Shown here: piece after piece, positions 1 to 64,000 of the stretch | How positions within the stretch are numbered: position 1 is the stretch's first letter | Layout of the letters: every line of letters begins with the position of its first letter | Source of the DNA: an uncultured delta proteobacterium | GTDB taxonomy: Bacteria; Myxococcota_A; UBA9160; SZUA-336 | Direction of reading: 5' to 3' | Length of the DNA: 64,000 nucleotides | Assembly: GCA_963704165.1 (NCBI GenBank) | Contig: CAVPHD010000002.1 | Coordinates: 64,001-128,000 of the forward strand | Made by a program: the position numbers and the translations under genes | Notes under the pieces: generated by a model | What the model saw: only the letters and a program-made list of their open reading frames with translations | Databases searched by the model: none | Told to the model about the DNA's origin: nothing

Positions 1-540
1 CTTCAGTACCGGGATCGCGAACCGCTCGACGAAGAAGAGTGCACCGACCAGCGCGCAGTCGGCGAGGCTCAGCGCATCGCCGATCGCGAACTCGGAGCCC
101 GCGAGGCCCGACCGATTGCGGTAGGTGTCGACCCACTCGAGCCCGGTCGAGACCTCGGTGGCGAGCATCTTCACGAGCTCGCGGTTGCTGCTGCCGAGAT
201 GCGGCAGCGTCTTGAACATCGGCGAGCAAACGTAGAGGTCGTTCAGCCGCACGAGCAGCCTGACCTGTGCGCGGGCGACCGGGTCGGCCGGCAGCAGGGA
301 GGGCTCGGGATGGAGCTCCTCCAGCAGCTCACAGATCGTTGCCGACTCAGTGATGACTCGGTCGCCGATCTGCAGCGCGGGGATCTTTCCGGTCGGATTG
401 ATCTGCTTGTACTCGTCCGAGCCCGTGCCGCCCGGCGGCAACACCAGATTGACGGTCTTCTCGATCCCCTTTGCGCGTATCTGGATTCGGATGCGGGCGG
501 CGTAGGGGGAGATATCGGCCTGGTAGAGCGTCATGTCCAT
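1..540 (-). CDS. Glutathione S-transferase family protein (3' end outside window)
   Basis: Not in ORF track; manual translation MDMTLYQADISPYAARIRIQ...INPTGKIPALQIGDRVITESATICELLEE is a GST N-domain; GAGGA RBS upstream. Confidence 0.85.
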   Translation of the reverse strand, partial: MDMTLYQADISPYAARIRIQIRAKGIEKTVNLVLPPGGTGSDEYKQINPTGKIPALQIGDRVITESATICELLEELHPEPSLLPADPVARAQVRLLVRLNDLYVCSPMFKTLPHLGSSNRELVKMLATEVSTGLEWVDTYRNRSGLAGSEFAIGDALSLADCALVGALFFVERFAIPVLK

Positions 541-566
541 GTGCTCGTCCTCGTCGATCTCCGCGG

Positions 567-1745
567 TCAGACCAGCAGGTTCTGCATGGGCTGACCGAGC
601 AGAATTCGCCCGTAGTCGGCGTATCTCGATTCGCGGTCGAAGATGACGTGGTTGGACCCTGCCGTGACGTCGCGGAGGGCCCGCTGGATCGGATTGTCGA
701 GACGGCTCCCGCTGGCGCCTGTGACGGAGCAGATGTCCTGCACGGCCTCACGACACATGAAGACCGCGTGGCCCATGCGCGTCAGCCAGGTGCTTCGCGT
801 CTCGATGGACGCGCCATTTCGCTGCGCCATCACGTCGGCGAGCACGCTGCGGAAGAGGAGCTCGGCCGCTTCGATCGAGAGCGCCGCACGCGCGACGACG
901 GAAGGCTTGCCCTGGAGCCGGTCCATGCCGCCGGGCGGGGCCTGGCCCGCCGCCAACTTGGCCTTCGTCTGCGACTGGTACTCCTCGAGCGCCATCTGGG
1001 CTGCGCCGAGCATGGGCAGTCCGGCGGCGAACCCCAGGATGGGCAGGAGTGGAGTGCGATAGAGGGAGCCGGTGTGGAGCCGACTGGCCTCGCCCGTCGC
1101 GTTCATCAGCTCGAGCATCGACACGGCTCGCGTCTCCGGTACGAAGACGTCGTCGATCTTGATGTCCCACGATCCGGTGCCGCAGCACCCTGCGACGTAC
1201 CAGTCGTCGATGGCGTCGACGTCTTCGCGAGGCAGGGCAAAGAAGAGGGGAACAGGCGGCGCGTCCCCGTCCTGGACCAGCGCACCGGCCATTACCCAAT
1301 CGGCGTGGACGATGCCGGTGCCCCACTGCCACAGACCGTTCACTCGATAGCCCCCGTCCACCTTCGTGGCCGTGCCGCCCGCTACGTTCAACGTGGCCGG
1401 GGCGAGGACGTAGTTCCGGTCCGAGAAGAGCTCGTTCTGGAAGCTTTCCGGGTAGCCACAGAACCAGAAGGCGTGCTCGATGTAGAAGCCGATGAGCCAG
1501 CCCAGCGACGCGTCGGCTCGCGAGAGCGTGAGCGCGACCTCGAAGAACGTGTCGATGTCGGCCTCGTGGCCGCCATGGCGCTTCGGGGTCATGAGCGAGA
1601 ACAGGCCGCTCTCGCGAACGGCGTCGATGACCTCGTCCAGGGGGCGTCGGGCGAGTTCTGCGTCGCGCGCTCTGGCGCGCAGCAGTGGGACGAGCTTCTT
1701 GGCGGCTTCGATCAGCGCTGCAGGTTCCATCGGTGAATGCGTCAT
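567..1745 (-). CDS. Flavin-dependent monooxygenase, acyl-CoA dehydrogenase fold (HsaA/DszC-like)
   Basis: 392 aa; PKRHGG.E.D, GYRVNG.WQWGTG, DDW...G..GTGS, NPIQRALRD motifs. Confidence 0.85.
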   Translation of the reverse strand: MTHSPMEPAALIEAAKKLVPLLRARARDAELARRPLDEVIDAVRESGLFSLMTPKRHGGHEADIDTFFEVALTLSRADASLGWLIGFYIEHAFWFCGYPESFQNELFSDRNYVLAPATLNVAGGTATKVDGGYRVNGLWQWGTGIVHADWVMAGALVQDGDAPPVPLFFALPREDVDAIDDWYVAGCCGTGSWDIKIDDVFVPETRAVSMLELMNATGEASRLHTGSLYRTPLLPILGFAAGLPMLGAAQMALEEYQSQTKAKLAAGQAPPGGMDRLQGKPSVVARAALSIEAAELLFRSVLADVMAQRNGASIETRSTWLTRMGHAVFMCREAVQDICSVTGASGSRLDNPIQRALRDVTAGSNHVIFDRESRYADYGRILLGQPMQNLLV

Positions 1746-1776
1746 TTCGTTCTCCGTTGTTTGTCGACGGCGCGTG

Positions 1777-2946
1777 TCAGTACGCGCGCTCGAGGATCTC
1801 GATGATCTGTTCCGGCGATTCGATCGGCCTCGGGTTCGCTCTCACCCAGGCGTTCGGCATGGCACCCGAGGCGATCGCGTCGAAGTGGTGCTTCTCGACG
1901 CCGACGTCGCGGAGTCGGGTCGGAAGGCCCAATCGCTCGACCAACTCTCGCACGGTATCGCCAGCGGCGGAGCCGGGTGATCCGAGCGCATCGGCGATCC
2001 TCTGCTGGGCCTCGGACGTGCGGGTCGCGTTGAAGTCGAGAATCTGCGGCAGCATCACGCAGCTCGTGTAGCCGTGAGGCACGCCCGCGACCGCGCCCAG
2101 CTGATGGCCGATCCCATGGCTCGCGCCGTAGGGCACACGGTTCAGCCCGGCGCAGGCCATCCACACGCCCATCTGGCTGTCGAGGCGTGCCTCGAGATCG
2201 TCCGGCTTCTCGCGGGTAAAGGGCAGCGAGCGGCTCAGCAGGCGAAGGGCCTCGAGCGCGCCGGCATCCGCAATCGGCTCCGGCGCGGTGGAGCAGAGCG
2301 TCTCGACCGCGTGATCGATCGCGCGAACACCCGTCGATAGCCAGAGGGGCATTGGCGTCGCGAGCGTGATCGCGGGGTCGAGGATGACGGCCGCGGGCCC
2401 GATCTCCTTGCCAGAGAAGAGCTGCTTCGTCTGCGTCTCCGGGTCGACGCATCCGCTGAGATCGCTGAACTCCGCACCCGACAAGGTCGTGGGCGCGGCG
2501 ATCTGTCGGAGCGGGGGTGATGCGACGCCGGGCGTGTGCCGCGAACTGTCGTCGCGGACGGAGACCGCGAAGCGAGCCAACTCCTCCGGCTCGTGTACGC
2601 CCTCCGCGAGGCAGAGCAGCGCCATCTTCACCGTGTCGATCGGCGTTCCGCCGCCGATCGTCACGACCAAGTCCGCGTTCCGATCGCGGAGGAAGCCGGC
2701 AAGCTCGAGGACGCTGTCGCGGGGGACGTGTTCGCGCGTCTCGTCGAAGAGGCCTGCGACACACGGACCGAGCGCCGCCCCCAGGGAGTCGACGATGGGC
2801 GTTTCGCGAGACAGCGTCTTCGAGGCGACGATCACGACGCGCTCGGCGCCGCGCTCGGACACCTCGGCCTGCACGGCTTTGGCGAGCGCGAGTCCGAGAT
2901 GGACGCGCTCGAGGCGGAGGTTCTCGAAGCTGCGGGAACGGATCAC
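1777..2946 (-). CDS. Iron-containing alcohol dehydrogenase / maleylacetate reductase-like
   Basis: IGGGTPID, PTTLSGAE, DHAVE, SHGIGHQLG, VPHG motifs; GTG start overlaps marR stop. Confidence 0.85.
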   Translation of the reverse strand: MIRSRSFENLRLERVHLGLALAKAVQAEVSERGAERVVIVASKTLSRETPIVDSLGAALGPCVAGLFDETREHVPRDSVLELAGFLRDRNADLVVTIGGGTPIDTVKMALLCLAEGVHEPEELARFAVSVRDDSSRHTPGVASPPLRQIAAPTTLSGAEFSDLSGCVDPETQTKQLFSGKEIGPAAVILDPAITLATPMPLWLSTGVRAIDHAVETLCSTAPEPIADAGALEALRLLSRSLPFTREKPDDLEARLDSQMGVWMACAGLNRVPYGASHGIGHQLGAVAGVPHGYTSCVMLPQILDFNATRTSEAQQRIADALGSPGSAAGDTVRELVERLGLPTRLRDVGVEKHHFDAIASGAMPNAWVRANPRPIESPEQIIEILERAY

Positions 2947-3425
2947 GGGCGTCTCGTCGAATCCCGGGGGGCGACGCTCTCGATCTCGGGGAGGGCGCCC
3001 CAGCTCTCCTTGAGCGCACTGCGGAGCGCGTCGATCCGCCTCTTGCCCAGGCGCTCCTCGAGCTCGCGCTCCATCCCTCGAATGATCTCGATCGCGTCCC
3101 TTCCGATGGCCGCACCGGACCGCGGGAAGCTCAGAACCTTCCGGCGCCCGTCGGTGGGATCGATCTCGAGGACGATCAGTCCGCGCTCGATCATCGACGT
3201 CGTCGCCTGATTGATCGCCTGGCGTGAGACGCCGAGTGCGCGTGCGATGTCGACGGGACTCGTCACTCCCTGGTCGACGAAGAACATGATCTCGGATTCC
3301 GTGCGCGAGAGCGGTTGCCACCCACGAGCGGCGAGGTTCTCTTGCAGGCAGCGATCCATCCAGCTGAACCCCTGAAGCAGGCCCCACATCAGGTCGGTCC
3401 GTCCCGATCCTTCGGTCTTCGGCAT
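2943..3425 (-). CDS. MarR family transcriptional regulator
   Basis: IARALGVSRQAINQ wHTH and DPTDGRRK wing. Confidence 0.9.
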   Translation of the reverse strand: MPKTEGSGRTDLMWGLLQGFSWMDRCLQENLAARGWQPLSRTESEIMFFVDQGVTSPVDIARALGVSRQAINQATTSMIERGLIVLEIDPTDGRRKVLSFPRSGAAIGRDAIEIIRGMERELEERLGKRRIDALRSALKESWGALPEIESVAPRDSTRRP

Positions 3426-3455
3426 CGGCAGCAGCTTGCCCGCACCCCGTTGGTC

Positions 3456-3495
3456 TGTCAAGTATATTGACTGTCAATCCAGTAGACATTACGCT
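3456..3495. promoter_or_regulatory. Divergent sigma70 promoters with tandem GTCAA-N5-TTGAC operator (likely MarR site)
   Basis: GTCAAgtataTTGAC 3457-3471 and GTCAAtccagTAGAC 3473-3487; TTGACT-N17-TACGCT on + ; TTGACA-N17-CAAGCT on -. Confidence 0.7.
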
Positions 3496-3503
3496 CCCCC
3501 CAG

Positions 3504-5099
3504 ATGGCGAATTCGCGGAGCGGTGACGAGCGCGGCCACGGGACTGGCTTCGAGTGGCGGGTCCCCGAGGCGTTCAACTTCTCGGCGGACGTCGTGGATC
3601 GCTGGGCGGAGGATCCGGACCGCCTCGCGCTCATCGCGGTGAATGCCGACGGCCGCGAAGAGCGCTTCACCTATGCCGAGATCGCAAGACGCGCGGCGCA
3701 GCTTGCGAGCCTCCTCGGGGAGCTCGGCATCGAAAAGGGCGATCGCGTCATCGTCATGCTGCCACGCATCCCCGAGTGGCAGATCACGATGGTCGCGACG
3801 ACGCGCATGGGCGCCGTTCCGATCCCCTGCATCACGATGCTGACGACGTCGGACCTCGCCTACCGTGTTCGGCACGCGGGCGCGAAGGGCGTGGTCACGA
3901 CCGCCGCTGAGGCAGGGAAGTTCGAGGGGCTCTCGGGGCTCACGGCGCGAGTCTGTGTCGGCGACGCTTCTGACGGTTGGACTTCGTTCTCGGAGGCGGC
4001 GGATCGGTCCGACGCGTTCGCGCCCGCCCAGGTGCTCGCCGAAGACCCCGCGATCCTCTACTACACGTCTGGCTCGACGGGGCCGCCCAAGGGTGTGACC
4101 CACGCCGCTCGCGCACTCTGGGCGTGGTCGAGTTCGGCAGAGCATTGGCTCGGCCTCGGGTCGGACGACCGCATCTGGTGCACGGCGGACACGGGCTGGT
4201 CGAAGGCGGGGACGAGCATCCTCTTCGGGCCTTGGAGCCGCGGCGCCTCGGTGCTCTTCTATGACGGACCGTTCGAGCCGAAGACGCGCTTCGAGCTGCT
4301 CGAGCGGTACGAGGTGACCTGCTTCTGTGCGGCCGCTACGGAGCTCCGACGGCTGATCCGCGAGGACGCTTCGGGCTTCGATCTGACACGGCTCAAATCG
4401 ACGGTCTCGGCCGGCGAGTCCGTGAACCCGGAGATCATCGACCGCTGGCGTGAGATCTCGGGGACCACCGTGCTCGACGGCTACGGCCAGACCGAGACCC
4501 TGATGACGGTGACGAACCGACCCGGGCGTCCGGTGAAGCCGGGCTCGATGGGGCGGCCGCTCCCGGGCGTGGCGATCGCCGTACGGACCACCGGCGGGAA
4601 GCTCGCGGTCGAGGGCAGGGGCGAACTCCTGATCGGGCTCCCGAATCCCCAGCTCATGCTCGGCTACCGCGACGACGCGGAACGCACGGAGCTGGCCCGA
4701 GTGGCCCTCGCGGGCGCGGAGTGGTTCGCGACGGGAGACAACGTCGTGATCGACGCTGACGGCTACGTCTTCTTCACGGGCCGTACGGACGACATCATCA
4801 ACTCGTCCGGCTATCGGATCGGGCCGCAAGAGGTCGAGAACGCCCTGTCTCGACATCCGGCGGTCCAGGAGTGCGCCGTGGTCGGCGTGGCCGATGCGGA
4901 CCGCGGCGAGATCGTGAAGGCGTGGGTCGTCCTCAACGACGGCTACGACGAAGGTCCGGACCTGGTCGCAGCCCTGCAGGATCACACGAAGGAAGCGACG
5001 GCCCCTTACAAGTACCCCCGAGCCATCGAGTTCTCACGCGGTCTTCCCAAGACGGTCACGGGGAAGATCCGCCGCAACGTGCTCCGGGCGCGTGGCTGA
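3504..5099 (+). CDS. Acyl-CoA synthetase (medium-chain ACSM-like)
   Basis: YYTSGSTGPPKG, YGQTE, GRTDDII, LPKTVTGKIRR adenylation motifs. Confidence 0.92.
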   Translation: MANSRSGDERGHGTGFEWRVPEAFNFSADVVDRWAEDPDRLALIAVNADGREERFTYAEIARRAAQLASLLGELGIEKGDRVIVMLPRIPEWQITMVATTRMGAVPIPCITMLTTSDLAYRVRHAGAKGVVTTAAEAGKFEGLSGLTARVCVGDASDGWTSFSEAADRSDAFAPAQVLAEDPAILYYTSGSTGPPKGVTHAARALWAWSSSAEHWLGLGSDDRIWCTADTGWSKAGTSILFGPWSRGASVLFYDGPFEPKTRFELLERYEVTCFCAAATELRRLIREDASGFDLTRLKSTVSAGESVNPEIIDRWREISGTTVLDGYGQTETLMTVTNRPGRPVKPGSMGRPLPGVAIAVRTTGGKLAVEGRGELLIGLPNPQLMLGYRDDAERTELARVALAGAEWFATGDNVVIDADGYVFFTGRTDDIINSSGYRIGPQEVENALSRHPAVQECAVVGVADADRGEIVKAWVVLNDGYDEGPDLVAALQDHTKEATAPYKYPRAIEFSRGLPKTVTGKIRRNVLRARG

Positions 5100-5134
5100 G
5101 ATCCTCACAACTGATCAACAAGGAGAAGCGAATC

Positions 5135-5842
5135 ATGTCCGTCAGCAATCCCATTCACCCCAACGGCATTCATCACTTGGCGATCTGCACCGCGGACATC
5201 AAGGCGCAGATCGAGTTCTTCAACGACGTCCTCGGCATGGAACTCGTCGGGCTCTACTGGATGCACGGCGTCGAAGGTACGTGGCACGCATTCGTGAAGC
5301 TGCACGACACCTCGTATCTGGCCTTCGTGCAGTCCCCCGAGGTCGCCAAGATCGAGCGTACGCTGGGGGTCACGCACGCCGGGAACGCCGCGAATCCCAT
5401 CGCGGGAGGTCTCATGCAGCACCTCGCCTTCAACGTCGACACCGAGGAGGAGATGCTCGCGCTTCGCGACCGGATCCGTTCGCGCGGAATAGCCGTCATC
5501 GGGCCGATCAACCACGGCCTCTGCAAGTCGATCTACTTCGCGGGGCTCGAGGATCTCACGCTCGAGGTCGCGACGTCGGCGAAGGCCATCGACGGACGGG
5601 CCTGGACCGATCCCGAGGTTGTCGCGCTCGCGGGGATCTCGCCGGACGAGCTCGAGCGGTACCGTAACCCGGTCCCGTACAAGTCGCAGGGTCGACCGGT
5701 TCCCCAGCCGGCGTACGATCCCGACAAGCCTCATATGAGCGGCTATCCGGAGGGGCTGTACAAGGAGATGATCGCGACGCCGGACGAGGTCATTGCGGAA
5801 CAAGCCAACTGGTCCGATCCGCCGGTGAAGGTCGTAGATTGA
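5135..5842 (+). CDS. VOC (glyoxalase) family protein
   Basis: GIHHLAI, MQHLAFNV, SIYF..E metal-binding pattern; AGGAG RBS. Confidence 0.85.
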   Translation: MSVSNPIHPNGIHHLAICTADIKAQIEFFNDVLGMELVGLYWMHGVEGTWHAFVKLHDTSYLAFVQSPEVAKIERTLGVTHAGNAANPIAGGLMQHLAFNVDTEEEMLALRDRIRSRGIAVIGPINHGLCKSIYFAGLEDLTLEVATSAKAIDGRAWTDPEVVALAGISPDELERYRNPVPYKSQGRPVPQPAYDPDKPHMSGYPEGLYKEMIATPDEVIAEQANWSDPPVKVVD

Positions 5843-5846
5843 GCCG

Positions 5847-6063
5847 ATGACGGTCTCGATCGGTCTGTAGGGAAGGGTCTCCCCGTTGCGGGCGGGCCGA
5901 GCGGGATCGGACTCGGCATCGCTCGCCGTCGCGGATGACGCCGAAGTGTGTGCACTGGCCGACGACTTCCGCCGGCTCGACGTGCGGGTCGCGAGCGTGG
6001 GCACGGTCGCGTACGGCGGCGTCGACCGCGGGAGCTCGGAAGGGGCGAGGCTTCGCCGCTAGC
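5847..6063 (+). pseudogene. Decayed short-chain dehydrogenase remnant
   Basis: MTVSIGL*GKGLPVAGGPSGIGLGIARR (GGxSGIG) then RLDVRVASVG in another frame; internal stop and deletion. Confidence 0.55.
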
Positions 6064-6122
6064 GGCTGTACTCGTCGGACCGTTCGGGCCGACGGGTTGC
6101 TGAATCCTGGAGCAGGGATTCG

Positions 6123-6199
<77 letters not shown>

Positions 6200-6383
6200 C
6201 CGAGTGGGCCGGAGGATCGCCCGGAGTCGGGGCGCTGTCAATTCGCGCGCGGAATTCGAGCACTGCGCCAAGGAGTTGATGCAGGCGCTTGCCCCATCAG
6301 CGATGTGCAGGTCGACACGTCTTCGTGCGCGGGTGCCACTTTTCGTCAAGGCTCATCTCCCGGGGCCTCGAGGAGGGATGGTT

Positions 6384-6914
6384 ATGACGCGTCGGAACTG
6401 GATCGCGATGGTGATCCTCGCGCTGGCGGCCGCCGCGCCGCAGCCTGCGGCCGCGGACTACTGGCGCTACGAGACCGAGACCGGCGGGGTCGCGTTCACC
6501 GACGACCCGAAGGGTATTCCGGCGAAGTACCAGGCGAGCGCGCGTGCGGTCGCCGAGGCGAGCCTCTTCGACTACGACCGCCTCTCGGTTGTCGAGCCCG
6601 TCGCGCGCCCGATTCCAGCGCCGACGCACGATCGTGTCACACGCGGGGACTCGGCCGTCCCGGTCTTCGCATGGCCGGTGACGGAGGCGACGGAGCCCGC
6701 GCGATCGGCGCATTCGGGCTCGCGCGTGCGCGTCAACGTCGGTGGCATGCAGATCGACGTGGATGGCGCCGAGGACGAGGACGAGCCGCTCTACGTCGAC
6801 CGTTCGCAGTACGTCGACCTCGACGGCGATTACATCGAGCACAACGGGATCATGTCTCCGACCACGATCATCCGCCGCGGCGACAAGCCGATCGCCTACA
6901 TCGACGAGCGCTGA
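6384..6914 (+). CDS. Secreted DUF4124-like protein
   Basis: Signal peptide then YWRYETETGGVAFTDDP. Confidence 0.65.
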   Translation: MTRRNWIAMVILALAAAAPQPAAADYWRYETETGGVAFTDDPKGIPAKYQASARAVAEASLFDYDRLSVVEPVARPIPAPTHDRVTRGDSAVPVFAWPVTEATEPARSAHSGSRVRVNVGGMQIDVDGAEDEDEPLYVDRSQYVDLDGDYIEHNGIMSPTTIIRRGDKPIAYIDER

Positions 6915-6923
6915 GCCGCGCGA

Positions 6924-7409
6924 TCAGCGCGGGATCGAGGCCGGAACCGGGGCTCCACTCGCGGGCAAGCCGGCGGCCTCGAAGACCGCGAGGTCGGGCG
7001 AGACCTCCCAGCGCCGCTCGAGCTCGAGAAATCGCCACGTCTGCTTCTGACGCAGCCTGCGTTCGGTGAGCCCGGGCGGGTTGTAGAACTCCCAGCCGAC
7101 GAGCACGTCGACCTCGCGACCGGTGGTGCCCTTCGGGATCGTGGTCAGCACCTCGGCCGCGGTGAAGCGGAACCGGCCCGGATCCCCGTCGAAGAGCTCG
7201 AAGAACTGCTCGCGCTGTTCGGGTGCCATCTGCGCGGCGGCCTGCTGGAGCCGACCCCAGCGCACGTCCTGGATGTACGCGTTCGCGCTCTCGTCGACCT
7301 CGGGAAACGCGTTCTCGCCAAACGACTCCATCACGATCGCCGGGATCGCGCACCCGGCGAGAAGCGGCGCACACGCGAGAATGGACAGAGCGAGAACTCG
7401 TCGCAGCAT
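6924..7409 (-). CDS. Hypothetical lipoprotein
   Basis: MLRRVLALSILACAPLLAGC lipobox. Confidence 0.7.
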   Translation of the reverse strand: MLRRVLALSILACAPLLAGCAIPAIVMESFGENAFPEVDESANAYIQDVRWGRLQQAAAQMAPEQREQFFELFDGDPGRFRFTAAEVLTTIPKGTTGREVDVLVGWEFYNPPGLTERRLRQKQTWRFLELERRWEVSPDLAVFEAAGLPASGAPVPASIPR

Positions 7410-7492
7410 CGATCGCACCCCCCGAGCAAGACCTATCGGCTTCAAAGTGGCATTTTCCAAAGCGGACGGCAGGGGAGGCGGGGGAGAGACGC

Positions 7493-8488
7493 GTGGCATC
7501 GGGGCAGGGGATTCTGCTCGGGATCGACATCGGCGGCACCAAGACGCAGATCGCGCTGGGCCGGGCCGACGGCGAGATCCTGCGCGAAGCGCATCTCGAG
7601 GCGTGGGCCTCGGGGAGCTTCGCGCGCGACCTCGACACGGTCGCCGCGCGCGCGCTCGCGTTGCTCGACGAGGCGGGCGTGGCCGCGAGCGAGATCGACG
7701 CCGTGGGTGTTTCCGCGCCGGGTCCGCTCGATCCGGTCGCGGGCGTGATTCACGCTGCGCCGAACCTGCCCGGCTGGATCGACGTGCCGATCCGCGCACG
7801 GCTCGAGCGCGCGCTCGGCCGGCCGGTGCGGCTCGAGAACGACGCCAACGCCGCCGCGCTCGCCGAGTGGCGCTACGGCGCGGGTCGAGGCTCGCGCGCG
7901 TTCGTCTTCCTCACGATGAGCACCGGCGTCGGGGGCGGCCTCGTGCTCGATGGCCGGCTCTATCGCGGTGCACGCTACGGCGCGGGAGAGATCGGGCACA
8001 TTCCCGTCGTCCCTGGCGGACGGCGCTGCGCGTGTGGCTTGCGCGGCTGCCTCGAGGCGTACACCGGAGGCGCCGCGATCGCGGCGCGCATCCGCGAGGA
8101 TCTGGCGGCGGGCGCGCGAACGTCGATCCGGGATCTCGTCGTGGGCGATCCGGCGCGCGTCAACGCGCACGTCTGGGTCGAGGCGCTGCGAGCGGGCGAT
8201 GCCTACGCGACGCGTCTGCACGAGGAGTGGCTCGATCGGCTCGCACAGGGAATCGCGATCGTCGCGCTCTCGCTCGACCCGGACTGCATCGCGCTCGGCA
8301 CGATCGTCGCGCGCAACGTCGACATCTTTCTGGAGCCGCTGCGCGAGCGCGTCTTCGAGCGGGTCTGGGAACACCTGCGCGACACACGCATCGTGGCCGG
8401 GGAGCTGGGCGAGCGCCTGCCGGCCTACGCTGGATTGTGTACCGCGTTGCTCGACCCGCTCGACGCGTCCGGATCCGCCGTGAAATAG
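7493..8488 (+). CDS. ROK family sugar kinase (glucokinase-like)
   Basis: GIDIGGTK, ENDANAAALAE, GEIGH, CxCGxxGCLE. Confidence 0.93.
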   Translation: MASGQGILLGIDIGGTKTQIALGRADGEILREAHLEAWASGSFARDLDTVAARALALLDEAGVAASEIDAVGVSAPGPLDPVAGVIHAAPNLPGWIDVPIRARLERALGRPVRLENDANAAALAEWRYGAGRGSRAFVFLTMSTGVGGGLVLDGRLYRGARYGAGEIGHIPVVPGGRRCACGLRGCLEAYTGGAAIAARIREDLAAGARTSIRDLVVGDPARVNAHVWVEALRAGDAYATRLHEEWLDRLAQGIAIVALSLDPDCIALGTIVARNVDIFLEPLRERVFERVWEHLRDTRIVAGELGERLPAYAGLCTALLDPLDASGSAVK

Positions 8489-9612
8489 CCCGAGCGCCAG
8501 ACTTCAACGTATTCTCGAAGTCTGGCGACGGCAATGGCCTCGCGAAGATCGCGGACGAGCTTCATGTAATACGCGATGTTGTGAAGCGACAGGAGGCGCG
8601 CGCCGAGCGAGTCGCCGCTGGTCAGCAGGTGCCGGAGGTACGCGCGCGAGTGGCGGCGGCAGGCAGGGCACGCGCACTCGGGGTCGAGCGGGAGCGGGTC
8701 GTCGCGGTAGCGCGCGTTCCGAAGGTTGACGCGACCCCGCGACGTGAACACCGAGCCGTGTCGGCCGTGGCGTGTGGGCACGACGCAGTCGAAGAGATCG
8801 ACACCGGCCTGCACTCCGGCGACGAGATCCTCCGGCAGACCCAGGCCCATCAGGTAGCGCGGGGCCGCTTCGGGAAGGACTGAAATCGCGGCGCTCGCGA
8901 GCCGGAGGCGAGCCTCGGGCGATTCCCCGACGCCCAGGCCGCCAATCGCGAAGGCGTCGAATCCGAGCGCGCGCGTCCGCTCGGCGCTCTCGGCGCGCAG
9001 ATCCTCGCGGTCACCCCCCTGGACGATGCCAAAGAGCCGTTGATCGCCGCGCCGGTGGGCGTCGCGACAGCGCGCGGCCCAGCGCAGGCTGCGCTCGAGG
9101 CAGGCGCGTGTTCGCTCGCGCGTCGGATCGATCTCCGGGGCGATCGCCTCGAACTCGTCGAGAACCACGATGAAGTCGGCGCCGAGCGCTTCCTGGATCT
9201 CGATGGCGCGTTCCGGTGACAGAAAGACCTTCCGGCCATCGACGGGGCTGCGGAACTCGACGCCCGCCTCGCCGCGCTCGCAGTGCGCACCCAACGAGAA
9301 GATCTGGAAGCCGCCGGAATCCGTGAGAATCGGCCCCGGCCAGCCCATGAATTCGTGCAGCCCGCCGTGCGCCTGCACGAGCGCTTCGCCCGGTCGCAGA
9401 CTCAGGTGGTAGGTGTTCGCGAGCAGGCCCTGCACGCCGACGCGCGCGAGCTCGTCGGGCGAGAGTCCGCGCACCGCGCCATAGGTTCCGACGGGCAAGA
9501 ATGCCGGCGTCTCGAGCGCGCCGTGGCGGGTCTCGAAGCGGCCGGCACGCGCGCGCCCGTCGTGCGCTTCCAGGACGAAGCGCGGCCGCTTCGGTTCGAC
9601 TAGCGAATCCAG
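8425..9612 (-). CDS. tgt: tRNA-guanine transglycosylase
   Basis: LANTYHL, TDSGGFQ, GIVQGG, DCVVPTR, CxCxxC..H; start uncertain (CTG 9612 proposed). Confidence 0.93.
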   Translation of the reverse strand: MDSLVEPKRPRFVLEAHDGRARAGRFETRHGALETPAFLPVGTYGAVRGLSPDELARVGVQGLLANTYHLSLRPGEALVQAHGGLHEFMGWPGPILTDSGGFQIFSLGAHCERGEAGVEFRSPVDGRKVFLSPERAIEIQEALGADFIVVLDEFEAIAPEIDPTRERTRACLERSLRWAARCRDAHRRGDQRLFGIVQGGDREDLRAESAERTRALGFDAFAIGGLGVGESPEARLRLASAAISVLPEAAPRYLMGLGLPEDLVAGVQAGVDLFDCVVPTRHGRHGSVFTSRGRVNLRNARYRDDPLPLDPECACPACRRHSRAYLRHLLTSGDSLGARLLSLHNIAYYMKLVRDLREAIAVARLREYVEVWRSGYFTADPDASSGSSNAVHNPA

Positions 9613-10604
9613 AACGCGTCCCCGTAGGAGAAGAAGCGGAAGCGCTCGGCGATCGCGTGCGCGTAGGCGCGCCGGGTCACCTCGACCCCTGCGAAGGCCA
9701 TCACCAGCGCGAGCAGGCTCGATCCCGGCAGGTGGAAGTTCGTGATCAGGGAGTCGACCGCGCGGAACTCGTGCCCGGGAAGGATCAGAAGCTTCGTGTC
9801 GCCCGCGCCCGCTTCGCCGCCCGTCGTCTCGAGCGCGCGGACGACCGTCGTTCCCACCGCGATCACGCGCCCGCCGGACGCACGCGTCTGCGCGATCGCC
9901 TCCGCGGTTTCGTTCGGTATGGCGAAGCGCTCGGCGTCGAGCGTGTGATCTTCGAGTCGATCGCAGCGGATCGGTCGGAACGTGCCCGGGCCGACGTGGA
10001 GCGTCAGCGTCGCGATTCGCAGACGCGCGGCGAGCGCCGGCGTGAAGTGGAGCGACGCCGTCGGTGCGGCGACCGCGCCGGGCTCGCGCGCGAAGATCGT
10101 CTGGTAGTCCGCGAGATCCTGCGCGCGTGGGGACTCGCGCGAGATGTAGGGCGGGAGCGGCGCCTCCCCGATCGTTTCGAGCACGCCTTCTTCGGAGCGG
10201 CCGTCGGCGCTTTCGAACGCGAGTCGGCACGTGCCGCCCGGAAGGACGTCCACCACGCGCGCGGAGAGCCCGCCGAAGCGAAGCTCGAGTCCTGCGACGA
10301 GTCGCCCGCGTGCGCGAACGAACGCGGTCCAGGTCGCATCCGGGCGGCGTTCGAGCAGAAGCGCCTCGGCCTTGCCGCCGCTCGCCTTGTGGCCGCGCAG
10401 CTTCGCCGGCCGAACGCGCGTGTCGTTCACGACGACGAGATCACGGGGACCGACCTGCGAAGCGAGGTCCGCGAAGCGCAGCTCACAGAGCTCGCCGGTC
10501 CCGCGCTCCAGGACTAGCATCCGGGCGGCGTCGCGCGGCGAGACCGGAGCCTGGGCGATCAGGTCGGGCGGAAGCTCGTACGCGAGATCGGCGGGCGCGA
10601 TCAC
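9600..10604 (-). CDS. queA: S-adenosylmethionine:tRNA ribosyltransferase-isomerase
   Basis: LIAQAP, PLPPYI, YQTIFA, AAPTASLHF, TNFHLP, FFSYGDA. Confidence 0.95.
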   Translation of the reverse strand: MIAPADLAYELPPDLIAQAPVSPRDAARMLVLERGTGELCELRFADLASQVGPRDLVVVNDTRVRPAKLRGHKASGGKAEALLLERRPDATWTAFVRARGRLVAGLELRFGGLSARVVDVLPGGTCRLAFESADGRSEEGVLETIGEAPLPPYISRESPRAQDLADYQTIFAREPGAVAAPTASLHFTPALAARLRIATLTLHVGPGTFRPIRCDRLEDHTLDAERFAIPNETAEAIAQTRASGGRVIAVGTTVVRALETTGGEAGAGDTKLLILPGHEFRAVDSLITNFHLPGSSLLALVMAFAGVEVTRRAYAHAIAERFRFFSYGDAFWIR

Positions 10605-11791
10605 GGCGCGCCCAGCGCCTCGAACGTCTCCGGCTTCGCCGCGAGGCCATCGTAGGAGAAGAGCACGACACCGGACGGGGTCGCTTCGCGCGCGAGCGCG
10701 AGCTGTTCGAGAATGCGAGTCGGCTCGGCCGCGAAGAGCCACGCGCCGAGGCCGATCCAGACGCGATCGCCGCCGACCCCGTGGCCGAGCGCGTGCGCCT
10801 GATAGCGAAGCAGTCGGTCGTCGCGCGTGTACGCCATGGCGACCGCGAAATCGATCAACCCCTCGTCGAGCCAGCGCCGCCAGTCCTGAAATGACGTGAG
10901 GTACGCGCGGTCCGCATAGGCGAGCGCCGCGACCGAGATCTGCCAGGTTGCGGGAATCTGCCCGGCCAGCGCGGCGACCAGCTCGCGCACGCGTTCGCGG
11001 CGAAACGCGTCCCAGGCGTCGCCGCGCGCAAAACCGCCGTTCGCCGCGGCGAAGCGTTCGCGGGCGGCCGGGCCGTAGCCGTAGTCGAGTCCGAGCGCGA
11101 AACGCGAGCCGGGCGTGATCGGCAGCGCGTACGGATAGCGGATGTAGTCGAGATGCAGGCCGTCGAGATCGGGGGCCGAGCGAACGAGATCGGCGACCGT
11201 GGCCGCCAGCTCTTCGACCACGCGCGGCTCCGCGGGGTCGAGCCAGAATCCCGGCGTCTCGAGCTGCAGGTACGCGCGATCGGGCTTGGGGACGTTCGCT
11301 TCGGAGTAGTCGAGCAGGCTGCGACCCTTGTTGTCGACGATGATCGCGTCGCGTCCGATCGTCTGGACGATCGTCGCGTTGCGATTCATCGCGAGGTTGA
11401 GGCAGTTGAACCAGGCGTGGACGCGCAGCCCACGCGCATGCGCGCGCGCGATCAGATCGTTCAGCGGATCGGGTGCCGATGGATCGTCGGCCCGAAGCGC
11501 CCGCCAGGGGGCATCGTCGGCGTGCGTGGAGGGAAACCAGCTGCGACCGCCCCGGTGCACCTGCACGAAGAGATCGCTCACACCCAGCGCGACCGCGCGT
11601 TCGATCAGCATCGCGATCTTCTCGGGCGACTCGAGCACGCGTTCGCTGCCTTCCGCGAGCACCCACAGCCCGAAAGCGGCTCGGGTGGACGAGGTCGCGG
11701 CGGCGGGCGGCGGCTCGACATTCACCGGCTCGTCACGCGAACACGCGCATACGAGCAGCGTCGCGAGCGAGAGTCGGAGGAGGGCGCGCAT
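10601..11791 (-). CDS. GHL10 (YddW-like) glycoside hydrolase lipoprotein
   Basis: Lipobox; LFVQV, GLRVHAW, DGLHLDYIRYP, QDW..W. Confidence 0.8.
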   Translation of the reverse strand: MRALLRLSLATLLVCACSRDEPVNVEPPPAAATSSTRAAFGLWVLAEGSERVLESPEKIAMLIERAVALGVSDLFVQVHRGGRSWFPSTHADDAPWRALRADDPSAPDPLNDLIARAHARGLRVHAWFNCLNLAMNRNATIVQTIGRDAIIVDNKGRSLLDYSEANVPKPDRAYLQLETPGFWLDPAEPRVVEELAATVADLVRSAPDLDGLHLDYIRYPYALPITPGSRFALGLDYGYGPAARERFAAANGGFARGDAWDAFRRERVRELVAALAGQIPATWQISVAALAYADRAYLTSFQDWRRWLDEGLIDFAVAMAYTRDDRLLRYQAHALGHGVGGDRVWIGLGAWLFAAEPTRILEQLALAREATPSGVVLFSYDGLAAKPETFEALGAP

Positions 11792-11872
11792 GGCGAATCC
11801 GAACGTAGCAGAGGCCGGAATCGCCGCCGTTCTCGCCCGACGCCGACGCGCCGGTTAGATTCGTGACCCCGC

Positions 11873-13945
11873 ATGAACGCCCGACCGATGGAACCCGCGA
11901 CGCTCCTGCGCGCCTTCGCGCTCGCCGCGCTGCTCGCGATCGCACCGCGCGCCGCGGCCGACGAAGCGGAGTCGCAGATCTCGGCCACGCTTCAGGAAGC
12001 GAACGCGCTGCGCGAGGCGGGCAGCTATGCGAAGGCCGCGAAGCGGCTGCGACGACTCGAGAAGACCGAGCTCGGTGCGGGCGTGGGTCTCTTGCGCGCG
12101 CGTCTGCTCTTGGCCGACGGTCACGCGGAGAAGGCGGCCGAGGTCGCGGAAGCCGCGCTCGCGCTCGACCCACCGATGGAGCTCCGCGCGCATCTCTTCG
12201 CCGAGCTCGCGCGCGCGCGGCTCGAGCAGGCGGATCTGGCGGGGGCTCGAATCGCCCAAGAGGGCGCCTGGGACGCGACCGGCAGCCCGGACTATGCCGC
12301 CGAGCTCGTCGTACAGCTCGCGCGTGAGCACGAGAAGGCTGCCCAGCCGGCCGAGGCGTTCGAGCTCTACGAGCGCGCCTGGCGCAGCTGGCCGCTGGCG
12401 CCGGCATCCGTCGACGCCTATTCACGGTCGTTGGAGCTCGGCCCGACGCTGGGCGCGCCCCAACCCGACGTGACGGCGCTGATCACGCGCGCAGATCGGC
12501 TGCGGGCGGCGTACCGCTGTGACCGGGCGCTGCCGATCTACGAGTCCGTTCTCGTTCGTGCCGACGCGACCGCCGCCGAAAAGCGACGCCTCGAACGCGC
12601 GCGCGCCGACTGTCTGTTTGCGGGCCGCCGCTATCCGGAGGCCCTCGAGGTCTACCAGGCGATCGCCGCGCGCGATCCCGGCGATCGCGACGTACAGATC
12701 CTGATCGGCCGGACGCTCATGCGCGCGGGCCAGCAGACCGCTTCGGTCGCCGCGTTCGAGAAGCTGATTCGCTCGCGCGATCCGTTGACCCGCGCCCGCG
12801 CCCGCGCGCTGCTCGCCATCGTCGTCGAGGATACCGAGCCCGCACGCGCGCTCGAGCTACTGCGCAAGGTCGAGCGCCAATCCGAAGATCCAGCGGCGGC
12901 CGCGCAGGCGCGTTGGTCTCTGGCCTGGGCGGACCTGCGCAGTGGCGCGGACGTACAGGCGCTCGCGCGGCTCGACCCGCTCGCCGACGGACCGATCAGC
13001 GACATCGAGATCCAACGCGCGCGCTACTGGCGCGGAGTCGTGCGCACCCGGTCGTCGGTCCCGCTCACGGCGGAGGCCGGTGGGGTCCAGCTCCGCACGC
13101 TCGCCGAAGCGGTTCCGCTCTCCTACTACGGCCTGCTGGCATCTGAACGCATCGGTCCGACCGCGCTCGAGCGAAGCTTCCTCGGTCCGAGACTCGCGGC
13201 AACGGAGTCCGCGCCGCTTCGGCGTGCGCGCATGTGGCTCGACGGCGGCTTTCCCGAGATCGCACAGGACGAGCTCGTCAGCTTCACCGAACGCACCCGA
13301 CTCCGACGTGAGCAGCGCATCGCGCTCTCCCGGTTGTTCTATCGCACGGGGGATCCGCACCGCGCCCAGCAGCTGATCCAGGTCGGATTCGGCGCGTCGC
13401 TCGAGCAGGGCGTGGATCCGGTCTGGCGCGACGCGTGGGAGCTGGCCTGGCCGCGCGCGTTCCGCGACGCCGTCACGAGGGCGGATCGGGAGTTCGGGTT
13501 CGCCCCGGCGCTCGTCTATGCGGTCATGCGCGAGGAGAGCGAGTACCGCCCGGAAGTCAGCTCCCCCGCAGGCGCGCTCGGGCTGATGCAGATCATTCCG
13601 CCCACCGGGAGGCGCATCGCGGAGCAGCTCGAAGTCACCGGATTCGATCCGATCCAGCTCTTCGACCCAGAGCTCAACGTCCGCTTCGGGACGTTCTATC
13701 TGCGCTCGCTCGTCGAGCGGTTCAGCGGCTCGATCCCCCTGGCGATTGCGTCGTACAACGCCGGGCCGGAGGCGGTTTCCCGCTGGATCCGGCGGGACGG
13801 CGATCAGCCCCCCGACGTCTTCGTGGACTCCGTGCCCTACGGCGAGACGCGCCGTTACCTGCGGCGCGTTCTCCGCTCGTACCACCTGTACCGGCGGCTC
13901 TATCCGGATCCACCCGCTCAAAGCTCCGCGTCACGCGACCGATAG
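11873..13945 (+). CDS. Soluble lytic transglycosylase with TPR repeats
   Basis: REES, GALGLMQ, ASYNAG, ETRRY SLT motifs. Confidence 0.9.
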   Translation: MNARPMEPATLLRAFALAALLAIAPRAAADEAESQISATLQEANALREAGSYAKAAKRLRRLEKTELGAGVGLLRARLLLADGHAEKAAEVAEAALALDPPMELRAHLFAELARARLEQADLAGARIAQEGAWDATGSPDYAAELVVQLAREHEKAAQPAEAFELYERAWRSWPLAPASVDAYSRSLELGPTLGAPQPDVTALITRADRLRAAYRCDRALPIYESVLVRADATAAEKRRLERARADCLFAGRRYPEALEVYQAIAARDPGDRDVQILIGRTLMRAGQQTASVAAFEKLIRSRDPLTRARARALLAIVVEDTEPARALELLRKVERQSEDPAAAAQARWSLAWADLRSGADVQALARLDPLADGPISDIEIQRARYWRGVVRTRSSVPLTAEAGGVQLRTLAEAVPLSYYGLLASERIGPTALERSFLGPRLAATESAPLRRARMWLDGGFPEIAQDELVSFTERTRLRREQRIALSRLFYRTGDPHRAQQLIQVGFGASLEQGVDPVWRDAWELAWPRAFRDAVTRADREFGFAPALVYAVMREESEYRPEVSSPAGALGLMQIIPPTGRRIAEQLEVTGFDPIQLFDPELNVRFGTFYLRSLVERFSGSIPLAIASYNAGPEAVSRWIRRDGDQPPDVFVDSVPYGETRRYLRRVLRSYHLYRRLYPDPPAQSSASRDR

Positions 13946-13951
13946 CGGGGC

Positions 13952-14380
13952 ATGACCAAGGCGATTCTGGCTTTGCTCGTGCTGTGCATCGCGATCTCGG
14001 GTGCGGGCTACTACAACTACTCGCGCAATGCTCCGCTCGAGGCGGACCTGCACAAGCCGCGACCCTACAAGTCGCTCTCGACTCCCGACATCGGAAAGCT
14101 CTTGGGCGCCTATCAGGCCGATCTCGATCGGCTCAAGGGCACGGTTGGCGCCAAGCCGGGCGGCGAGGGCGTGATCGATCGCTTCGACGCCAGCGACGTC
14201 GGGGGCAAGGCTCAGGGATTCGCCAGCTTCCAGCGTGAGAACCAACGCTGGAAGAACGCCCGCGGCCAGGTCTTCGAGATCGAGAAGACGCTCGCGGATC
14301 TGCGCCTCGAGAAGTCGATCCGCGACCGCGGGCTGGATCTCGACAGCACCCGCATCTGGCTGCGCATCAGCACGTTCTGA
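13952..14380 (+). CDS. Hypothetical membrane-anchored protein
   Basis: 142-aa ORF with N-terminal TM, typical codon usage. Confidence 0.65.
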   Translation: MTKAILALLVLCIAISGAGYYNYSRNAPLEADLHKPRPYKSLSTPDIGKLLGAYQADLDRLKGTVGAKPGGEGVIDRFDASDVGGKAQGFASFQRENQRWKNARGQVFEIEKTLADLRLEKSIRDRGLDLDSTRIWLRISTF

Positions 14381-14388
14381 GACCGGCG

Positions 14389-14748
14389 CTAGTCGTCGTC
14401 GTCGTCGGCCGCCGGCTCGTCTTCGGGTTCGTCGATTTCCGGCGTCTCGATCCCGCCGTCCTCGATCTCGATGTCCTCGAAGCCCGTGTCGTCGGTGTCG
14501 ATCGGCGTGTCGAGATCTTCCGCCTCGTCGATCGGGGGCGGCGGCTTCGCGGCCTTCTTCGGCGCCGGCGGCGCCGCGGCCTTCTTGGCGCGGGAGCGCT
14601 TGGGTTTCTCGAACGCCGGTGATTGCCGCTGGTCCGCGTTGCACTTGGGGCAATTCGGTTCGGGCTTGTTCATGTCGTAGAACTTCGCCTGGCACGAGTA
14701 GCAGACCCACTTCTGACCGAGCTTGGCCTTGCGAGCGGCGGCGTCCAT
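14389..14748 (-). CDS. FYDLN acid-domain protein (TIGR02300-like)
   Basis: [23 protein letters not shown] plus acidic tail. Confidence 0.88.
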
Positions 14749-14852
14749 GCGTTCAAGCGCTCCTTTCGCGCGGGGTATACCACGGGGGGCCGGTAGGGCA
14801 AGCCTTGGGCCGTCCGGGCAACTTCTCGAAACCCCGTTGATTTAACAGAATG

Positions 14853-15629
14853 CTACTTATCGGAACCTGAAATCGGGACGTCGGCGGATGCAGCTCCGAG
14901 CTTCATCTGCTCGATGCCGATCCGCGTGATGACGCCCTGTTCTTCCGCGATCTCCGGTGAGCTCGAGAGCGCCTGCTGATAGGCACCGATTGCGCGTGCC
15001 GGGGCTCCCGCGCGCGAGAAACAGTCGCCCGCCTCGATCCAGAGCAGAACGTTCGCTCGGTAGGCCTCGATCCGCGCGCCGGCTTCGTAGGCTTCGGCGG
15101 CGGCGAGCGGATCTCCGCTCTGATCGAGGACGAAACCGCGCAAGCGCAGCGCCACCGCGCGGCGTGCGTCATCGGCGGCGAGCGAAGCTGCGAGCGCCTC
15201 GAGCCGCTTGTCCGCAGCCGCGAGATTTCCGAGGCCGGTCTCGAGCTCGGCCGCACGCAGCCGCGCGATCTGTGCGGCGTCGCTCGAGCCGCGTTCCGCG
15301 ATGAAGGCGTCGAACTCGATCACGGCCTGTTCGCGCGCCTTTCTCGCCTGATCCGCGTTGGCGGGCTCGCTGATGAAGGCCTCGTCGCTGGTCGCTCCCA
15401 TGGCCCGAGCGAATCGAGCCTCGATCGCGGCGAGCTCCGTCTGAGCCGCCAGACGACTTCGCGTCTGCCACTCCCAGACCCCGGCGATCGCGCCCCCCGT
15501 GACCAGGAAGATCGCGATCCCGATCACGATCTCTCGCCCGTGCGAGTTGGCCCACTCGAAGCCGGCCTGAATCCGGGCTTCGAAGCCAGCCAGCCGAGTT
15601 TCCGTGTCGCCGTGTTGCTGCTGAGCCAT
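14853..15629 (-). CDS. TPR membrane protein (YfgM-like)
   Basis: Single TM then TPR helices; adjacent to der. Confidence 0.7.
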   Translation of the reverse strand: MAQQQHGDTETRLAGFEARIQAGFEWANSHGREIVIGIAIFLVTGGAIAGVWEWQTRSRLAAQTELAAIEARFARAMGATSDEAFISEPANADQARKAREQAVIEFDAFIAERGSSDAAQIARLRAAELETGLGNLAAADKRLEALAASLAADDARRAVALRLRGFVLDQSGDPLAAAEAYEAGARIEAYRANVLLWIEAGDCFSRAGAPARAIGAYQQALSSSPEIAEEQGVITRIGIEQMKLGAASADVPISGSDK

Positions 15630-15663
15630 GCGCTCGTGCCTCCCCCCGATGCGGCGCGCGATC

Positions 15664-17055
15664 TTAGCGGGTTTTCGCGGCGGACCCGTCCTCCGCGTTG
15701 CCGGAGTCTTCCAAACGCTCCGCTCGACCGCGCAGCAACACGCGCACGGGCGACGAGCGAACGCCGAAGCGTTTGCGGAAGAAGCCCTCGAGATAGCGGT
15801 GGTAGTTCGGCGCGATCAGCGTCGGATCGTTCATGAACACGAGCAGAGTCAGCGGGCGCTTCGCGACCTGCGTCGCGTAGAAGAAGCGCGCGCGGCGTTT
15901 GCCGCGAAGCGGCGGCACGTTTCGCGTGGTCGCCTCTTCGAGCGCGCGGTTCAACTCGGCGGTCGGGACCTCGACGTCGAGATCGTCGTACAGCCGCAGC
16001 GCCTCGGGCAGGAGCCGCGTCAGACCTCGACCCGAGAGCGCGCTCGTGCGCAGTACGACGGGCTCGGGGACGAAACCGAGCCGGCGCTCGAGCTGGCGTT
16101 CGACCTCCGTCCCGCGATCGGTGCCCTCGATCGCATCCCACTTGTTCAGAACGAGCACGAGCGGTCGGCCTCGGTCGAGCGCGAGGCGCGCGATCTTCGC
16201 GTCCTGTTCGGCAATGCCGCTTTCGGCGTCGAGCACGAGCAGTCCGACATCGGCGCGCTCGAGCGTGCGCAAGGCCATCAACGCACTGCCGCGTTCGAGC
16301 CGGTCGGCCCGGCGACCCGGCTTGCGCATGCCCGCCGTATCGACGAGCACGACGTCGCGCTCCCCGACGCGCAAGAACGAATCGGTCGCGTCGCGCGTCG
16401 TGCCGGGCTCGTCCGCGACGATGTTGCGCTCCTCCCCGAGCAACGCGTTCAAGAGCGAAGACTTGCCGACGTTCGGTCGGCCGACGATCGCGAGCCGAGG
16501 GGGACCGGTGCGCGGCTCGATCGCGGTCGGCTCGCTCGGGACCGGCAGCCGCTCGGCAATCGAGATCTCGAGATCGACGATGCCGCGCGCGTGCGCCGCC
16601 GAGGTCGGAATGATCTCGGGGAAGCCGAGCCGGTGGAACTCCGCGCTCGCCGCCTCGAGCTTGGGGTTGTCCGCCTTGTTCGCGACCACCACGACCTGAG
16701 GTCCGGCGCGCCGCAGCAGCTCGGCGATCTGCTGGTCGCCCGACAGCAGGCCGTCGCGAGCATCGACCACGAACACGATCACGGCCGCCTCGGCCACCAC
16801 CAGGCCGACCTGGCGCCGGATCGCAGCCGGGATGCCCTGCTCCGCGTCCGGGTCGAGACCTCCCGTGTCCACCAGCAAGACCTCGCGCCCCTCGATCACC
16901 GTCAGGGAGGCGACCCGATCCCGCGTGACCCCGGGCCGATCTTCCACCAATGAGCGACTCGCGCGCAGGAGGCGGTTGAAGAGCGTCGATTTGCCGACGT
17001 TCGCCCGACCCACGATGGCGACCAGCGGGGGGCCGCTGCTGTCACTTTTGCTCAT
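15664..17055 (-). CDS. der: Ribosome biogenesis GTPase Der
   Basis: Two G domains (GRANVGKS/GRPNVGKS, DTGG/DTAG, NKAD/NKWD) plus KH-like C-terminus. Confidence 0.96.
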   Translation of the reverse strand: MSKSDSSGPPLVAIVGRANVGKSTLFNRLLRASRSLVEDRPGVTRDRVASLTVIEGREVLLVDTGGLDPDAEQGIPAAIRRQVGLVVAEAAVIVFVVDARDGLLSGDQQIAELLRRAGPQVVVVANKADNPKLEAASAEFHRLGFPEIIPTSAAHARGIVDLEISIAERLPVPSEPTAIEPRTGPPRLAIVGRPNVGKSSLLNALLGEERNIVADEPGTTRDATDSFLRVGERDVVLVDTAGMRKPGRRADRLERGSALMALRTLERADVGLLVLDAESGIAEQDAKIARLALDRGRPLVLVLNKWDAIEGTDRGTEVERQLERRLGFVPEPVVLRTSALSGRGLTRLLPEALRLYDDLDVEVPTAELNRALEEATTRNVPPLRGKRRARFFYATQVAKRPLTLLVFMNDPTLIAPNYHRYLEGFFRKRFGVRSSPVRVLLRGRAERLEDSGNAEDGSAAKTR

Positions 17056-17157
17056 CTTGGCGCCACTCCAAACTAATCCCGTGCGGTCACTGGTTGACAC
17101 AGCTCGCGGTTTTGGGCGAGGCTCGCACGGTTCGCTTCGTCGGGGAGGGTCGGTTCG

Positions 17158-17622
17158 ATGGTGCAGAAGGCGGGATCGTTGTCTCTCAAAGCTGCGGTCC
17201 TGACGGTCGCGATGGTCGCTGCGCTCGCGGGAGTTCCCGGCGAGGCGAAGGCCGACGCGAGCCAGCTCTGCCGCGCCGGAGCGAATCTGGTGCTCGCGCC
17301 CTTCGACTTCCTGCTCGCCCCCGTGATCGTCGCGAAGGACGAGTACTACGGCCTGACCGAGGTCGACGATCCGATGGCGATCAAGGTCATGGGTGCGGTT
17401 CCCGGCTACGTCTTCCTGCTCGGGGTGCAGACCGGAGGCGCGATCTTCAGAGAGATCGCAGCGGTGTTCGAGTTCATCCCCGGGATCGTGACGCTCTTCC
17501 GCGAGGGCTCGCAGCCGGCGCTCTACCGCTCCGCGGAGGACGCTTGGGCGCTCTACGCCGAGGAGTACGGCCCCTGCCCCGTCAAGATCGGGATCTCGTA
17601 CAACACGATCAACGACGGCTGA
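17158..17622 (+). CDS. Hypothetical exported protein (resembles exosortase-associated TIGR04073 family)
   Basis: Signal peptide; RAGANLVLAP.. pattern; family call tentative. Confidence 0.55.
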   Translation: MVQKAGSLSLKAAVLTVAMVAALAGVPGEAKADASQLCRAGANLVLAPFDFLLAPVIVAKDEYYGLTEVDDPMAIKVMGAVPGYVFLLGVQTGGAIFREIAAVFEFIPGIVTLFREGSQPALYRSAEDAWALYAEEYGPCPVKIGISYNTINDG

Positions 17623-18526
17623 TCGCGCGCAGCACGCCTTCGAGCGCGCGGTCGCCTGCCTCCGCATCGAGCCACTCGAGTCCCGGCTCGGCGCGAAACC
17701 AGGTGCGCTGGCGCTTCGCGTAGCGTCGTGTCGCGATCCAGGCGCGCTCGATCGCTTCGGTCCGCGAGAGCCGACCCGCGAGAAGCTCGCCGGCTTCGAG
17801 GTAGCCGATCGCCCGAAGCGGGCGCAGGCTCGCTGCGAATCCCGCGGCGTGAAGCCCCGACAATTCCTCCACGAGTCCGGCGTCGAACATCGCCTCGACG
17901 CGCGCGCGCAGGCGAGCCGCGAGACGCTCGCGATCGACCGCGAGGCCCAGCCAGATGACGTCGAACGGACGGTCTCGGAACGCATGATCCGATTGCTGCT
18001 CCGAGATCGGCCGACACGCCAGGCGAAGTGCCTCGAGCGCGCGCACGGTTCGGACGCGATCGGACGGGCTGATCCGCGCGGCGGTCACCGCGTCGAGGCG
18101 CTCGAGCTCGGCGCGAAGATCCACGCTCGTTCGAGCCTCGAGCTCGGCGCGGATCGCAGCGTCGGATCCGACTCCCTCGATCAAGCCGCCCGCGAACGCG
18201 CGCGCGTAGAGCCCGGTGCCTCCGACGAGTAGAACCGGGCGGCCGCGCATCGCGATCTCGAGCGCCGCCCGGCGCGCGAACGCAGCCCAGCGCCCCGCGG
18301 ACATCGACGCATCGGGATCGACGAGATCGAGCGCGTGATGCGGGATCTCGGCGCGAAGCTCGGTCGAGGGCTTCGCCGTGCCGATGTCCATGCCTCGGTA
18401 GACCTGCATCGAATCCGCGCTGACGATCTCGGCGCCCGTCTTGCGCGCGACCGCGCAGGCGAGCTCGGTCTTGCCGGTGCCGGTCGGGCCGACGATCGCG
18501 ATCACGCGCGGACGATCTTCCGCCAT
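17609..18526 (-). CDS. miaA: tRNA dimethylallyltransferase
   Basis: GPTGTGKT, DSMQVYRGMDIGTAKP, VGGTGLY, YAKRQRTW. Confidence 0.96.
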   Translation of the reverse strand: MAEDRPRVIAIVGPTGTGKTELACAVARKTGAEIVSADSMQVYRGMDIGTAKPSTELRAEIPHHALDLVDPDASMSAGRWAAFARRAALEIAMRGRPVLLVGGTGLYARAFAGGLIEGVGSDAAIRAELEARTSVDLRAELERLDAVTAARISPSDRVRTVRALEALRLACRPISEQQSDHAFRDRPFDVIWLGLAVDRERLAARLRARVEAMFDAGLVEELSGLHAAGFAASLRPLRAIGYLEAGELLAGRLSRTEAIERAWIATRRYAKRQRTWFRAEPGLEWLDAEAGDRALEGVLRAISRR

Positions 18527-20285
18527 CAGCGGCGAAGGAAACGTCGCTCGAGCTCGGCGCGATCGAGCATCGAGAGGATCGGCCGGCCGTGCGGGCAGTT
18601 CGGGAACCAGAGCGTCTCGTCGAGATCGGCGAGCAGCGCCCCGACCTCGCGCGCGTCGAGCCGATCGCCCTTCCGCACGGCCGCGTGACACGCCGAGCTG
18701 GCCAGGAGATCGTGAAGCGCGCGCTCCAAACCGTCGCGCGCCTCGCGCGTCGCGGGACCCGCCCATGCGCGCGCGGTCTCGGCGAGCACGTCCGGCCAGC
18801 TCGTGCCACGTCGCGCGGCGAGAAGTGCCGGCAGCGAGCGCAGATTCGCGTGCACGGTCCCGCGCAAGGTGTCCGCGCCCGGCTCGAGTTCGATGCCCGC
18901 CCGCGCGAGTAGATCGGCGTGGGCGGCGAGTGTCTCCGCGTCGACGCGCGAGAGCTCGACGCGTGAGCGGCACGAGCAGGGGCTGCCGCTCGAGCTTGTC
19001 GGCGAGAGCTTCGCGCCGCAGGCGCTCGAAGAGCACGCGCTCGTGGGCGGCATGTTGGTCGATCAGCACGATCCCCTCTTCGCCCTCGAGCACGAGATAC
19101 AAGCCGAGTGCCTGTCCGACCTGGCGCAGACGCGAGAACACGAGGGCCGGCCGGGTCGGCGCGGTCGTTCCGCTCGTCGCCGTCTCTGAGGCGGATGCAT
19201 CGGTGCGGAAGAAACCGTCGGCGAGCGCGAAGTCCCCCGCCCGGCTCGAACCCGCCGACGCATCGCTTGAGAATCGGTACTCGGGTCGCGGCGACGTCCC
19301 GACGCGCACGGCCGTGCCGATCGCTCGGCGCAGCAGCGAGGTGACCGAGGTCGGGTCGCGGAATCGGACCTCCCACTTCGCCGGGTGCACGTTCACGTCC
19401 ACCTCGCCGGGATCGACCTGCAGGAAGAGCACGACGACCGGGTAGCGCCCCGGTGGAAGCGCATCGCGATACGCGTCGCGACACCGCGAACTGAAGCAGT
19501 CGATCGCGAACGGGGCGTCCGTTGACGTAGACGTGCAGATCGGAAGGGCCGCTGCGAAGGACGTGCGTCGGGCTGACGAACCCCGTCACGCGCAGCGTCG
19601 CGCTCTCGCCCTCGACGGGCAGCAGCCCTTCGGCCGCGCCCGGCGGCAGAACCGCGAGCACGCGCTCGCGCGCATCCCGGGTCGGGAGCCAGAGTAACGT
19701 GCGCCGACCATCGCGTTCGAGCTCGAAGCGCACATCGGGTCGCACCAGCGCGATCCGCTCCAGCCAACGCACGATGTGCGAGGCCTCGGTGACGGCGCTC
19801 TTCAGGAACTTCCGGCGTGCAGGCACCCGTCCGAACAGGTCGGCGACCTCGATCATCGTTCCCTCGGCGCAGGCGACCGGCCCCGAGCGCTCGATGCCCG
19901 CGCCGAAACCTTCGACCTCGGTCCCGACCGCATCCTCGTGCCGGCGCGTCCGCATGCGTACCGAGGCGACCGACGCGATGCTCGGCAGCGCCTCGCCGCG
20001 GAAGCCGAGCGAAGTGACCCGTGCGAGATCCTCCGCCGAGGCGAGCTTGCTCGTTGCATGCCGTTCAAAAGACAGTCGGGCGTCCTCCCGGCTCATTCCC
20101 GTACCGTCGTCGCTGACCGAGATTGCGGCGATTCCCCCCTCGCGGATCACTACGCGGATCTGTGTCGCCATGGCGTCGAGCGCGTTCTCGACGAGCTCTT
20201 TCACGATCGAGGCGGGGCGCTCGACGACCTCGCCTGCGGCGATCTGATTGACGAGCTCGGATGGAAGTACGCGCACTTTGCCCAC
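18526..20285 (-). CDS. mutL: DNA mismatch repair protein MutL, two +1 frameshifts (~19481, ~18960)
   Basis: IAAGEVVERPASIVKELVEN, LGFRGEAL, DVNVHPAK, DQHAAHER, CPHGRP spread over three frames. Confidence 0.93.
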
Positions 20286-20348
20286 GTCAGGGAAAGTATC
20301 ACGCGCGATCTTCACCACGCCGAGAGGCTCCTGCAGGTGAAAAACTCC

Positions 20349-20354
20349 TTGACA
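20349..20354 (+). promoter_or_regulatory. Consensus -35 hexamer upstream of the sigma54-type regulator
   Basis: TTGACA in an AT-richer divergent intergenic region; -10 not clear. Confidence 0.35.
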
Positions 20355-20399
20355 GCAGGCCCGCCTTGGAGAACTTCTTGCTTGTTGAGGGGGGTTGAG

Positions 20400-21443
20400 A
20401 TGTCAGGGGTGGTGCCGTCTACGGAATCGGGCTCACCGACTGGAGGGACGGGTTCGCCGCGCGCCGGAACGCCGGTCGCCGCGCGACGACGCGGTGATCG
20501 CCTGGTCGGGACGAGCCGACCGATCCAGCGGGCGCTCGAGCAGATCTCCGTCGCGGGACGCGGTCGGTTCCCTGTCTTCGTTTCGGCCGAGGAAGGCGCC
20601 GAGAAAGAGCTGATCGCCCGCCTGATCCATGAATCCAGTGACTGGACGACGGGCGGTTTCTTCGCGCTCGACGCCTCACTCGTCCCCGAGAGACTGCTCG
20701 CTCGCGAGCTGCTCGGTTGTGAACGCGGCGTGCTGCCCTCGCTGCCTGCGGAGTCGAACGGCGCGTTTCAACGCACGGTCGGCGGAACCGTCCTGATCGA
20801 CCGCATCGAGACGATCCCCAAGGATCTTCAGCAGGGGCTCGCGCTCGCGCTCGGCGAGGGAAGGATCCGGCGCGTCGGTGCATCCTCGACCATTCCGCTG
20901 GAGTGCCGGGTGATCGGATCGAGCGTCGAGAGCCTCGACGCACTCGTCGGAAACGGATCGCTCGACCCCGATCTCGGCGAGCGACTGCGTCTGCTCGAGA
21001 TCCGAGTTCCCGGTCTTCGAGAGCGGCGCGAGGACGTGCTTCCTCTCGCGGCGAGGGCCTTGTCGATCGCGAGCGAGGAGATCGAGCGGGAGCTCGGTCG
21101 GCCCGCGACGGCACGCGGCTTCACGCGAGAGGCCTCGGAGCGGCTGCGCGACTACAACTGGCCCGGGAATGAGCGAGAGCTGCTCGAACGCGTCCGCGCC
21201 GCCGTCCGCATGGCGAGAGGCGAAGAGATCGATGCCGAGGACCTCTCGCTCGGAACCCCCTCGAGCGACGAGGTGCCATCGTTCCGGGACGCCAAGCGCG
21301 CCTTCGAGCGCGAGTACGTCGGTCGCGTGTTGCGCATGTGCGGCGGCAACATCAGCCGCGCCGCACGCATCGCGAAAAAGGACCGGAAGGACTTCTACGA
21401 CGTGCTGCGCCGCAACCAGATCGATCCGGACGACTTCCGCTAG
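20400..21443 (+). CDS. Sigma54-interaction-domain/Fis-HTH regulator with degenerate ATPase motifs
   Basis: LRERREDV, WPGNEREL, GlrR-like HTH; Walker A/B and GAFTGA altered. Confidence 0.85.
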   Translation: MSGVVPSTESGSPTGGTGSPRAGTPVAARRRGDRLVGTSRPIQRALEQISVAGRGRFPVFVSAEEGAEKELIARLIHESSDWTTGGFFALDASLVPERLLARELLGCERGVLPSLPAESNGAFQRTVGGTVLIDRIETIPKDLQQGLALALGEGRIRRVGASSTIPLECRVIGSSVESLDALVGNGSLDPDLGERLRLLEIRVPGLRERREDVLPLAARALSIASEEIERELGRPATARGFTREASERLRDYNWPGNERELLERVRAAVRMARGEEIDAEDLSLGTPSSDEVPSFRDAKRAFEREYVGRVLRMCGGNISRAARIAKKDRKDFYDVLRRNQIDPDDFR

Positions 21444-21479
21444 CCCCCACCTCGACGGCCCGGTCGGCGCGCTATTCTC

Positions 21480-22289
21480 GTGCCGATGATCGCCGCGGTC
21501 GTGCAGATGACATCGGGTCCGGTGCTCGCGCCAAATCTCTCGCGCGCAGCCGAGCTGATCGAGCGCGCGGCGCGTCGTGGCGCGGAGCTCGTCGCCCTGC
21601 CCGAGAACTTCGCGCTCATGCGCGAGGGCGGCGCGTCCGCTCCGCATCCGCACGCCCAGGATCTGCCGGAAGGCGAGATCGTGCGCTTCCTCCGCGACCG
21701 TGCGGCGGAGCACCGCATCGTGCTCGCCGGCGGCACGTTCCCCGAACGGATCGTCGGCGACGAACGAGTCTTCAACACCTCGGTCGTGATCGATCGGACC
21801 GGCGATCTGCTCGCGCGCTACCGCAAGATCCACCTGTTCGACGTGGACCTCCCCGGCGCCGTGCATCGGGAGTCGGCGAGCGTGGCGCCGGGTAGCGAGG
21901 TCGTGGTTGCGAAGCTCGCGGCCTGCACGCTCGGGCTCTCGGTCTGCTACGACGTGCGCTTTCCCGAGCTCTACCGCGCGCTCGTCGATCTCGGCGCCAA
22001 CGTCCTGCTCGTACCCGCGGCGTTCACGGTGCCCACGGGCCGCGATCACTGGGAGGTCCTGCTGCGCGCGCGCGCGATCGAGAGCCAATCGTTCGTGATC
22101 GCTGCGGCGCAGTGGGGCGAGCACGGCGCGACGCGTCGGTCGTATGGACGCGCGCAGGTCGTCGATCCGTGGGGCACCGTCCTGTGCACGGTGCCCGATG
22201 GCGAAGGCGTCGCACTCGCGGAGCTCGACTTCTCGCGGCTCGAGGACGTGCGCCGTCGCCTCCCCTCTCTGCGACATCGCCGCCTCTAG
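21480..22289 (+). CDS. Carbon-nitrogen hydrolase (Nit1-like)
   Basis: LPEN, YRKIHLFDV, CYDVRFPELY, RARAIE. Confidence 0.92.
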   Translation: MPMIAAVVQMTSGPVLAPNLSRAAELIERAARRGAELVALPENFALMREGGASAPHPHAQDLPEGEIVRFLRDRAAEHRIVLAGGTFPERIVGDERVFNTSVVIDRTGDLLARYRKIHLFDVDLPGAVHRESASVAPGSEVVVAKLAACTLGLSVCYDVRFPELYRALVDLGANVLLVPAAFTVPTGRDHWEVLLRARAIESQSFVIAAAQWGEHGATRRSYGRAQVVDPWGTVLCTVPDGEGVALAELDFSRLEDVRRRLPSLRHRRL

Positions 22290-22337
22290 CCCCGGGTCCT
22301 CTCAAGCGGCCTCCGGGCGCTGCCGATTCCGGCTGCG

Positions 22338-22631
22338 ATGGCGAGAGCAGCGCTCATCGTGCGCGTGGCCGGACGGCCCGACGTGGTTTTCGAGATCGTC
22401 TCGGCCGAGACGCTGATCGGACGCGCGCCGACCTGCAGCTTGCAGCTCACCGACGAGAGCATCAGCCGCGAGCACTCGGTGGTCCTGGCCGACGACGACA
22501 CGTACGTCCTCGAAGACCTGCAGAGCACCAACGGCATCAAGGTCAACGGCAAGCGCGTGCGCTCCACGGAGCTCGGCCACGGAGACGAGATCGAGATCGG
22601 CCAGACCCGCCTGATCTTCACGCTCGAGTAG
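22338..22631 (+). CDS. Stand-alone FHA domain protein
   Basis: IGR, ISREH, DLQSTNGI.VNG, GDEIEIG. Confidence 0.9.
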   Translation: MARAALIVRVAGRPDVVFEIVSAETLIGRAPTCSLQLTDESISREHSVVLADDDTYVLEDLQSTNGIKVNGKRVRSTELGHGDEIEIGQTRLIFTLE

Positions 22632-22728
22632 AGGGACCGGACGGAAGTCCTTTTCCCAGTTTGGCATCGGCGGCGCCCTGCCCCGCTCCCCCGCTCCGCG
22701 AAATCGCATCCTCGAGCGGGCATGCCGC

Positions 22729-23028
22729 TTGCTCTCGGTCCCCGATGTGAAATTCCACTGGTTGTCGCAGCGCGCGCGGGAGATCGTCTCGGAGGCGCTC
22801 CAGAGCGAGATCGAGGCCGAGCTCGAGGTCGAGCGCATGCTCGTCGCGGGGGCCGTCGTCGTCCGCGAGGGCGAGCACTACCGCATCGAGAGCGGCGACG
22901 ATACCTGGAGCGAACTCGAGGCCCGATCGAGGCGACTCGAGGGCCTGTGCGACTGCGGCTCGCTGCTCTCGTCCGATGGCGTGCGAGCCCGGTGCCGGAG
23001 TTGCGGGCGCGAGTACCGGCAGATCTAG
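22729..23028 (+). CDS. Small hypothetical protein with C-terminal zinc ribbon
   Basis: CDCG...CRSCGREY at C-terminus. Confidence 0.55.
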   Translation: MLSVPDVKFHWLSQRAREIVSEALQSEIEAELEVERMLVAGAVVVREGEHYRIESGDDTWSELEARSRRLEGLCDCGSLLSSDGVRARCRSCGREYRQI

Positions 23029-23039
23029 CGCAGCTCCAC

Positions 23040-23699
23040 CTACACGCTCGCGCTGCTCTCCAGCTGCATCCGCTCCCAGCCCTCCTTCACGAGCCGACAG
23101 GCCTCCTCGGCCGAGTCCACCAGCGAGAAGAGCTTCAGGTCCTTCTTCGCGATCATCCCCATCTCGAGGACGCGAGTCTCGAGCCAGCCGATCAGGCCCG
23201 ACCAGTAATCGGAGCCGACCAGGATGACGGGAATGTCGCGGCACTTCCCGGTCTGCTTCAGCGTCAGGCACTCGAACATCTCGTCGAGCGTGCCGAAGCC
23301 GCCGGGCAGCATCACGAACGCGCAGGCGTACTTCACGAACATGACCTTGCGCACGAAGAAGTAGTCGAAGTGGATGGCGGTGTCGGCGTAGCCGTTGTCG
23401 TGCTGCTCGAAGGGCAGTTTGATGTTCAGCCCGATCGACGGCGCCTCGACCTCGTGCGCTCCCCGATTCGCCGCTTCCATCGCGCCCGGGCCGCCACCGG
23501 TGATCACCGCGAAGCCCTCGCGCCCGAGGCCGCGACCGATCTCGCGACCGAGGCGATACGTGTCGCTATCGACCGGCGCGCGCGCTCCGCCGAAGACCGA
23601 GACCGCCGGCCAGATCGGCCCGAGCGTCTCGAACCCCTCGACGAACTCCGCCATGATCCGGAAGATCGTCCACGTGTCTTTGCTGCGGAATTCCTTCAC
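23040..23699 (-). CDS. LOG family protein (TIGR00730)
   Basis: TGGGPGAMEAANRGA, FFVRK, PGGFGTLDE. Confidence 0.92.
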   Translation of the reverse strand: MKEFRSKDTWTIFRIMAEFVEGFETLGPIWPAVSVFGGARAPVDSDTYRLGREIGRGLGREGFAVITGGGPGAMEAANRGAHEVEAPSIGLNIKLPFEQHDNGYADTAIHFDYFFVRKVMFVKYACAFVMLPGGFGTLDEMFECLTLKQTGKCRDIPVILVGSDYWSGLIGWLETRVLEMGMIAKKDLKLFSLVDSAEEACRLVKEGWERMQLESSASV

Positions 23700-24579
23700 G
23701 GTCGTTCGTGCTATCGGAGCTTCGATCGGGCGAGTTGATCGGCGTCCCACAGCTCGTGCAGCGGACCCGAACGCGATGGCGCGATGCGACGTGCGTGCCG
23801 TCCTCCGACCGGAGGTCGAGACGAAGCTCGAACGTGGCGACGCGCACCCGGCCGTCGGGAACCAGCTCGGCCTCGGCTCGCGCGTCGAGCACGAGCTTGC
23901 CGTCGAGTCCATCGGTGACATGGAGAGACTCGCGCGTCACCGAGCCACTCGCGCGCAACCGATCGGGCCCGTCGGGCGAGAGCTCCCAGCGCAAAGGAAG
24001 CTCGACGCCGAGGTGGAATCGGCCGGTCTGCGGCACCGTGCGCCGCGCGACCCAGGCCCGCCCACCCTCGGGCGCGCGCGTGGGCAGCGCGACGAGCAGC
24101 CAGTCGAGCAGGGCGATGTCGAAGAGGATCGGGTGGGGGCTCTGCCAGACGGGTTCCAGCAGCTCCCCGTCGGTGTCGAGGTCGGCCGACGCCGCGGGTC
24201 GCGCACGGATCTCGAGCGGGGTGTCACCGCCGAGGGTCTTCTCGTTCGGCCCGAAACCGACGCGCCCGGTCTTCGCGGTCTGCACCCAGTAGCCCTTCTC
24301 CGAGATCGCCAGCTCGCTCGCTCCATCGGGCGCGCCTTCGGTGCGCGACGAGTAGCGTTCGATGTACAGCTCGACCGCGGTCTCGCCGGGCGTTTCGGTC
24401 TTCGCGCGCAGGATCAGATCCGCGAAGCGCACGCTCTTCACCTGCGTGCCGTCGATCTCGAAGTGCTCCTCGGCCTCGAATCGCCAGTGCTGCTCCGGTG
24501 AGTCACCGAAACCGTAGGGCGCGGGACCGGAGCCCGAGCACGCGAGCCAAGACAATCCGAGCAGGAGCGCACGCCGCAT
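23566..24579 (-). CDS. Hypothetical lipoprotein
   Basis: MRRALLLGLSWLAC lipobox; 3' end overlaps LOG gene so stop is uncertain. Confidence 0.55.
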   Translation of the reverse strand: MRRALLLGLSWLACSGSGPAPYGFGDSPEQHWRFEAEEHFEIDGTQVKSVRFADLILRAKTETPGETAVELYIERYSSRTEGAPDGASELAISEKGYWVQTAKTGRVGFGPNEKTLGGDTPLEIRARPAASADLDTDGELLEPVWQSPHPILFDIALLDWLLVALPTRAPEGGRAWVARRTVPQTGRFHLGVELPLRWELSPDGPDRLRASGSVTRESLHVTDGLDGKLVLDARAEAELVPDGRVRVATFELRLDLRSEDGTHVASRHRVRVRCTSCGTPINSPDRSSDSTNDREGIPQQRHVDDLPDHGGVRRGVRDARADLAGGLGLRRSARAGR

Positions 24580-24648
24580 CGGCGGCGGAGTCTCGCCCTG
24601 CCCGACCGGCGTTTCAAGCTGCCGCAGAGCTGTGTTACGGTTTCCGCG

Positions 24649-25269
24649 ATGGCGGAGCCCGGCAGTGCGCACCCGGACTACGGTGAAACCGCGCTGATCG
24701 CTCGTCTGCGGGCGAATGACGCGTCGGCCTTCGCCGAGGTCGTGCACGCGCAGGGTCCGCGAATGCTCGCCGTCTCGCGGCGGCTCCTGCGCAGCGACGA
24801 CGACGCGGCCGACGCGGTCCAGGAGGCCTTCATCTCCGCCTTTCGCGCGATCGGGAAGTTCGAGGGCGGAGCGCGGCTTTCGACCTGGCTGCACCGAATC
24901 GTCGTCAACACGTCCCTCATGCGGCTGCGAAAGCGCACGCGCCGGCCCGAGGTCTCGATCGACGAACTCCTGCCGCGGTTCGTCGAGGACGGCCACCACG
25001 TCGATGAACCGCGCGAGTGGAAGAGCCCCGAGCCGCTCGACGCTCTCGAACGCCGTGAGACGCGCACGCTGGTGCGTGATCTGATCGACCGGCTCCCGAC
25101 CGATTACCGCACGATCTTGTTGCTCCGAGACATCGAGGGTCTCGACACCAAGGAGACGGCGGAGCTCCTCGGCGTGACGTCGAACGCGGCGAAGATCCGC
25201 CTGCACCGCGCACGCCTGGCGCTGCGAAACCTGCTCGATCCACACATGCGTGCGCGAGGAATGCCGTGA
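24649..25269 (+). CDS. ECF RNA polymerase sigma factor
   Basis: DAVQEAF, STWLHRIVVN, KIRLHRAR. Confidence 0.93.
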   Translation: MAEPGSAHPDYGETALIARLRANDASAFAEVVHAQGPRMLAVSRRLLRSDDDAADAVQEAFISAFRAIGKFEGGARLSTWLHRIVVNTSLMRLRKRTRRPEVSIDELLPRFVEDGHHVDEPREWKSPEPLDALERRETRTLVRDLIDRLPTDYRTILLLRDIEGLDTKETAELLGVTSNAAKIRLHRARLALRNLLDPHMRARGMP

Positions 25270-25493
25270 ACTGCCGAGAATGCACCGAGTTCCTGCACGA
25301 CTACCTCGCGGGCGATCTGCCGGACAGCCAGCGCCGCGTATTCGAGGGTCACCTCGAGCTCTGCCCGCCCTGCGTCAGCTACCTCGAGAGCTACCGCAAG
25401 ACGCTCGAGCTCGGCGCGCTCGTCGCCGAAGAGCCGGCCGAGCCGCTCCCCGAAGCGCTGATTCGGGCCATCCTCGCCGCGCGCGCGAGCTGA
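25266..25493 (+). CDS. zf-HC2 (ZAS) soluble anti-sigma factor
   Basis: HLELCPPC; GTGA overlap with sigma gene; no TM. Confidence 0.9.
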   Translation: MNCRECTEFLHDYLAGDLPDSQRRVFEGHLELCPPCVSYLESYRKTLELGALVAEEPAEPLPEALIRAILAARAS

Positions 25494-25502
25494 ACGCTCG
25501 CG

Positions 25503-27023
25503 CTAACGGGACGAGCGGATCAGCGCCTTCAGCACACGCGCGACGAAGGGCGTGAGACGCGTTCGGGTGTAGGCCCCCGACGCCGCCTTGATCGCCTCGG
25601 CCTGGGTCGGGTACGGGAGAATCAGATCGACGAATCGGCCCAGGCCAAAACCCGCCGACATGGCGAGCGCGAGCGTCGCGATCAGCTCACCGGCGTGACG
25701 GGCGACGATCGTCGCACCGACGATCCGATCCTTGCCCTTCTCGACGTGGATCTTGACGAAGCCTTGATCCTCACCTTCGGCACGCGAGCGGTCGTTCGAA
25801 GCGAGCGGCGTGGTGTACGAGTCGATCTCGATCCCGTTCGCTTCGGCATCTCGCGCGTACCAGCCGACGTGAGCGATCTCGGGATCGGTGTAGGTACACC
25901 AGGGAATGCGCAACGACGACGCACGGCCGCGGCCGAAGAAGAACGCGTTTCGTACGACCAGCTTCGCCGCAGCGTCGGCGGCGTGTGTGAACTTCGTCGG
26001 CATGCAGACGTCACCCGCCGCGAAGATCCGACGGTTGGTCGTGCGCAGTCGGTCGTCCACCCGGACACCGAGCTTGGGATCGAACGCCACGCCGGCGACT
26101 TCGAGGCCGATGTCTTCGACGTTCGGCGCGCGCCCGACCCCGAGCAGGATCTCGTCGACGGCCAGCTCGCGTGCAGCGCCGGCGATGACCACGTGCAGGA
26201 GTTTCGCGTCCGCCCGACGCTCGATCCTCACGAGCGTCGCGCCGAGCACGAGCTCCACGCCGTCGCGCACGAGTGCGCGTTCGACGATTTCGGCCGCGTC
26301 CGGGTCCTCTCGGATCAGGATCCGCGGAGCGACCTCCACGAGCGTCACGTGCGAGCCCAGGCGCGCGAAGCACTGCGCGAGCTCGCATCCGATCGGCCCG
26401 GCTCCGATCACGGCGAGCCTCCGCGGTCGCTGCTCGAGCTCGAAGACGTTCTCGTTCGTCAGGAACCCGGCCTCGACGAGTCCGGGAATCGGCAGCGCGG
26501 ACGCGCGCGCACCCGTGGCGACGACGGCACGCTTGAATCGGAGTTCCGTGCCCGCGACCGCGAGCGAACGCGGGCCGGTGAAGCGCCCTTCGCCGAGAAA
26601 GACATCGACCCCGAGCTCCGCATAGCGTCTTGCAGAGTCGTGCGGCGCGATCTCCGCGCGCACCCGGCGGACGCGCGCCATGACCTCCGCGAAATCGACC
26701 TCCGTGCCTTCGGGGACGCGTACACCGAAGCGAGTCGCGTCGCGCACGTCGGACACGGCGCGCGCCGCTCGGATCAGCGTCTTCGACGGGACGCAGCCGA
26801 CGTTCAGGCAATCGCCGCCCATCAAGTGCCGCTCGACGAGCGCGACGCGCGCGCCGAGCCCCGCGGAGACGACAGCGGTGACGAGCCCCGCGGTTCCCGC
26901 GCCGAGCACGACCAACTCGTACCGCGAGGCCGGCTTCGGGTTCTTCCAGTCCGCCGGATGAACGCTCTCGATCAGCTTCTGGTTCCAGACGTCGAGAGGT
27001 CGGAGTGTTCCCGGCTCCGTCAC
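25503..27023 (-). CDS. Pyridine nucleotide-disulfide oxidoreductase (mercuric reductase/Lpd-like)
   Basis: GAGTAG, GGDCLNVGCVPSK, GAGPIG; no C-terminal CC. Confidence 0.9.
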   Translation of the reverse strand: MTEPGTLRPLDVWNQKLIESVHPADWKNPKPASRYELVVLGAGTAGLVTAVVSAGLGARVALVERHLMGGDCLNVGCVPSKTLIRAARAVSDVRDATRFGVRVPEGTEVDFAEVMARVRRVRAEIAPHDSARRYAELGVDVFLGEGRFTGPRSLAVAGTELRFKRAVVATGARASALPIPGLVEAGFLTNENVFELEQRPRRLAVIGAGPIGCELAQCFARLGSHVTLVEVAPRILIREDPDAAEIVERALVRDGVELVLGATLVRIERRADAKLLHVVIAGAARELAVDEILLGVGRAPNVEDIGLEVAGVAFDPKLGVRVDDRLRTTNRRIFAAGDVCMPTKFTHAADAAAKLVVRNAFFFGRGRASSLRIPWCTYTDPEIAHVGWYARDAEANGIEIDSYTTPLASNDRSRAEGEDQGFVKIHVEKGKDRIVGATIVARHAGELIATLALAMSAGFGLGRFVDLILPYPTQAEAIKAASGAYTRTRLTPFVARVLKALIRSSR

Positions 27024-27979
27024 GGCGCGAGCGCTCCGAAGCAGCTCGAGCCCGCGCCCGCGGTGCACCCAAAGCAGTGATCCGCGATCGCGATCGGCTC
27101 GCCCTCGAGTTCGTCGAGCGACTCGACCTCGAAGATCGTTCGCCGTTTTCCACCCGCCGGAAGCTCGAGCGCCTGGTTGAAGTCGCAGTCGTAAAGCTCG
27201 CCGCGCCAGTCCACCGACACCGTCGTGCGACACATCAGCCCCGGCACCGCGGCCGGGTTGAAGTGATTCACGAGCAGTGCCTGATAAGCCTGCAGCTCGC
27301 CGCGGCGAGACAGCCACTCGGCGTAGCGGCGAATCGGCATGTTGGTGATCGTCAGCAGTCGGTCGAAGACGATGCCGTGGCGATCCGCGAGCTCGCGCTT
27401 GTAGGTCCGCTCGAGCTCGACCTGCCCGGGCGGTAGGGACGCGTCGGTGGGGTTGTAGACCAGATCGAGTGTGAGTCCGCTGTCGGGCGTCCCGTAGCCG
27501 AGCGCGTTCAGCACCCGAAGCGCGTCGATGCTGCGCTCGAAGACAAAGCGGCCGCGCTGCTGATCGACGTTGGCGGACTCGTAGCACGGAAGCGAAGCGA
27601 CCACGGCGACGTGGTGGGAGGCCAGAAACCCCGCCGTGTCCTCCTGCCCGGGCTCGTCGAGGATCACGAGGTTGCAGCGATCGATGACGCGACGGCCGAG
27701 CTTCCTCGCTGCTCGGACCAAGGAGCGGAAGCTCGGGTGGAGCTCCGGCGCACCTCCCGTGACGTCGACGGTGTCGATGTTCGGGCTGCGCTCGAGCAGC
27801 GTGAGCGCGCGGTCGAGAGTGCGCTCGGCCATCGTCTCTTTGCGCCGCGGCGACGATTCGACGTGGCAGTGATGACAGGCGAGATTGCAGCGCCGCGTCA
27901 GGCTCAGCTGCAGCGTACGCGCCTCACCGCGGGCCAACGGCGGAAGACCTCGCTCTGCAAGCGCCGCCTCGAACCTCAT
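27020..27979 (-). CDS. arsS: ArsS-like radical SAM protein (rSAM/selenodomain family), Cys form
   Basis: CNLACHHCH, TGGAPEL, DRCNL, YDCDFNQ, HCFGCTAGAGSSC. Confidence 0.85.
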   Translation of the reverse strand: MRFEAALAERGLPPLARGEARTLQLSLTRRCNLACHHCHVESSPRRKETMAERTLDRALTLLERSPNIDTVDVTGGAPELHPSFRSLVRAARKLGRRVIDRCNLVILDEPGQEDTAGFLASHHVAVVASLPCYESANVDQQRGRFVFERSIDALRVLNALGYGTPDSGLTLDLVYNPTDASLPPGQVELERTYKRELADRHGIVFDRLLTITNMPIRRYAEWLSRRGELQAYQALLVNHFNPAAVPGLMCRTTVSVDWRGELYDCDFNQALELPAGGKRRTIFEVESLDELEGEPIAIADHCFGCTAGAGSSCFGALAP

Positions 27980-27995
27980 CGCCACCCCCGGCTTC

Positions 27996-28670
27996 TCATT
28001 CCGAAGCGAAGCTCAGCTCCGCGAACCACGCCACGGCTTCTCCACAGGTATCGTCCGCATCCGACATCACGGCGACGAACTCGACCGGCGGTGGCTCGGC
28101 GCCGAAGACGCGACGGTAGTCGTGCCGCACGTCGACCCGTGCTCCGTGCCACTCGCCGGTCGATTTCGCACCGAGCGAAATCATGCGCGACGAGGGGGCG
28201 TACGGGCTCGGCCACGTGCGGCCCGGCGACTCCGTCCCGGTCCAGACGTAGTTCAGCGCGCTGCCCGGCAACTCACCGCCGTAGATGAGTCCGGCGGCGC
28301 CGCGTTTCAATCGCTCCCAACGCGTCGCGCGCTCGGGGTCGAAGTGGAACGCGACATACACCCGCGCGGCGAAGTCGTCGCCGGACTTCTCGCGCGAATC
28401 CCGCTCGGCCAGGTCGCGATCGACGCGCCAGCGCCACGAGAGCCACGGTGTTCGCGCGAGGTCGAGCCCGGGTGCGGCGTGCAGAAGTGCGGAGGCGGAG
28501 CAATGCGCCTCTGCGCGCAGTACCGGATGGCCCTCGAATTCGGCAGGGTCGTAGCGGGTCTTCCTCTCGACGCGCGGGAACGAGAGCGGTTGCCAACCCT
28601 CGCCTCCCGGCGGCGGAAGGACGTAGGTCTGCGCGGTGAGGCCGGTCGCGAGAAGCCAGGTCGCAAGCAT
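27996..28670 (-). CDS. DUF3047 domain protein
   Basis: TPWLSWRWRV, GDDFAARVYV, LNYVW, MSDADDT. Confidence 0.85.
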   Translation of the reverse strand: MLATWLLATGLTAQTYVLPPPGGEGWQPLSFPRVERKTRYDPAEFEGHPVLRAEAHCSASALLHAAPGLDLARTPWLSWRWRVDRDLAERDSREKSGDDFAARVYVAFHFDPERATRWERLKRGAAGLIYGGELPGSALNYVWTGTESPGRTWPSPYAPSSRMISLGAKSTGEWHGARVDVRHDYRRVFGAEPPPVEFVAVMSDADDTCGEAVAWFAELSFASE

Positions 28671-28740
28671 CCGAGAGGACGTACGCAGGACCTCCGCGCT
28701 CGGTTGCAGCCACACGCCAGGGAGGCTAGCACTGCCTTCG

Positions 28741-29424
28741 ATGCGGATCGCAGCGCTCTTCGCCCTCGCCCTCGCGGCCTTGCCCGCGAACTCCAACGCG
28801 CAGAGCGAGTATCAACGTCCGGCGCACATGAAAGCGGACGAGATCGCGATCGCGTTCGTCGCGAGTCGCTACATCTCGCCCGTCACCTGCAAGCTGAAGG
28901 ACGGCAGCCAGGTCGATCTCTTCGACTCGATCGAACTGAAGGCCGCGCCCGAAGCCGGCGGTGGACGAGCGATCAAGGCGACGTTCTACGGGATCCAGGT
29001 CGCGGATGCGGAGTACTGCTACTCGACGATCGCGCGACGAGTCGTCGATCGGCGCGGCGTCCTGTACCTGCACTTCCGCACGCGCAACCGCCCCGAGTTC
29101 GGGATGTCCGACTTCCGCCGCATGGCGAAGGCGGGCCCGCTCACGTACAACGCGCACCGGGGCGAGCTACAGGTGCGGGCGATCGGCGACGAAGGCGCCG
29201 CGCAGGAGGAACCGCGCGTCATCGCGTTCGACGGCGGCGACAGCCGCCTCGTCGTCGAGGGCGTCACCGACGGCAGCGATGGTGCGAAGCTGATCACGCA
29301 CTACCTCGAGAAGAACGAGCTGACGGAGCTTCCGCGCGGCCGCTTCTTCAGCTTCCGCTTCGTCGCGAAGGACGGCAGCGAGTTCACGTACTGGGCGATC
29401 GAGGACGACCGCCGGTGGAAGTAG
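28741..29424 (+). CDS. Hypothetical secreted protein
   Basis: Signal peptide, 227 aa. Confidence 0.65.
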   Translation: MRIAALFALALAALPANSNAQSEYQRPAHMKADEIAIAFVASRYISPVTCKLKDGSQVDLFDSIELKAAPEAGGGRAIKATFYGIQVADAEYCYSTIARRVVDRRGVLYLHFRTRNRPEFGMSDFRRMAKAGPLTYNAHRGELQVRAIGDEGAAQEEPRVIAFDGGDSRLVVEGVTDGSDGAKLITHYLEKNELTELPRGRFFSFRFVAKDGSEFTYWAIEDDRRWK

Positions 29425-30827
29425 TCCGCCCGCCCTTCGGACGGCTGCCCGACACCGAAACGCGTGACCTGCCGCCACCCGTGCCGTTCCGGCGGATGCT
29501 CGGGCCGGGCGTGATCCTGGCCGGGCTCTCGATCGGGAGCGGCGAGCTCGTGCTCTGGCCGCGACTCACCGCGGAGTACGGCTTCACGTTGTTCTGGGGC
29601 GCATGGATCGGCGTGACGCTCCAGTACTTCATGAACATGGAGATCGAACGCTACACGCTCGCGACGGGCGAGAGCGCGGTCACCGGCTTCGTCCGGCTGG
29701 CGCGCCCGCTCGGGCCGATCTTCCTGGTCTGCGGAACCGTGCCGTGGATCTGGCCTGGCTGGGCGACCGGCGCGGGGGAGCTTCTCGCGTGGCAGATCGG
29801 CGGCAGCCCGACGGTGTATGCGATCGCGGGCCTGGTCGGCTGCGGCCTGCTCCTGACGCTCGGGCCCGTGGTGTACCGAACGGTCGAGACCGTCCAGACC
29901 ACCCTCGTGCTGGTGATCTTCGCGCTCCTGCTCGTGCTCGGGGTGCTCCTGATCCGGCCCGGCGACGCGGTCGCGTTGCTCGACGGCGCCGTGCAGATCG
30001 GCCGGATCCCGGAGGGAATCGATCTGCCGCTCTTCCTCGGCGCGCTCGCGTTCGCGGGGGCCGGCGGTTCGGTGAATCTCGCGCAGTCGAACTACATCCG
30101 GGACAAGGGCTACGGAATGGGCGCCTACCTGGGCCGGATCACGAGCCCGTTCTCGGGCCGGCCCGAGGTGCAGAACGAGATCGGCCTGCGCTTCGACGAC
30201 AGCGACGAGAACCTCGCGCGTTGGCGGGTCTGGTGGCGCCGAGCGAATCTCGAGCACCTCGTCACGTTCCAGCTGCTCTGCGTCGGCTCGCTCGCGCTGT
30301 TCTGCCTGCTGACGCACGCGCTGCTCGAGCCGGGGCAGCCGCTCTCGCCGGATTTCGGCTTTCTTCGCGATCAGGGCGACGCACTGCAACTGCGCTTCGG
30401 GTCCGCCGCTCGACTCGCATTTCTCTGGGCCTCGATCTTCGTGTTGCTCTCGACCGAGTTCGCGTTGCTCGACGCCGTCTCGCGCGTGGTGGCCGATCTG
30501 ACGCGCGTGTCGTTCCTGCGCGAAAGCGCACGCTTCACGATCGGCCGGCTCTATTTCCTCTTCCTCTGGGCCTTCATCACCTTCGGCATCGGCGTGCTGG
30601 CGCTCGGCCTCTCGAGTCCGCTCACGCTGCTGGTGATTTCGGCCTCACTCAACGCCGGCGTGATGTTCCTGTACTCCGGCCTCTTGATCTGGTTGAACCT
30701 GCGCACCTTCCGCGGACCCTTGCGCCCGTCGCTGGCGCGAATCGCCATGCTGGCCGCCGCATTCGTCTTCTACGGCTATTTCAGCGCGCTGACGATCTCG
30801 GCGCAGCTCTCGCGGCTCTTCAGCTGA
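29415..30827 (+). CDS. Nramp-like divalent metal transporter
   Basis: LGPGVILAGLSIGSGE, RYTLATGES, multiple TMs. Confidence 0.85.
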   Translation: MEVVRPPFGRLPDTETRDLPPPVPFRRMLGPGVILAGLSIGSGELVLWPRLTAEYGFTLFWGAWIGVTLQYFMNMEIERYTLATGESAVTGFVRLARPLGPIFLVCGTVPWIWPGWATGAGELLAWQIGGSPTVYAIAGLVGCGLLLTLGPVVYRTVETVQTTLVLVIFALLLVLGVLLIRPGDAVALLDGAVQIGRIPEGIDLPLFLGALAFAGAGGSVNLAQSNYIRDKGYGMGAYLGRITSPFSGRPEVQNEIGLRFDDSDENLARWRVWWRRANLEHLVTFQLLCVGSLALFCLLTHALLEPGQPLSPDFGFLRDQGDALQLRFGSAARLAFLWASIFVLLSTEFALLDAVSRVVADLTRVSFLRESARFTIGRLYFLFLWAFITFGIGVLALGLSSPLTLLVISASLNAGVMFLYSGLLIWLNLRTFRGPLRPSLARIAMLAAAFVFYGYFSALTISAQLSRLFS

Positions 30828-30904
30828 CACCGCTCCTTCGTCGGAACCCCAGCGTAAAGCGAGCTCGCAACCAAGCCGATATCGAGATCAGGAGCGACGA
30901 CCCC

Positions 30905-31243
30905 ATGGCGACCCCGTCCGGCATCGAGCGACGCCGCCTCCGGCGCGTCATGAAGCGAATCCCCGCCGCCTTCGAAGCGGGCAAGCTGCGGGGCAAGGGG
31001 CACATCAAGAACATCTCGAAGGAAGGGCTGTTCGTGCGCACGAGCGTGCTGCCCAGCGCGGGCACCCCCGTGCGAATCGTCTTCCACGACCGCCACGGCA
31101 GCAAGGTCGAAGTCCACGGCACCGTCCGTTGGAGCACCGCGCAGCTTCCCCCCGCGGAGAAGGCCAAGCCGGGCTTCGGCGTCTACATCGAGCCGGGCAA
31201 CGAAGAGTTCAGCGAGTTCTTCGAGCACATCCTGACCGGCTGA
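30905..31243 (+). CDS. PilZ domain protein
   Basis: ERRRLRR (RxxxR) and NISKEG. Confidence 0.85.
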   Translation: MATPSGIERRRLRRVMKRIPAAFEAGKLRGKGHIKNISKEGLFVRTSVLPSAGTPVRIVFHDRHGSKVEVHGTVRWSTAQLPPAEKAKPGFGVYIEPGNEEFSEFFEHILTG

Positions 31244-31311
31244 GCCGCCGTTCGCCGCCGATCGGCACGACCACGGACCGCGCACGGGACCGCGTCTCGG
31301 CTCGCCTCCGC

Positions 31312-31358
31312 GTCCCTCTACCTCGGGTGGATGGAGCGGCTGCGTTCTGGTCCGTCGG
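31312..31358 (+). repeat. Decayed 5' half of tRNA-Arg plus element end (putative outer att junction)
   Basis: 37/47 ungapped identity to 41124-41170; coincides with switch from core to accessory genes. Confidence 0.75.
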
Positions 31359-31511
31359 ATCCGTTTCGCTCCAGATCTCTGGCGCTTCGCCCGCGCGTCG
31401 CTGGGCCAGAAGTCGCCGAACGACTTCGAAAGCAGCGGTACGGAGCGGACAGTTCCCGCTAGCGCGGAAGTGTCCACGTAGGCGCGGCCACTGCAGACGA
31501 TCTCTGCGCGA

Positions 31512-32465
31512 TCAGGACTGCAGTCGAGACGCGAAGCGATGGAGCGCGCGAGCGAGTGTCGACCTGAGCCCCTTCCGGATTCGTTGGCGCGTGGGTGAAG
31601 TGACCTCGCTGACGGGCCAACCGTGACTGGGATCGCCAATGGGTAGCATTCCAGGCGTGGCGAGTTCACGCATGAACGAATCGTGGCGCGCCTGTAGTTC
31701 CGCCAGGAAGAAGGCGCGCTTGGCCACATTCACGTGGAGACGATAGCTGTCGCGCATCGCGCTGCCGTTCCTCGAGAATTCCGCGCGGTCCGTGACGAAG
31801 TGCGGAGTGCGTGAGCCTGCCCCCAGATGAAAGACCAAGTCAGCGTAGATGCCGCACATGACCGGGTGCGGGTCCCATGTGTTCGTGCGATACAGCGGTG
31901 CAAAGCTTCGCCCTTCTTGCCGAAGCTGCGCCTGAATGCCACTTCCCGTTTCCTGCGGGCGATTGACATCCCCGCTGTGTTCGTCCGCGAAGCGGGCACG
32001 TTGCGTGACGCTGAAGGAGCTCTCACCTGCCTTCCAGAATTCACGTGTCAGAAAAGTGAGCGCTGGGAAGGGGAAGTTGTCGCCGATTTCGGCGCGCACC
32101 ACCGATGCCACGGGCACCTGCTCACTCACGAGTCCTTCGCACACGGTGTTCCAGTCATCGCGAATGGGCCATGAATCCATGTCGAAGGTGGCCACATGGC
32201 TGCAGCCCTCAGCGAACGCGTGATCAACCAGTCGATCCAGATAGTGAGCGTGCTCAGCTCTCCCCGTCTTGGGGGACGGGGCGATCTCCGGTAGTTCGAC
32301 GCCTTCTCTGTGAAGATGTGCGATCTGGTCGTCACTGAGGCGAAGTGCGCAGCCATAGACGCGGTATTCACCTCGAGTACGAAGCTTGATCTGGCGGATG
32401 GACAGCGGGAGCAGGCACGCACTCTCGGCGTCCTGCACCAAGTAGATCACGCAGATTCCGAGCAC
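31512..32465 (-). CDS. Hypothetical protein, possible GT-A glycosyltransferase
   Basis: VATFDMDSWP DxD-like motif; downstream of NDP-sugar enzyme; start uncertain. Confidence 0.5.
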   Translation of the reverse strand: MLGICVIYLVQDAESACLLPLSIRQIKLRTRGEYRVYGCALRLSDDQIAHLHREGVELPEIAPSPKTGRAEHAHYLDRLVDHAFAEGCSHVATFDMDSWPIRDDWNTVCEGLVSEQVPVASVVRAEIGDNFPFPALTFLTREFWKAGESSFSVTQRARFADEHSGDVNRPQETGSGIQAQLRQEGRSFAPLYRTNTWDPHPVMCGIYADLVFHLGAGSRTPHFVTDRAEFSRNGSAMRDSYRLHVNVAKRAFFLAELQARHDSFMRELATPGMLPIGDPSHGWPVSEVTSPTRQRIRKGLRSTLARALHRFASRLQS

Positions 32466-33727
32466 TCGAAGTTTCCCAACAGCAGCGAGGTGAGACCGCG
32501 CAGCTGGATCGCGATGAGGTTCGAGTTCGCAAGCAGCCATTTGAGCTCGGAAACGCGCAGCCACACGCCCGGTGCCTCGTCGGTCGGCGAGGTCATGACG
32601 AGTTCGTAGCGGCTGACATCGCAGAAGAAGCGTCCGCCCTCATCTGACGCGGCGGTCCGCAGAAGCACTTGCCCGCTCGGCGCCTGCTCTGTCGAGAGGG
32701 TGCCCGGGTAGCGCAGATAGCTGGGTAGCAGCGCCTTGCCGGTCTGCAGGCCCGACTCCGCGCCGATACGCACACGCACTTCAAGAGCGTCCTCCTGCAT
32801 GCGGCAAGCCAGGACGGCCTGACCATCGAAGCGACTGTTGACCAAAGGCTGATACCAGGAGCCGACTTCACGTCCACGTGCGGCTACGAAGAAATAGCCG
32901 AGATCGAATCCCTGTCGGCGTTCCCGTTCGTGGATGCCATTCGGAGAGATCTCCCAGTTGTCCAGCCGACCGATGTCCCTGAATCGGTAGCGGGCGATCG
33001 GCCCTTGGAGTTCCGTCAGCACCGCGCCCAGGCGTTCCGCTCTCACGGGAAGCTGCAGGCTGGCCTGGACCGCCGGTTCAACGGGCCGCAGTTGGCCCTC
33101 TCCAGGTTCGTCCCAGGCGCACACCGCCAGCAGTGAGCACAGGTCGATGTTGAAAAAGGTCGGCTGGCGGATGGCCTGGCTGATGACACGGGCCGCAACC
33201 CAGACGAAGCCCTCTTCCTGCGCAATGTCATGGGCACATTCCGCGACGATCAGGCGCTTGCTCTTGAGCAGGTAGCGCTCTCCGAGGTCAAGCTGCATGG
33301 AGTCATGCAGAATCCTCACGCTCGGTGTGCAGGTCGTAAACCGGTCGACATAGGCGGTGGCCTTGCCGCCGTGGGCTCGAAGATAGTTGGCCGGCGTGCT
33401 CTGAAGGGTCGGCCCGTATTGAGCCTGACCGGGCGTGCCGGGTTCGACTCGAGCTTGCAAGAGAAAGTGGCGTTCACCGTCCATCACGGTGGTCAGCAGC
33501 CCAGTGATCGCCGATTGTGGCTGAAAGAGGAGGATCGCCTGCTTGCTCTTCAGGTCGGGGAATTCGACGCCCGCCACACTGAAGAAACCGCCCGAGCGAT
33601 GCGAAAGCGCACCCTCGTGGAAATGCCAACCCTGCATGTCGGCCCACGTGACGGCTTCGACCGAAAAGCCACGTTTGCTCTGATCGAGCCACGCCTGAAG
33701 TCGGGGGAGAGAGGTCACGACCTGCAT
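32447..33727 (-). CDS. NDP-hexose 2,3-dehydratase family protein
   Basis: HRSGGFFSV.G, LLQARVEPG, PTLQST.ANY, SDEGGRF; two-repeat architecture. Confidence 0.85.
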   Translation of the reverse strand: MQVVTSLPRLQAWLDQSKRGFSVEAVTWADMQGWHFHEGALSHRSGGFFSVAGVEFPDLKSKQAILLFQPQSAITGLLTTVMDGERHFLLQARVEPGTPGQAQYGPTLQSTPANYLRAHGGKATAYVDRFTTCTPSVRILHDSMQLDLGERYLLKSKRLIVAECAHDIAQEEGFVWVAARVISQAIRQPTFFNIDLCSLLAVCAWDEPGEGQLRPVEPAVQASLQLPVRAERLGAVLTELQGPIARYRFRDIGRLDNWEISPNGIHERERRQGFDLGYFFVAARGREVGSWYQPLVNSRFDGQAVLACRMQEDALEVRVRIGAESGLQTGKALLPSYLRYPGTLSTEQAPSGQVLLRTAASDEGGRFFCDVSRYELVMTSPTDEAPGVWLRVSELKWLLANSNLIAIQLRGLTSLLLGNFECSESA

Positions 33728-33864
33728 GGGTTGCTGCGCACCGTGTCGCACCGCCTCGCCGCTTCCCACCGCGTCACCGGTGACACAATCTGAAAGAACC
33801 GACCCTCCGCGAGCCTTCTCTCGCGCAGGCGTATCCCGCCTTCAGACTCCAAGGCCACGCAGGG

Positions 33865-34024
33865 TGCACGAACGGCGAGATCGATACAAGGTCGTCGTCG
33901 GTCGGTGTGCGCACGCGAGCCTGAGCAACCTGACGTCGACGGAGTTCGCGAAGAGAACGTAAACAAGGAGCGCGGAGCGAGCCGTTTTCTGGGAATCCTT
34001 GGTTCGATGAACCCAAGCAGGTCA
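33865..34024 (+). mobile_element. Old IS3 (IS407-group) right-end remnant
   Basis: AHASLSNLTSTEFA resembles RPHSSLGNRTPEEFA; ends GGTTCGATGAACCCAAGCAGGTCA like the IRR of the IS at 46962. Confidence 0.6.
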
Positions 34025-34073
34025 CGTCGCCGATGCGCCTCGAAAATCTGCCCACTCCCGCAAGCGCCTGTGA

Positions 34074-35081
<1,008 letters not shown>

Positions 35082-36107
35082 ACGCGGTGCGCGCGCGCGT
35101 ACGCTTGCTGATGGGTGCCGCTGGTGTCCTCACAGGCGGTATGGCGATCTGGCTTGCGGCGCGCGCGCCGGACGAGACGCGCGCTGGGCCCGCGCGGGAT
35201 CACGCTCCCGCGCGGGCCGCAGCGCCGTCCGTACTGCGCGACGCGCCAGCGATCTCCGAACTTCCTCCCCTGCCCGCGTCGCTCGCCGGGACCCGCCCGG
35301 ACGGCGTGCTCGTGCGCGACACCAACGGGCGCTTCGTGCCCACGCGCGACGCGCTCGATCTCTTCGACTACTTCTTCTCTGCGAGCGGCGAGGAGCCCGA
35401 TGCGCAGATCCGCGCGCGCATCGAAACCGTCATCGCCGAGCAGCTCGATGACCCCGCCCCGGCGCTCGATCTGCTGGATCACTACCTCGGCTACCGCGCG
35501 GAGGCGCGCTCTCTCTTCACGGATGAGAACACCGCGGCACTCCCGCTCGAGCGCCGGCTCCAGCGCATCCGCGAACTCCGCCGCGCGCATTTCGGAGATC
35601 TCGCGGAGGCCCTGTTCGCAGAAGAGGAAGAACGCTGGCGCGCGGACATCGAGCGCCTGCACGTGCTGCACGAACCCGCGCTCTCCGACGAGGAGCGCGC
35701 CGCGCGGCTCGCGGCGCTGGACGCGGAGCTGCCGGAGTCGGTGCGCGAAGCACGCGACGCCGCCACGGCCGCGTCGAGCCTGCGCCACGACGAGGAGCGG
35801 CTGCGCGCCGAGGGTGCTTCCGATGCGGAGATCGACGCGCTGCGCGAGGCGCGCTTCGGTCGCGAGGCTGCCGAACGCCTGGCCGCACTCGATCAGGCGC
35901 GCGCCGCGTGGCACGCGCGTGTGTCGGCGTACCGGGCAGAGCGCGAGCGCGTGTCCGCCCTCGAGCCGGACGACACGGTGGCCCGAGCCGCCGCCATCGC
36001 CGTGCTCCGTGAGGCGCACTTCCACGGCGCGGAGCGCTTGCGTATCGAGGCGCTCGAACGACTGGAGGCGCAAGCGGCAGCGTCTGCGAACGCCAGCGCG
36101 GCGAATC

Positions 36108-36974
<867 letters not shown>

Positions 36975-37002
36975 ATCGCCATCGGCGAGATCGTGCGAGA
37001 AA

Positions 37003-38019
37003 TCAGCGCTTGCGCCCACTGACTCGGACGAGGATGCCCGGGATGAACTCGTGGGCCTCCACCTCGTCAAAGCCAGCCTCGACGAAATAGCCGATACAGT
37101 CGCTGCGCGTGTGGGTGGTTCCCGTGCTGTTGGACAGCGCTTCGAACAGCCCCCAGAGTGCGGCGTCGGCAGGACCCGCGCGATCGTCGTCCAGCATCTC
37201 GCCGATCAGGTGCATCTCACCATGCGGTCGTAGCGCGTCGTGGGTTCGCGAGACGACACGTTGGATGACGTCGCGACCGTACTGAGGCAGATTGCTCGCC
37301 ATCACGGCCACGTCACAATCCTCGGGCAGCGGGTCCCGGGTGAAGTCGCCGGCCTGCGCGCTCACCCTGTCCGCGACACCATGCTTCTCGATGTACTCGC
37401 GACACACGACCGCGACCGGCGGCAGATCGAACACGACCGCGGAGAGCCCCGCAAACTTCTGGACGGCCACGATCGAGTAGGCCCCCGAGCCGCCACCCAG
37501 ATCCATCATTCTCTTCCGGCCGGCAAGGTCGACTTCGCGCGCGAAGCGACGCCCGGCGCCGAAGCCGATGCTGCTCGTGGCTTCGTGGTATCGGCGGGCC
37601 TGCTCGACGGTCATGCCTTCGTAGTCGCCGAGGGGCCGCGCGGGCGAGTCGTTCCTCAAATGACGTGCGAGCTCTCCCCAGCGGTTCCAGTCCCGGCTCG
37701 TGAAACCCAGCCAAGCGGCGGAGTAGCGGGGCTCTCCTTTCACGAGGAATCGGCTCACGTCGTCGGCGTTCCGATAGCGCCCGCGATGCCAGGTCAGCAG
37801 CCCGGTGGCGCTGCACATCGTCATCAGCCGGTCGGCATTCAGCTCGCTGATCCCCGCATGGCGAGCGAAGGCCGCTGGCGTGTCGTGTCCGGCCGCGACA
37901 GCGGTGAAGAGATCCAGCTCGATCGCGGCCTTCAGGGCGGCACTCTCGATGAACGCTCGGGCGATCTTCTGGAGACGGACCGTCGTCGGGCGACCCTCTG
38001 TCGAATTGGCGTCTCCCAT
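37003..38019 (-). CDS. SAM-dependent O-methyltransferase with dimerisation domain
   Basis: AAIELDLF, DLGGGSG, FDLP, AGDF. Confidence 0.9.
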   Translation of the reverse strand: MGDANSTEGRPTTVRLQKIARAFIESAALKAAIELDLFTAVAAGHDTPAAFARHAGISELNADRLMTMCSATGLLTWHRGRYRNADDVSRFLVKGEPRYSAAWLGFTSRDWNRWGELARHLRNDSPARPLGDYEGMTVEQARRYHEATSSIGFGAGRRFAREVDLAGRKRMMDLGGGSGAYSIVAVQKFAGLSAVVFDLPPVAVVCREYIEKHGVADRVSAQAGDFTRDPLPEDCDVAVMASNLPQYGRDVIQRVVSRTHDALRPHGEMHLIGEMLDDDRAGPADAALWGLFEALSNSTGTTHTRSDCIGYFVEAGFDEVEAHEFIPGILVRVSGRKR

Positions 38020-38912
38020 CAATCGGTCCCCTCTCCCGCCGACTCGCTCAAGAGGCGGGCGCGCTCGCTGCGGTGGAAGGCATTCCACGAGCTCTCGTTC
38101 TTCGCCGCGGGTGCATCGAACAGAAAGGAACTCGAGCCGTTGCCGACGCCACCATCGACGAAGAGCTCTGTGCCCGTGATGTAGGCTGCCATGTCGCTCA
38201 GCAGGAAGACGACCGCAGCGGAAACCTCCGCGGCGGTTCCGTGGCGCTTCAGCGGGATTCTGCTGGAGATTCTTCGCAGGCTCTCCCAGGCGGCCTCGGG
38301 ATAACGATCGAGGCCGGTGGTATCGATGAAGCCCGGGATGACAGAGTTGACCCTCACGCCCGCGTGAGCCCACTCGCTGGCAGACGTCATGGTGAGGTTG
38401 GCAAGACCAGCGCGGGCCGCGCCGTTGTGCCCCATTCCCGGCATGCCGCGCCTGTAGTCCGCGCCGATGTGAACCATGGCGCCGCCATGCTCAGCCATGC
38501 TCTGTCGATAGACTTCCCGAGACAAGAGGAAGTAGCTCGTCATGTTGTTCTGAATGACGGCATTCCAGCCATTGAGGCTGAGGTCCTCCAGGCGCTTGGG
38601 GAACTGTCCGCCGGCAGCGCTCACCAATCCGTTCAACGGACCACCGGACAGGGTCGCGCTGGCCACCAGGTCGACTACGGATTGCTCGTCGCGAAGCTCC
38701 GCAGCCAGACAGCTGACGACCTGTCCCCCATCCTCGGCAATCTCGTCGCGCGTGCGCTCGAGCTTGTCGAGCGAGCGACCGGCAAGGACGAGTCTTGCTC
38801 CGAGCGATGCGAGCTCGTGGGCGATACAGCGGCCGAGCCCGCCGCCTCCGCCTGCAACCAGAACGACCCGGTCAGCAAAGAGTCCGGGACGAAATCCCGA
38901 CGCGTACGGCAA
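38019..38912 (-). CDS. SDR oxidoreductase (AtuB/trans-2-enoyl-CoA reductase-like)
   Basis: GGGGGLG, AGGQF, H.GAARAG, GVRVN; TTG start after GGAGG. Confidence 0.88.
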   Translation of the reverse strand: MPYASGFRPGLFADRVVLVAGGGGGLGRCIAHELASLGARLVLAGRSLDKLERTRDEIAEDGGQVVSCLAAELRDEQSVVDLVASATLSGGPLNGLVSAAGGQFPKRLEDLSLNGWNAVIQNNMTSYFLLSREVYRQSMAEHGGAMVHIGADYRRGMPGMGHNGAARAGLANLTMTSASEWAHAGVRVNSVIPGFIDTTGLDRYPEAAWESLRRISSRIPLKRHGTAAEVSAAVVFLLSDMAAYITGTELFVDGGVGNGSSSFLFDAPAAKNESSWNAFHRSERARLLSESAGEGTD

Positions 38913-38959
38913 TGTCTTCCCTCCAGGCGCCGCCCGTCGCCCCGTTCGGCGGCTCCGAC

Positions 38960-39190
38960 AAGCGATCCGCGACCCGCACAGATCACAGGCTCGATGTTCG
39001 AATAGCGCATTTCTGCCAACGTCTTTGCGGCGAGGACGGCACTGCCTCCACTCTAGCCGTGGATCACGACGGGATGATCCGAAGCCGAGCAGACCTCGGC
39101 AATCCTGAACTCCAGACGCCCCGTGGAATGTTGGCGGTGGACGGAACCGATGCGCCCTGGAAGCTCTCGCTGAATGGAGTGCGGCGTCCA
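38960..39190 (-). pseudogene. Rhodanese-domain pseudogene
   Basis: NIPRGV/LEFRIAEVC..DHPVVIHG*SGGSAVLAAKTLAEMRYSNI with frameshift and stop in the active-site loop. Confidence 0.65.
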
Positions 39191-39282
39191 TTCGATATTA
39201 GTTGGTCCCGTCGGTCCGTTCCCGATCTGGAGCTTGCCACCGCCTCGCGGTCCGCTCGGCCCCAGCCGTTCTGCAGCCGCCG

Positions 39283-39317
39283 CTCCGGGGTGGAACCGCG
39301 CTTATTTCTCCTATTCT
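39283..39317 (+). repeat. IS91/ISCR oriIS-like end, copy 1
   Basis: 31/35 identical to 44991-45025; CGCGCTTATTTCTCCTAT. Confidence 0.55.
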
Positions 39318-39520
39318 TGAGTCGACGAGCGCCGACGCCTTCTTCTCGCGCCTGGGTCGGCAGGACGACCGCGTCTCGGTCGCGCCTCGCAGGCCTCTGC
39401 ACGAGCCGTCCCCGCAAAAAACTCTGTACAGCGCGGAGTTGGTGTGGTCTTCTACACCCTGGTCATGGTGCTGCCGCGCGTCCGAGCTGGCCCTGTGGCG
39501 GGACTGGAGGGGATTCTCGA

Positions 39521-40273
39521 ATGCTTTCGAAGGCTTGCATGCGAATCGGCCTGGTTGTTCTAGTCGGCTTCCTCGGCCTCGGGATCTCGTCTCGCGCGAC
39601 CGCGGGCTCGATTCTCGACTGTGGTCCGGGCGGCGCCAACTGCTGGATCGAGCTTGCGATCGAAGGAGTCCAGGTCGGGCAGGGAACCTTCGACATCAAC
39701 TCGACCACGGGAGACATCTCGCTTTCGGCGCCGATCACCGGGGAGCTGGGTGGGTCGAGCGTCGCCCTGAACTCCCTGAACGGCAATGCCGACCCGATCC
39801 TCGGCTTCGGAATCGGCGCGTCCACGGGCGCACTCGGGAACGCCTTCTCGATCACCATGACGCTGCCGATCGCGATCACCGGACAGATCATCGCCAACTC
39901 CTCGATCGGCTACAGCCTGACCGCTCTGTCTGGCGCGGGCGCGCAGATCAGCCCGCTCTTCGGAAACGTGCTGCTCGCGCGAGAGGTCGACACCAGCATC
40001 GGCGGGCTCTCGCCCCTGGACAAAGGCGTCGATACCGGCAGCACGTTCTTCTTTCTGGGCGGCCCCGCGACCAACTTGTCGCCGGTCTACACCGCGTCGA
40101 ACACGTTCACGGGCGATCTGCAGTACGACCTGATGAGCGTGACCGTGGCGTTCAGCCTGAGCGCGAACAGCTCGGTGGGCCTGTCGGGCTTCGTCCAGCA
40201 GGTGCCGGAGCCCTCGGCCGTCCTTCTGCTTGCGCTGGGGTTCGGAGCTCTCGTCTTTCGACGGCTGGCCTGA
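39521..40273 (+). CDS. PEP-CTERM sorting domain protein
   Basis: Signal peptide; C-terminal VPEPSAVLLLALGFGALVFRR. Confidence 0.9.
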   Translation: MLSKACMRIGLVVLVGFLGLGISSRATAGSILDCGPGGANCWIELAIEGVQVGQGTFDINSTTGDISLSAPITGELGGSSVALNSLNGNADPILGFGIGASTGALGNAFSITMTLPIAITGQIIANSSIGYSLTALSGAGAQISPLFGNVLLAREVDTSIGGLSPLDKGVDTGSTFFFLGGPATNLSPVYTASNTFTGDLQYDLMSVTVAFSLSANSSVGLSGFVQQVPEPSAVLLLALGFGALVFRRLA

Positions 40274-40339
40274 GGTCCTGCGCTCTCTGACCTGACGCGC
40301 CCGCCGCGCCGCTGATCGTCGAGCTGTGCCGTCGGCAAC

Positions 40340-41133
40340 CCGCGCTCTCCCCCGAAGAAGCTGGTTGCTGAGAACCAGATGGTGACGATCGACCGGCCCG
40401 CGCGCGGCAAGGTGCGCGAGCCGCACATCATGAAGACGGCAGAGGAGGCCCGGCGCTTCCTGGCGGCCGCGCGCGAGAATCGTCACGGAATCGTGTTCGT
40501 GTTCGCGCTCGAGACGGGAATGCGGCCCTCCGAGTGCTGCGGCCTCATGTGGGACGATCTCGACTTCGAGGCGGGCGTCGTTCATGTGCGCCGGTCGCTC
40601 GTACGTTTGCGGGGCGGCGGCTTCGAGCTCGGCGCCTGCAAGACCGAGAAGCCGAAGCGGACGCTGGCCCTCTCCACCCCTCTGCGCGACGAGCTCCGCA
40701 GACACCGCGCAAGGCAAGCCGCGCATCGCCTGCAGCTCGGCCCCGCCTACAGCAGCAAGCTCGACCTGATCTTCGCCGACGAACTCGGGAACCCTCTGCA
40801 CGACCGGGGAACCTGATCCAGCGCGCATTCAAGCCGATCCTGAAGCGCGCAGGACTTCCCTCGAGCATGACGCTCTACGGTCTGCGCCACGCGCCGACTC
40901 TGATGATCCACGCCGGCGAGAGCGTGAAGACGGTCCAGGCGCAGCTCGGCCACTCGGACTCGGGGATTACTCTGCGGGTCTACGCTCAGGCCGTGGCGAA
41001 GTCCCAGGCGGCTGCGCGGCGCGCCTTGGAAACCTTCTGCGCCCTCCCCCCCGATGAGGGTTCTCCGCACGGCGAATCCGCCGCAGTACCCATGCTCCAC
41101 CAAGTTTGCGATTCTGCGCTCGAGTCCCCGTAG
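40340..41133 (+). pseudogene. Tyrosine integrase, N-terminally truncated and frameshifted (~40810)
   Basis: TGMRPSE, KT..R, YGLRH, LGHS..ITLRVY catalytic motifs. Confidence 0.9.
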
Positions 41134-41161
41134 CTCAGATGGATAGAGCGGCTGCCTCCTA
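41059..41161 (+). repeat. 103-bp direct repeat: 65 bp upstream flank plus tRNA-Arg 5' half
   Basis: Identical to 45050-45152; ends in the anticodon loop. Confidence 0.95.
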
Positions 41162-41230
41162 GTCCGGCGGCGCAGTTTCAGTGCGTGACTTCGAGGTTGG
41201 GCACCGTGCAGAATCGACGGCTTGTGAGCG

Positions 41231-41478
41231 TGGCAGGACGGCGCGAACGAATCGTTCAACGGGAAGTTCCGAGACGAGTGTCTCGGCGTGCAGTGGTTCA
41301 AGAATCGGATCGACGCAAAGATCCTGATCGAGGACTGGCGACAGGGGTTCAACAGCGAGAGACCGCACTCGGGCCTCGGCAACCGGACGCCCGAGGAGTT
41401 CGCGAGATCGGTTTCGATCCAACGCCTTGAGAAGGCTGCTTCTTAGGATCGGATGGTCCGACGAAACGCAGCAGGTCA
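41231..41478 (+). mobile_element. Partial copy (3' orfB plus IRR) of the IS3 at 46962-48168
   Basis: Close sequence match to reverse complement of ~46962-47209. Confidence 0.9.
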
Positions 41479-41536
41479 GCTGCGCTTGCTGCCGCTTCTC
41501 GTCGGTATCGCGGCTGCGCTCCGGCGTGCCTGCCGG

Positions 41537-42337
41537 TCAAGAACGTCGCGAGAGCCGATGCCGGAGGATCCAGAGCGCGAGCAGCTCGGGCCGGCTGCGC
41601 ACTCGATAACGCCGGTACAACGCCTTCACGTACTGGTGCATCGTGTGCGGGCTCAGCCCCAGACGGTCCGCCACCTCCTTCTCCGATAGCCCCTCGACCA
41701 TGGCAGAGAGCGTCTGCTCGAGACGCGGCGAGAGCGGCACGGGATCGTGGCTATCGGAGCCCGCCAGTTCGTACCCGATCATCGGGACGAGTTCGCGATG
41801 CAGGAGATCGAGCACCTTCAGGTCGCGCTCGGTCCACGGCCGGTCTCCCAGCCGGCGATGTGCCACCACCGTGTCGAAGTGCCCGTCCGCCGTCTCGTGG
41901 AACGAGCACAGCGAATCGTCGAGGTGCAGTGGTACCAGGTAGTCGTGGTAGTAGGCGGATCCGTAGTGATCCGTATCGGAGATGATCTGCCTGCGGAACG
42001 CCGTCCGGTGCGGCGGCTCGAAGTCCTCGAGAAACCGGTTCATGTTGGGATCGGCCTTGGGTCCCACCCGCGCCATGTACTCGAGCCAGCGCCTGCGCGA
42101 GGACTCACAGTCCCAGCCGTGGTCGACGACCAGGCTCGGCTGGATCGTGCGAGCGGGTAGGGGGAAGCGCCCCGCGCCGATGATGCCGAGAAGGTCTCCG
42201 AGCAGGCGGTCCATGCCGTCGAGAAGGTGACGGCGCCAGAGAAACGCATCGGCCCCGAGCTCCCGGCACTCACCGACCAGCCGGAAGATCTCGCGGCAGT
42301 CGTGCGCGCTGATCAGGGCGGACTTGGACACGGCCAT
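41537..42337 (-). CDS. LuxR-type HTH regulator
   Basis: LSPR..Q.L..GLSEKEVADRLGLSPHT..YVK.LY; GAF-like N-terminus. Confidence 0.88.
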   Translation of the reverse strand: MAVSKSALISAHDCREIFRLVGECRELGADAFLWRRHLLDGMDRLLGDLLGIIGAGRFPLPARTIQPSLVVDHGWDCESSRRRWLEYMARVGPKADPNMNRFLEDFEPPHRTAFRRQIISDTDHYGSAYYHDYLVPLHLDDSLCSFHETADGHFDTVVAHRRLGDRPWTERDLKVLDLLHRELVPMIGYELAGSDSHDPVPLSPRLEQTLSAMVEGLSEKEVADRLGLSPHTMHQYVKALYRRYRVRSRPELLALWILRHRLSRRS

Positions 42338-42534
42338 CCACCTTCCCTCCCAGCACCCTACGCCTTCCGGAAGGCGGCTACCACTTTCTCCCCGGCATCG
42401 CCCCCCGTTCAGGGGAATTGTCGCCCGCGTGCCGTTCTCTGAAGGTGTCCGCACGCAAGCGGATCGAGGACTGCTTGGACTGCGTTGCGCCGTCGAAGCC
42501 AAGAGCGCGACGTACTCACCAGAGGGGAGATGTT

Positions 42535-44679
42535 GTGGACCGCAATCGAACGAGTGAACGATCGACTCTCGCGACCTGGGCCGCGCTTGCCTGCCTCATC
42601 ACAGCTACGGTGGGCACGAGCACAAGCCTGCCCGCCTCCGCGCAGACTACGGACGCAAGAGTTAAGGTGCTCGCCTACCCGTTCGGGGACCAGCCCTCCC
42701 GGGTCGTCACAGAGTTCTACAAGGGACCGGGCACTTGGAGCAGCACCGTCTCGGACATCCAGGCCGGTACCCAGCCCACCGGCAGCTGGAGCTTCAGCGG
42801 CTCGAGCACCGTCGACATGATTGGGGCTGCCGTACAACCCCATGTCACCGTTGGCACATCGATGTTGACGAGCTGGAGTGGATCGAGCTCGGCCCCGATT
42901 ATCAACTCCATCCCCGCGAGCTTCGGGAGAGGCCTTCTGGGTTACGGTGCTCGAGTCCAGCCTGTGGCGGGATCGACGGTACCCTCCTGGGTGACTGGAA
43001 TCCCGGTCAACATGGCGGGCGTGGTCTCGGCCGAAATCGAAATCGAGGCGCTCAATCCTTTGCTGTGCGGCGTTGCAAATGCCGAGGCTTACGCGGTATT
43101 TCGCGACGCCGAGTCCGGTGCCGCAGTGGGCTCTCAAGTCCAGATCGGTACTTACCCGCTCACGACCGAGGCGGTGAGCGACAGCTTCGCGCTGTCGCTC
43201 ACCGTGACATTCCCAATCTTCCAGCGCTCAGGTTTTATCAACGTCGGGCTGTACGCCGAGGCTTCCAACTCATTGCAGCACGCGAGCTGCAACGGAAGCG
43301 TAGGCGTCTACGCCAATGCGGACCCCGTCATCTCGTTCGACCAGGCCGCCTTCGATGCGCTCGCCGCCTCGCTAGGCGAGCAGACCTTCTCTCTCGCATC
43401 CGTCTACGAGATCGTCCTGCCCCCGGGCCTGGGGAATGGCCCCGCCGTCTGCGGCAATGGCACGTTGGACGCGGGCGAAGAGTGCGACGACGGAAACCTC
43501 GAAGCGGGCGATGGCTGCCGGCCCGACTGCACGGAAGAGCTCTGCGGCGACGGCATCCCGGACCCCCAGGAGCAGTGCGACGACGGGAACGACATTTCGG
43601 GAGACGGGTGTCAGGCGAACTGTTCGGGTCCGCGCTGCGGTGACTCGTACCTCGACGTGTTCCGCGGGGAGCAGTGCGACGACGGCAACCTGATCTCGGG
43701 CGACGGCTGCTCCGAGACCTGCGGGGCGGAGATCTGCGGCAACGCGATCGTCGATGCGGGCGAGCAGTGCGATGACGGCAACACCGGGGCGGGCGACGGC
43801 TGCCGGCCCGACTGTACGGAGGAGCTCTGCGGCGACGGCCTGCACGACCCGCAGGAGACCTGCGACGACGCAAACAACGACCCGGGCGACGGCTGTCGGC
43901 CCGACTGCACGGAAGAGCTCTGCGGCGACGGCATCCCGGACCCCCAGGAGCAGTGCGACGACGGGAACGCCATCTCGGGCGACGGTTGCCAGGCGGGTTG
44001 CGTGCTTCCGATGTGCGGCGATGGCGTGATCGACACCGGTGAGGAGTGCGACGACGGCAACCGGACGGGCAACGATGGCTGCTCGGCCAGCTGCGTGGCG
44101 GAGGTGTGCGGGAACGGGATCCTGGATCCCGCCGAGGCCTGCGACGACGGGAACACCGATCCGGGCGACGGCTGCCGCGGCAACTGCAGCGTCGAGGAGT
44201 GCGGAGACGGCACTGTCGATCTCCAGGAGCAGTGTGATGACGGGAACCTGGTGTCCGGGGATGGCTGCTCGGAGACCTGCACCATCGAGACGGCGACCGG
44301 GGGCGACGGCTGCCGGCCGCGCTTCTGGAGGCGGGCAGACGAGTCGTGGCCGGGACCGTACGCGCCACACACCCCCTTTGCCTCTGTGTTCGAGGATGCG
44401 TTCCCGGGCAAGACGCTCGGCCAGGTGCTGCGCCAGCGCGGCGGTGGGCTGCGGGCGCTGGGCCGCCAGACCGTCGCAGCGCTGCTCAACGCGGCGTCAC
44501 CGGAAGTGAGCTACGACCTCTCGGCGGCCGAGGTGGTGTCGAGCTTCAACGGGGCGTACCCGGGGACCAAGCCGGCCTACCGGACACTCAAGTTCAACTT
44601 CCGCAAGCTGAACAAGCAGGGCTGTCCGCTCGTGCCGCTCGACGACGACTGGTGCGAGGACGACGAGGAGGACGATTAG
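42535..44679 (+). CDS. Secreted protein with nine Myxococcus Cys-rich (DUF4215) repeats
   Basis: 9x CGxG...E.CDDGN...GDGC...C; signal peptide; C-terminal VAALLNA domain. Confidence 0.88.
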   Translation: MDRNRTSERSTLATWAALACLITATVGTSTSLPASAQTTDARVKVLAYPFGDQPSRVVTEFYKGPGTWSSTVSDIQAGTQPTGSWSFSGSSTVDMIGAAVQPHVTVGTSMLTSWSGSSSAPIINSIPASFGRGLLGYGARVQPVAGSTVPSWVTGIPVNMAGVVSAEIEIEALNPLLCGVANAEAYAVFRDAESGAAVGSQVQIGTYPLTTEAVSDSFALSLTVTFPIFQRSGFINVGLYAEASNSLQHASCNGSVGVYANADPVISFDQAAFDALAASLGEQTFSLASVYEIVLPPGLGNGPAVCGNGTLDAGEECDDGNLEAGDGCRPDCTEELCGDGIPDPQEQCDDGNDISGDGCQANCSGPRCGDSYLDVFRGEQCDDGNLISGDGCSETCGAEICGNAIVDAGEQCDDGNTGAGDGCRPDCTEELCGDGLHDPQETCDDANNDPGDGCRPDCTEELCGDGIPDPQEQCDDGNAISGDGCQAGCVLPMCGDGVIDTGEECDDGNRTGNDGCSASCVAEVCGNGILDPAEACDDGNTDPGDGCRGNCSVEECGDGTVDLQEQCDDGNLVSGDGCSETCTIETATGGDGCRPRFWRRADESWPGPYAPHTPFASVFEDAFPGKTLGQVLRQRGGGLRALGRQTVAALLNAASPEVSYDLSAAEVVSSFNGAYPGTKPAYRTLKFNFRKLNKQGCPLVPLDDDWCEDDEEDD

Positions 44680-44990
44680 CCGGAGGCTGTCAACGAGTTG
44701 CTCCTCGCCCCATCCAGCCGTCCACGGAGCGGCGGACCACGTCGAGAATCACGGGGCGACGACGGCCAGTTCTTCGACTCGACGCAGCCGTAGCGGGGGA
44801 CACGCCGTCAGGAGCGGAACTCGAGGATCACACCGAAGCGACGGGGAACGCGCAGGAAGCCGTCGCGCCGATCGCAGGGTCGCGGATGAGGCTATGCCGG
44901 TACACCTCGTCCGCCTCAGAGGGCAGATCGTCGGCTTAGGCGTCCGCTTCTACACCGATGAAAGAGGTTACAGAACGCCCGTTGCCGGAA

Positions 44991-45025
44991 CTCCGGGGTG
45001 GAATCGCGCATGTTTCTCCTATCCT
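44991..45025 (+). repeat. IS91/ISCR oriIS-like end, copy 2
   Basis: GAATCGCGCATGTTTCTCCTATCC; matches 39283 and 46231 copies. Confidence 0.55.
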
Positions 45026-45061
45026 CGTTCTCCACAAGGTTCGCCACATGGTTCTCCGCAC
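45026..45061 (+). repeat. Three tandem 12-bp repeats (putative integrase arm sites)
   Basis: CGTTCTCCACAA GGTTCGCCACAT GGTTCTCCGCAC. Confidence 0.65.
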
Positions 45062-45114
45062 GGCGAATCCGCCGCAGTACCCATGCTCCACCAAGTTTGC
45101 GATTCTGCGCTCGA

Positions 45115-45191
45115 GTCCCCGTAGCTCAGATGGATAGAGCGGCTGCCTCCTAAGCAGCAGGTCGTGCGTTCGAATCGCGCCGGGGACGCCA
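45115..45191 (+). tRNA. tRNA-Arg (CCT)
   Basis: 77-nt cloverleaf, GCTGC-CTCCTAA-GCAGC anticodon arm, GTTCGAAT, CCA. Confidence 0.97.
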
Positions 45192-45250
45192 GCAAGTTCG
45201 CGGTTACACCGAACTGCGTTCACTCGGCGGCACCGCGCGGGCCCTTGCTA

Positions 45251-45490
45251 TTAGTGGCCGGCGCCTTTGGCCGCAGCCTGAGCCTGCGCCATCCGCTTCG
45301 CCACTTCCGCCTTCACGGCTTCGAGATCGAAGGACGCACCCTTCTGCATCGGCGGATAGTCGAGGAAGGTCTGAAGCTCCTTCCCCACGACCTCCTGGAC
45401 GAAGACGAAACGCCAGACGTTGTAGACGCAGAAGCTGCCGAAGTATGCTTGCGTCCCGTCCTTGGTTCCGTTGTTCGGCCAGCGCATGCC
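45251..45490 (-). pseudogene. Arylsulfatase C-terminal fragment
   Basis: WRFVFVQEVVGKELQTFLDYPPMQKGASFDLEAVK recalls arylsulfatase C-termini. Confidence 0.55.
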
Positions 45491-45567
45491 GCTTACGAGC
45501 AGATCTACTATTCGTCGCTGGTGCCGCGCACCTACCTCTGCGCCCGTCTGATGGAGACGCTCGACTG

Positions 45568-46188
45568 ATGGCCACGCTCTACCATGTGCCCACCTCACGA
45601 TCGCTGCGCGTGCTGTGGGCCTTGGAAGAAATCGGCGCTACCGTCGAGGTGAAGTCGCTGGGTGCTCGGCCGCGGCTGCAGGAGCCCGAGTATCTCGCGA
45701 TCAACCCGGCCGGCACACTGCCCGCCCTGATCGATGGCGACCGGGCGATCTACGAGTCCCTGGCGATCTGCGAATACCTGGCGGCCCAGCACGGTTCCGA
45801 TCTGATCGTGGCACCGGGCGATCCGGAGCGGCCGGAATTCGTGCAATGGCTGTTGTTTGGCGAAGCGACGCTGCAGGCGCCGCTCTCGGTGATGGCGCGC
45901 GTCGGCCGCATCCGGAACAAGACGCCGGAGATGCAGGCCGGAATCGACGCCGTGCTTGCCGACGCCCGCCACTCGCTCTCGATGCGGCTCAAGCTGCTCG
46001 AGCAGCGGCTGGAAGGCCGTGAGTTCCTGGTGGCGGGGCGGATGACGCTCGCCGACATCTCGGTCGGCTATCCACTCAACAACTTGGGGAAGCCGCACTT
46101 CGCCTCGCTGCTCGGTCCACGGGCCGCCGCCTACCGCGAGCGCCTGCTCGCCAGGCCGGCGTTCCAGCGCGCCACAGCCATTCCCTAG
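45568..46188 (+). CDS. Glutathione S-transferase family protein
   Basis: SRSLRVLWALEE, INPAGTLPAL, ESLAICEYL, TLADI. Confidence 0.9.
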   Translation: MATLYHVPTSRSLRVLWALEEIGATVEVKSLGARPRLQEPEYLAINPAGTLPALIDGDRAIYESLAICEYLAAQHGSDLIVAPGDPERPEFVQWLLFGEATLQAPLSVMARVGRIRNKTPEMQAGIDAVLADARHSLSMRLKLLEQRLEGREFLVAGRMTLADISVGYPLNNLGKPHFASLLGPRAAAYRERLLARPAFQRATAIP

Positions 46189-46230
46189 TCTCGGTTAGGC
46201 AAGCTCTGCCGTGACGGCGCGTGCGGCGTG

Positions 46231-46690
46231 CGGATAGGAAGTACAAGCGCGATTCTGCCGCGGGACTTCCCCGGAAAGGGGTGTTTCTCAACATCCGACA
46301 TCGGTGCAGAAGCGGGCGCCTGAGGCGGCGATCTGGCCTCTGGGCGGCCTCTGGGCGGGCGGCCTCTGAGCGGGGGGATTCGAGCGGCCGGGCTGCGCGC
46401 TGGGTGGGGCGAACGCGGCGGGCCGGGGTCGCCGATTGGGGAGCGCGCTCGGGCTGCGCGGATCCCGTGGCGCGGGTCAGTCGGTGGGTGGCTCGGTGGT
46501 GTCGTCGGCCGGGCCTGCGAGCTCGAAGTCGGGGTCGCAGAAGAGCTCGGCTTGACGGGCCGGGGCGGTTGGGGGCGCGCGACTCGCGAGTCCGAGCGAG
46601 CCTAGGATCGCGGCGGCGATCTCGGGCTGCTCGATCGCGGCGATCACGCGCAGGCCCTCCCCGCGCCACGCCCCGCAACGCGGACCGATC
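46231..46690 (-). mobile_element. IS91/ISCR-family remnant: transposase C-terminus plus oriIS
   Basis: LRVIAAIEQPEIAAAILGSLGLASRAPP; GCGCTTGTACTTCCTATCC end. Confidence 0.7.
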
Positions 46691-46700
46691 GAGCTTCCGC

Positions 46701-46816
46701 CGTAGGCGCTCCGTGGCGCGAAACGTGGCGCGAACTCGGGGACACAGGGCGATACAGGGCGCTACAGCGCGACACTAACTCCGCGCGCTGTTGCGTTCCG
46801 TGTCGCGCTGTTTCGC
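46701..46816. repeat. att-flanking repeat arrays
   Basis: CGTGGCGCGAA x2; 10-bp phased GACACAGGGC/GATACAGGGC/GCTACAGCGC followed by inverted copies. Confidence 0.7.
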
Positions 46817-46827
46817 TTGGCGGTGCT

Positions 46828-46874
46828 CTCGTAAGCAGCAGGTCATGCGTTCGAATCGCATCGGGGACGCTAGC
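46828..46874 (+). repeat. Displaced 3' half of tRNA-Arg
   Basis: 42/47 identical to 45147-45193, starting at the anticodon loop. Confidence 0.9.
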
Positions 46875-46993
46875 GTGGCACTCGACGCCGCCGGAAGTCG
46901 GTCGGGCCGCGATTTCGCTCTACTCGTCGGCCGCCTCGTTGCCGGGTAATTCATGAACTCCTGACCTGCTGCATTTCGTCGGACCATCCGATC

Positions 46994-47842
46994 CTAGAAA
47001 ACAGTCTTCTCAAGGCGTTGGATCGAAACCGATCTCGCGAACTCCTCGGGCGTCCGGTTGCCGAGGCTCGAGTGCGGTCTCTCGCTGTTGAACTCCTGTC
47101 GCCAGTCCTCGATCAGGATCTTGGCATCGATCCGATTCTTGAACCACTGCATGCCGAGACACTCGTCTCGGAACTTCCCGTTGAACGATTCGTTCGCGCC
47201 GTTCTGCCAGGGCTTCCCCGGATCGATCAGCGCCGTCTCGATCTCCGACTTCGCCAGCCATTGCAGAACCGCCCGCGAGACGAACTCGGGCCCGTTGTCC
47301 GAACGCATGTGACGCGGCGCTCCGCGCACGCTCACGAGCTTCGAGAGGACGTCGATCACGCGCCCGGATCGGATGCTGCCTGCCACGTCGATCGCCAGGC
47401 ACTCGCGCGTGTACTCATCGATCACCGTCAGGCACTTCAGCTGCTGTCCGTTCGCGCACGCATCGAACACGAAGTCGTAGGCCCACACGTGATTCGCGCC
47501 GGTCGATGGAATCGGCCGCGGTCGGTTCGTCGCAGCTCGCCGCCGCGGCCGCTTCCGCGGCACCTGCAGCCCCGCACGACGCCAGATGCGATGCGCGCGG
47601 TCCGCGCTCATCACGATCCCGCGCCGCGCGAGGTAGACCAGGATGCGGCGATAGCCGAAGCGCGGATACTGCGCGGAGAGCTCCCGCATCGCCGCCACGA
47701 TCGGCACGTCACGCTGCTCGAGCGTCGACTCGTATCCCATCGTCGATCGCGCCACCGAGAACAGCGCGCACGCCCTGCGAAGCGACACGCCGCGACGTTG
47801 CACGTACGCGACCTGCTCCCGTCGAACGCACGCGCTCACCAT
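46994..47842 (-). CDS. IS3 transposase OrfB (DDE)
   Basis: WAYDF, DNGPEF, PGKPWQNG..ESFNG. Confidence 0.93.
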   Translation of the reverse strand: MVSACVRREQVAYVQRRGVSLRRACALFSVARSTMGYESTLEQRDVPIVAAMRELSAQYPRFGYRRILVYLARRGIVMSADRAHRIWRRAGLQVPRKRPRRRAATNRPRPIPSTGANHVWAYDFVFDACANGQQLKCLTVIDEYTRECLAIDVAGSIRSGRVIDVLSKLVSVRGAPRHMRSDNGPEFVSRAVLQWLAKSEIETALIDPGKPWQNGANESFNGKFRDECLGMQWFKNRIDAKILIEDWRQEFNSERPHSSLGNRTPEEFARSVSIQRLEKTVF

Positions 47843-48099
47843 TTTTTTGCGGCGACCTCGCGCATCACCTCGATCTCGAGGTCGCGCTCCGCCACCAGCT
47901 TCTTCAGCTTCAGGTTCTCGTGCTCGAGCTGCCGCAGCCGCTTCACGTCCGCCGCCTCGAGCTTCCCGAACCGCTTGCGCCAGGCGTAGATCGTCTGGTC
48001 GCTGATCCCATGCTTCTTGGCGACCTCGCCGATCGGGTTCCGATCCGCTTCCCGCAGGATCTTCACCATCTGCTCTTCGCTGAACTTGCTCTTCTTCAT
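47836..48099 (-). CDS. IS3 transposase OrfA
   Basis: MKKSKFSEEQ, HGISDQTIYAWR, LE.EN.KLKKL. Confidence 0.93.
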   Translation of the reverse strand: MKKSKFSEEQMVKILREADRNPIGEVAKKHGISDQTIYAWRKRFGKLEAADVKRLRQLEHENLKLKKLVAERDLEIEVMREVAAKKW

Positions 48100-48196
48100 C
48101 GCTCCCTCTTTGCCCGAGGAAGCCATTTTCGCAGGATTCAAACGGTCCGGAATTCGCCCAGCAATTCACCCGATCGCCGCTGGTATGGTTGCGCCC

Positions 48197-49273
48197 ATGC
48201 CCAAGAACCAAACCCTGCTCCCATTGCTTCCCCAACCTGAGGGCCTTGCCTGGCCGACCGACGCGTGGCCCGTGGGTGAGCTCGATGCGCGCGCGGATCG
48301 CGAAGCGCTCGAGCAGTTGCTCGAGCACGCCTTCAGCCTGCCCGAGCCCGAGGACCTCGAGCGCACACATGCGATCGTCGCGGTTCAGCGCGGTCGGCTC
48401 GTGGCCGAGCGCTACGCCCACGACGTCGCACCCGAAGACACGTTTCTGTCCTGGTCGATGGCGAAGAGCGTCACGAACGCGCTGGTCGGAATCCTGGTGC
48501 GGCAGGGCAAGCTCGAGATCTCGCAGCCGATCCCGGTGAAGGAGTGGCCCGAGGGCGACCGGCGCCGACGCATCACCATCGACCAGCTTCTCCGCATGGT
48601 CGATGGCCTGCGCTTTCGAGAAGCCGAGGACCTGGGCGGCGGCTCCGTCCGCTACTACCCCGAGGACGAATCCGACGTGGTCCCCATGCTGTTCGGCGCG
48701 GGGAAGAACGACGTGGCGGCCTTCGCAGCGACACTTCCCTATGTCGCCGAGCCCGAGACGCGCTGGAACTACAACAGCGGCGCCAGCAACCTGCTCAGTC
48801 GCCTGGTCTCGGACACCGTCGGTGGCGGCGAAGCGGGAATGCGCGAGTTCATGGCGCGCGAGCTCTTCGAGCCGCTCGGCATGAAGACCGCGACGCCGCG
48901 CTTCGACGCGGCGGGACACTTCATCGGCTCGAGCCACCTCTACGCGAGCGCCCGCGACTTCGCGCGCTTCGGCTACCTGTACCTGCGCGACGGCGTGTGG
49001 GACGGCCGGCGCATCCTCCCCGAGGGCTGGGTGGACTACAGCCGCACAGCTTCACCCGTTGCGCCGCAGGGCTCGTACGGTGCGCACTTCTGGGTGATTC
49101 CCGGCAGTCTCGGGCTGTTCAGCTGTCAGGGCGCCTGGGGCCAACGCATCATGATCAGCCCGCGACTCGACCTGGTCGTCGTCCGTCTCGGGAAGACCTC
49201 CCCGCACAAAGTCGGCGCGGCGGTCCAGCAGTGCAAAAGGCTGGTGGACGTGTTCCGCGCTACGTCGAGCTGA
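48197..49273 (+). CDS. Serine hydrolase, beta-lactamase class C/NylB-like
   Basis: SWSMAKS, WNYNS, LFEPLGM, ARFG.LYL. Confidence 0.88.
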   Translation: MPKNQTLLPLLPQPEGLAWPTDAWPVGELDARADREALEQLLEHAFSLPEPEDLERTHAIVAVQRGRLVAERYAHDVAPEDTFLSWSMAKSVTNALVGILVRQGKLEISQPIPVKEWPEGDRRRRITIDQLLRMVDGLRFREAEDLGGGSVRYYPEDESDVVPMLFGAGKNDVAAFAATLPYVAEPETRWNYNSGASNLLSRLVSDTVGGGEAGMREFMARELFEPLGMKTATPRFDAAGHFIGSSHLYASARDFARFGYLYLRDGVWDGRRILPEGWVDYSRTASPVAPQGSYGAHFWVIPGSLGLFSCQGAWGQRIMISPRLDLVVVRLGKTSPHKVGAAVQQCKRLVDVFRATSS

Positions 49274-49484
49274 TGTCCGTCCCCTCCGGTGCTCGAAGCG
49301 ACCTTCAGTAGTCGTCGCCCTTCGGATCGAGGACGATGATGCCCGCGAGGAGGTCGAAGATTCGATTCGGAATGTACATGAGCACCGGGTGCCTCTTTGG
49401 CCGCGGCGGGCGCGGTCAGCTCGAGCGCTGGAACACACGCTAGTGTCGGCGCCCCCGGAGGGCGGTCCGCGCTATGCTCGCGCG

Positions 49485-50831
49485 GTGACGGTTTCGCGCG
49501 CGCGATGGGTGCTGGCCCTGGCCCCGCTGCTGCTCGTCGATCAGGCCGCGGCGGACGCGGGCGTGTACGCGCAGATCGACGCGCTCGCAGCGGTCGCCGC
49601 GGCGATCTCGATCGACGGGAACGGCGCGGACTGGGGCGCGATCCCGACGTTCGCGGACCCCGTCGGAGACGCGGGCGCGAACCCCGGCGAGGACATCACG
49701 GGCCTTGCGATCGCTCCGCGCGGCGACGCCCTGCTGCTGCGCATCGACACCGCGGGTCCACCGCCAGCCACGGGCCGGGTGTTCTGGGTGGTGTTCGACT
49801 TCGCGGGCCAGCAGCACCTCGACGTGAAGATCTCGTTCAACCTCGACTACACCGACGACCTCGACGTGTTTCCCGAGGGCGTGGCCGCGCCGCCGCGGGT
49901 CGGTTGGGAGGGCGCGACCGTCGCCGTCGGCGCGGTGCTCGAGGCGCGCATCCCGTACGCCGCGCTCGACGCGCAGCTTCCCGCCTCGATGCAGGGCAAG
50001 CTCTCGGGCGCGGGCGCGCGGCCGTTCGTGCGCGTGAAGGTGACCAGCGGCGAGCCGTTCTTCGGCGAGATCGACCACGGCCCCGCGGCCGGGTCGTACC
50101 GACTCGTGGCCACGCCCTACCCGCTCGACACCGCACTGCCCGCGGGCAGCGAGAACCCGGTCGAGACGCGCCTCCCGCTCGCGGGGATCTGGTATCTCGG
50201 CCAGGGCTCGCACGGATTCGGCAGTCACTCCGGCATTCCCTGGGCGTATGACCTGCACCGCGTGGACAATGCGCTCTTGCCCGAGTCACCACCGGGCAGC
50301 AGCGACAACGCCGACAACCTGAGCTTCGGCGAGCCGATTCGCGCGCCCGTCGCCGGGACGGTCTTCTCGCTGAAGAACGACCAGATCGATCACCCCGCGT
50401 ACAGCGGGCCCGCACCGGTCCCGCCGAATTGGATCTTCCTGGAAATCCCCGGGTCCGTCGGTCTGCTGTTCAGCCACACGCGCATGGGCAGCATTCCGTT
50501 CCAGGCGCTCGACGCCGTGTCGACGCAGGCGCTGATCGGCGAGGTGGGAAACTCGGGCTCGTCGTACAGCTTCCCGCACCTGCACTACGAGGCGCAGAAC
50601 ATCGCGGGGGGCTTTGCGTCCGTGCCGATCGCGCTGCGCGACGTCGAGGTCGGACTCAACCCGATCGACGCGGACCCTTGGCTGCGCCGCGTCTCGAGCT
50701 GGGGCGCGCGCGAGGGCTACTTCGTGCGCGACGCTCCGCCGGCGGTGCCGGTGTTCGGGCCGCTCGCGCTCGCCGGGCTCGCGACGCTGCTCGCCGGGAT
50801 CGGACTCGCGCGGGCCCGAAGTCGAAGCTGA
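49485..50831 (+). CDS. Secreted M23-like peptidase domain protein with IPTL/exosortase-type tail
   Basis: APVAGTV, IGEVGNSGSS..PHLHY; AVPVFGPLALAGLATLL..RAR. Confidence 0.75.
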   Translation: MTVSRARWVLALAPLLLVDQAAADAGVYAQIDALAAVAAAISIDGNGADWGAIPTFADPVGDAGANPGEDITGLAIAPRGDALLLRIDTAGPPPATGRVFWVVFDFAGQQHLDVKISFNLDYTDDLDVFPEGVAAPPRVGWEGATVAVGAVLEARIPYAALDAQLPASMQGKLSGAGARPFVRVKVTSGEPFFGEIDHGPAAGSYRLVATPYPLDTALPAGSENPVETRLPLAGIWYLGQGSHGFGSHSGIPWAYDLHRVDNALLPESPPGSSDNADNLSFGEPIRAPVAGTVFSLKNDQIDHPAYSGPAPVPPNWIFLEIPGSVGLLFSHTRMGSIPFQALDAVSTQALIGEVGNSGSSYSFPHLHYEAQNIAGGFASVPIALRDVEVGLNPIDADPWLRRVSSWGAREGYFVRDAPPAVPVFGPLALAGLATLLAGIGLARARSRS

Positions 50832-50980
50832 CGGGGCTCGAGCGCGTCGCGCCTAGCGCCGGCGCGGCCGCGGTGCGACGGGCGTCGCCGCGCGGGCGGC
50901 CGGGTGGCCGGGGCGAACCACGGTGTCCCCGCCACCCTCGTCGCTTTCCGCGTCGTCCGGATCCGCGACGAGCGCCAGCG

Positions 50981-52387
50981 CTAGGGAAGAAGCGCGGGCG
51001 CGTCGAGGATGATGTCGGCGGCGTCGATGCCGCCGGCGGGGTCGTCGAGGTCGATCGGGAGGCTGGCGAGTCCGAAGTCGGCACCGACCGCGGAGGGCTC
51101 GTCGCCGAGCCGCCAGTAGTGGAGCAGCGCGTCGGTAGACTGGTAGGCGCCGAGATTCGCGCGCAGGTCGAGCGAGTGTCCGCGCAGCCAGAGCTCGTCG
51201 ATCTCGTCGTCACCGAGCGCGACGTCGAAGAGCGCGACGTGGCCGATCGCGCCGTACCAGGTTCCGACGCCGGCGTCGCCCGTGCTGCCGATGAGAATGC
51301 GTCCCGCCGAATCCGAGAACACCGGCGCGTGTCCTGTGAACTCGGAGCTCGCGGGCCCAAGCACGTGTCCATCGACGAAGAGAATGGGTGAGGCGTCGAC
51401 TTCCGCGTCGAAGGTCAGCGCGACGAGCTGCCACTCGGCCGCGACGAGCGCGGATCCGTACGTCGCCTGGTACACCAGCTGGCCCGACGCGTTGTGGACG
51501 GTCATCTCGAGCTCGGCTCCGTTCGCGATCAGCTCGACGCGATTCTCGGTCGCGTCGCTGCCGCCGCGCACGCTGATCAGCGCACGGCGACCGCTGGCCC
51601 GGGGATCGGCGAGCACCCAGACCGAGAGCGAGAACTCCCGGGTCGCGCCGAGCGCGTAGGCCGTGGAGCTCGCGAGGTACTCACCGGCGCCGTCGAAGTC
51701 GAGCGCGCGCAACGCGGTCGAGCTCGCGCCTGCCCCGCCCTCGTCCCCGTCGGAGCTCGCGCTCGTCGCGCTCGAATCGCCCGCCGAGCCGCCCGACGCG
51801 GTCGAGCCCGAAGGGCTCGCGCTGCTCGACAGGGCATTCGGCACGCTCGGCGCGGGCGCGCTCGGCCCCGGGTCGGACTCGCCGACGGAAACCGCCGACG
51901 ACCCGCTCGAGCTCGAAGCGGGCGGGATCACGATCTCGTTCGAGTAGCCCGAGAACGCGCTTGCAGAGTAGGCCCGCATCGCGAGGTAGCTGTACGAATT
52001 GCGCGGGACTTCGATCGCGAACTCGAGCACGCCCGAGCCCCCGTCCTGCGCCGACGCGATCGGGATGTCGATCTGCGTGCCCCCGCTGTACCGGCCGGTC
52101 GCGGTCGCGACCGAGAGCCGATAGCCGACGATTCCGGCGGACTCCGACGGCAGGAACCGGATCGTGGCCGACTGCGTGGCCACGGGTACAGGGGGTGGTG
52201 GCGTCGTCGTTCCCCCGCCCCCGCTGCTCGGCGGTGGGCTCGTGCTTCCTCCGCCCGACGACGGAGCGTCGCCGCCTCCGCCACCACCTCCGCCGCCGCA
52301 CGCGAGCGTGGCGATCAGGCAGCAGGCGACGAGCAGTCTTGTGCCCCCTCCCGCTGCGCGACCGAAGGACTGGTGAACCGACGCCAT
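50981..52387 (-). CDS. Lipoprotein with FN3-like and LamG domains
   Basis: LAC lipobox, Gly/Ser linkers, ALDFDG..WQLVALTFD..G.IGHVALFD.AL. Confidence 0.75.
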   Translation of the reverse strand: MASVHQSFGRAAGGGTRLLVACCLIATLACGGGGGGGGGDAPSSGGGSTSPPPSSGGGGTTTPPPPVPVATQSATIRFLPSESAGIVGYRLSVATATGRYSGGTQIDIPIASAQDGGSGVLEFAIEVPRNSYSYLAMRAYSASAFSGYSNEIVIPPASSSSGSSAVSVGESDPGPSAPAPSVPNALSSSASPSGSTASGGSAGDSSATSASSDGDEGGAGASSTALRALDFDGAGEYLASSTAYALGATREFSLSVWVLADPRASGRRALISVRGGSDATENRVELIANGAELEMTVHNASGQLVYQATYGSALVAAEWQLVALTFDAEVDASPILFVDGHVLGPASSEFTGHAPVFSDSAGRILIGSTGDAGVGTWYGAIGHVALFDVALGDDEIDELWLRGHSLDLRANLGAYQSTDALLHYWRLGDEPSAVGADFGLASLPIDLDDPAGGIDAADIILDAPALLP

Positions 52388-52625
52388 GCGGGGAACATCG
52401 TCAAGATTTCCGCGCTGCAACGTGATGGGGAACACGAACGGAGAGAAAGCGCGGGCACTTCGCGAGAAATCTTCCGACTCCGCGAGGACCGGATCCAAGC
52501 GGGTAGCGTCCCCCTCACCGACCGGCAGGAAGGGTTCGTCCGTAGGCAAGAAGACCCCGGGCGCACGCAACCCGACACTTCCTTGCGTCACGAGCCCACT
52601 CTCGACCGACGACTGGAGGGTCGGC

Positions 52626-54407
52626 ATGAGACGTCCGATTGCGCTGGGAACCGTGGGCTGTATTGCGGCCGTGGCTTTGATCGCACAAGCGGTCGATCCC
52701 GGTCCGAAGGATCTCTGGGTGCATCCCCGCGGCGACGCGTACGAGCCGAAGATCCACTACAAGGCTCCGACCGGCGAGCTCTTCTATCACGCGGAGAACG
52801 ACATCGAGGGCACACTCGACGACTTCGCCGTCGACCAGCGTCACCCGCTCCGGTTCAGTATCGGCATCGGTCGGCAGCTCCGCGAGCGCGCACGCCTGGG
52901 TCAGGGGATGCTTCGGCCGGTCTTCCTCTGGGACTCGAACGGCGACGGCAAGGTCGATCGCTCGCACACCGGCAAGATCGTCGATGGCCGCGCGGTCTTC
53001 GAGCCACCGGACTCGATCGACCTCGCCCACGTCTACTTCCAAATCGGTGTGCGCTTCCTGGCCGAGCCGGAAGGCGACCGCACGATCGATCGCCGCTACC
53101 TGGCGTCGGTCGATTCGAGCACGCTGGCCTCGAAGCTCGCCGAGCTGCCCGAGGTCGCCGCCGCCCCACCCGAGCCGCCTCCCGGTTTGCAGATCCTCAA
53201 GCATCGCGGAGACACGGCATTCGACTTCGACGCGTTCCTCGTGGACCCCGCTGCACACGTCGCGGAGTTCGACGCGTTGACCCGGGACGCGGACACGGAC
53301 GACTGGACCATCGATGACGACGGGGGCCGCCTCGTCACTCACTTCGAGCGCGAGGACCTCTTCATCGTGCGTGCGACCGGCGGACTCGGACTCGAGATCC
53401 TCTGGGGAGACCTGCCGCTCGAGACGTACCTCTCGAAGAATCTCGAGGCCAAGCCCGATGACGCGGGCTGCACCCACACGCGCAACGCCTCGCTCGTGGG
53501 CGAGAACGGGAACAAGGCCGTGGTGCCCCAGCGCATCCTCTACTGTCCGGGTCAGGCGTTCGCGTTCTTCGACGCGCCCGACGGCTACGAAGCCGAGCTC
53601 GCCGCGACGCGAGGGGACGAGCGGATCGACGCGACCGAAGCCGGAACCTCGTTCAAGGACAACCTCCGCCTCTACGCGAAAGAGATCAACCCGCGCAGCG
53701 CCTCGTCGCGCGCGACGGGCACGGTGGGAGGGAACGTCCGCGCGAGCTTCGTAGACGCGGGGAACGATCTGCTCGACCTCGGTCGCCACGCGTTCATGGG
53801 CGAGACGCGAACCCATCAGCACGAAGGGACCGAGTCGTACCGCGTCTCGCCGATCCAGATGATTCCGTACGCGGTCTACGATCTCGCGCGGCTTCGGCCG
53901 GGCTCCGCGGCGGGGCGGATCTTCACCGGCCTCGAGAGCAGCGTGCAGACGGTCGCGGACGCGGTCAGCGCGGCGAACAACGCCGTGGTCGTTCCGCTCG
54001 CACAAGTCACCGTCGGCGCGGCCGTCTCGCCGGAAGCCGCCGATTCGGTCGGCGACGGATTCGGTGTGGCGACGTCCGCCGTCGCGAAGAACCTGCCCGC
54101 GAGCGAGCGGATGCAGGGCGCCTGGAATCCCCTCGCCTTCAAGCGCCACGACCGCGCCTACGCGCCGAGCGCCTTCACGCGCACGGACACGCAGCTCAAC
54201 ATCGATCGGCTCCTCTCCGTACTCGACGCCTATCTGATTGGCGCGATCCACGACCACAACCGAAACGACGGTCACAGCCACGGGTCGGGAGACGGAGACG
54301 GTGGTGGCGGCGGTGGCGGCGGAAGTCCTCCGCCCACCGGTGGCGGTGGAGGCTCGACGCCCCCGCCCTCGACTCCGCCGGTCAAGCCCCCGCCGGTCTG
54401 CCGGTAG
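52626..54407 (+). CDS. Hypothetical secreted protein, Gly/Pro-rich tail
   Basis: 593 aa after GGAGG RBS; signal peptide; DSNGDGKVD. Confidence 0.7.
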   Translation: MRRPIALGTVGCIAAVALIAQAVDPGPKDLWVHPRGDAYEPKIHYKAPTGELFYHAENDIEGTLDDFAVDQRHPLRFSIGIGRQLRERARLGQGMLRPVFLWDSNGDGKVDRSHTGKIVDGRAVFEPPDSIDLAHVYFQIGVRFLAEPEGDRTIDRRYLASVDSSTLASKLAELPEVAAAPPEPPPGLQILKHRGDTAFDFDAFLVDPAAHVAEFDALTRDADTDDWTIDDDGGRLVTHFEREDLFIVRATGGLGLEILWGDLPLETYLSKNLEAKPDDAGCTHTRNASLVGENGNKAVVPQRILYCPGQAFAFFDAPDGYEAELAATRGDERIDATEAGTSFKDNLRLYAKEINPRSASSRATGTVGGNVRASFVDAGNDLLDLGRHAFMGETRTHQHEGTESYRVSPIQMIPYAVYDLARLRPGSAAGRIFTGLESSVQTVADAVSAANNAVVVPLAQVTVGAAVSPEAADSVGDGFGVATSAVAKNLPASERMQGAWNPLAFKRHDRAYAPSAFTRTDTQLNIDRLLSVLDAYLIGAIHDHNRNDGHSHGSGDGDGGGGGGGGSPPPTGGGGGSTPPPSTPPVKPPPVCR

Positions 54408-54416
54408 CTCTGCGGT

Positions 54417-55632
54417 TCAGCCGACGCTCGTCGCGCGAAGTCTCGATCCGAGAACGAGCGACGTGAGGCAGACGGCCGTCCCCATGAGCCCGAGCGCACC
54501 GCGTTCGCCGAGCGTGTCCGCGAGCCAGCCGATCGGAAGGCCCATCAGCCCGAAGCCCGCGAACGCAAGCGCGGAGAGCGACGTGACGCGACCGAAGAAG
54601 GTGGTGTCGGTCTCGCGCACGATCACGGCGGCGTTCAGCGACTGGAAGCCGCCGCTGCCCGCACCGATCGCGAACATCGCGACGAGCGCGACGAGGTAGT
54701 TCGGCGCCAGGGCCAGGCCCAGAAGCGCGACACCGAAGCCGAGCGCCATCGTGGTGTAGATCCAGAGCGCATGCCGCGAGTCGGCGAAACGCGCGACGCC
54801 GAGCGAGGCGGTCAACGCGCCGACCGCGGAGACCCCGTAGAGCGTGCCGACGCCGTGGGCGTCGCGCCCGAGCGCGTGCTCGAGCAGTCCCGGCAGAACC
54901 GTCACGTACGGGTACCCGATCATGATCACCGAGACGAAGAAGATCAGCATCAGCCGCAGACGCCGCTGCGCGCGCACGTAGCGCAGTCCCGCCGCGATGT
55001 CGGCGAGCACGTGCGCATCGCGGGCGCCGGCACGAACGACCGATCGCGGCAGGAGCAAGAGCCCCGACGCCGAAGCCGTGTAGAACCCGGCCATCATCAG
55101 GTACGCGCCCGTCGCACCGGCGAACGCCCAGGCGAGGAAGAGCCCCGCCACCGACGGACCGAGCACGCGCGACGCGCTGTGCCCGACCTGCGTCAGCGCG
55201 AGCGCGTTGCCCCTCTGCTCGGCCGGAACGAGATCGACGGTGAGCGCCTGCCGGGCCGGGCCGAGGAACGCGAAGGTCGCGCCCATGACGAGCGAGCCGA
55301 GCGCAAGGTACTCGACGCGGATCGTGCCGGTCGCAACCGAGAGCGCGAGCAGCAGGAAGACCGTCGCGGTCACCGACTGCGACGACGCGATCAGACGCCG
55401 CTTGCGCACGCGATCGGCGAACGCGCCACCGAACGGACCGAGCAGAAGCATCGCCAGCCCCTGCGCGGCAACCACCGAGCCGACGGCGCGGTTCGTGCCG
55501 GTCAGCTCGAAGGCGACCACGCTCTGGACCACGGTGGACATGAAGAACGCGAGAAACGAGAAGAACGTGCTGATCCAGAGGATCCGAAAGTCGTACAGAC
55601 GCAGAGCCGAGAAACGTCCCGGCCACGCTCAA
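54417..55632 (-). CDS. MFS transporter (+1 frameshift near 55612)
   Basis: GAFADRVRKRR motif; FSAL..YDFRILW N-terminus out of frame with the start codon. Confidence 0.85.
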
Positions 55633-56104
55633 TCCGGCGAAGTGGCGTCACCCTCGCGGAGCGACTTCAGCACGAGGTCGAGGTCCGCGTGGTCGCCCGC
55701 TTCGCGGCTCCGGTGCGAGAACGCGACGCCACCGCCGCGCCGGATCACGAAGACGCCGCCGAGCTGGAACGCATCTCGACGAATCCTCGGCGCGGGCCCG
55801 CTGCGCGATACGCCTCGAGGTCCGGGTCGATGAGGAGCGGGAAGTCGAGGTCGACGTCCTCGCGGAACGCCGACGCAAAGTAGCGCGATCCGTTGCCGAC
55901 GACCGCGATCTCCGCGCCCGTCTCCCGGATCTCGCCCGACCAATCGCGCAACTGCGCGACTTGCTCCCGGCAGAAGATTCAGCCGAAGTGGCGCACGAAG
56001 ACGAGCACGACGGCGCGTCCGCGCCAGAGCTCGCCGAGCCTTTGCCGGCTGCCCGAGGAGTCCTCGAGCTCGATCCCGGCGAGGGCGACGTCGGCGTCCG
56101 TCAT
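55629..56104 (-). CDS. AhpC/TSA (peroxiredoxin-like, SelU/FAM213-type) probable selenoprotein; frameshift/deletion near 55775
   Basis: VFVRHFG-TGA-IFCREQVAQLR (UxxC), hairpin after TGA, QLGGVFVI C-terminus. Confidence 0.8.
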
Positions 56105-56109
56105 CGCGC

Positions 56110-56412
56110 TCAGCGAACCGGGCCCGACGCCGAGATCGTGTACTTCTGCACGTCGAAGTCGCGCACGCCGAACTTCCCGAGCTCCGCCTGGAAGCGCGCC
56201 ATGTGGGGTGCACGGAAGTGGGCGTCGAGCGCGGTCTGCGACTCCCAGCGCTCGAAGAGATGGAAACGCGTCGGATCCGCGAGATCACACGAGAACGTGT
56301 AGGCGTGGCAGCCCTCTTCCTTTCGCGTCTCGATCATCATCGCGGTCGCGGCCGCGATGGCGGCTTCGCGCTGCGCAGCGTCGATTCGAAACGTTCCGCC
56401 GACGATCAGCAC
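56110..56412 (-). CDS. ABM-domain (putative quinol monooxygenase) protein
   Basis: TRKEEGC..Y, FERWES..ALDAHF..PHM. Confidence 0.88.
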   Translation of the reverse strand: MLIVGGTFRIDAAQREAAIAAATAMMIETRKEEGCHAYTFSCDLADPTRFHLFERWESQTALDAHFRAPHMARFQAELGKFGVRDFDVQKYTISASGPVR

Positions 56413-56514
56413 GCGCGACTCCTCGCTCCCGAATCGGGGCAGGCCGAGTCTAGCTCACGACGCCGGGCGCAGCCCCGACTGGCGCGACGGTCCGGCAACC
56501 GGCAAAGAATACGC

Positions 56515-57255
56515 ATGACGACCCAGCCCGACGGAAACGGCCTCTCCATCGGACCCGGCACTCGCAGTGCCGAGCTGCTGCGCGCGATTCGCTTCTGCAT
56601 CGAATTCATCCGCGGCTTTCGCGCGCTTCACTTCGTCGGACCCTGCGTGACGATCTTCGGCTCGGCTCGCTTCGACGAGGACCACCGGTACTACCAGCTC
56701 GCGCGGGACGCCGCGCAGCACATCGGTCGGGCGGGATTCACCGTCATGACAGGAGGCGGCCCCGGCATCATGGAGGCCGCGAACCGCGGCGCACGCGACG
56801 TCGGCGCCGGCTCCGTCGGATGCAACATCCAGCTTCCGATGGAGCAGGTGCCAAATCCCTATCTCGATCGCTTCATCGAGTTCGAGCACTTCTTCGTGCG
56901 CAAGCTGATGCTCGTGAAGTACTCGTACGCGTTCATCGCGTTGCCGGGCGGCTTCGGCACGCTCGACGAGGTCTTCGAGGTCGCGACCCTGATGCAGACG
57001 CGGAAGATCGAGACCTTCCCGTGCGTGCTGATGGGCGTGGACTACTGGGCTCCGGTTCGCGAGTTCATCGAGCGCGAGATGGTCGGTGCGGGAACGATCA
57101 CGGCCGACGACGCCGCGAGACTTCTCTTCACGGACGATCCCGAGGAAGCGGCGCGTTGGATTTCCGATCGCACCTCTCACCTCGTCGCGCGGCACCGGCC
57201 ACCGCGACCCCGGCGTATTCTCGGCGAGCGGAACGTGGAGCCCGGTCACGGATGA
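56515..57255 (+). CDS. LOG family protein (second paralog)
   Basis: FGSAR, TGGGPGIMEAANRGA, PGGFGTLDE. Confidence 0.92.
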   Translation: MTTQPDGNGLSIGPGTRSAELLRAIRFCIEFIRGFRALHFVGPCVTIFGSARFDEDHRYYQLARDAAQHIGRAGFTVMTGGGPGIMEAANRGARDVGAGSVGCNIQLPMEQVPNPYLDRFIEFEHFFVRKLMLVKYSYAFIALPGGFGTLDEVFEVATLMQTRKIETFPCVLMGVDYWAPVREFIEREMVGAGTITADDAARLLFTDDPEEAARWISDRTSHLVARHRPPRPRRILGERNVEPGHG

Positions 57256-57277
57256 CGAGTCGAACGGAGGAGGTCCA

Positions 57278-59683
57278 TTGACCCATTGCAGGATCATCTT
57301 GGCGATCGCGATCGCGGCCGTGAGCGCGTTCTCGGGCTGCAGCTCCACTCCCCCGACGGTGCCGATCGCGCCCGCCGCCGCGCCTTCGACCGTCGACCTC
57401 GATCCGTGGCCGCGCGAGATCCAGACGAAAACGGAGCTGCTCCGGATCTACTCGCCGCAGGTCGAGTCCTGGCAGGGCAATCTGCTGAAGTTCCGATTCG
57501 CGATCTCGGCCGCGGCCATGTCCACCGGCAAGGAGAGCTTCGGCGTCGTCTGGGGCGAGGCGCGCACGCACGTCGATCGAGAAGCGCGGATGGTCGCGCT
57601 CGAGGGGCAGACGCTGACGCGAGCCAACTTCCCGAGCCTGCCCGACAACGGCGCGGGTCTTCTCGCCGAGCTCGCGGCGAAGGTCGCTCTCGAAGCCAGG
57701 ACCGTCGCGCTCGATCGCATCGAGGCGTCGCTCGCCGCCTCCGGTGCGGCGACCCTGAGCCCGAAGCCGGTGAAGAACCCGGTGCCGAAGATCATCGTCC
57801 GCCAGGTCCCTTCGGTCCTGATTCCCGTCCGGGGCGCGCCGGAGCTGCGCAAGATCCCCGAGCAGCGCTTCGTGCGTGTGCTCAACTCCCGCGCACTGAT
57901 CGTGCGGGAGGAGAACGGCCGCAGCTACTACCTGCATCTCTACGATGGCTGGCTCGAGGCACCCGCCGTCGCCGGTCCCTGGGCGCTCGCGGGAACCCTT
58001 CCGCTCGGGATCGACGCGCTGGCCAGGAGCCTCGCCGCAGTGGGACAGGTCGATCTGCTCGACGGCGGGAGCGCGCAGCCACCGCCGTCGCTCGGCAACG
58101 GGGTGCCTGCGGTCATCGTCCGCTCGGAACCTGCCGAGCTGATCGTGACCCACGGTCCGCCCGAGTTCGTCCCGATCTCGGGAACGTCCCTACTCTTCTG
58201 CTCGAACACCACCAGCGATCTGATCCTCGATGAATCGAAGGCGGCCTACTACCTGCTGATCTCCGGCCGCTGGTACCAAGCGCGCGGCCTGACGGGACCG
58301 TGGAGCTTCGTCTCGAGCTCGGCGCTCCCGGCCGACTTCGCCGCAATCCCGACGAGCTCGCCCGCGGGGGTCGTGCTCGCGTCCGTCGCGGGAACGCCGC
58401 AGGCCCACGAAGCGGTGATCTCGAACTCGGTGCCGCAGACCGCATCGGTTTCGCTCGCCGATCCGCCGCGCCTCGACGTGAGCTACGACGGTGCGCCGAC
58501 GTTGCGACCGATCCCCGGCACGCCCCTGCAGTACGTTGCGAACTCGGCGACGCCGGTGATCCGGGTCGCGGCGAATGACTGGTACGCGGTGCACGCGGGA
58601 GTCTGGTTCTCCTCGAAGTCCACCACCGGCCCGTGGACGGTCGCGCGCGCCGTGCCGAGCGTCATCTACACGATCCCGACCCAATCTCCGCTCCACTACG
58701 TCACCTACGTGCAGGTCTACGAGGCGACGGCCGAGTCCGTGCAAGTGGGATACACGCCGGGCTACCTCGGCACGGTCGTCGCTCCCGAAGGCGTCGTGGT
58801 CTACGGCACGGGTTATGACTACGCGCCCTGGATCGGCACCGTCTACTACGAGGCACCGCCGACCTACGGCGTGGCCGCGCAGCCGATCTACAACCCCGAG
58901 GTCGGCTGGAGCTACGGGTACGGGGAGGGACTGGCTACGCCCGCCGTCGTCGGCGTCTGGGGTACACCGTACTACTACGGCGCCGTGTATCACGGCTACC
59001 CGTGCTGCGCCTCGACGAGCGTCAACGTCTACGGACACGCCGGCGCCGTCAACTACTCGGGAACCGCTCACACGTACGTGAATTCGTCGAGCTACGGCGT
59101 GAAGTCGAGCGGCAGCTACGCGAACACGCGAACGGGAACGACCGGAACCTACGACACCAACCGGAGCTACAACTACGACACGAACACGAGCAAGACTTCG
59201 GCGAGCCGCACGTACGACACCGCGGCGGGCGGCAGCGGCAGCGCGAGTCACAGTGGCAGCTACGACTGGGACAACGGGCGATACACGACTTCGTCGAGCC
59301 GATCGGGGACGACCGCGTCGGGGAGCGACTACAGCCACTCGTCCTCGACGAGCGGTGGCGGAGGGCAGCCCGCGAGCGTCGATCGCGAGACGTCCTACAC
59401 GAGCTCGAAGACCGGACAGACCTACACCACGGGTACGGGCGAGCGAGGCAACGACCTGTACGCGAGCCCGAGCGGGGAAGTGCACCAGAACACCGCAGGC
59501 GGCTGGCAGAAATCGACGGCCGGCGGCTGGCAGCGCGCGGGCGGGGACAACGCCTGGGCCGACCGCGAAGCGCAGGGACGAAGCCGGGCGCAGTCGAGCT
59601 TCGGCAGCTTCAGCGGCCGTGGCGGATTTGGCGGCGGTGGACGCGGTGGATTCGGCGGCGGTGGCGGCGGACGGCGTCGCTGA
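57278..59683 (+). CDS. Large lipoprotein, WPR/YxPQ family with Ser/Thr/Gly-rich and RGG tail
   Basis: TTG start after GGAGGAGG; FSGC lipobox; GYTPGY.G, VVYGTGY; GGRGGFGGGGGGRRR end. Confidence 0.75.
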   Translation: MTHCRIILAIAIAAVSAFSGCSSTPPTVPIAPAAAPSTVDLDPWPREIQTKTELLRIYSPQVESWQGNLLKFRFAISAAAMSTGKESFGVVWGEARTHVDREARMVALEGQTLTRANFPSLPDNGAGLLAELAAKVALEARTVALDRIEASLAASGAATLSPKPVKNPVPKIIVRQVPSVLIPVRGAPELRKIPEQRFVRVLNSRALIVREENGRSYYLHLYDGWLEAPAVAGPWALAGTLPLGIDALARSLAAVGQVDLLDGGSAQPPPSLGNGVPAVIVRSEPAELIVTHGPPEFVPISGTSLLFCSNTTSDLILDESKAAYYLLISGRWYQARGLTGPWSFVSSSALPADFAAIPTSSPAGVVLASVAGTPQAHEAVISNSVPQTASVSLADPPRLDVSYDGAPTLRPIPGTPLQYVANSATPVIRVAANDWYAVHAGVWFSSKSTTGPWTVARAVPSVIYTIPTQSPLHYVTYVQVYEATAESVQVGYTPGYLGTVVAPEGVVVYGTGYDYAPWIGTVYYEAPPTYGVAAQPIYNPEVGWSYGYGEGLATPAVVGVWGTPYYYGAVYHGYPCCASTSVNVYGHAGAVNYSGTAHTYVNSSSYGVKSSGSYANTRTGTTGTYDTNRSYNYDTNTSKTSASRTYDTAAGGSGSASHSGSYDWDNGRYTTSSSRSGTTASGSDYSHSSSTSGGGGQPASVDRETSYTSSKTGQTYTTGTGERGNDLYASPSGEVHQNTAGGWQKSTAGGWQRAGGDNAWADREAQGRSRAQSSFGSFSGRGGFGGGGRGGFGGGGGGRRR

Positions 59684-59749
59684 GCGAAGTTCCGTTCGAC
59701 GAACGTGGCGCGCATGGTGTAATCAGCGGGCCAAGGGAGAGCCTTCGCG

Positions 59750-60107
59750 ATGTCGAACGCATTCAAGCTCGCACTGCTGGGGGCCGCCGCGCTGGTCAGC
59801 GGATGTCAGACGACCCAGCAGCAGCTCGACGCCCAGAAGCCGAACGCGATGGAGACGGCGCTCCGTCGCGGCCGCTTCGACCTCGGCTGTCCGAACGCGA
59901 CGGCCGTTCTCCTGTCCGACGACTTCATCCAGCCAGCGATCCAGGGACCGTTCGTGATGGGAATCGAACGCATGGAGTACACCGTAGGCATCGAGGGCTG
60001 CGGCAAGCGCACGACGATCGTCGTGATGTGCCAGGAGGGGCTCGCAGACCTGCTTCGCCGCGAATCCGAATCGCGTCTTCGAGAACAGCCCGTACCGGAA
60101 TCGGTGA
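59750..60107 (+). CDS. Small Cys-containing lipoprotein (+1 G near 60038)
   Basis: VSGC lipobox; removing one G gives MCQEGSQTCFAA... and a stop just before the next RBS. Confidence 0.7.
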
Positions 60108-60119
60108 AGGGAGAACCGG

Positions 60120-61824
60120 ATGGCCGAGATCACTGGAGGCGAGCTTCTGGTTCGCTGCCTCGCGAACGAGGGTGTGAAGCACCTGTTCGGGCTGCCGTGC
60201 CCGGAAGCGGATCCGATCCTCGCGGCGCTCGACGCACACGGAATCCGCTTCGTTCCGGTCCGCCACGAGGCCGCGGGCGTGCACATGGCCGAGGGTCTCT
60301 ACAAGACCAGCGGGCAGGTCTCGGCCGTGCTCGGCAATCCCGGACCCGGCTCCGCGAACCTGCTGCCCGGCGTGATCACCGCGCGACACGAAGGCGTGCC
60401 GGTCATCGTCATCACCGCCCAGCACCGGCTCGGCATCGTGTACCCCTCGCCGCCGTCGACGTTCCAGGGACAGGACCAGCTCGACGTCTTCCGCCCGACC
60501 GTGAAGTGGGGCGGGCCGATCCTCTCCTGGGATCGGATTCCGGACGTCACGCGCATCGCGTTTCGCGAGCTGTGGCTCGGGCGCCCCGGTCCCGTGCACC
60601 TCGAGGTCCCGATGCCGGTCGTCTACGCGACGGGGAACTCCGAGCTCGTGCCGATTCTCGCACCCGAGCGCTACCGCGCGCCGCTCCCGCAGCCGTCGGA
60701 TGCGGCGCTCGAGCGAGCCGCGGAGCTGCTCTCTGCGGCGACGCGGCCGCTCGTCATCTCCGGCGCCGGCGTCGATCGCGCGGGTGCGAACGGCGCCCTG
60801 CTTCGGATCGTCGAGGCGCTCGGCTGCCCCGTCCTCACGACGATGGCCGGTCGCTCGACGTTCCCGCTCGACCACCCGAACCACCTCTACGGCTACGGCC
60901 CGGGCGCGGATGCGGCGCGGCGCGAGGCCGACGTCGTCCTGGTCGCGGGCTCGCGGCTCGGCAATCTCGACCTGCCCTTCGACAAGTACTGGGGCGATCC
61001 ATCGCACGCGAAGATCATCCAGATCGACATCGACGCGCGGCACATCGGCGTCACCCGCCCGCTCGAGCTCGGCATCGTCGCCGACCTCGCGACGTCGCTC
61101 GACGGCCTCTCGCGTCGGCTCGAGCGAGCTTCAGGCAAGCGGAGCGACGGCGGCGCGCTGGCGAGCTACCAGGAGCTCGCTCGTGCGGCACGCGAGAAAC
61201 AGATGGCGGCCGTGACGAGCTGGTCCGGACCGGGCATCCATCCCGCGCACGCGCTCGAGACGATCGGAAGCGTCTTCGGACGCGACGCGATCTATGTCGC
61301 CGACGGCGGCATGACCTCGCTCTGGTCGCACTGGTTCCTGCCTCCGACGCAGCCGCGCTCGTACCACAACATCCTCGAGCTCGGCATGCTCGGCACGGGA
61401 ATTCCGTCGGCGATCGGCGCCCGTCTCGCCGAGCCGTCGCGCGACGTCGTCTGCGTCACCGGGCGACGGGGCCGCCGGCTTCAACTTCATGGAGATGCAG
61501 TCCGCGGCGCGCGAGGGGCTGAAGCTCACGACCATCGTCTTCGCCGAAGGCTCGTGGACGATGGAGGAGCCGAACGAGCGAATGCGCTACGGCAAGACCT
61601 TCGGCACCGCGATGGGCGAGGTGCGCTGGGACCGCGTCGCCGAGGGACTGGGTTGTCGCGGGCACTTCGTCGAGAAGCAGGACGAGCTCGAGCCCGCGCT
61701 TCGCGAAGCGCGACGCTTCGACGGGCCGACGGTGATCTGCGTGAAGACCAATCGCGACGCGAACCTCGCGGTTCCCGGCGATCTGATGCTCCGCTTCACC
61801 GAGGTCTACTCGGGTCCGATGTAG
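60120..61824 (+). CDS. Thiamine pyrophosphate-binding protein (acetolactate synthase-like), +1 G near 61462
   Basis: RHEAAG, PGPGSAN, GRPGPVHL; GDG motif restored by removing one G. Confidence 0.9.
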
Positions 61825-61842
61825 CGAGCCGCAGCGGGGCGC

Positions 61843-63374
61843 TCAGGGCACCCCGCCGAAGAATCGCAGCGCCGACTCCGCGTAGTTCGGCACGACACGG
61901 CAGTGCCGGCCGAACGCCATGGCCTGACGCCTTCTCGGTGTCGTGTGCCGGCCAGAACGGAAGACCGGCGTGACCGGGCTGACCCGTCTTCGCGAAGGCG
62001 ATCCAGGCTCTCCTGCATGCCGATGGGAGAGCTTGCGCGCGCCCGGCATCGCGCCGAGCCAGGGCCGCAGCCAGGGTTCGAGGATCGTGCCGAAGACGAA
62101 CGGCAGCTCGATTCCGTGACAGGCGCCGATCTGGCGCTCGAGAGGAGTGGCGGCGACCAGGTGAAGGAGTACGCGAAGGATTCGCGCGTATGTTCGCCCA
62201 CGAGCTCGAGAAGTCGGGCCGCGGGCCAGTGGAAGATGCGATCGCCCTGGAAGGCCGACCAGCGCTCGCGCGGCTCCGTTTGTCGGGGCGAATCCGGAAG
62301 CTCGCGATAGGCGCGATAGGCCCGCTCGGCCTCCGGCTCGGGCAACACGCGCCCGAAGCGCCGGCGCATCGCGGCTTCGTCCATGCGCCGGGCGCGGGTG
62401 TCGGCGAGCATGAAGAGCTTCCACTCGTCCTTGTTCGTACCGGCGAGGACCGAGACGTCCGCGGTCGAGCCGCGCTCGATCGACGCGAGTGGGTTCTCGG
62501 GGAGGAGATCGCCGTCGACGCAGGGCTGGAAGGCCAGTCCACCGAGCGGAAGCGCGAGCTGAAAGGTCGTCTCACGCTGCGCGCGCAGGAGCGCTTCGAG
62601 CGGCGCGGCTCGCAGCGCATCGATGTTCTCACCGTGCGGCCCGAGCAGCTTCAGGTAGAGCTCGGCGACCCTCCGGGACTGTTCGGGCGTCGAGGTGTTG
62701 TGTGCGGCACCGCTCTGCAGGATCGCGCGCCGGAACAGACCGCGAGCGGCCGGCGTTCCGAGCAGGCAGCCGATGCTCATCGCGCCGGCCGACTCGCCGA
62801 AGACCGTCACGGCCTCGGGATCGCCGCCGAACGCCCCGATGTTCTCGCGCACCCAGACGAGCGCGGCGATCTGATCGCGAAGCGCGAGGTTCGCGGGTGC
62901 CGACCCGACGTCCGGAAACAGCCCTCGGAGATCGAGCGACCCGAGCGCGCCGAGCCGGTAGTTGATCGTCACCACGACCAGATCGCCGCGCTGCGACAAG
63001 CGCGATCCGTCGTAGAGCGAGGTGCTCCCCGAACCCATCAGGAACGCGCCACCGTGCAGGTACACCAAGACCGGGCGCCGGCGCCCGTCGAGCGCCGGCG
63101 TCCAGACGTTCAGGTACAGACAGTCCTCGCTGCGGCCGCCCGACGAGCCCCCGATGAACCGCCGCACGAGCCAGTTGTCGACACCTGCCTGCGGAGCCGT
63201 CGGGCCGAAGCGCTTCGCGGCGCGCGTGCCGGTCCACGGACGCACGGGCTCGGCAGGCCGCAGCCGCAGCTTCTCGACCGGGGGCTCGGCGTACGGAACG
63301 CCGCGGAACACGAGGCCTCGCCGTGTACGCACGCCTTCGAGCCGGCCCGCGCGCGCGGTTGCGACCTCGCTCAT
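61843..63374 (-). CDS. Type B carboxylesterase, several frameshifts in 3' part
   Basis: FRGVPYA, SEDCLYLNVW, HGGAF, FGESAG, GACHGIELPFVFG. Confidence 0.9.
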
Positions 63375-63381
63375 ATCGCGT

Positions 63382-64000
63382 TCAGTCCTGCGCCAGGAAA
63401 CGCTCGATCTCGCCCCCGACCTTTTCCGGTTGCTCGTACGGAGCCATGTGGCCCGCCGCATCGATCATCGCGAGCCGCGCGCCGGGCACGAGCTGTCGCC
63501 AGCGTTCCGCGTAAACCGGCGCAATCAGCTGGTCCTGCCGGCCCCATACCAGAAGCGTCGGAGCGTTCAGACGATACAGGCGCTTGGACAGACGGCGATT
63601 CGGAATCGGGAACAGGATCTTGCCGGCGGTGCCGAGGCGGCGCGAGTTCGTGACCAGGAACTGCTGCAGCGCGGCCGTGTTCGAGAAGTCGATGCCGCCG
63701 GTCAGGAACTTCTCGCCCGACTTCGGATCGGCGAAGAGAGCGCGCGCGAGCTCGAACGGAAGCATCGCGAAGAGGTCGGGGATCGGGTGCGCGTCGATCC
63801 AGAGTCCGGCCGCGGCGATGAGCACGAGCTTCTCGACGTTCGCGTTGGCGATGCAGGCCATCTCGGCGGCGATCATCCCGCCCATCGAATGCCCGATCAG
63901 GCTGGGCCGGCGCTCGAGCCCGAGCGCATCGATCACGTCCCAGCCGTGGAGCGCGAAGTCGAGCATGTCGTCGAGCTTCTCCTCGCCGGCGTCCGCCCCG
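63382..64000 (-). CDS. Alpha/beta hydrolase (5' end outside window)
   Basis: GHSMGG, WG.QD, AGHM. Confidence 0.88.
   Translation of the reverse strand, partial: GADAGEEKLDDMLDFALHGWDVIDALGLERRPSLIGHSMGGMIAAEMACIANANVEKLVLIAAAGLWIDAHPIPDLFAMLPFELARALFADPKSGEKFLTGGIDFSNTAALQQFLVTNSRRLGTAGKILFPIPNRRLSKRLYRLNAPTLLVWGRQDQLIAPVYAERWRQLVPGARLAMIDAAGHMAPYEQPEKVGGEIERFLAQD

What the first reader, a model, noticed from the sequence alone, without database searches (positions are those of the whole stretch)
41162..45152. 4-kb integrase-less satellite element between perfect 103-bp repeats
Seen: unit carries only an IS fragment, LuxR regulator and Cys-rich secreted protein; begins GTCCGGCGGCGCAGTTTC, matching the start of the older unit GTCCGTCGGATCCGTTTC (31350), and ends in arm-like repeats plus 5' half tRNA. 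Inference: tandem accretion of related elements; perfect repeats imply recent insertion or conversion and possible excision by an integrase in trans or by RecA.
Basis: partly seen in the sequence, partly recalled or inferred. Interest (0 to 1): 0.7.

Follow-up and report, generated by a model that had tools for sequence, protein, structure and literature searches.

The report
Integrase-less island stacked before tRNA-Arg
A 4-kb, two-gene DNA block with no integrase lies between two identical copies of the front half of an arginine tRNA gene and its upstream sequence, and it is most likely the worn-down remnant of a genomic island that likely inserted on the uncommon upstream side of the tRNA, a known process rather than a phage satellite.

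Summary
The repeat is real: 103 bp, exact, 3,991 bp apart. It consists of one arm-like site, about 53 bp of upstream sequence and the 5' half of the genome's only tRNA-Arg(CCT).

Relatives show the empty site, PilZ gene then tRNA. Here the host's halves lie 15.5 kb apart (decayed 5' half at 31312, host-allele 3' half at 46830), so islands sit on both sides and the working tRNA is probably rebuilt from two foreign halves. Another genus (G020) has the same integrase scrap/arm/upstream module.

No cognate integrase, terminase or satellite gene was found (genome 84% complete). The IS3 scrap has decayed 4%, so the perfect repeat does not prove recent arrival.

Verdict: a CIME-like remnant from 5'-side tandem accretion (5' islands are 159 of 3,919 in Islander). 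'Satellite' is unsupported. Whether it lost its integrase before or after arrival is open, and no reads were available.

The parts
30905..31243 (+). Host PilZ-domain gene; marks the native left flank of the tRNA
   Evidence: Pfam PilZ; tRNA-Arg(CCT) follows it directly on the same strand in 11 of 19 relatives' loci, 7 of 10 in the genus
31244..31349 (+). Host spacer and decayed host 5' half of tRNA-Arg (31312-31349); oldest left junction
   Evidence: 29 of 38 identical to the 5' half; spacer matches the native spacer of G007, 0 of 2,000 random windows as good
31350..31410 (+). Start of the older inserted block (inferred P'-type arm); a second similar copy lies at about 39203-39253
   Evidence: 14 of 18 match to the unit start; 39.2-kb copy scores above all 2,000 random windows
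31411..40273 (.). Older cargo: NDP-hexose dehydratase, lipase and lipase chaperone, IS scraps, O-methyltransferase, SDR, origin-end scrap 39284-39315, PEP-CTERM gene
   Evidence: Pfam; nhmmer
40340..41056 (+). Broken tyrosine integrase pointing at the att site: N-terminal 140-170 residues absent, frame break near 40810, one residue short after the RH motif
   Evidence: full-length relatives are 360-400 aa and at most 50% identical in the best 150
41059..41161 (+). Repeat copy 1: one arm-like site (41060), upstream sequence, tRNA 5' half (41124-41161) ending in the anticodon loop
41162..41230 (+). Left end of the unit (inferred P'-type arm), cut by the IS3 scrap
41231..41479 (+). 3' scrap of an IS3-family element, 96% identical to the intact copy at 46961
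41537..42337 (-). LuxR/CsgD-type regulator, 266 aa, open frame
   Evidence: GerE domain; 85 other proteins listed, two 67-68% paralogs on contig C3
42535..44679 (+). Cysteine-rich repeat protein, 714 aa, predicted signal peptide, orphan N-terminal domain
   Evidence: DUF4215 and TIGR02232; N-terminal region found only itself; signal peptide by inspection
44914..45026 (+). Solo origin (oriIS-like) end of an IS91-type rolling-circle element, abutting arm 1
   Evidence: Profile from other genomes' copies, E 5e-27; same end follows a Y2_Tnp frame in G006
45027..45062 (+). Three 12-bp arm-like direct repeats
   Evidence: similar pairs follow the stop codon in 10 of 21 related integrase loci
45050..45152 (+). 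Repeat copy 2: arm 3, inferred replacement promoter region, tRNA 5' half
   Evidence: 46 matches over about 78 aligned bases to the module of G020, 1 of 2,000 random windows as good
45115..45191 (+). The only intact tRNA-Arg(CCT) in the assembly
   Evidence: ARAGORN; Rfam
45192..46827 (.). Separate 3'-side island remnant: GST gene (45568-46188) and IS91-type transposase tail with origin end (46232-46680, minus strand)
46828..46874 (+). Displaced 3' half of the tRNA carrying the host-type allele
   Evidence: Matches the allele of G007, G010 and G003 exactly in the T arm, G008 with one change
46961..48168 (-). Intact IS3-family element, probable relative of the scrap in the unit
   Evidence: ends by inspection

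Best explanation
The 4-kb unit lies between two identical arm/upstream/5'-half-tRNA modules and is most likely the eroded second member of a tandem pair of islands from one lineage, which a tyrosine integrase likely inserted at the tRNA-Arg anticodon loop from the upstream side. Such an element carries, behind its integrase stop codon, arm sites, a likely replacement promoter and a new tRNA 5' half. Each insertion therefore rebuilds the tRNA and leaves the previous module stranded upstream (inferred). Two successive insertions of the same or a sister element give two identical modules (inferred). The first copy was later cut down to the integrase's C-terminal part. The second likely lost its integrase where an IS91-type origin end now abuts arm 1, leaving a CIME-like remnant with two intact cargo genes. 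Today it would leave only by homologous loop-out between the repeats, or if a cognate integrase arrived. Shown: repeats, gene content, empty site in relatives, homologous module in G020, no cognate integrase in the assembly. Inferred: crossover point, promoter, order of events.
For: Native PilZ-tRNA adjacency in 7 of 10 same-genus loci. Host 5' half stranded at 31312. Both junctions break at the same anticodon-loop position and continue with related sequence, 14 of 18. The integrase points at the module and should end about 21 residues after its catalytic Tyr, just before the repeat. Related integrases have 11-12-bp repeat pairs after the stop in 10 of 21 loci; 4 of 21 pass the strict score, against 16 of 1,000 random windows. 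G020 has an integrase scrap (65% over 20 aa), arms and a homologous upstream region before the same tRNA. The origin end sits exactly where the integrase lies in copy 1. 5'-fragment islands and tandem CIME stacks are documented (PMC4383910, PMC5704250; passages).
Against: No intact member of this 5'-side family was found, so the ancestral map is reconstructed. No trace of an integrase remains inside the unit. Copy 1 has one arm and copy 2 has three, which needs an extra slippage step. If the unit is as old as its IS3 scrap (2-4% change), zero differences in 103 bp has probability 0.13-0.016, so later conversion or a younger junction may be needed. No sigma-70 consensus promoter was found in the module. 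All 7 related integrases with a tRNA within 400 nt use the 3' side.
Confidence: 0.5

Rival explanations
1. The unit arrived already without an integrase, as a non-autonomous cassette that was excised and inserted in trans by the neighbouring (then intact) integrase or a sister enzyme.
For: All three arms are kept right up to the origin-end junction, the left arm is kept, and both cargo genes are open. G020 also has an arm-bearing block with no integrase upstream of its integrase scrap. Unchecked earlier notes describe integrase-less 5'-side stacks in other phyla (leads only).
Against: No second copy or second site of the unit in the genome or in 31 family genomes. No helper integrase. No transfer or packaging gene. 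The decayed IS3 scrap cuts into the left arm region.
Confidence: 0.27
2. Two independent, diverged elements inserted in turn, and gene conversion between the junctions later made the 103 bp identical.
For: Identity stops exactly where homology stops on both sides. The IS3 scrap's decay argues for age. The G020 module is only about 60% identical, so independent modules do diverge.
Against: Recombination frequent enough to convert the repeats should also delete the unit. There is no direct evidence of conversion.
Confidence: 0.1
3. Rolling-circle capture: a transposase acting on the solo origin end copied 41060-45026 from a circular form of the island and inserted it at arm 1.
For: Removing 41060-45026 leaves integrase end, three arms, upstream region and tRNA, a natural layout. 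Both ends lie at GTTC, a known IS91-family target and termination word (PMC13181058, passages). Solo origin ends join unrelated gene pieces in relatives.
Against: This origin family shows no common target tetranucleotide in 20 aligned copies. The unit has 21 GTTC words. The model needs a donor with an attP-type junction and a precise hit on arm 1. No Y2 transposase domain was found in the assembly (the control rang nowhere).
Confidence: 0.08
4. Assembly artefact: a circle or another strain's allele was threaded through a single 103-bp sequence.
For: The repeat is perfect and the genome is a binned assembly. No independent assembly holds the LuxR or Cys-rich protein.
Against: The two copies have different, biologically sensible flanks: related unit starts and extra arms matching G020. 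The repeat is shorter than ordinary reads. Twelve contigs and frame splits in 5 of 46 test genes suggest long reads that would span 4 kb (inference).
Confidence: 0.05

Closest known systems
CIMEs (cis-mobilizable elements) and tandem accretion at tRNA genes, as reviewed in PMC5704250 (passages read)
   Same: An att-flanked unit without integration or transfer genes, stacked in tandem with a decayed integrase element, with a hybrid internal att junction.
   Different: It grows on the tRNA's 5' side and must supply an upstream region. The duplicated stretch is 103 bp rather than 8-60 bp. No conjugative helper is known here and mobility is untested.
tDNA islands with a displaced 5' fragment, Islander class (PMC4383910; passages read)
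   Same: 5' fragment upstream of the intact tRNA, anticodon-centred site, tyrosine integrase nearby; 159 of 3,919 islands have 5' fragments and 125 are in tandems.
   Different: Islander requires an integrase in each island and this unit has none. The same tRNA also carries a 3'-side island, so both halves of the working gene are probably imported.
Miniature right-end fragments of IS801, IS91 family (PMC3189936; abstract and passages read)
   Same: A stand-alone origin end without transposase, also present behind full transposase tails.
   Different: It is shorter (113 bp against 229-679 nt) and has no conserved tetranucleotide at the junctions. It explains one junction, not the repeat.
Phage satellites (P4-like, PICI, cfPICI, PLE, PICMI), definition in PMC11389934 (passages read)
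   Same: A small integrated element that would depend on functions supplied in trans.
   Different: No packaging, replication, induction or integrase gene; no terminase found in the assembly; no evidence of a helper phage.

Membership tests
CIME | Has lost integration and transfer genes | tested here: met
   Pfam, NCBIfam and PHROGs scans of the unit's frames gave only LuxR, Cys-repeat and IS3 hits
CIME | Retains attL and attR | tested here: inconclusive
   Both junctions, arms and a left-arm-like start are present by sequence; the left arm region is cut by IS3 at 41231 and function is untested
CIME | Can be excised or moved with a tandem or incoming element | not testable with these tools
   The adjacent integrase is broken; needs a recombination assay
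5'-fragment tDNA island (Islander) | 5' tRNA fragment upstream of and co-oriented with the intact gene, 2-200 kb away | tested here: met
   41124-41161 against 45115-45191
5'-fragment tDNA island (Islander) | Contains a tyrosine integrase frame | tested here: not met
   None in 41162-45152; a broken one lies just outside. The whole block 31350-45152 would contain it.
5'-fragment tDNA island (Islander) | Empty site in relatives | tested here: met
   PilZ-tRNA adjacency in 11 of 19 relatives' loci
Phage satellite | Encodes genes that favour packaging in helper-phage particles, replication or induction | tested here: not met
   PHROGs gave only an HTH hit and transposase hits for the unit's frames
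Phage satellite | Carries a DNA packaging signal recognised by a helper | not testable with these tools
   No helper is known; such motifs are short and unspecific
Phage satellite | Helper phage available | tested here: inconclusive
   PF03354 and PF03237 not found in the 84%-complete assembly, controls rang
IS91-family one-ended capture product | Origin end at one boundary | tested here: met
   44914-45026
IS91-family one-ended capture product | Family-specific tetranucleotide at the target and termination ends | tested here: inconclusive
   GTTC is at both ends here, but the family shows no common target word in 20 copies

The most novel reading that the evidence does not exclude
The arm/promoter/5'-half module is a portable cassette tag. 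Integrase-less cargo blocks, loaded with genes by solo IS91 origin ends, are excised and re-stacked upstream of tRNA-Arg(CCT) by visiting integrases. This would be an integron-like cassette system built on a tRNA gene whose two working halves are both supplied by mobile DNA.
Probability: 0.15. Interest if true: 0.65.

Novelty: new member of a known kind. Interest (0 to 1): 0.3.

Why it matters
It is a clean, precisely bounded case of the uncommon upstream-side insertion. The incoming DNA must replace the tRNA's front half and upstream region, and here the sole tRNA-Arg(CCT) appears to be built from two imported halves. Integrase-requiring island finders miss such units. If they can still be moved in trans they are a hidden route for swapping surface-protein genes. 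If they are only remnants, this is ordinary decay at a tRNA hotspot.

Tried and rejected
Sequencing runs: none was listed for 40900-45400, so read mapping could not be done.

Search for an intact cognate integrase. Family and class searches gave at most 43% and 49% identity. The metagenome scan gave 1 distant locus. The viral scan with the single protein gave none. The viral scan with the alignment gave 80 loci; I examined 10 of them and none showed a same-strand tRNA 5' half directly after the integrase. A motif scan of genome contigs gave 2 unrelated loci. No match in phage records.

Search for other orphan 5' halves or junctions. The 5'-half pattern with a non-tRNA continuation was found in 1 of 225 class genomes, our own. 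All 36 matches of a looser pattern, in 35 genomes, continue as tRNA. None in viral contigs. Of 4 arm-motif hits in other class genomes, only G020's lies near the tRNA locus; the other 3 have no tRNA or integrase hit nearby and were treated as chance.

Leads rejected. G026 first looked similar but has no integrase there. The idea that the unit starts are origin-end pieces was not supported by the profile. The junction at 41124-41200 does not fold like a tRNA (z 0.97). No decayed 5' half was significant before 39204 or after PilZ in G020. G023 has an arm-like upstream score of 32 against 22 or less in 27 other loci, which is inconclusive.

Uninformative tests. The in-silico junction counts used probes shorter than the repeat. 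One of the 12 queries (39523-40270, outside the unit) was in the wrong frame and says nothing. The Atlas look-up of the Cys-rich N-terminal domain gave only unnamed clusters, best 0.92.

Papers. Williams 2002 and Mantri and Williams 2004 are not held. Literature searches listed no paper on this locus or lineage; subscription papers are not covered.
Full report
Observation. The 103-bp direct repeat is exact and cannot be extended. It occurs twice in the 3.87-Mb, 12-contig, 84%-complete assembly. It consists of one arm-like 12-mer, about 53 bp of further upstream sequence and the first 38 bases of the only tRNA-Arg(CCT) gene (45115-45191), ending in the anticodon loop. Between the copies lie a 249-bp IS3 scrap, a 266-aa LuxR-type gene and a divergent 714-aa cysteine-rich protein with a predicted signal peptide. 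The similarity between the unit start and 31350 is 14 of 18 in register (p about 2e-5 anchored). It is not significant unanchored, and 6 of the 18 positions also match the tRNA's 3' half.

The empty site. In 11 of 19 relatives' best PilZ loci, and 7 of 10 from the same genus, tRNA-Arg(CCT) follows the PilZ gene directly on the same strand. Two others have it convergent and six have none within the locus. In the window, PilZ is followed by a spacer homologous to that of G007 and by a decayed 5' half (29 of 38). A 3' half at 46828-46874 has the T-arm allele of the four relatives closest by PilZ identity (exact in G007, G010 and G003, one change in G008). The intact tRNA has the other allele. I infer that the host's gene was split from both sides at different times, and that the working gene has its 5' half from the 4-kb unit and its 3' half from a separate downstream remnant carrying a GST gene and an IS91-type tail.

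The module. A broken tyrosine integrase (40340 to about 41056) points at repeat copy 1. It lacks its N-terminal 140-170 residues, has a frame break and is one residue short after the RH motif. In related integrases the stop lies about 21 residues after the catalytic tyrosine. It is followed by pairs of 11-12-bp repeats in 10 of 21 loci (4 of 21 at the strict score, against 16 of 1,000 random windows), some with nearly the same motif as here. All 7 of those with a tRNA within 400 nt point at its 3' end, so the window's layout is the mirror image. One other genome, G020 of another genus, has the same layout: an integrase scrap (65% over 20 aa), two arms and an upstream region with 46 matches over about 78 aligned bases before the same tRNA, plus a second arm pair further upstream. 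Among 29 tRNA-Arg(CCT) loci of other genomes it was the only one with a same-strand upstream integrase remnant; three had downstream ones. That the upstream region holds a replacement promoter is inference; the consensus scan found none.

Bases 44914-45026 are a solo origin end of an IS91-type rolling-circle element. A profile built from other genomes' copies hits it at E 5e-27 and finds 8 more copies or scraps at E below 0.1 in the assembly. The same end follows a Y2_Tnp frame in G006. It abuts arm 1 with no gap, at the place the integrase occupies in copy 1. Such miniature ends are known for IS801 (PMC3189936, abstract and passages). The GTTC at the junction matches a known IS91-family target word (PMC13181058, passages), but 20 aligned copies of this family share no target word, so I give it little weight.

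Helpers and satellite status. PF00589 finds five stretches in the assembly: a XerC-like enzyme, an integron integrase, the two halves of the broken gene and one sub-threshold hit. Six full-length related integrases hit only these loci. PF14659, PF07508, PF03354 and PF03237 were not found, with controls ringing. The assembly is incomplete, so this is 'not found', not 'absent'. The unit's frames have no phage hits beyond an HTH and transposase. By the packaging-based definition (PMC11389934, passages) there is no evidence for a satellite.

Age. The IS3 scrap differs from the intact copy at 11 of 249 bases, and 7 of 9 changed codons are non-synonymous, which looks like neutral decay. At 2-4% change, a stranded 103-bp copy would stay perfect with probability 0.13-0.016. 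So the perfect repeat does not date the unit. Either the junction is younger than the scrap, or conversion occurred, or this is chance. The assembly has 36 exact direct pairs of 80 bp or more.

Mechanism. I favour two successive upstream-side insertions from one element lineage followed by erosion (0.5). Rivals are arrival without integrase and insertion in trans (0.27), independent elements with conversion (0.10), rolling-circle capture (0.08) and assembly artefact (0.05). The first three all make the unit an att-flanked, integrase-less island at a 5'-side tRNA site (about 0.87 together). No intact family member was found to fix the ancestral map. Against an artefact: distinct and sensible flanks, a short repeat, and signs of long-read assembly (12 contigs; frame splits in 5 of 46 test genes), the last being inference.

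Comparison. It works like a CIME in a tandem accretion stack (PMC5704250, passages) with the polarity of the 5'-fragment islands that make up 159 of 3,919 Islander entries (PMC4383910, passages). It fails Islander's integrase criterion on its own, and CIME mobility is untested. Earlier unchecked notes of this scan describe similar 5'-side integrase-less stacks in other phyla and solo IS91 ends. I did not test the former, and they are leads rather than support. The label Myxococcota comes from unchecked notes on this genome and the TIGR02232 hit, not from a taxonomy call. No supplements were read.

Verdict. Real, well bounded, uncommon in polarity, but a new member of a known kind. Interest 0.3.

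Noticed in passing
L116 (G007:C103) 2391-2503 and 3997-4109; L117 (G010:C4) 4493-4607, 14821-14935, 16948-17062; L118 (G006:C43) 4340-4447, 6040-6155: Near-identical (97-100%) solo IS91-type origin ends stand in direct orientation 1.6-10 kb apart with a sharp left boundary. In G007 they join fragments of unrelated genes (ABC transporter, molybdopterin enzyme), resembling piecewise gene-fragment capture.
   Followed up: partly
L114 (G000:C3) 4066-13343: A paralogous module at another tRNA: tRNA-Glu, two LuxR paralogs (67-68% to the unit's), a divergent 2,257-aa secreted PKD/CARDB protein and an origin-end scrap at its stop codon.
   Followed up: partly
window 45115-45191 with 31312-31349 and 46828-46874: The sole tRNA-Arg(CCT) appears to have both halves replaced by mobile elements from opposite sides.
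   Followed up: yes
L069 (G020:C16) about 970-1900 and L068 (G020:C111) 270-498: Between PilZ and tRNA-Arg lie a probable toxin-antitoxin gene pair (by inspection, not scanned) followed by an arm pair, then an integrase scrap and a second arm pair: a second decayed upstream-side stack.
   Followed up: partly
L149 (G023:C165), upstream of tRNA-Arg: Arm-like words sit in the short PilZ-tRNA spacer (score 32 against 22 or less in 27 other loci); possibly an excision scar, possibly chance.
   Followed up: no
window 34122-36145: A lipase and lipase-chaperone gene pair as island cargo.
   Followed up: no
window 36266-36376: Rfam ALIL frameshift pseudoknot within a decayed IS3-type remnant.
   Followed up: no
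window 41449-41479 and 45153-45164: The IS3 terminal repeat shares 11 bases with the start of the tRNA's 3' half; probably coincidence, not tested.
   Followed up: no
G000:C8:64661-65263 (L089): An integron integrase over the TIGR02249 cut-off; its cassette array was not examined.
   Followed up: no
window 31413-31495 and G000:C2:59278-59360: 78% similar 83-bp scraps that look like IS3-type left ends (by recall), each near origin-like or junction sequence.
   Followed up: no
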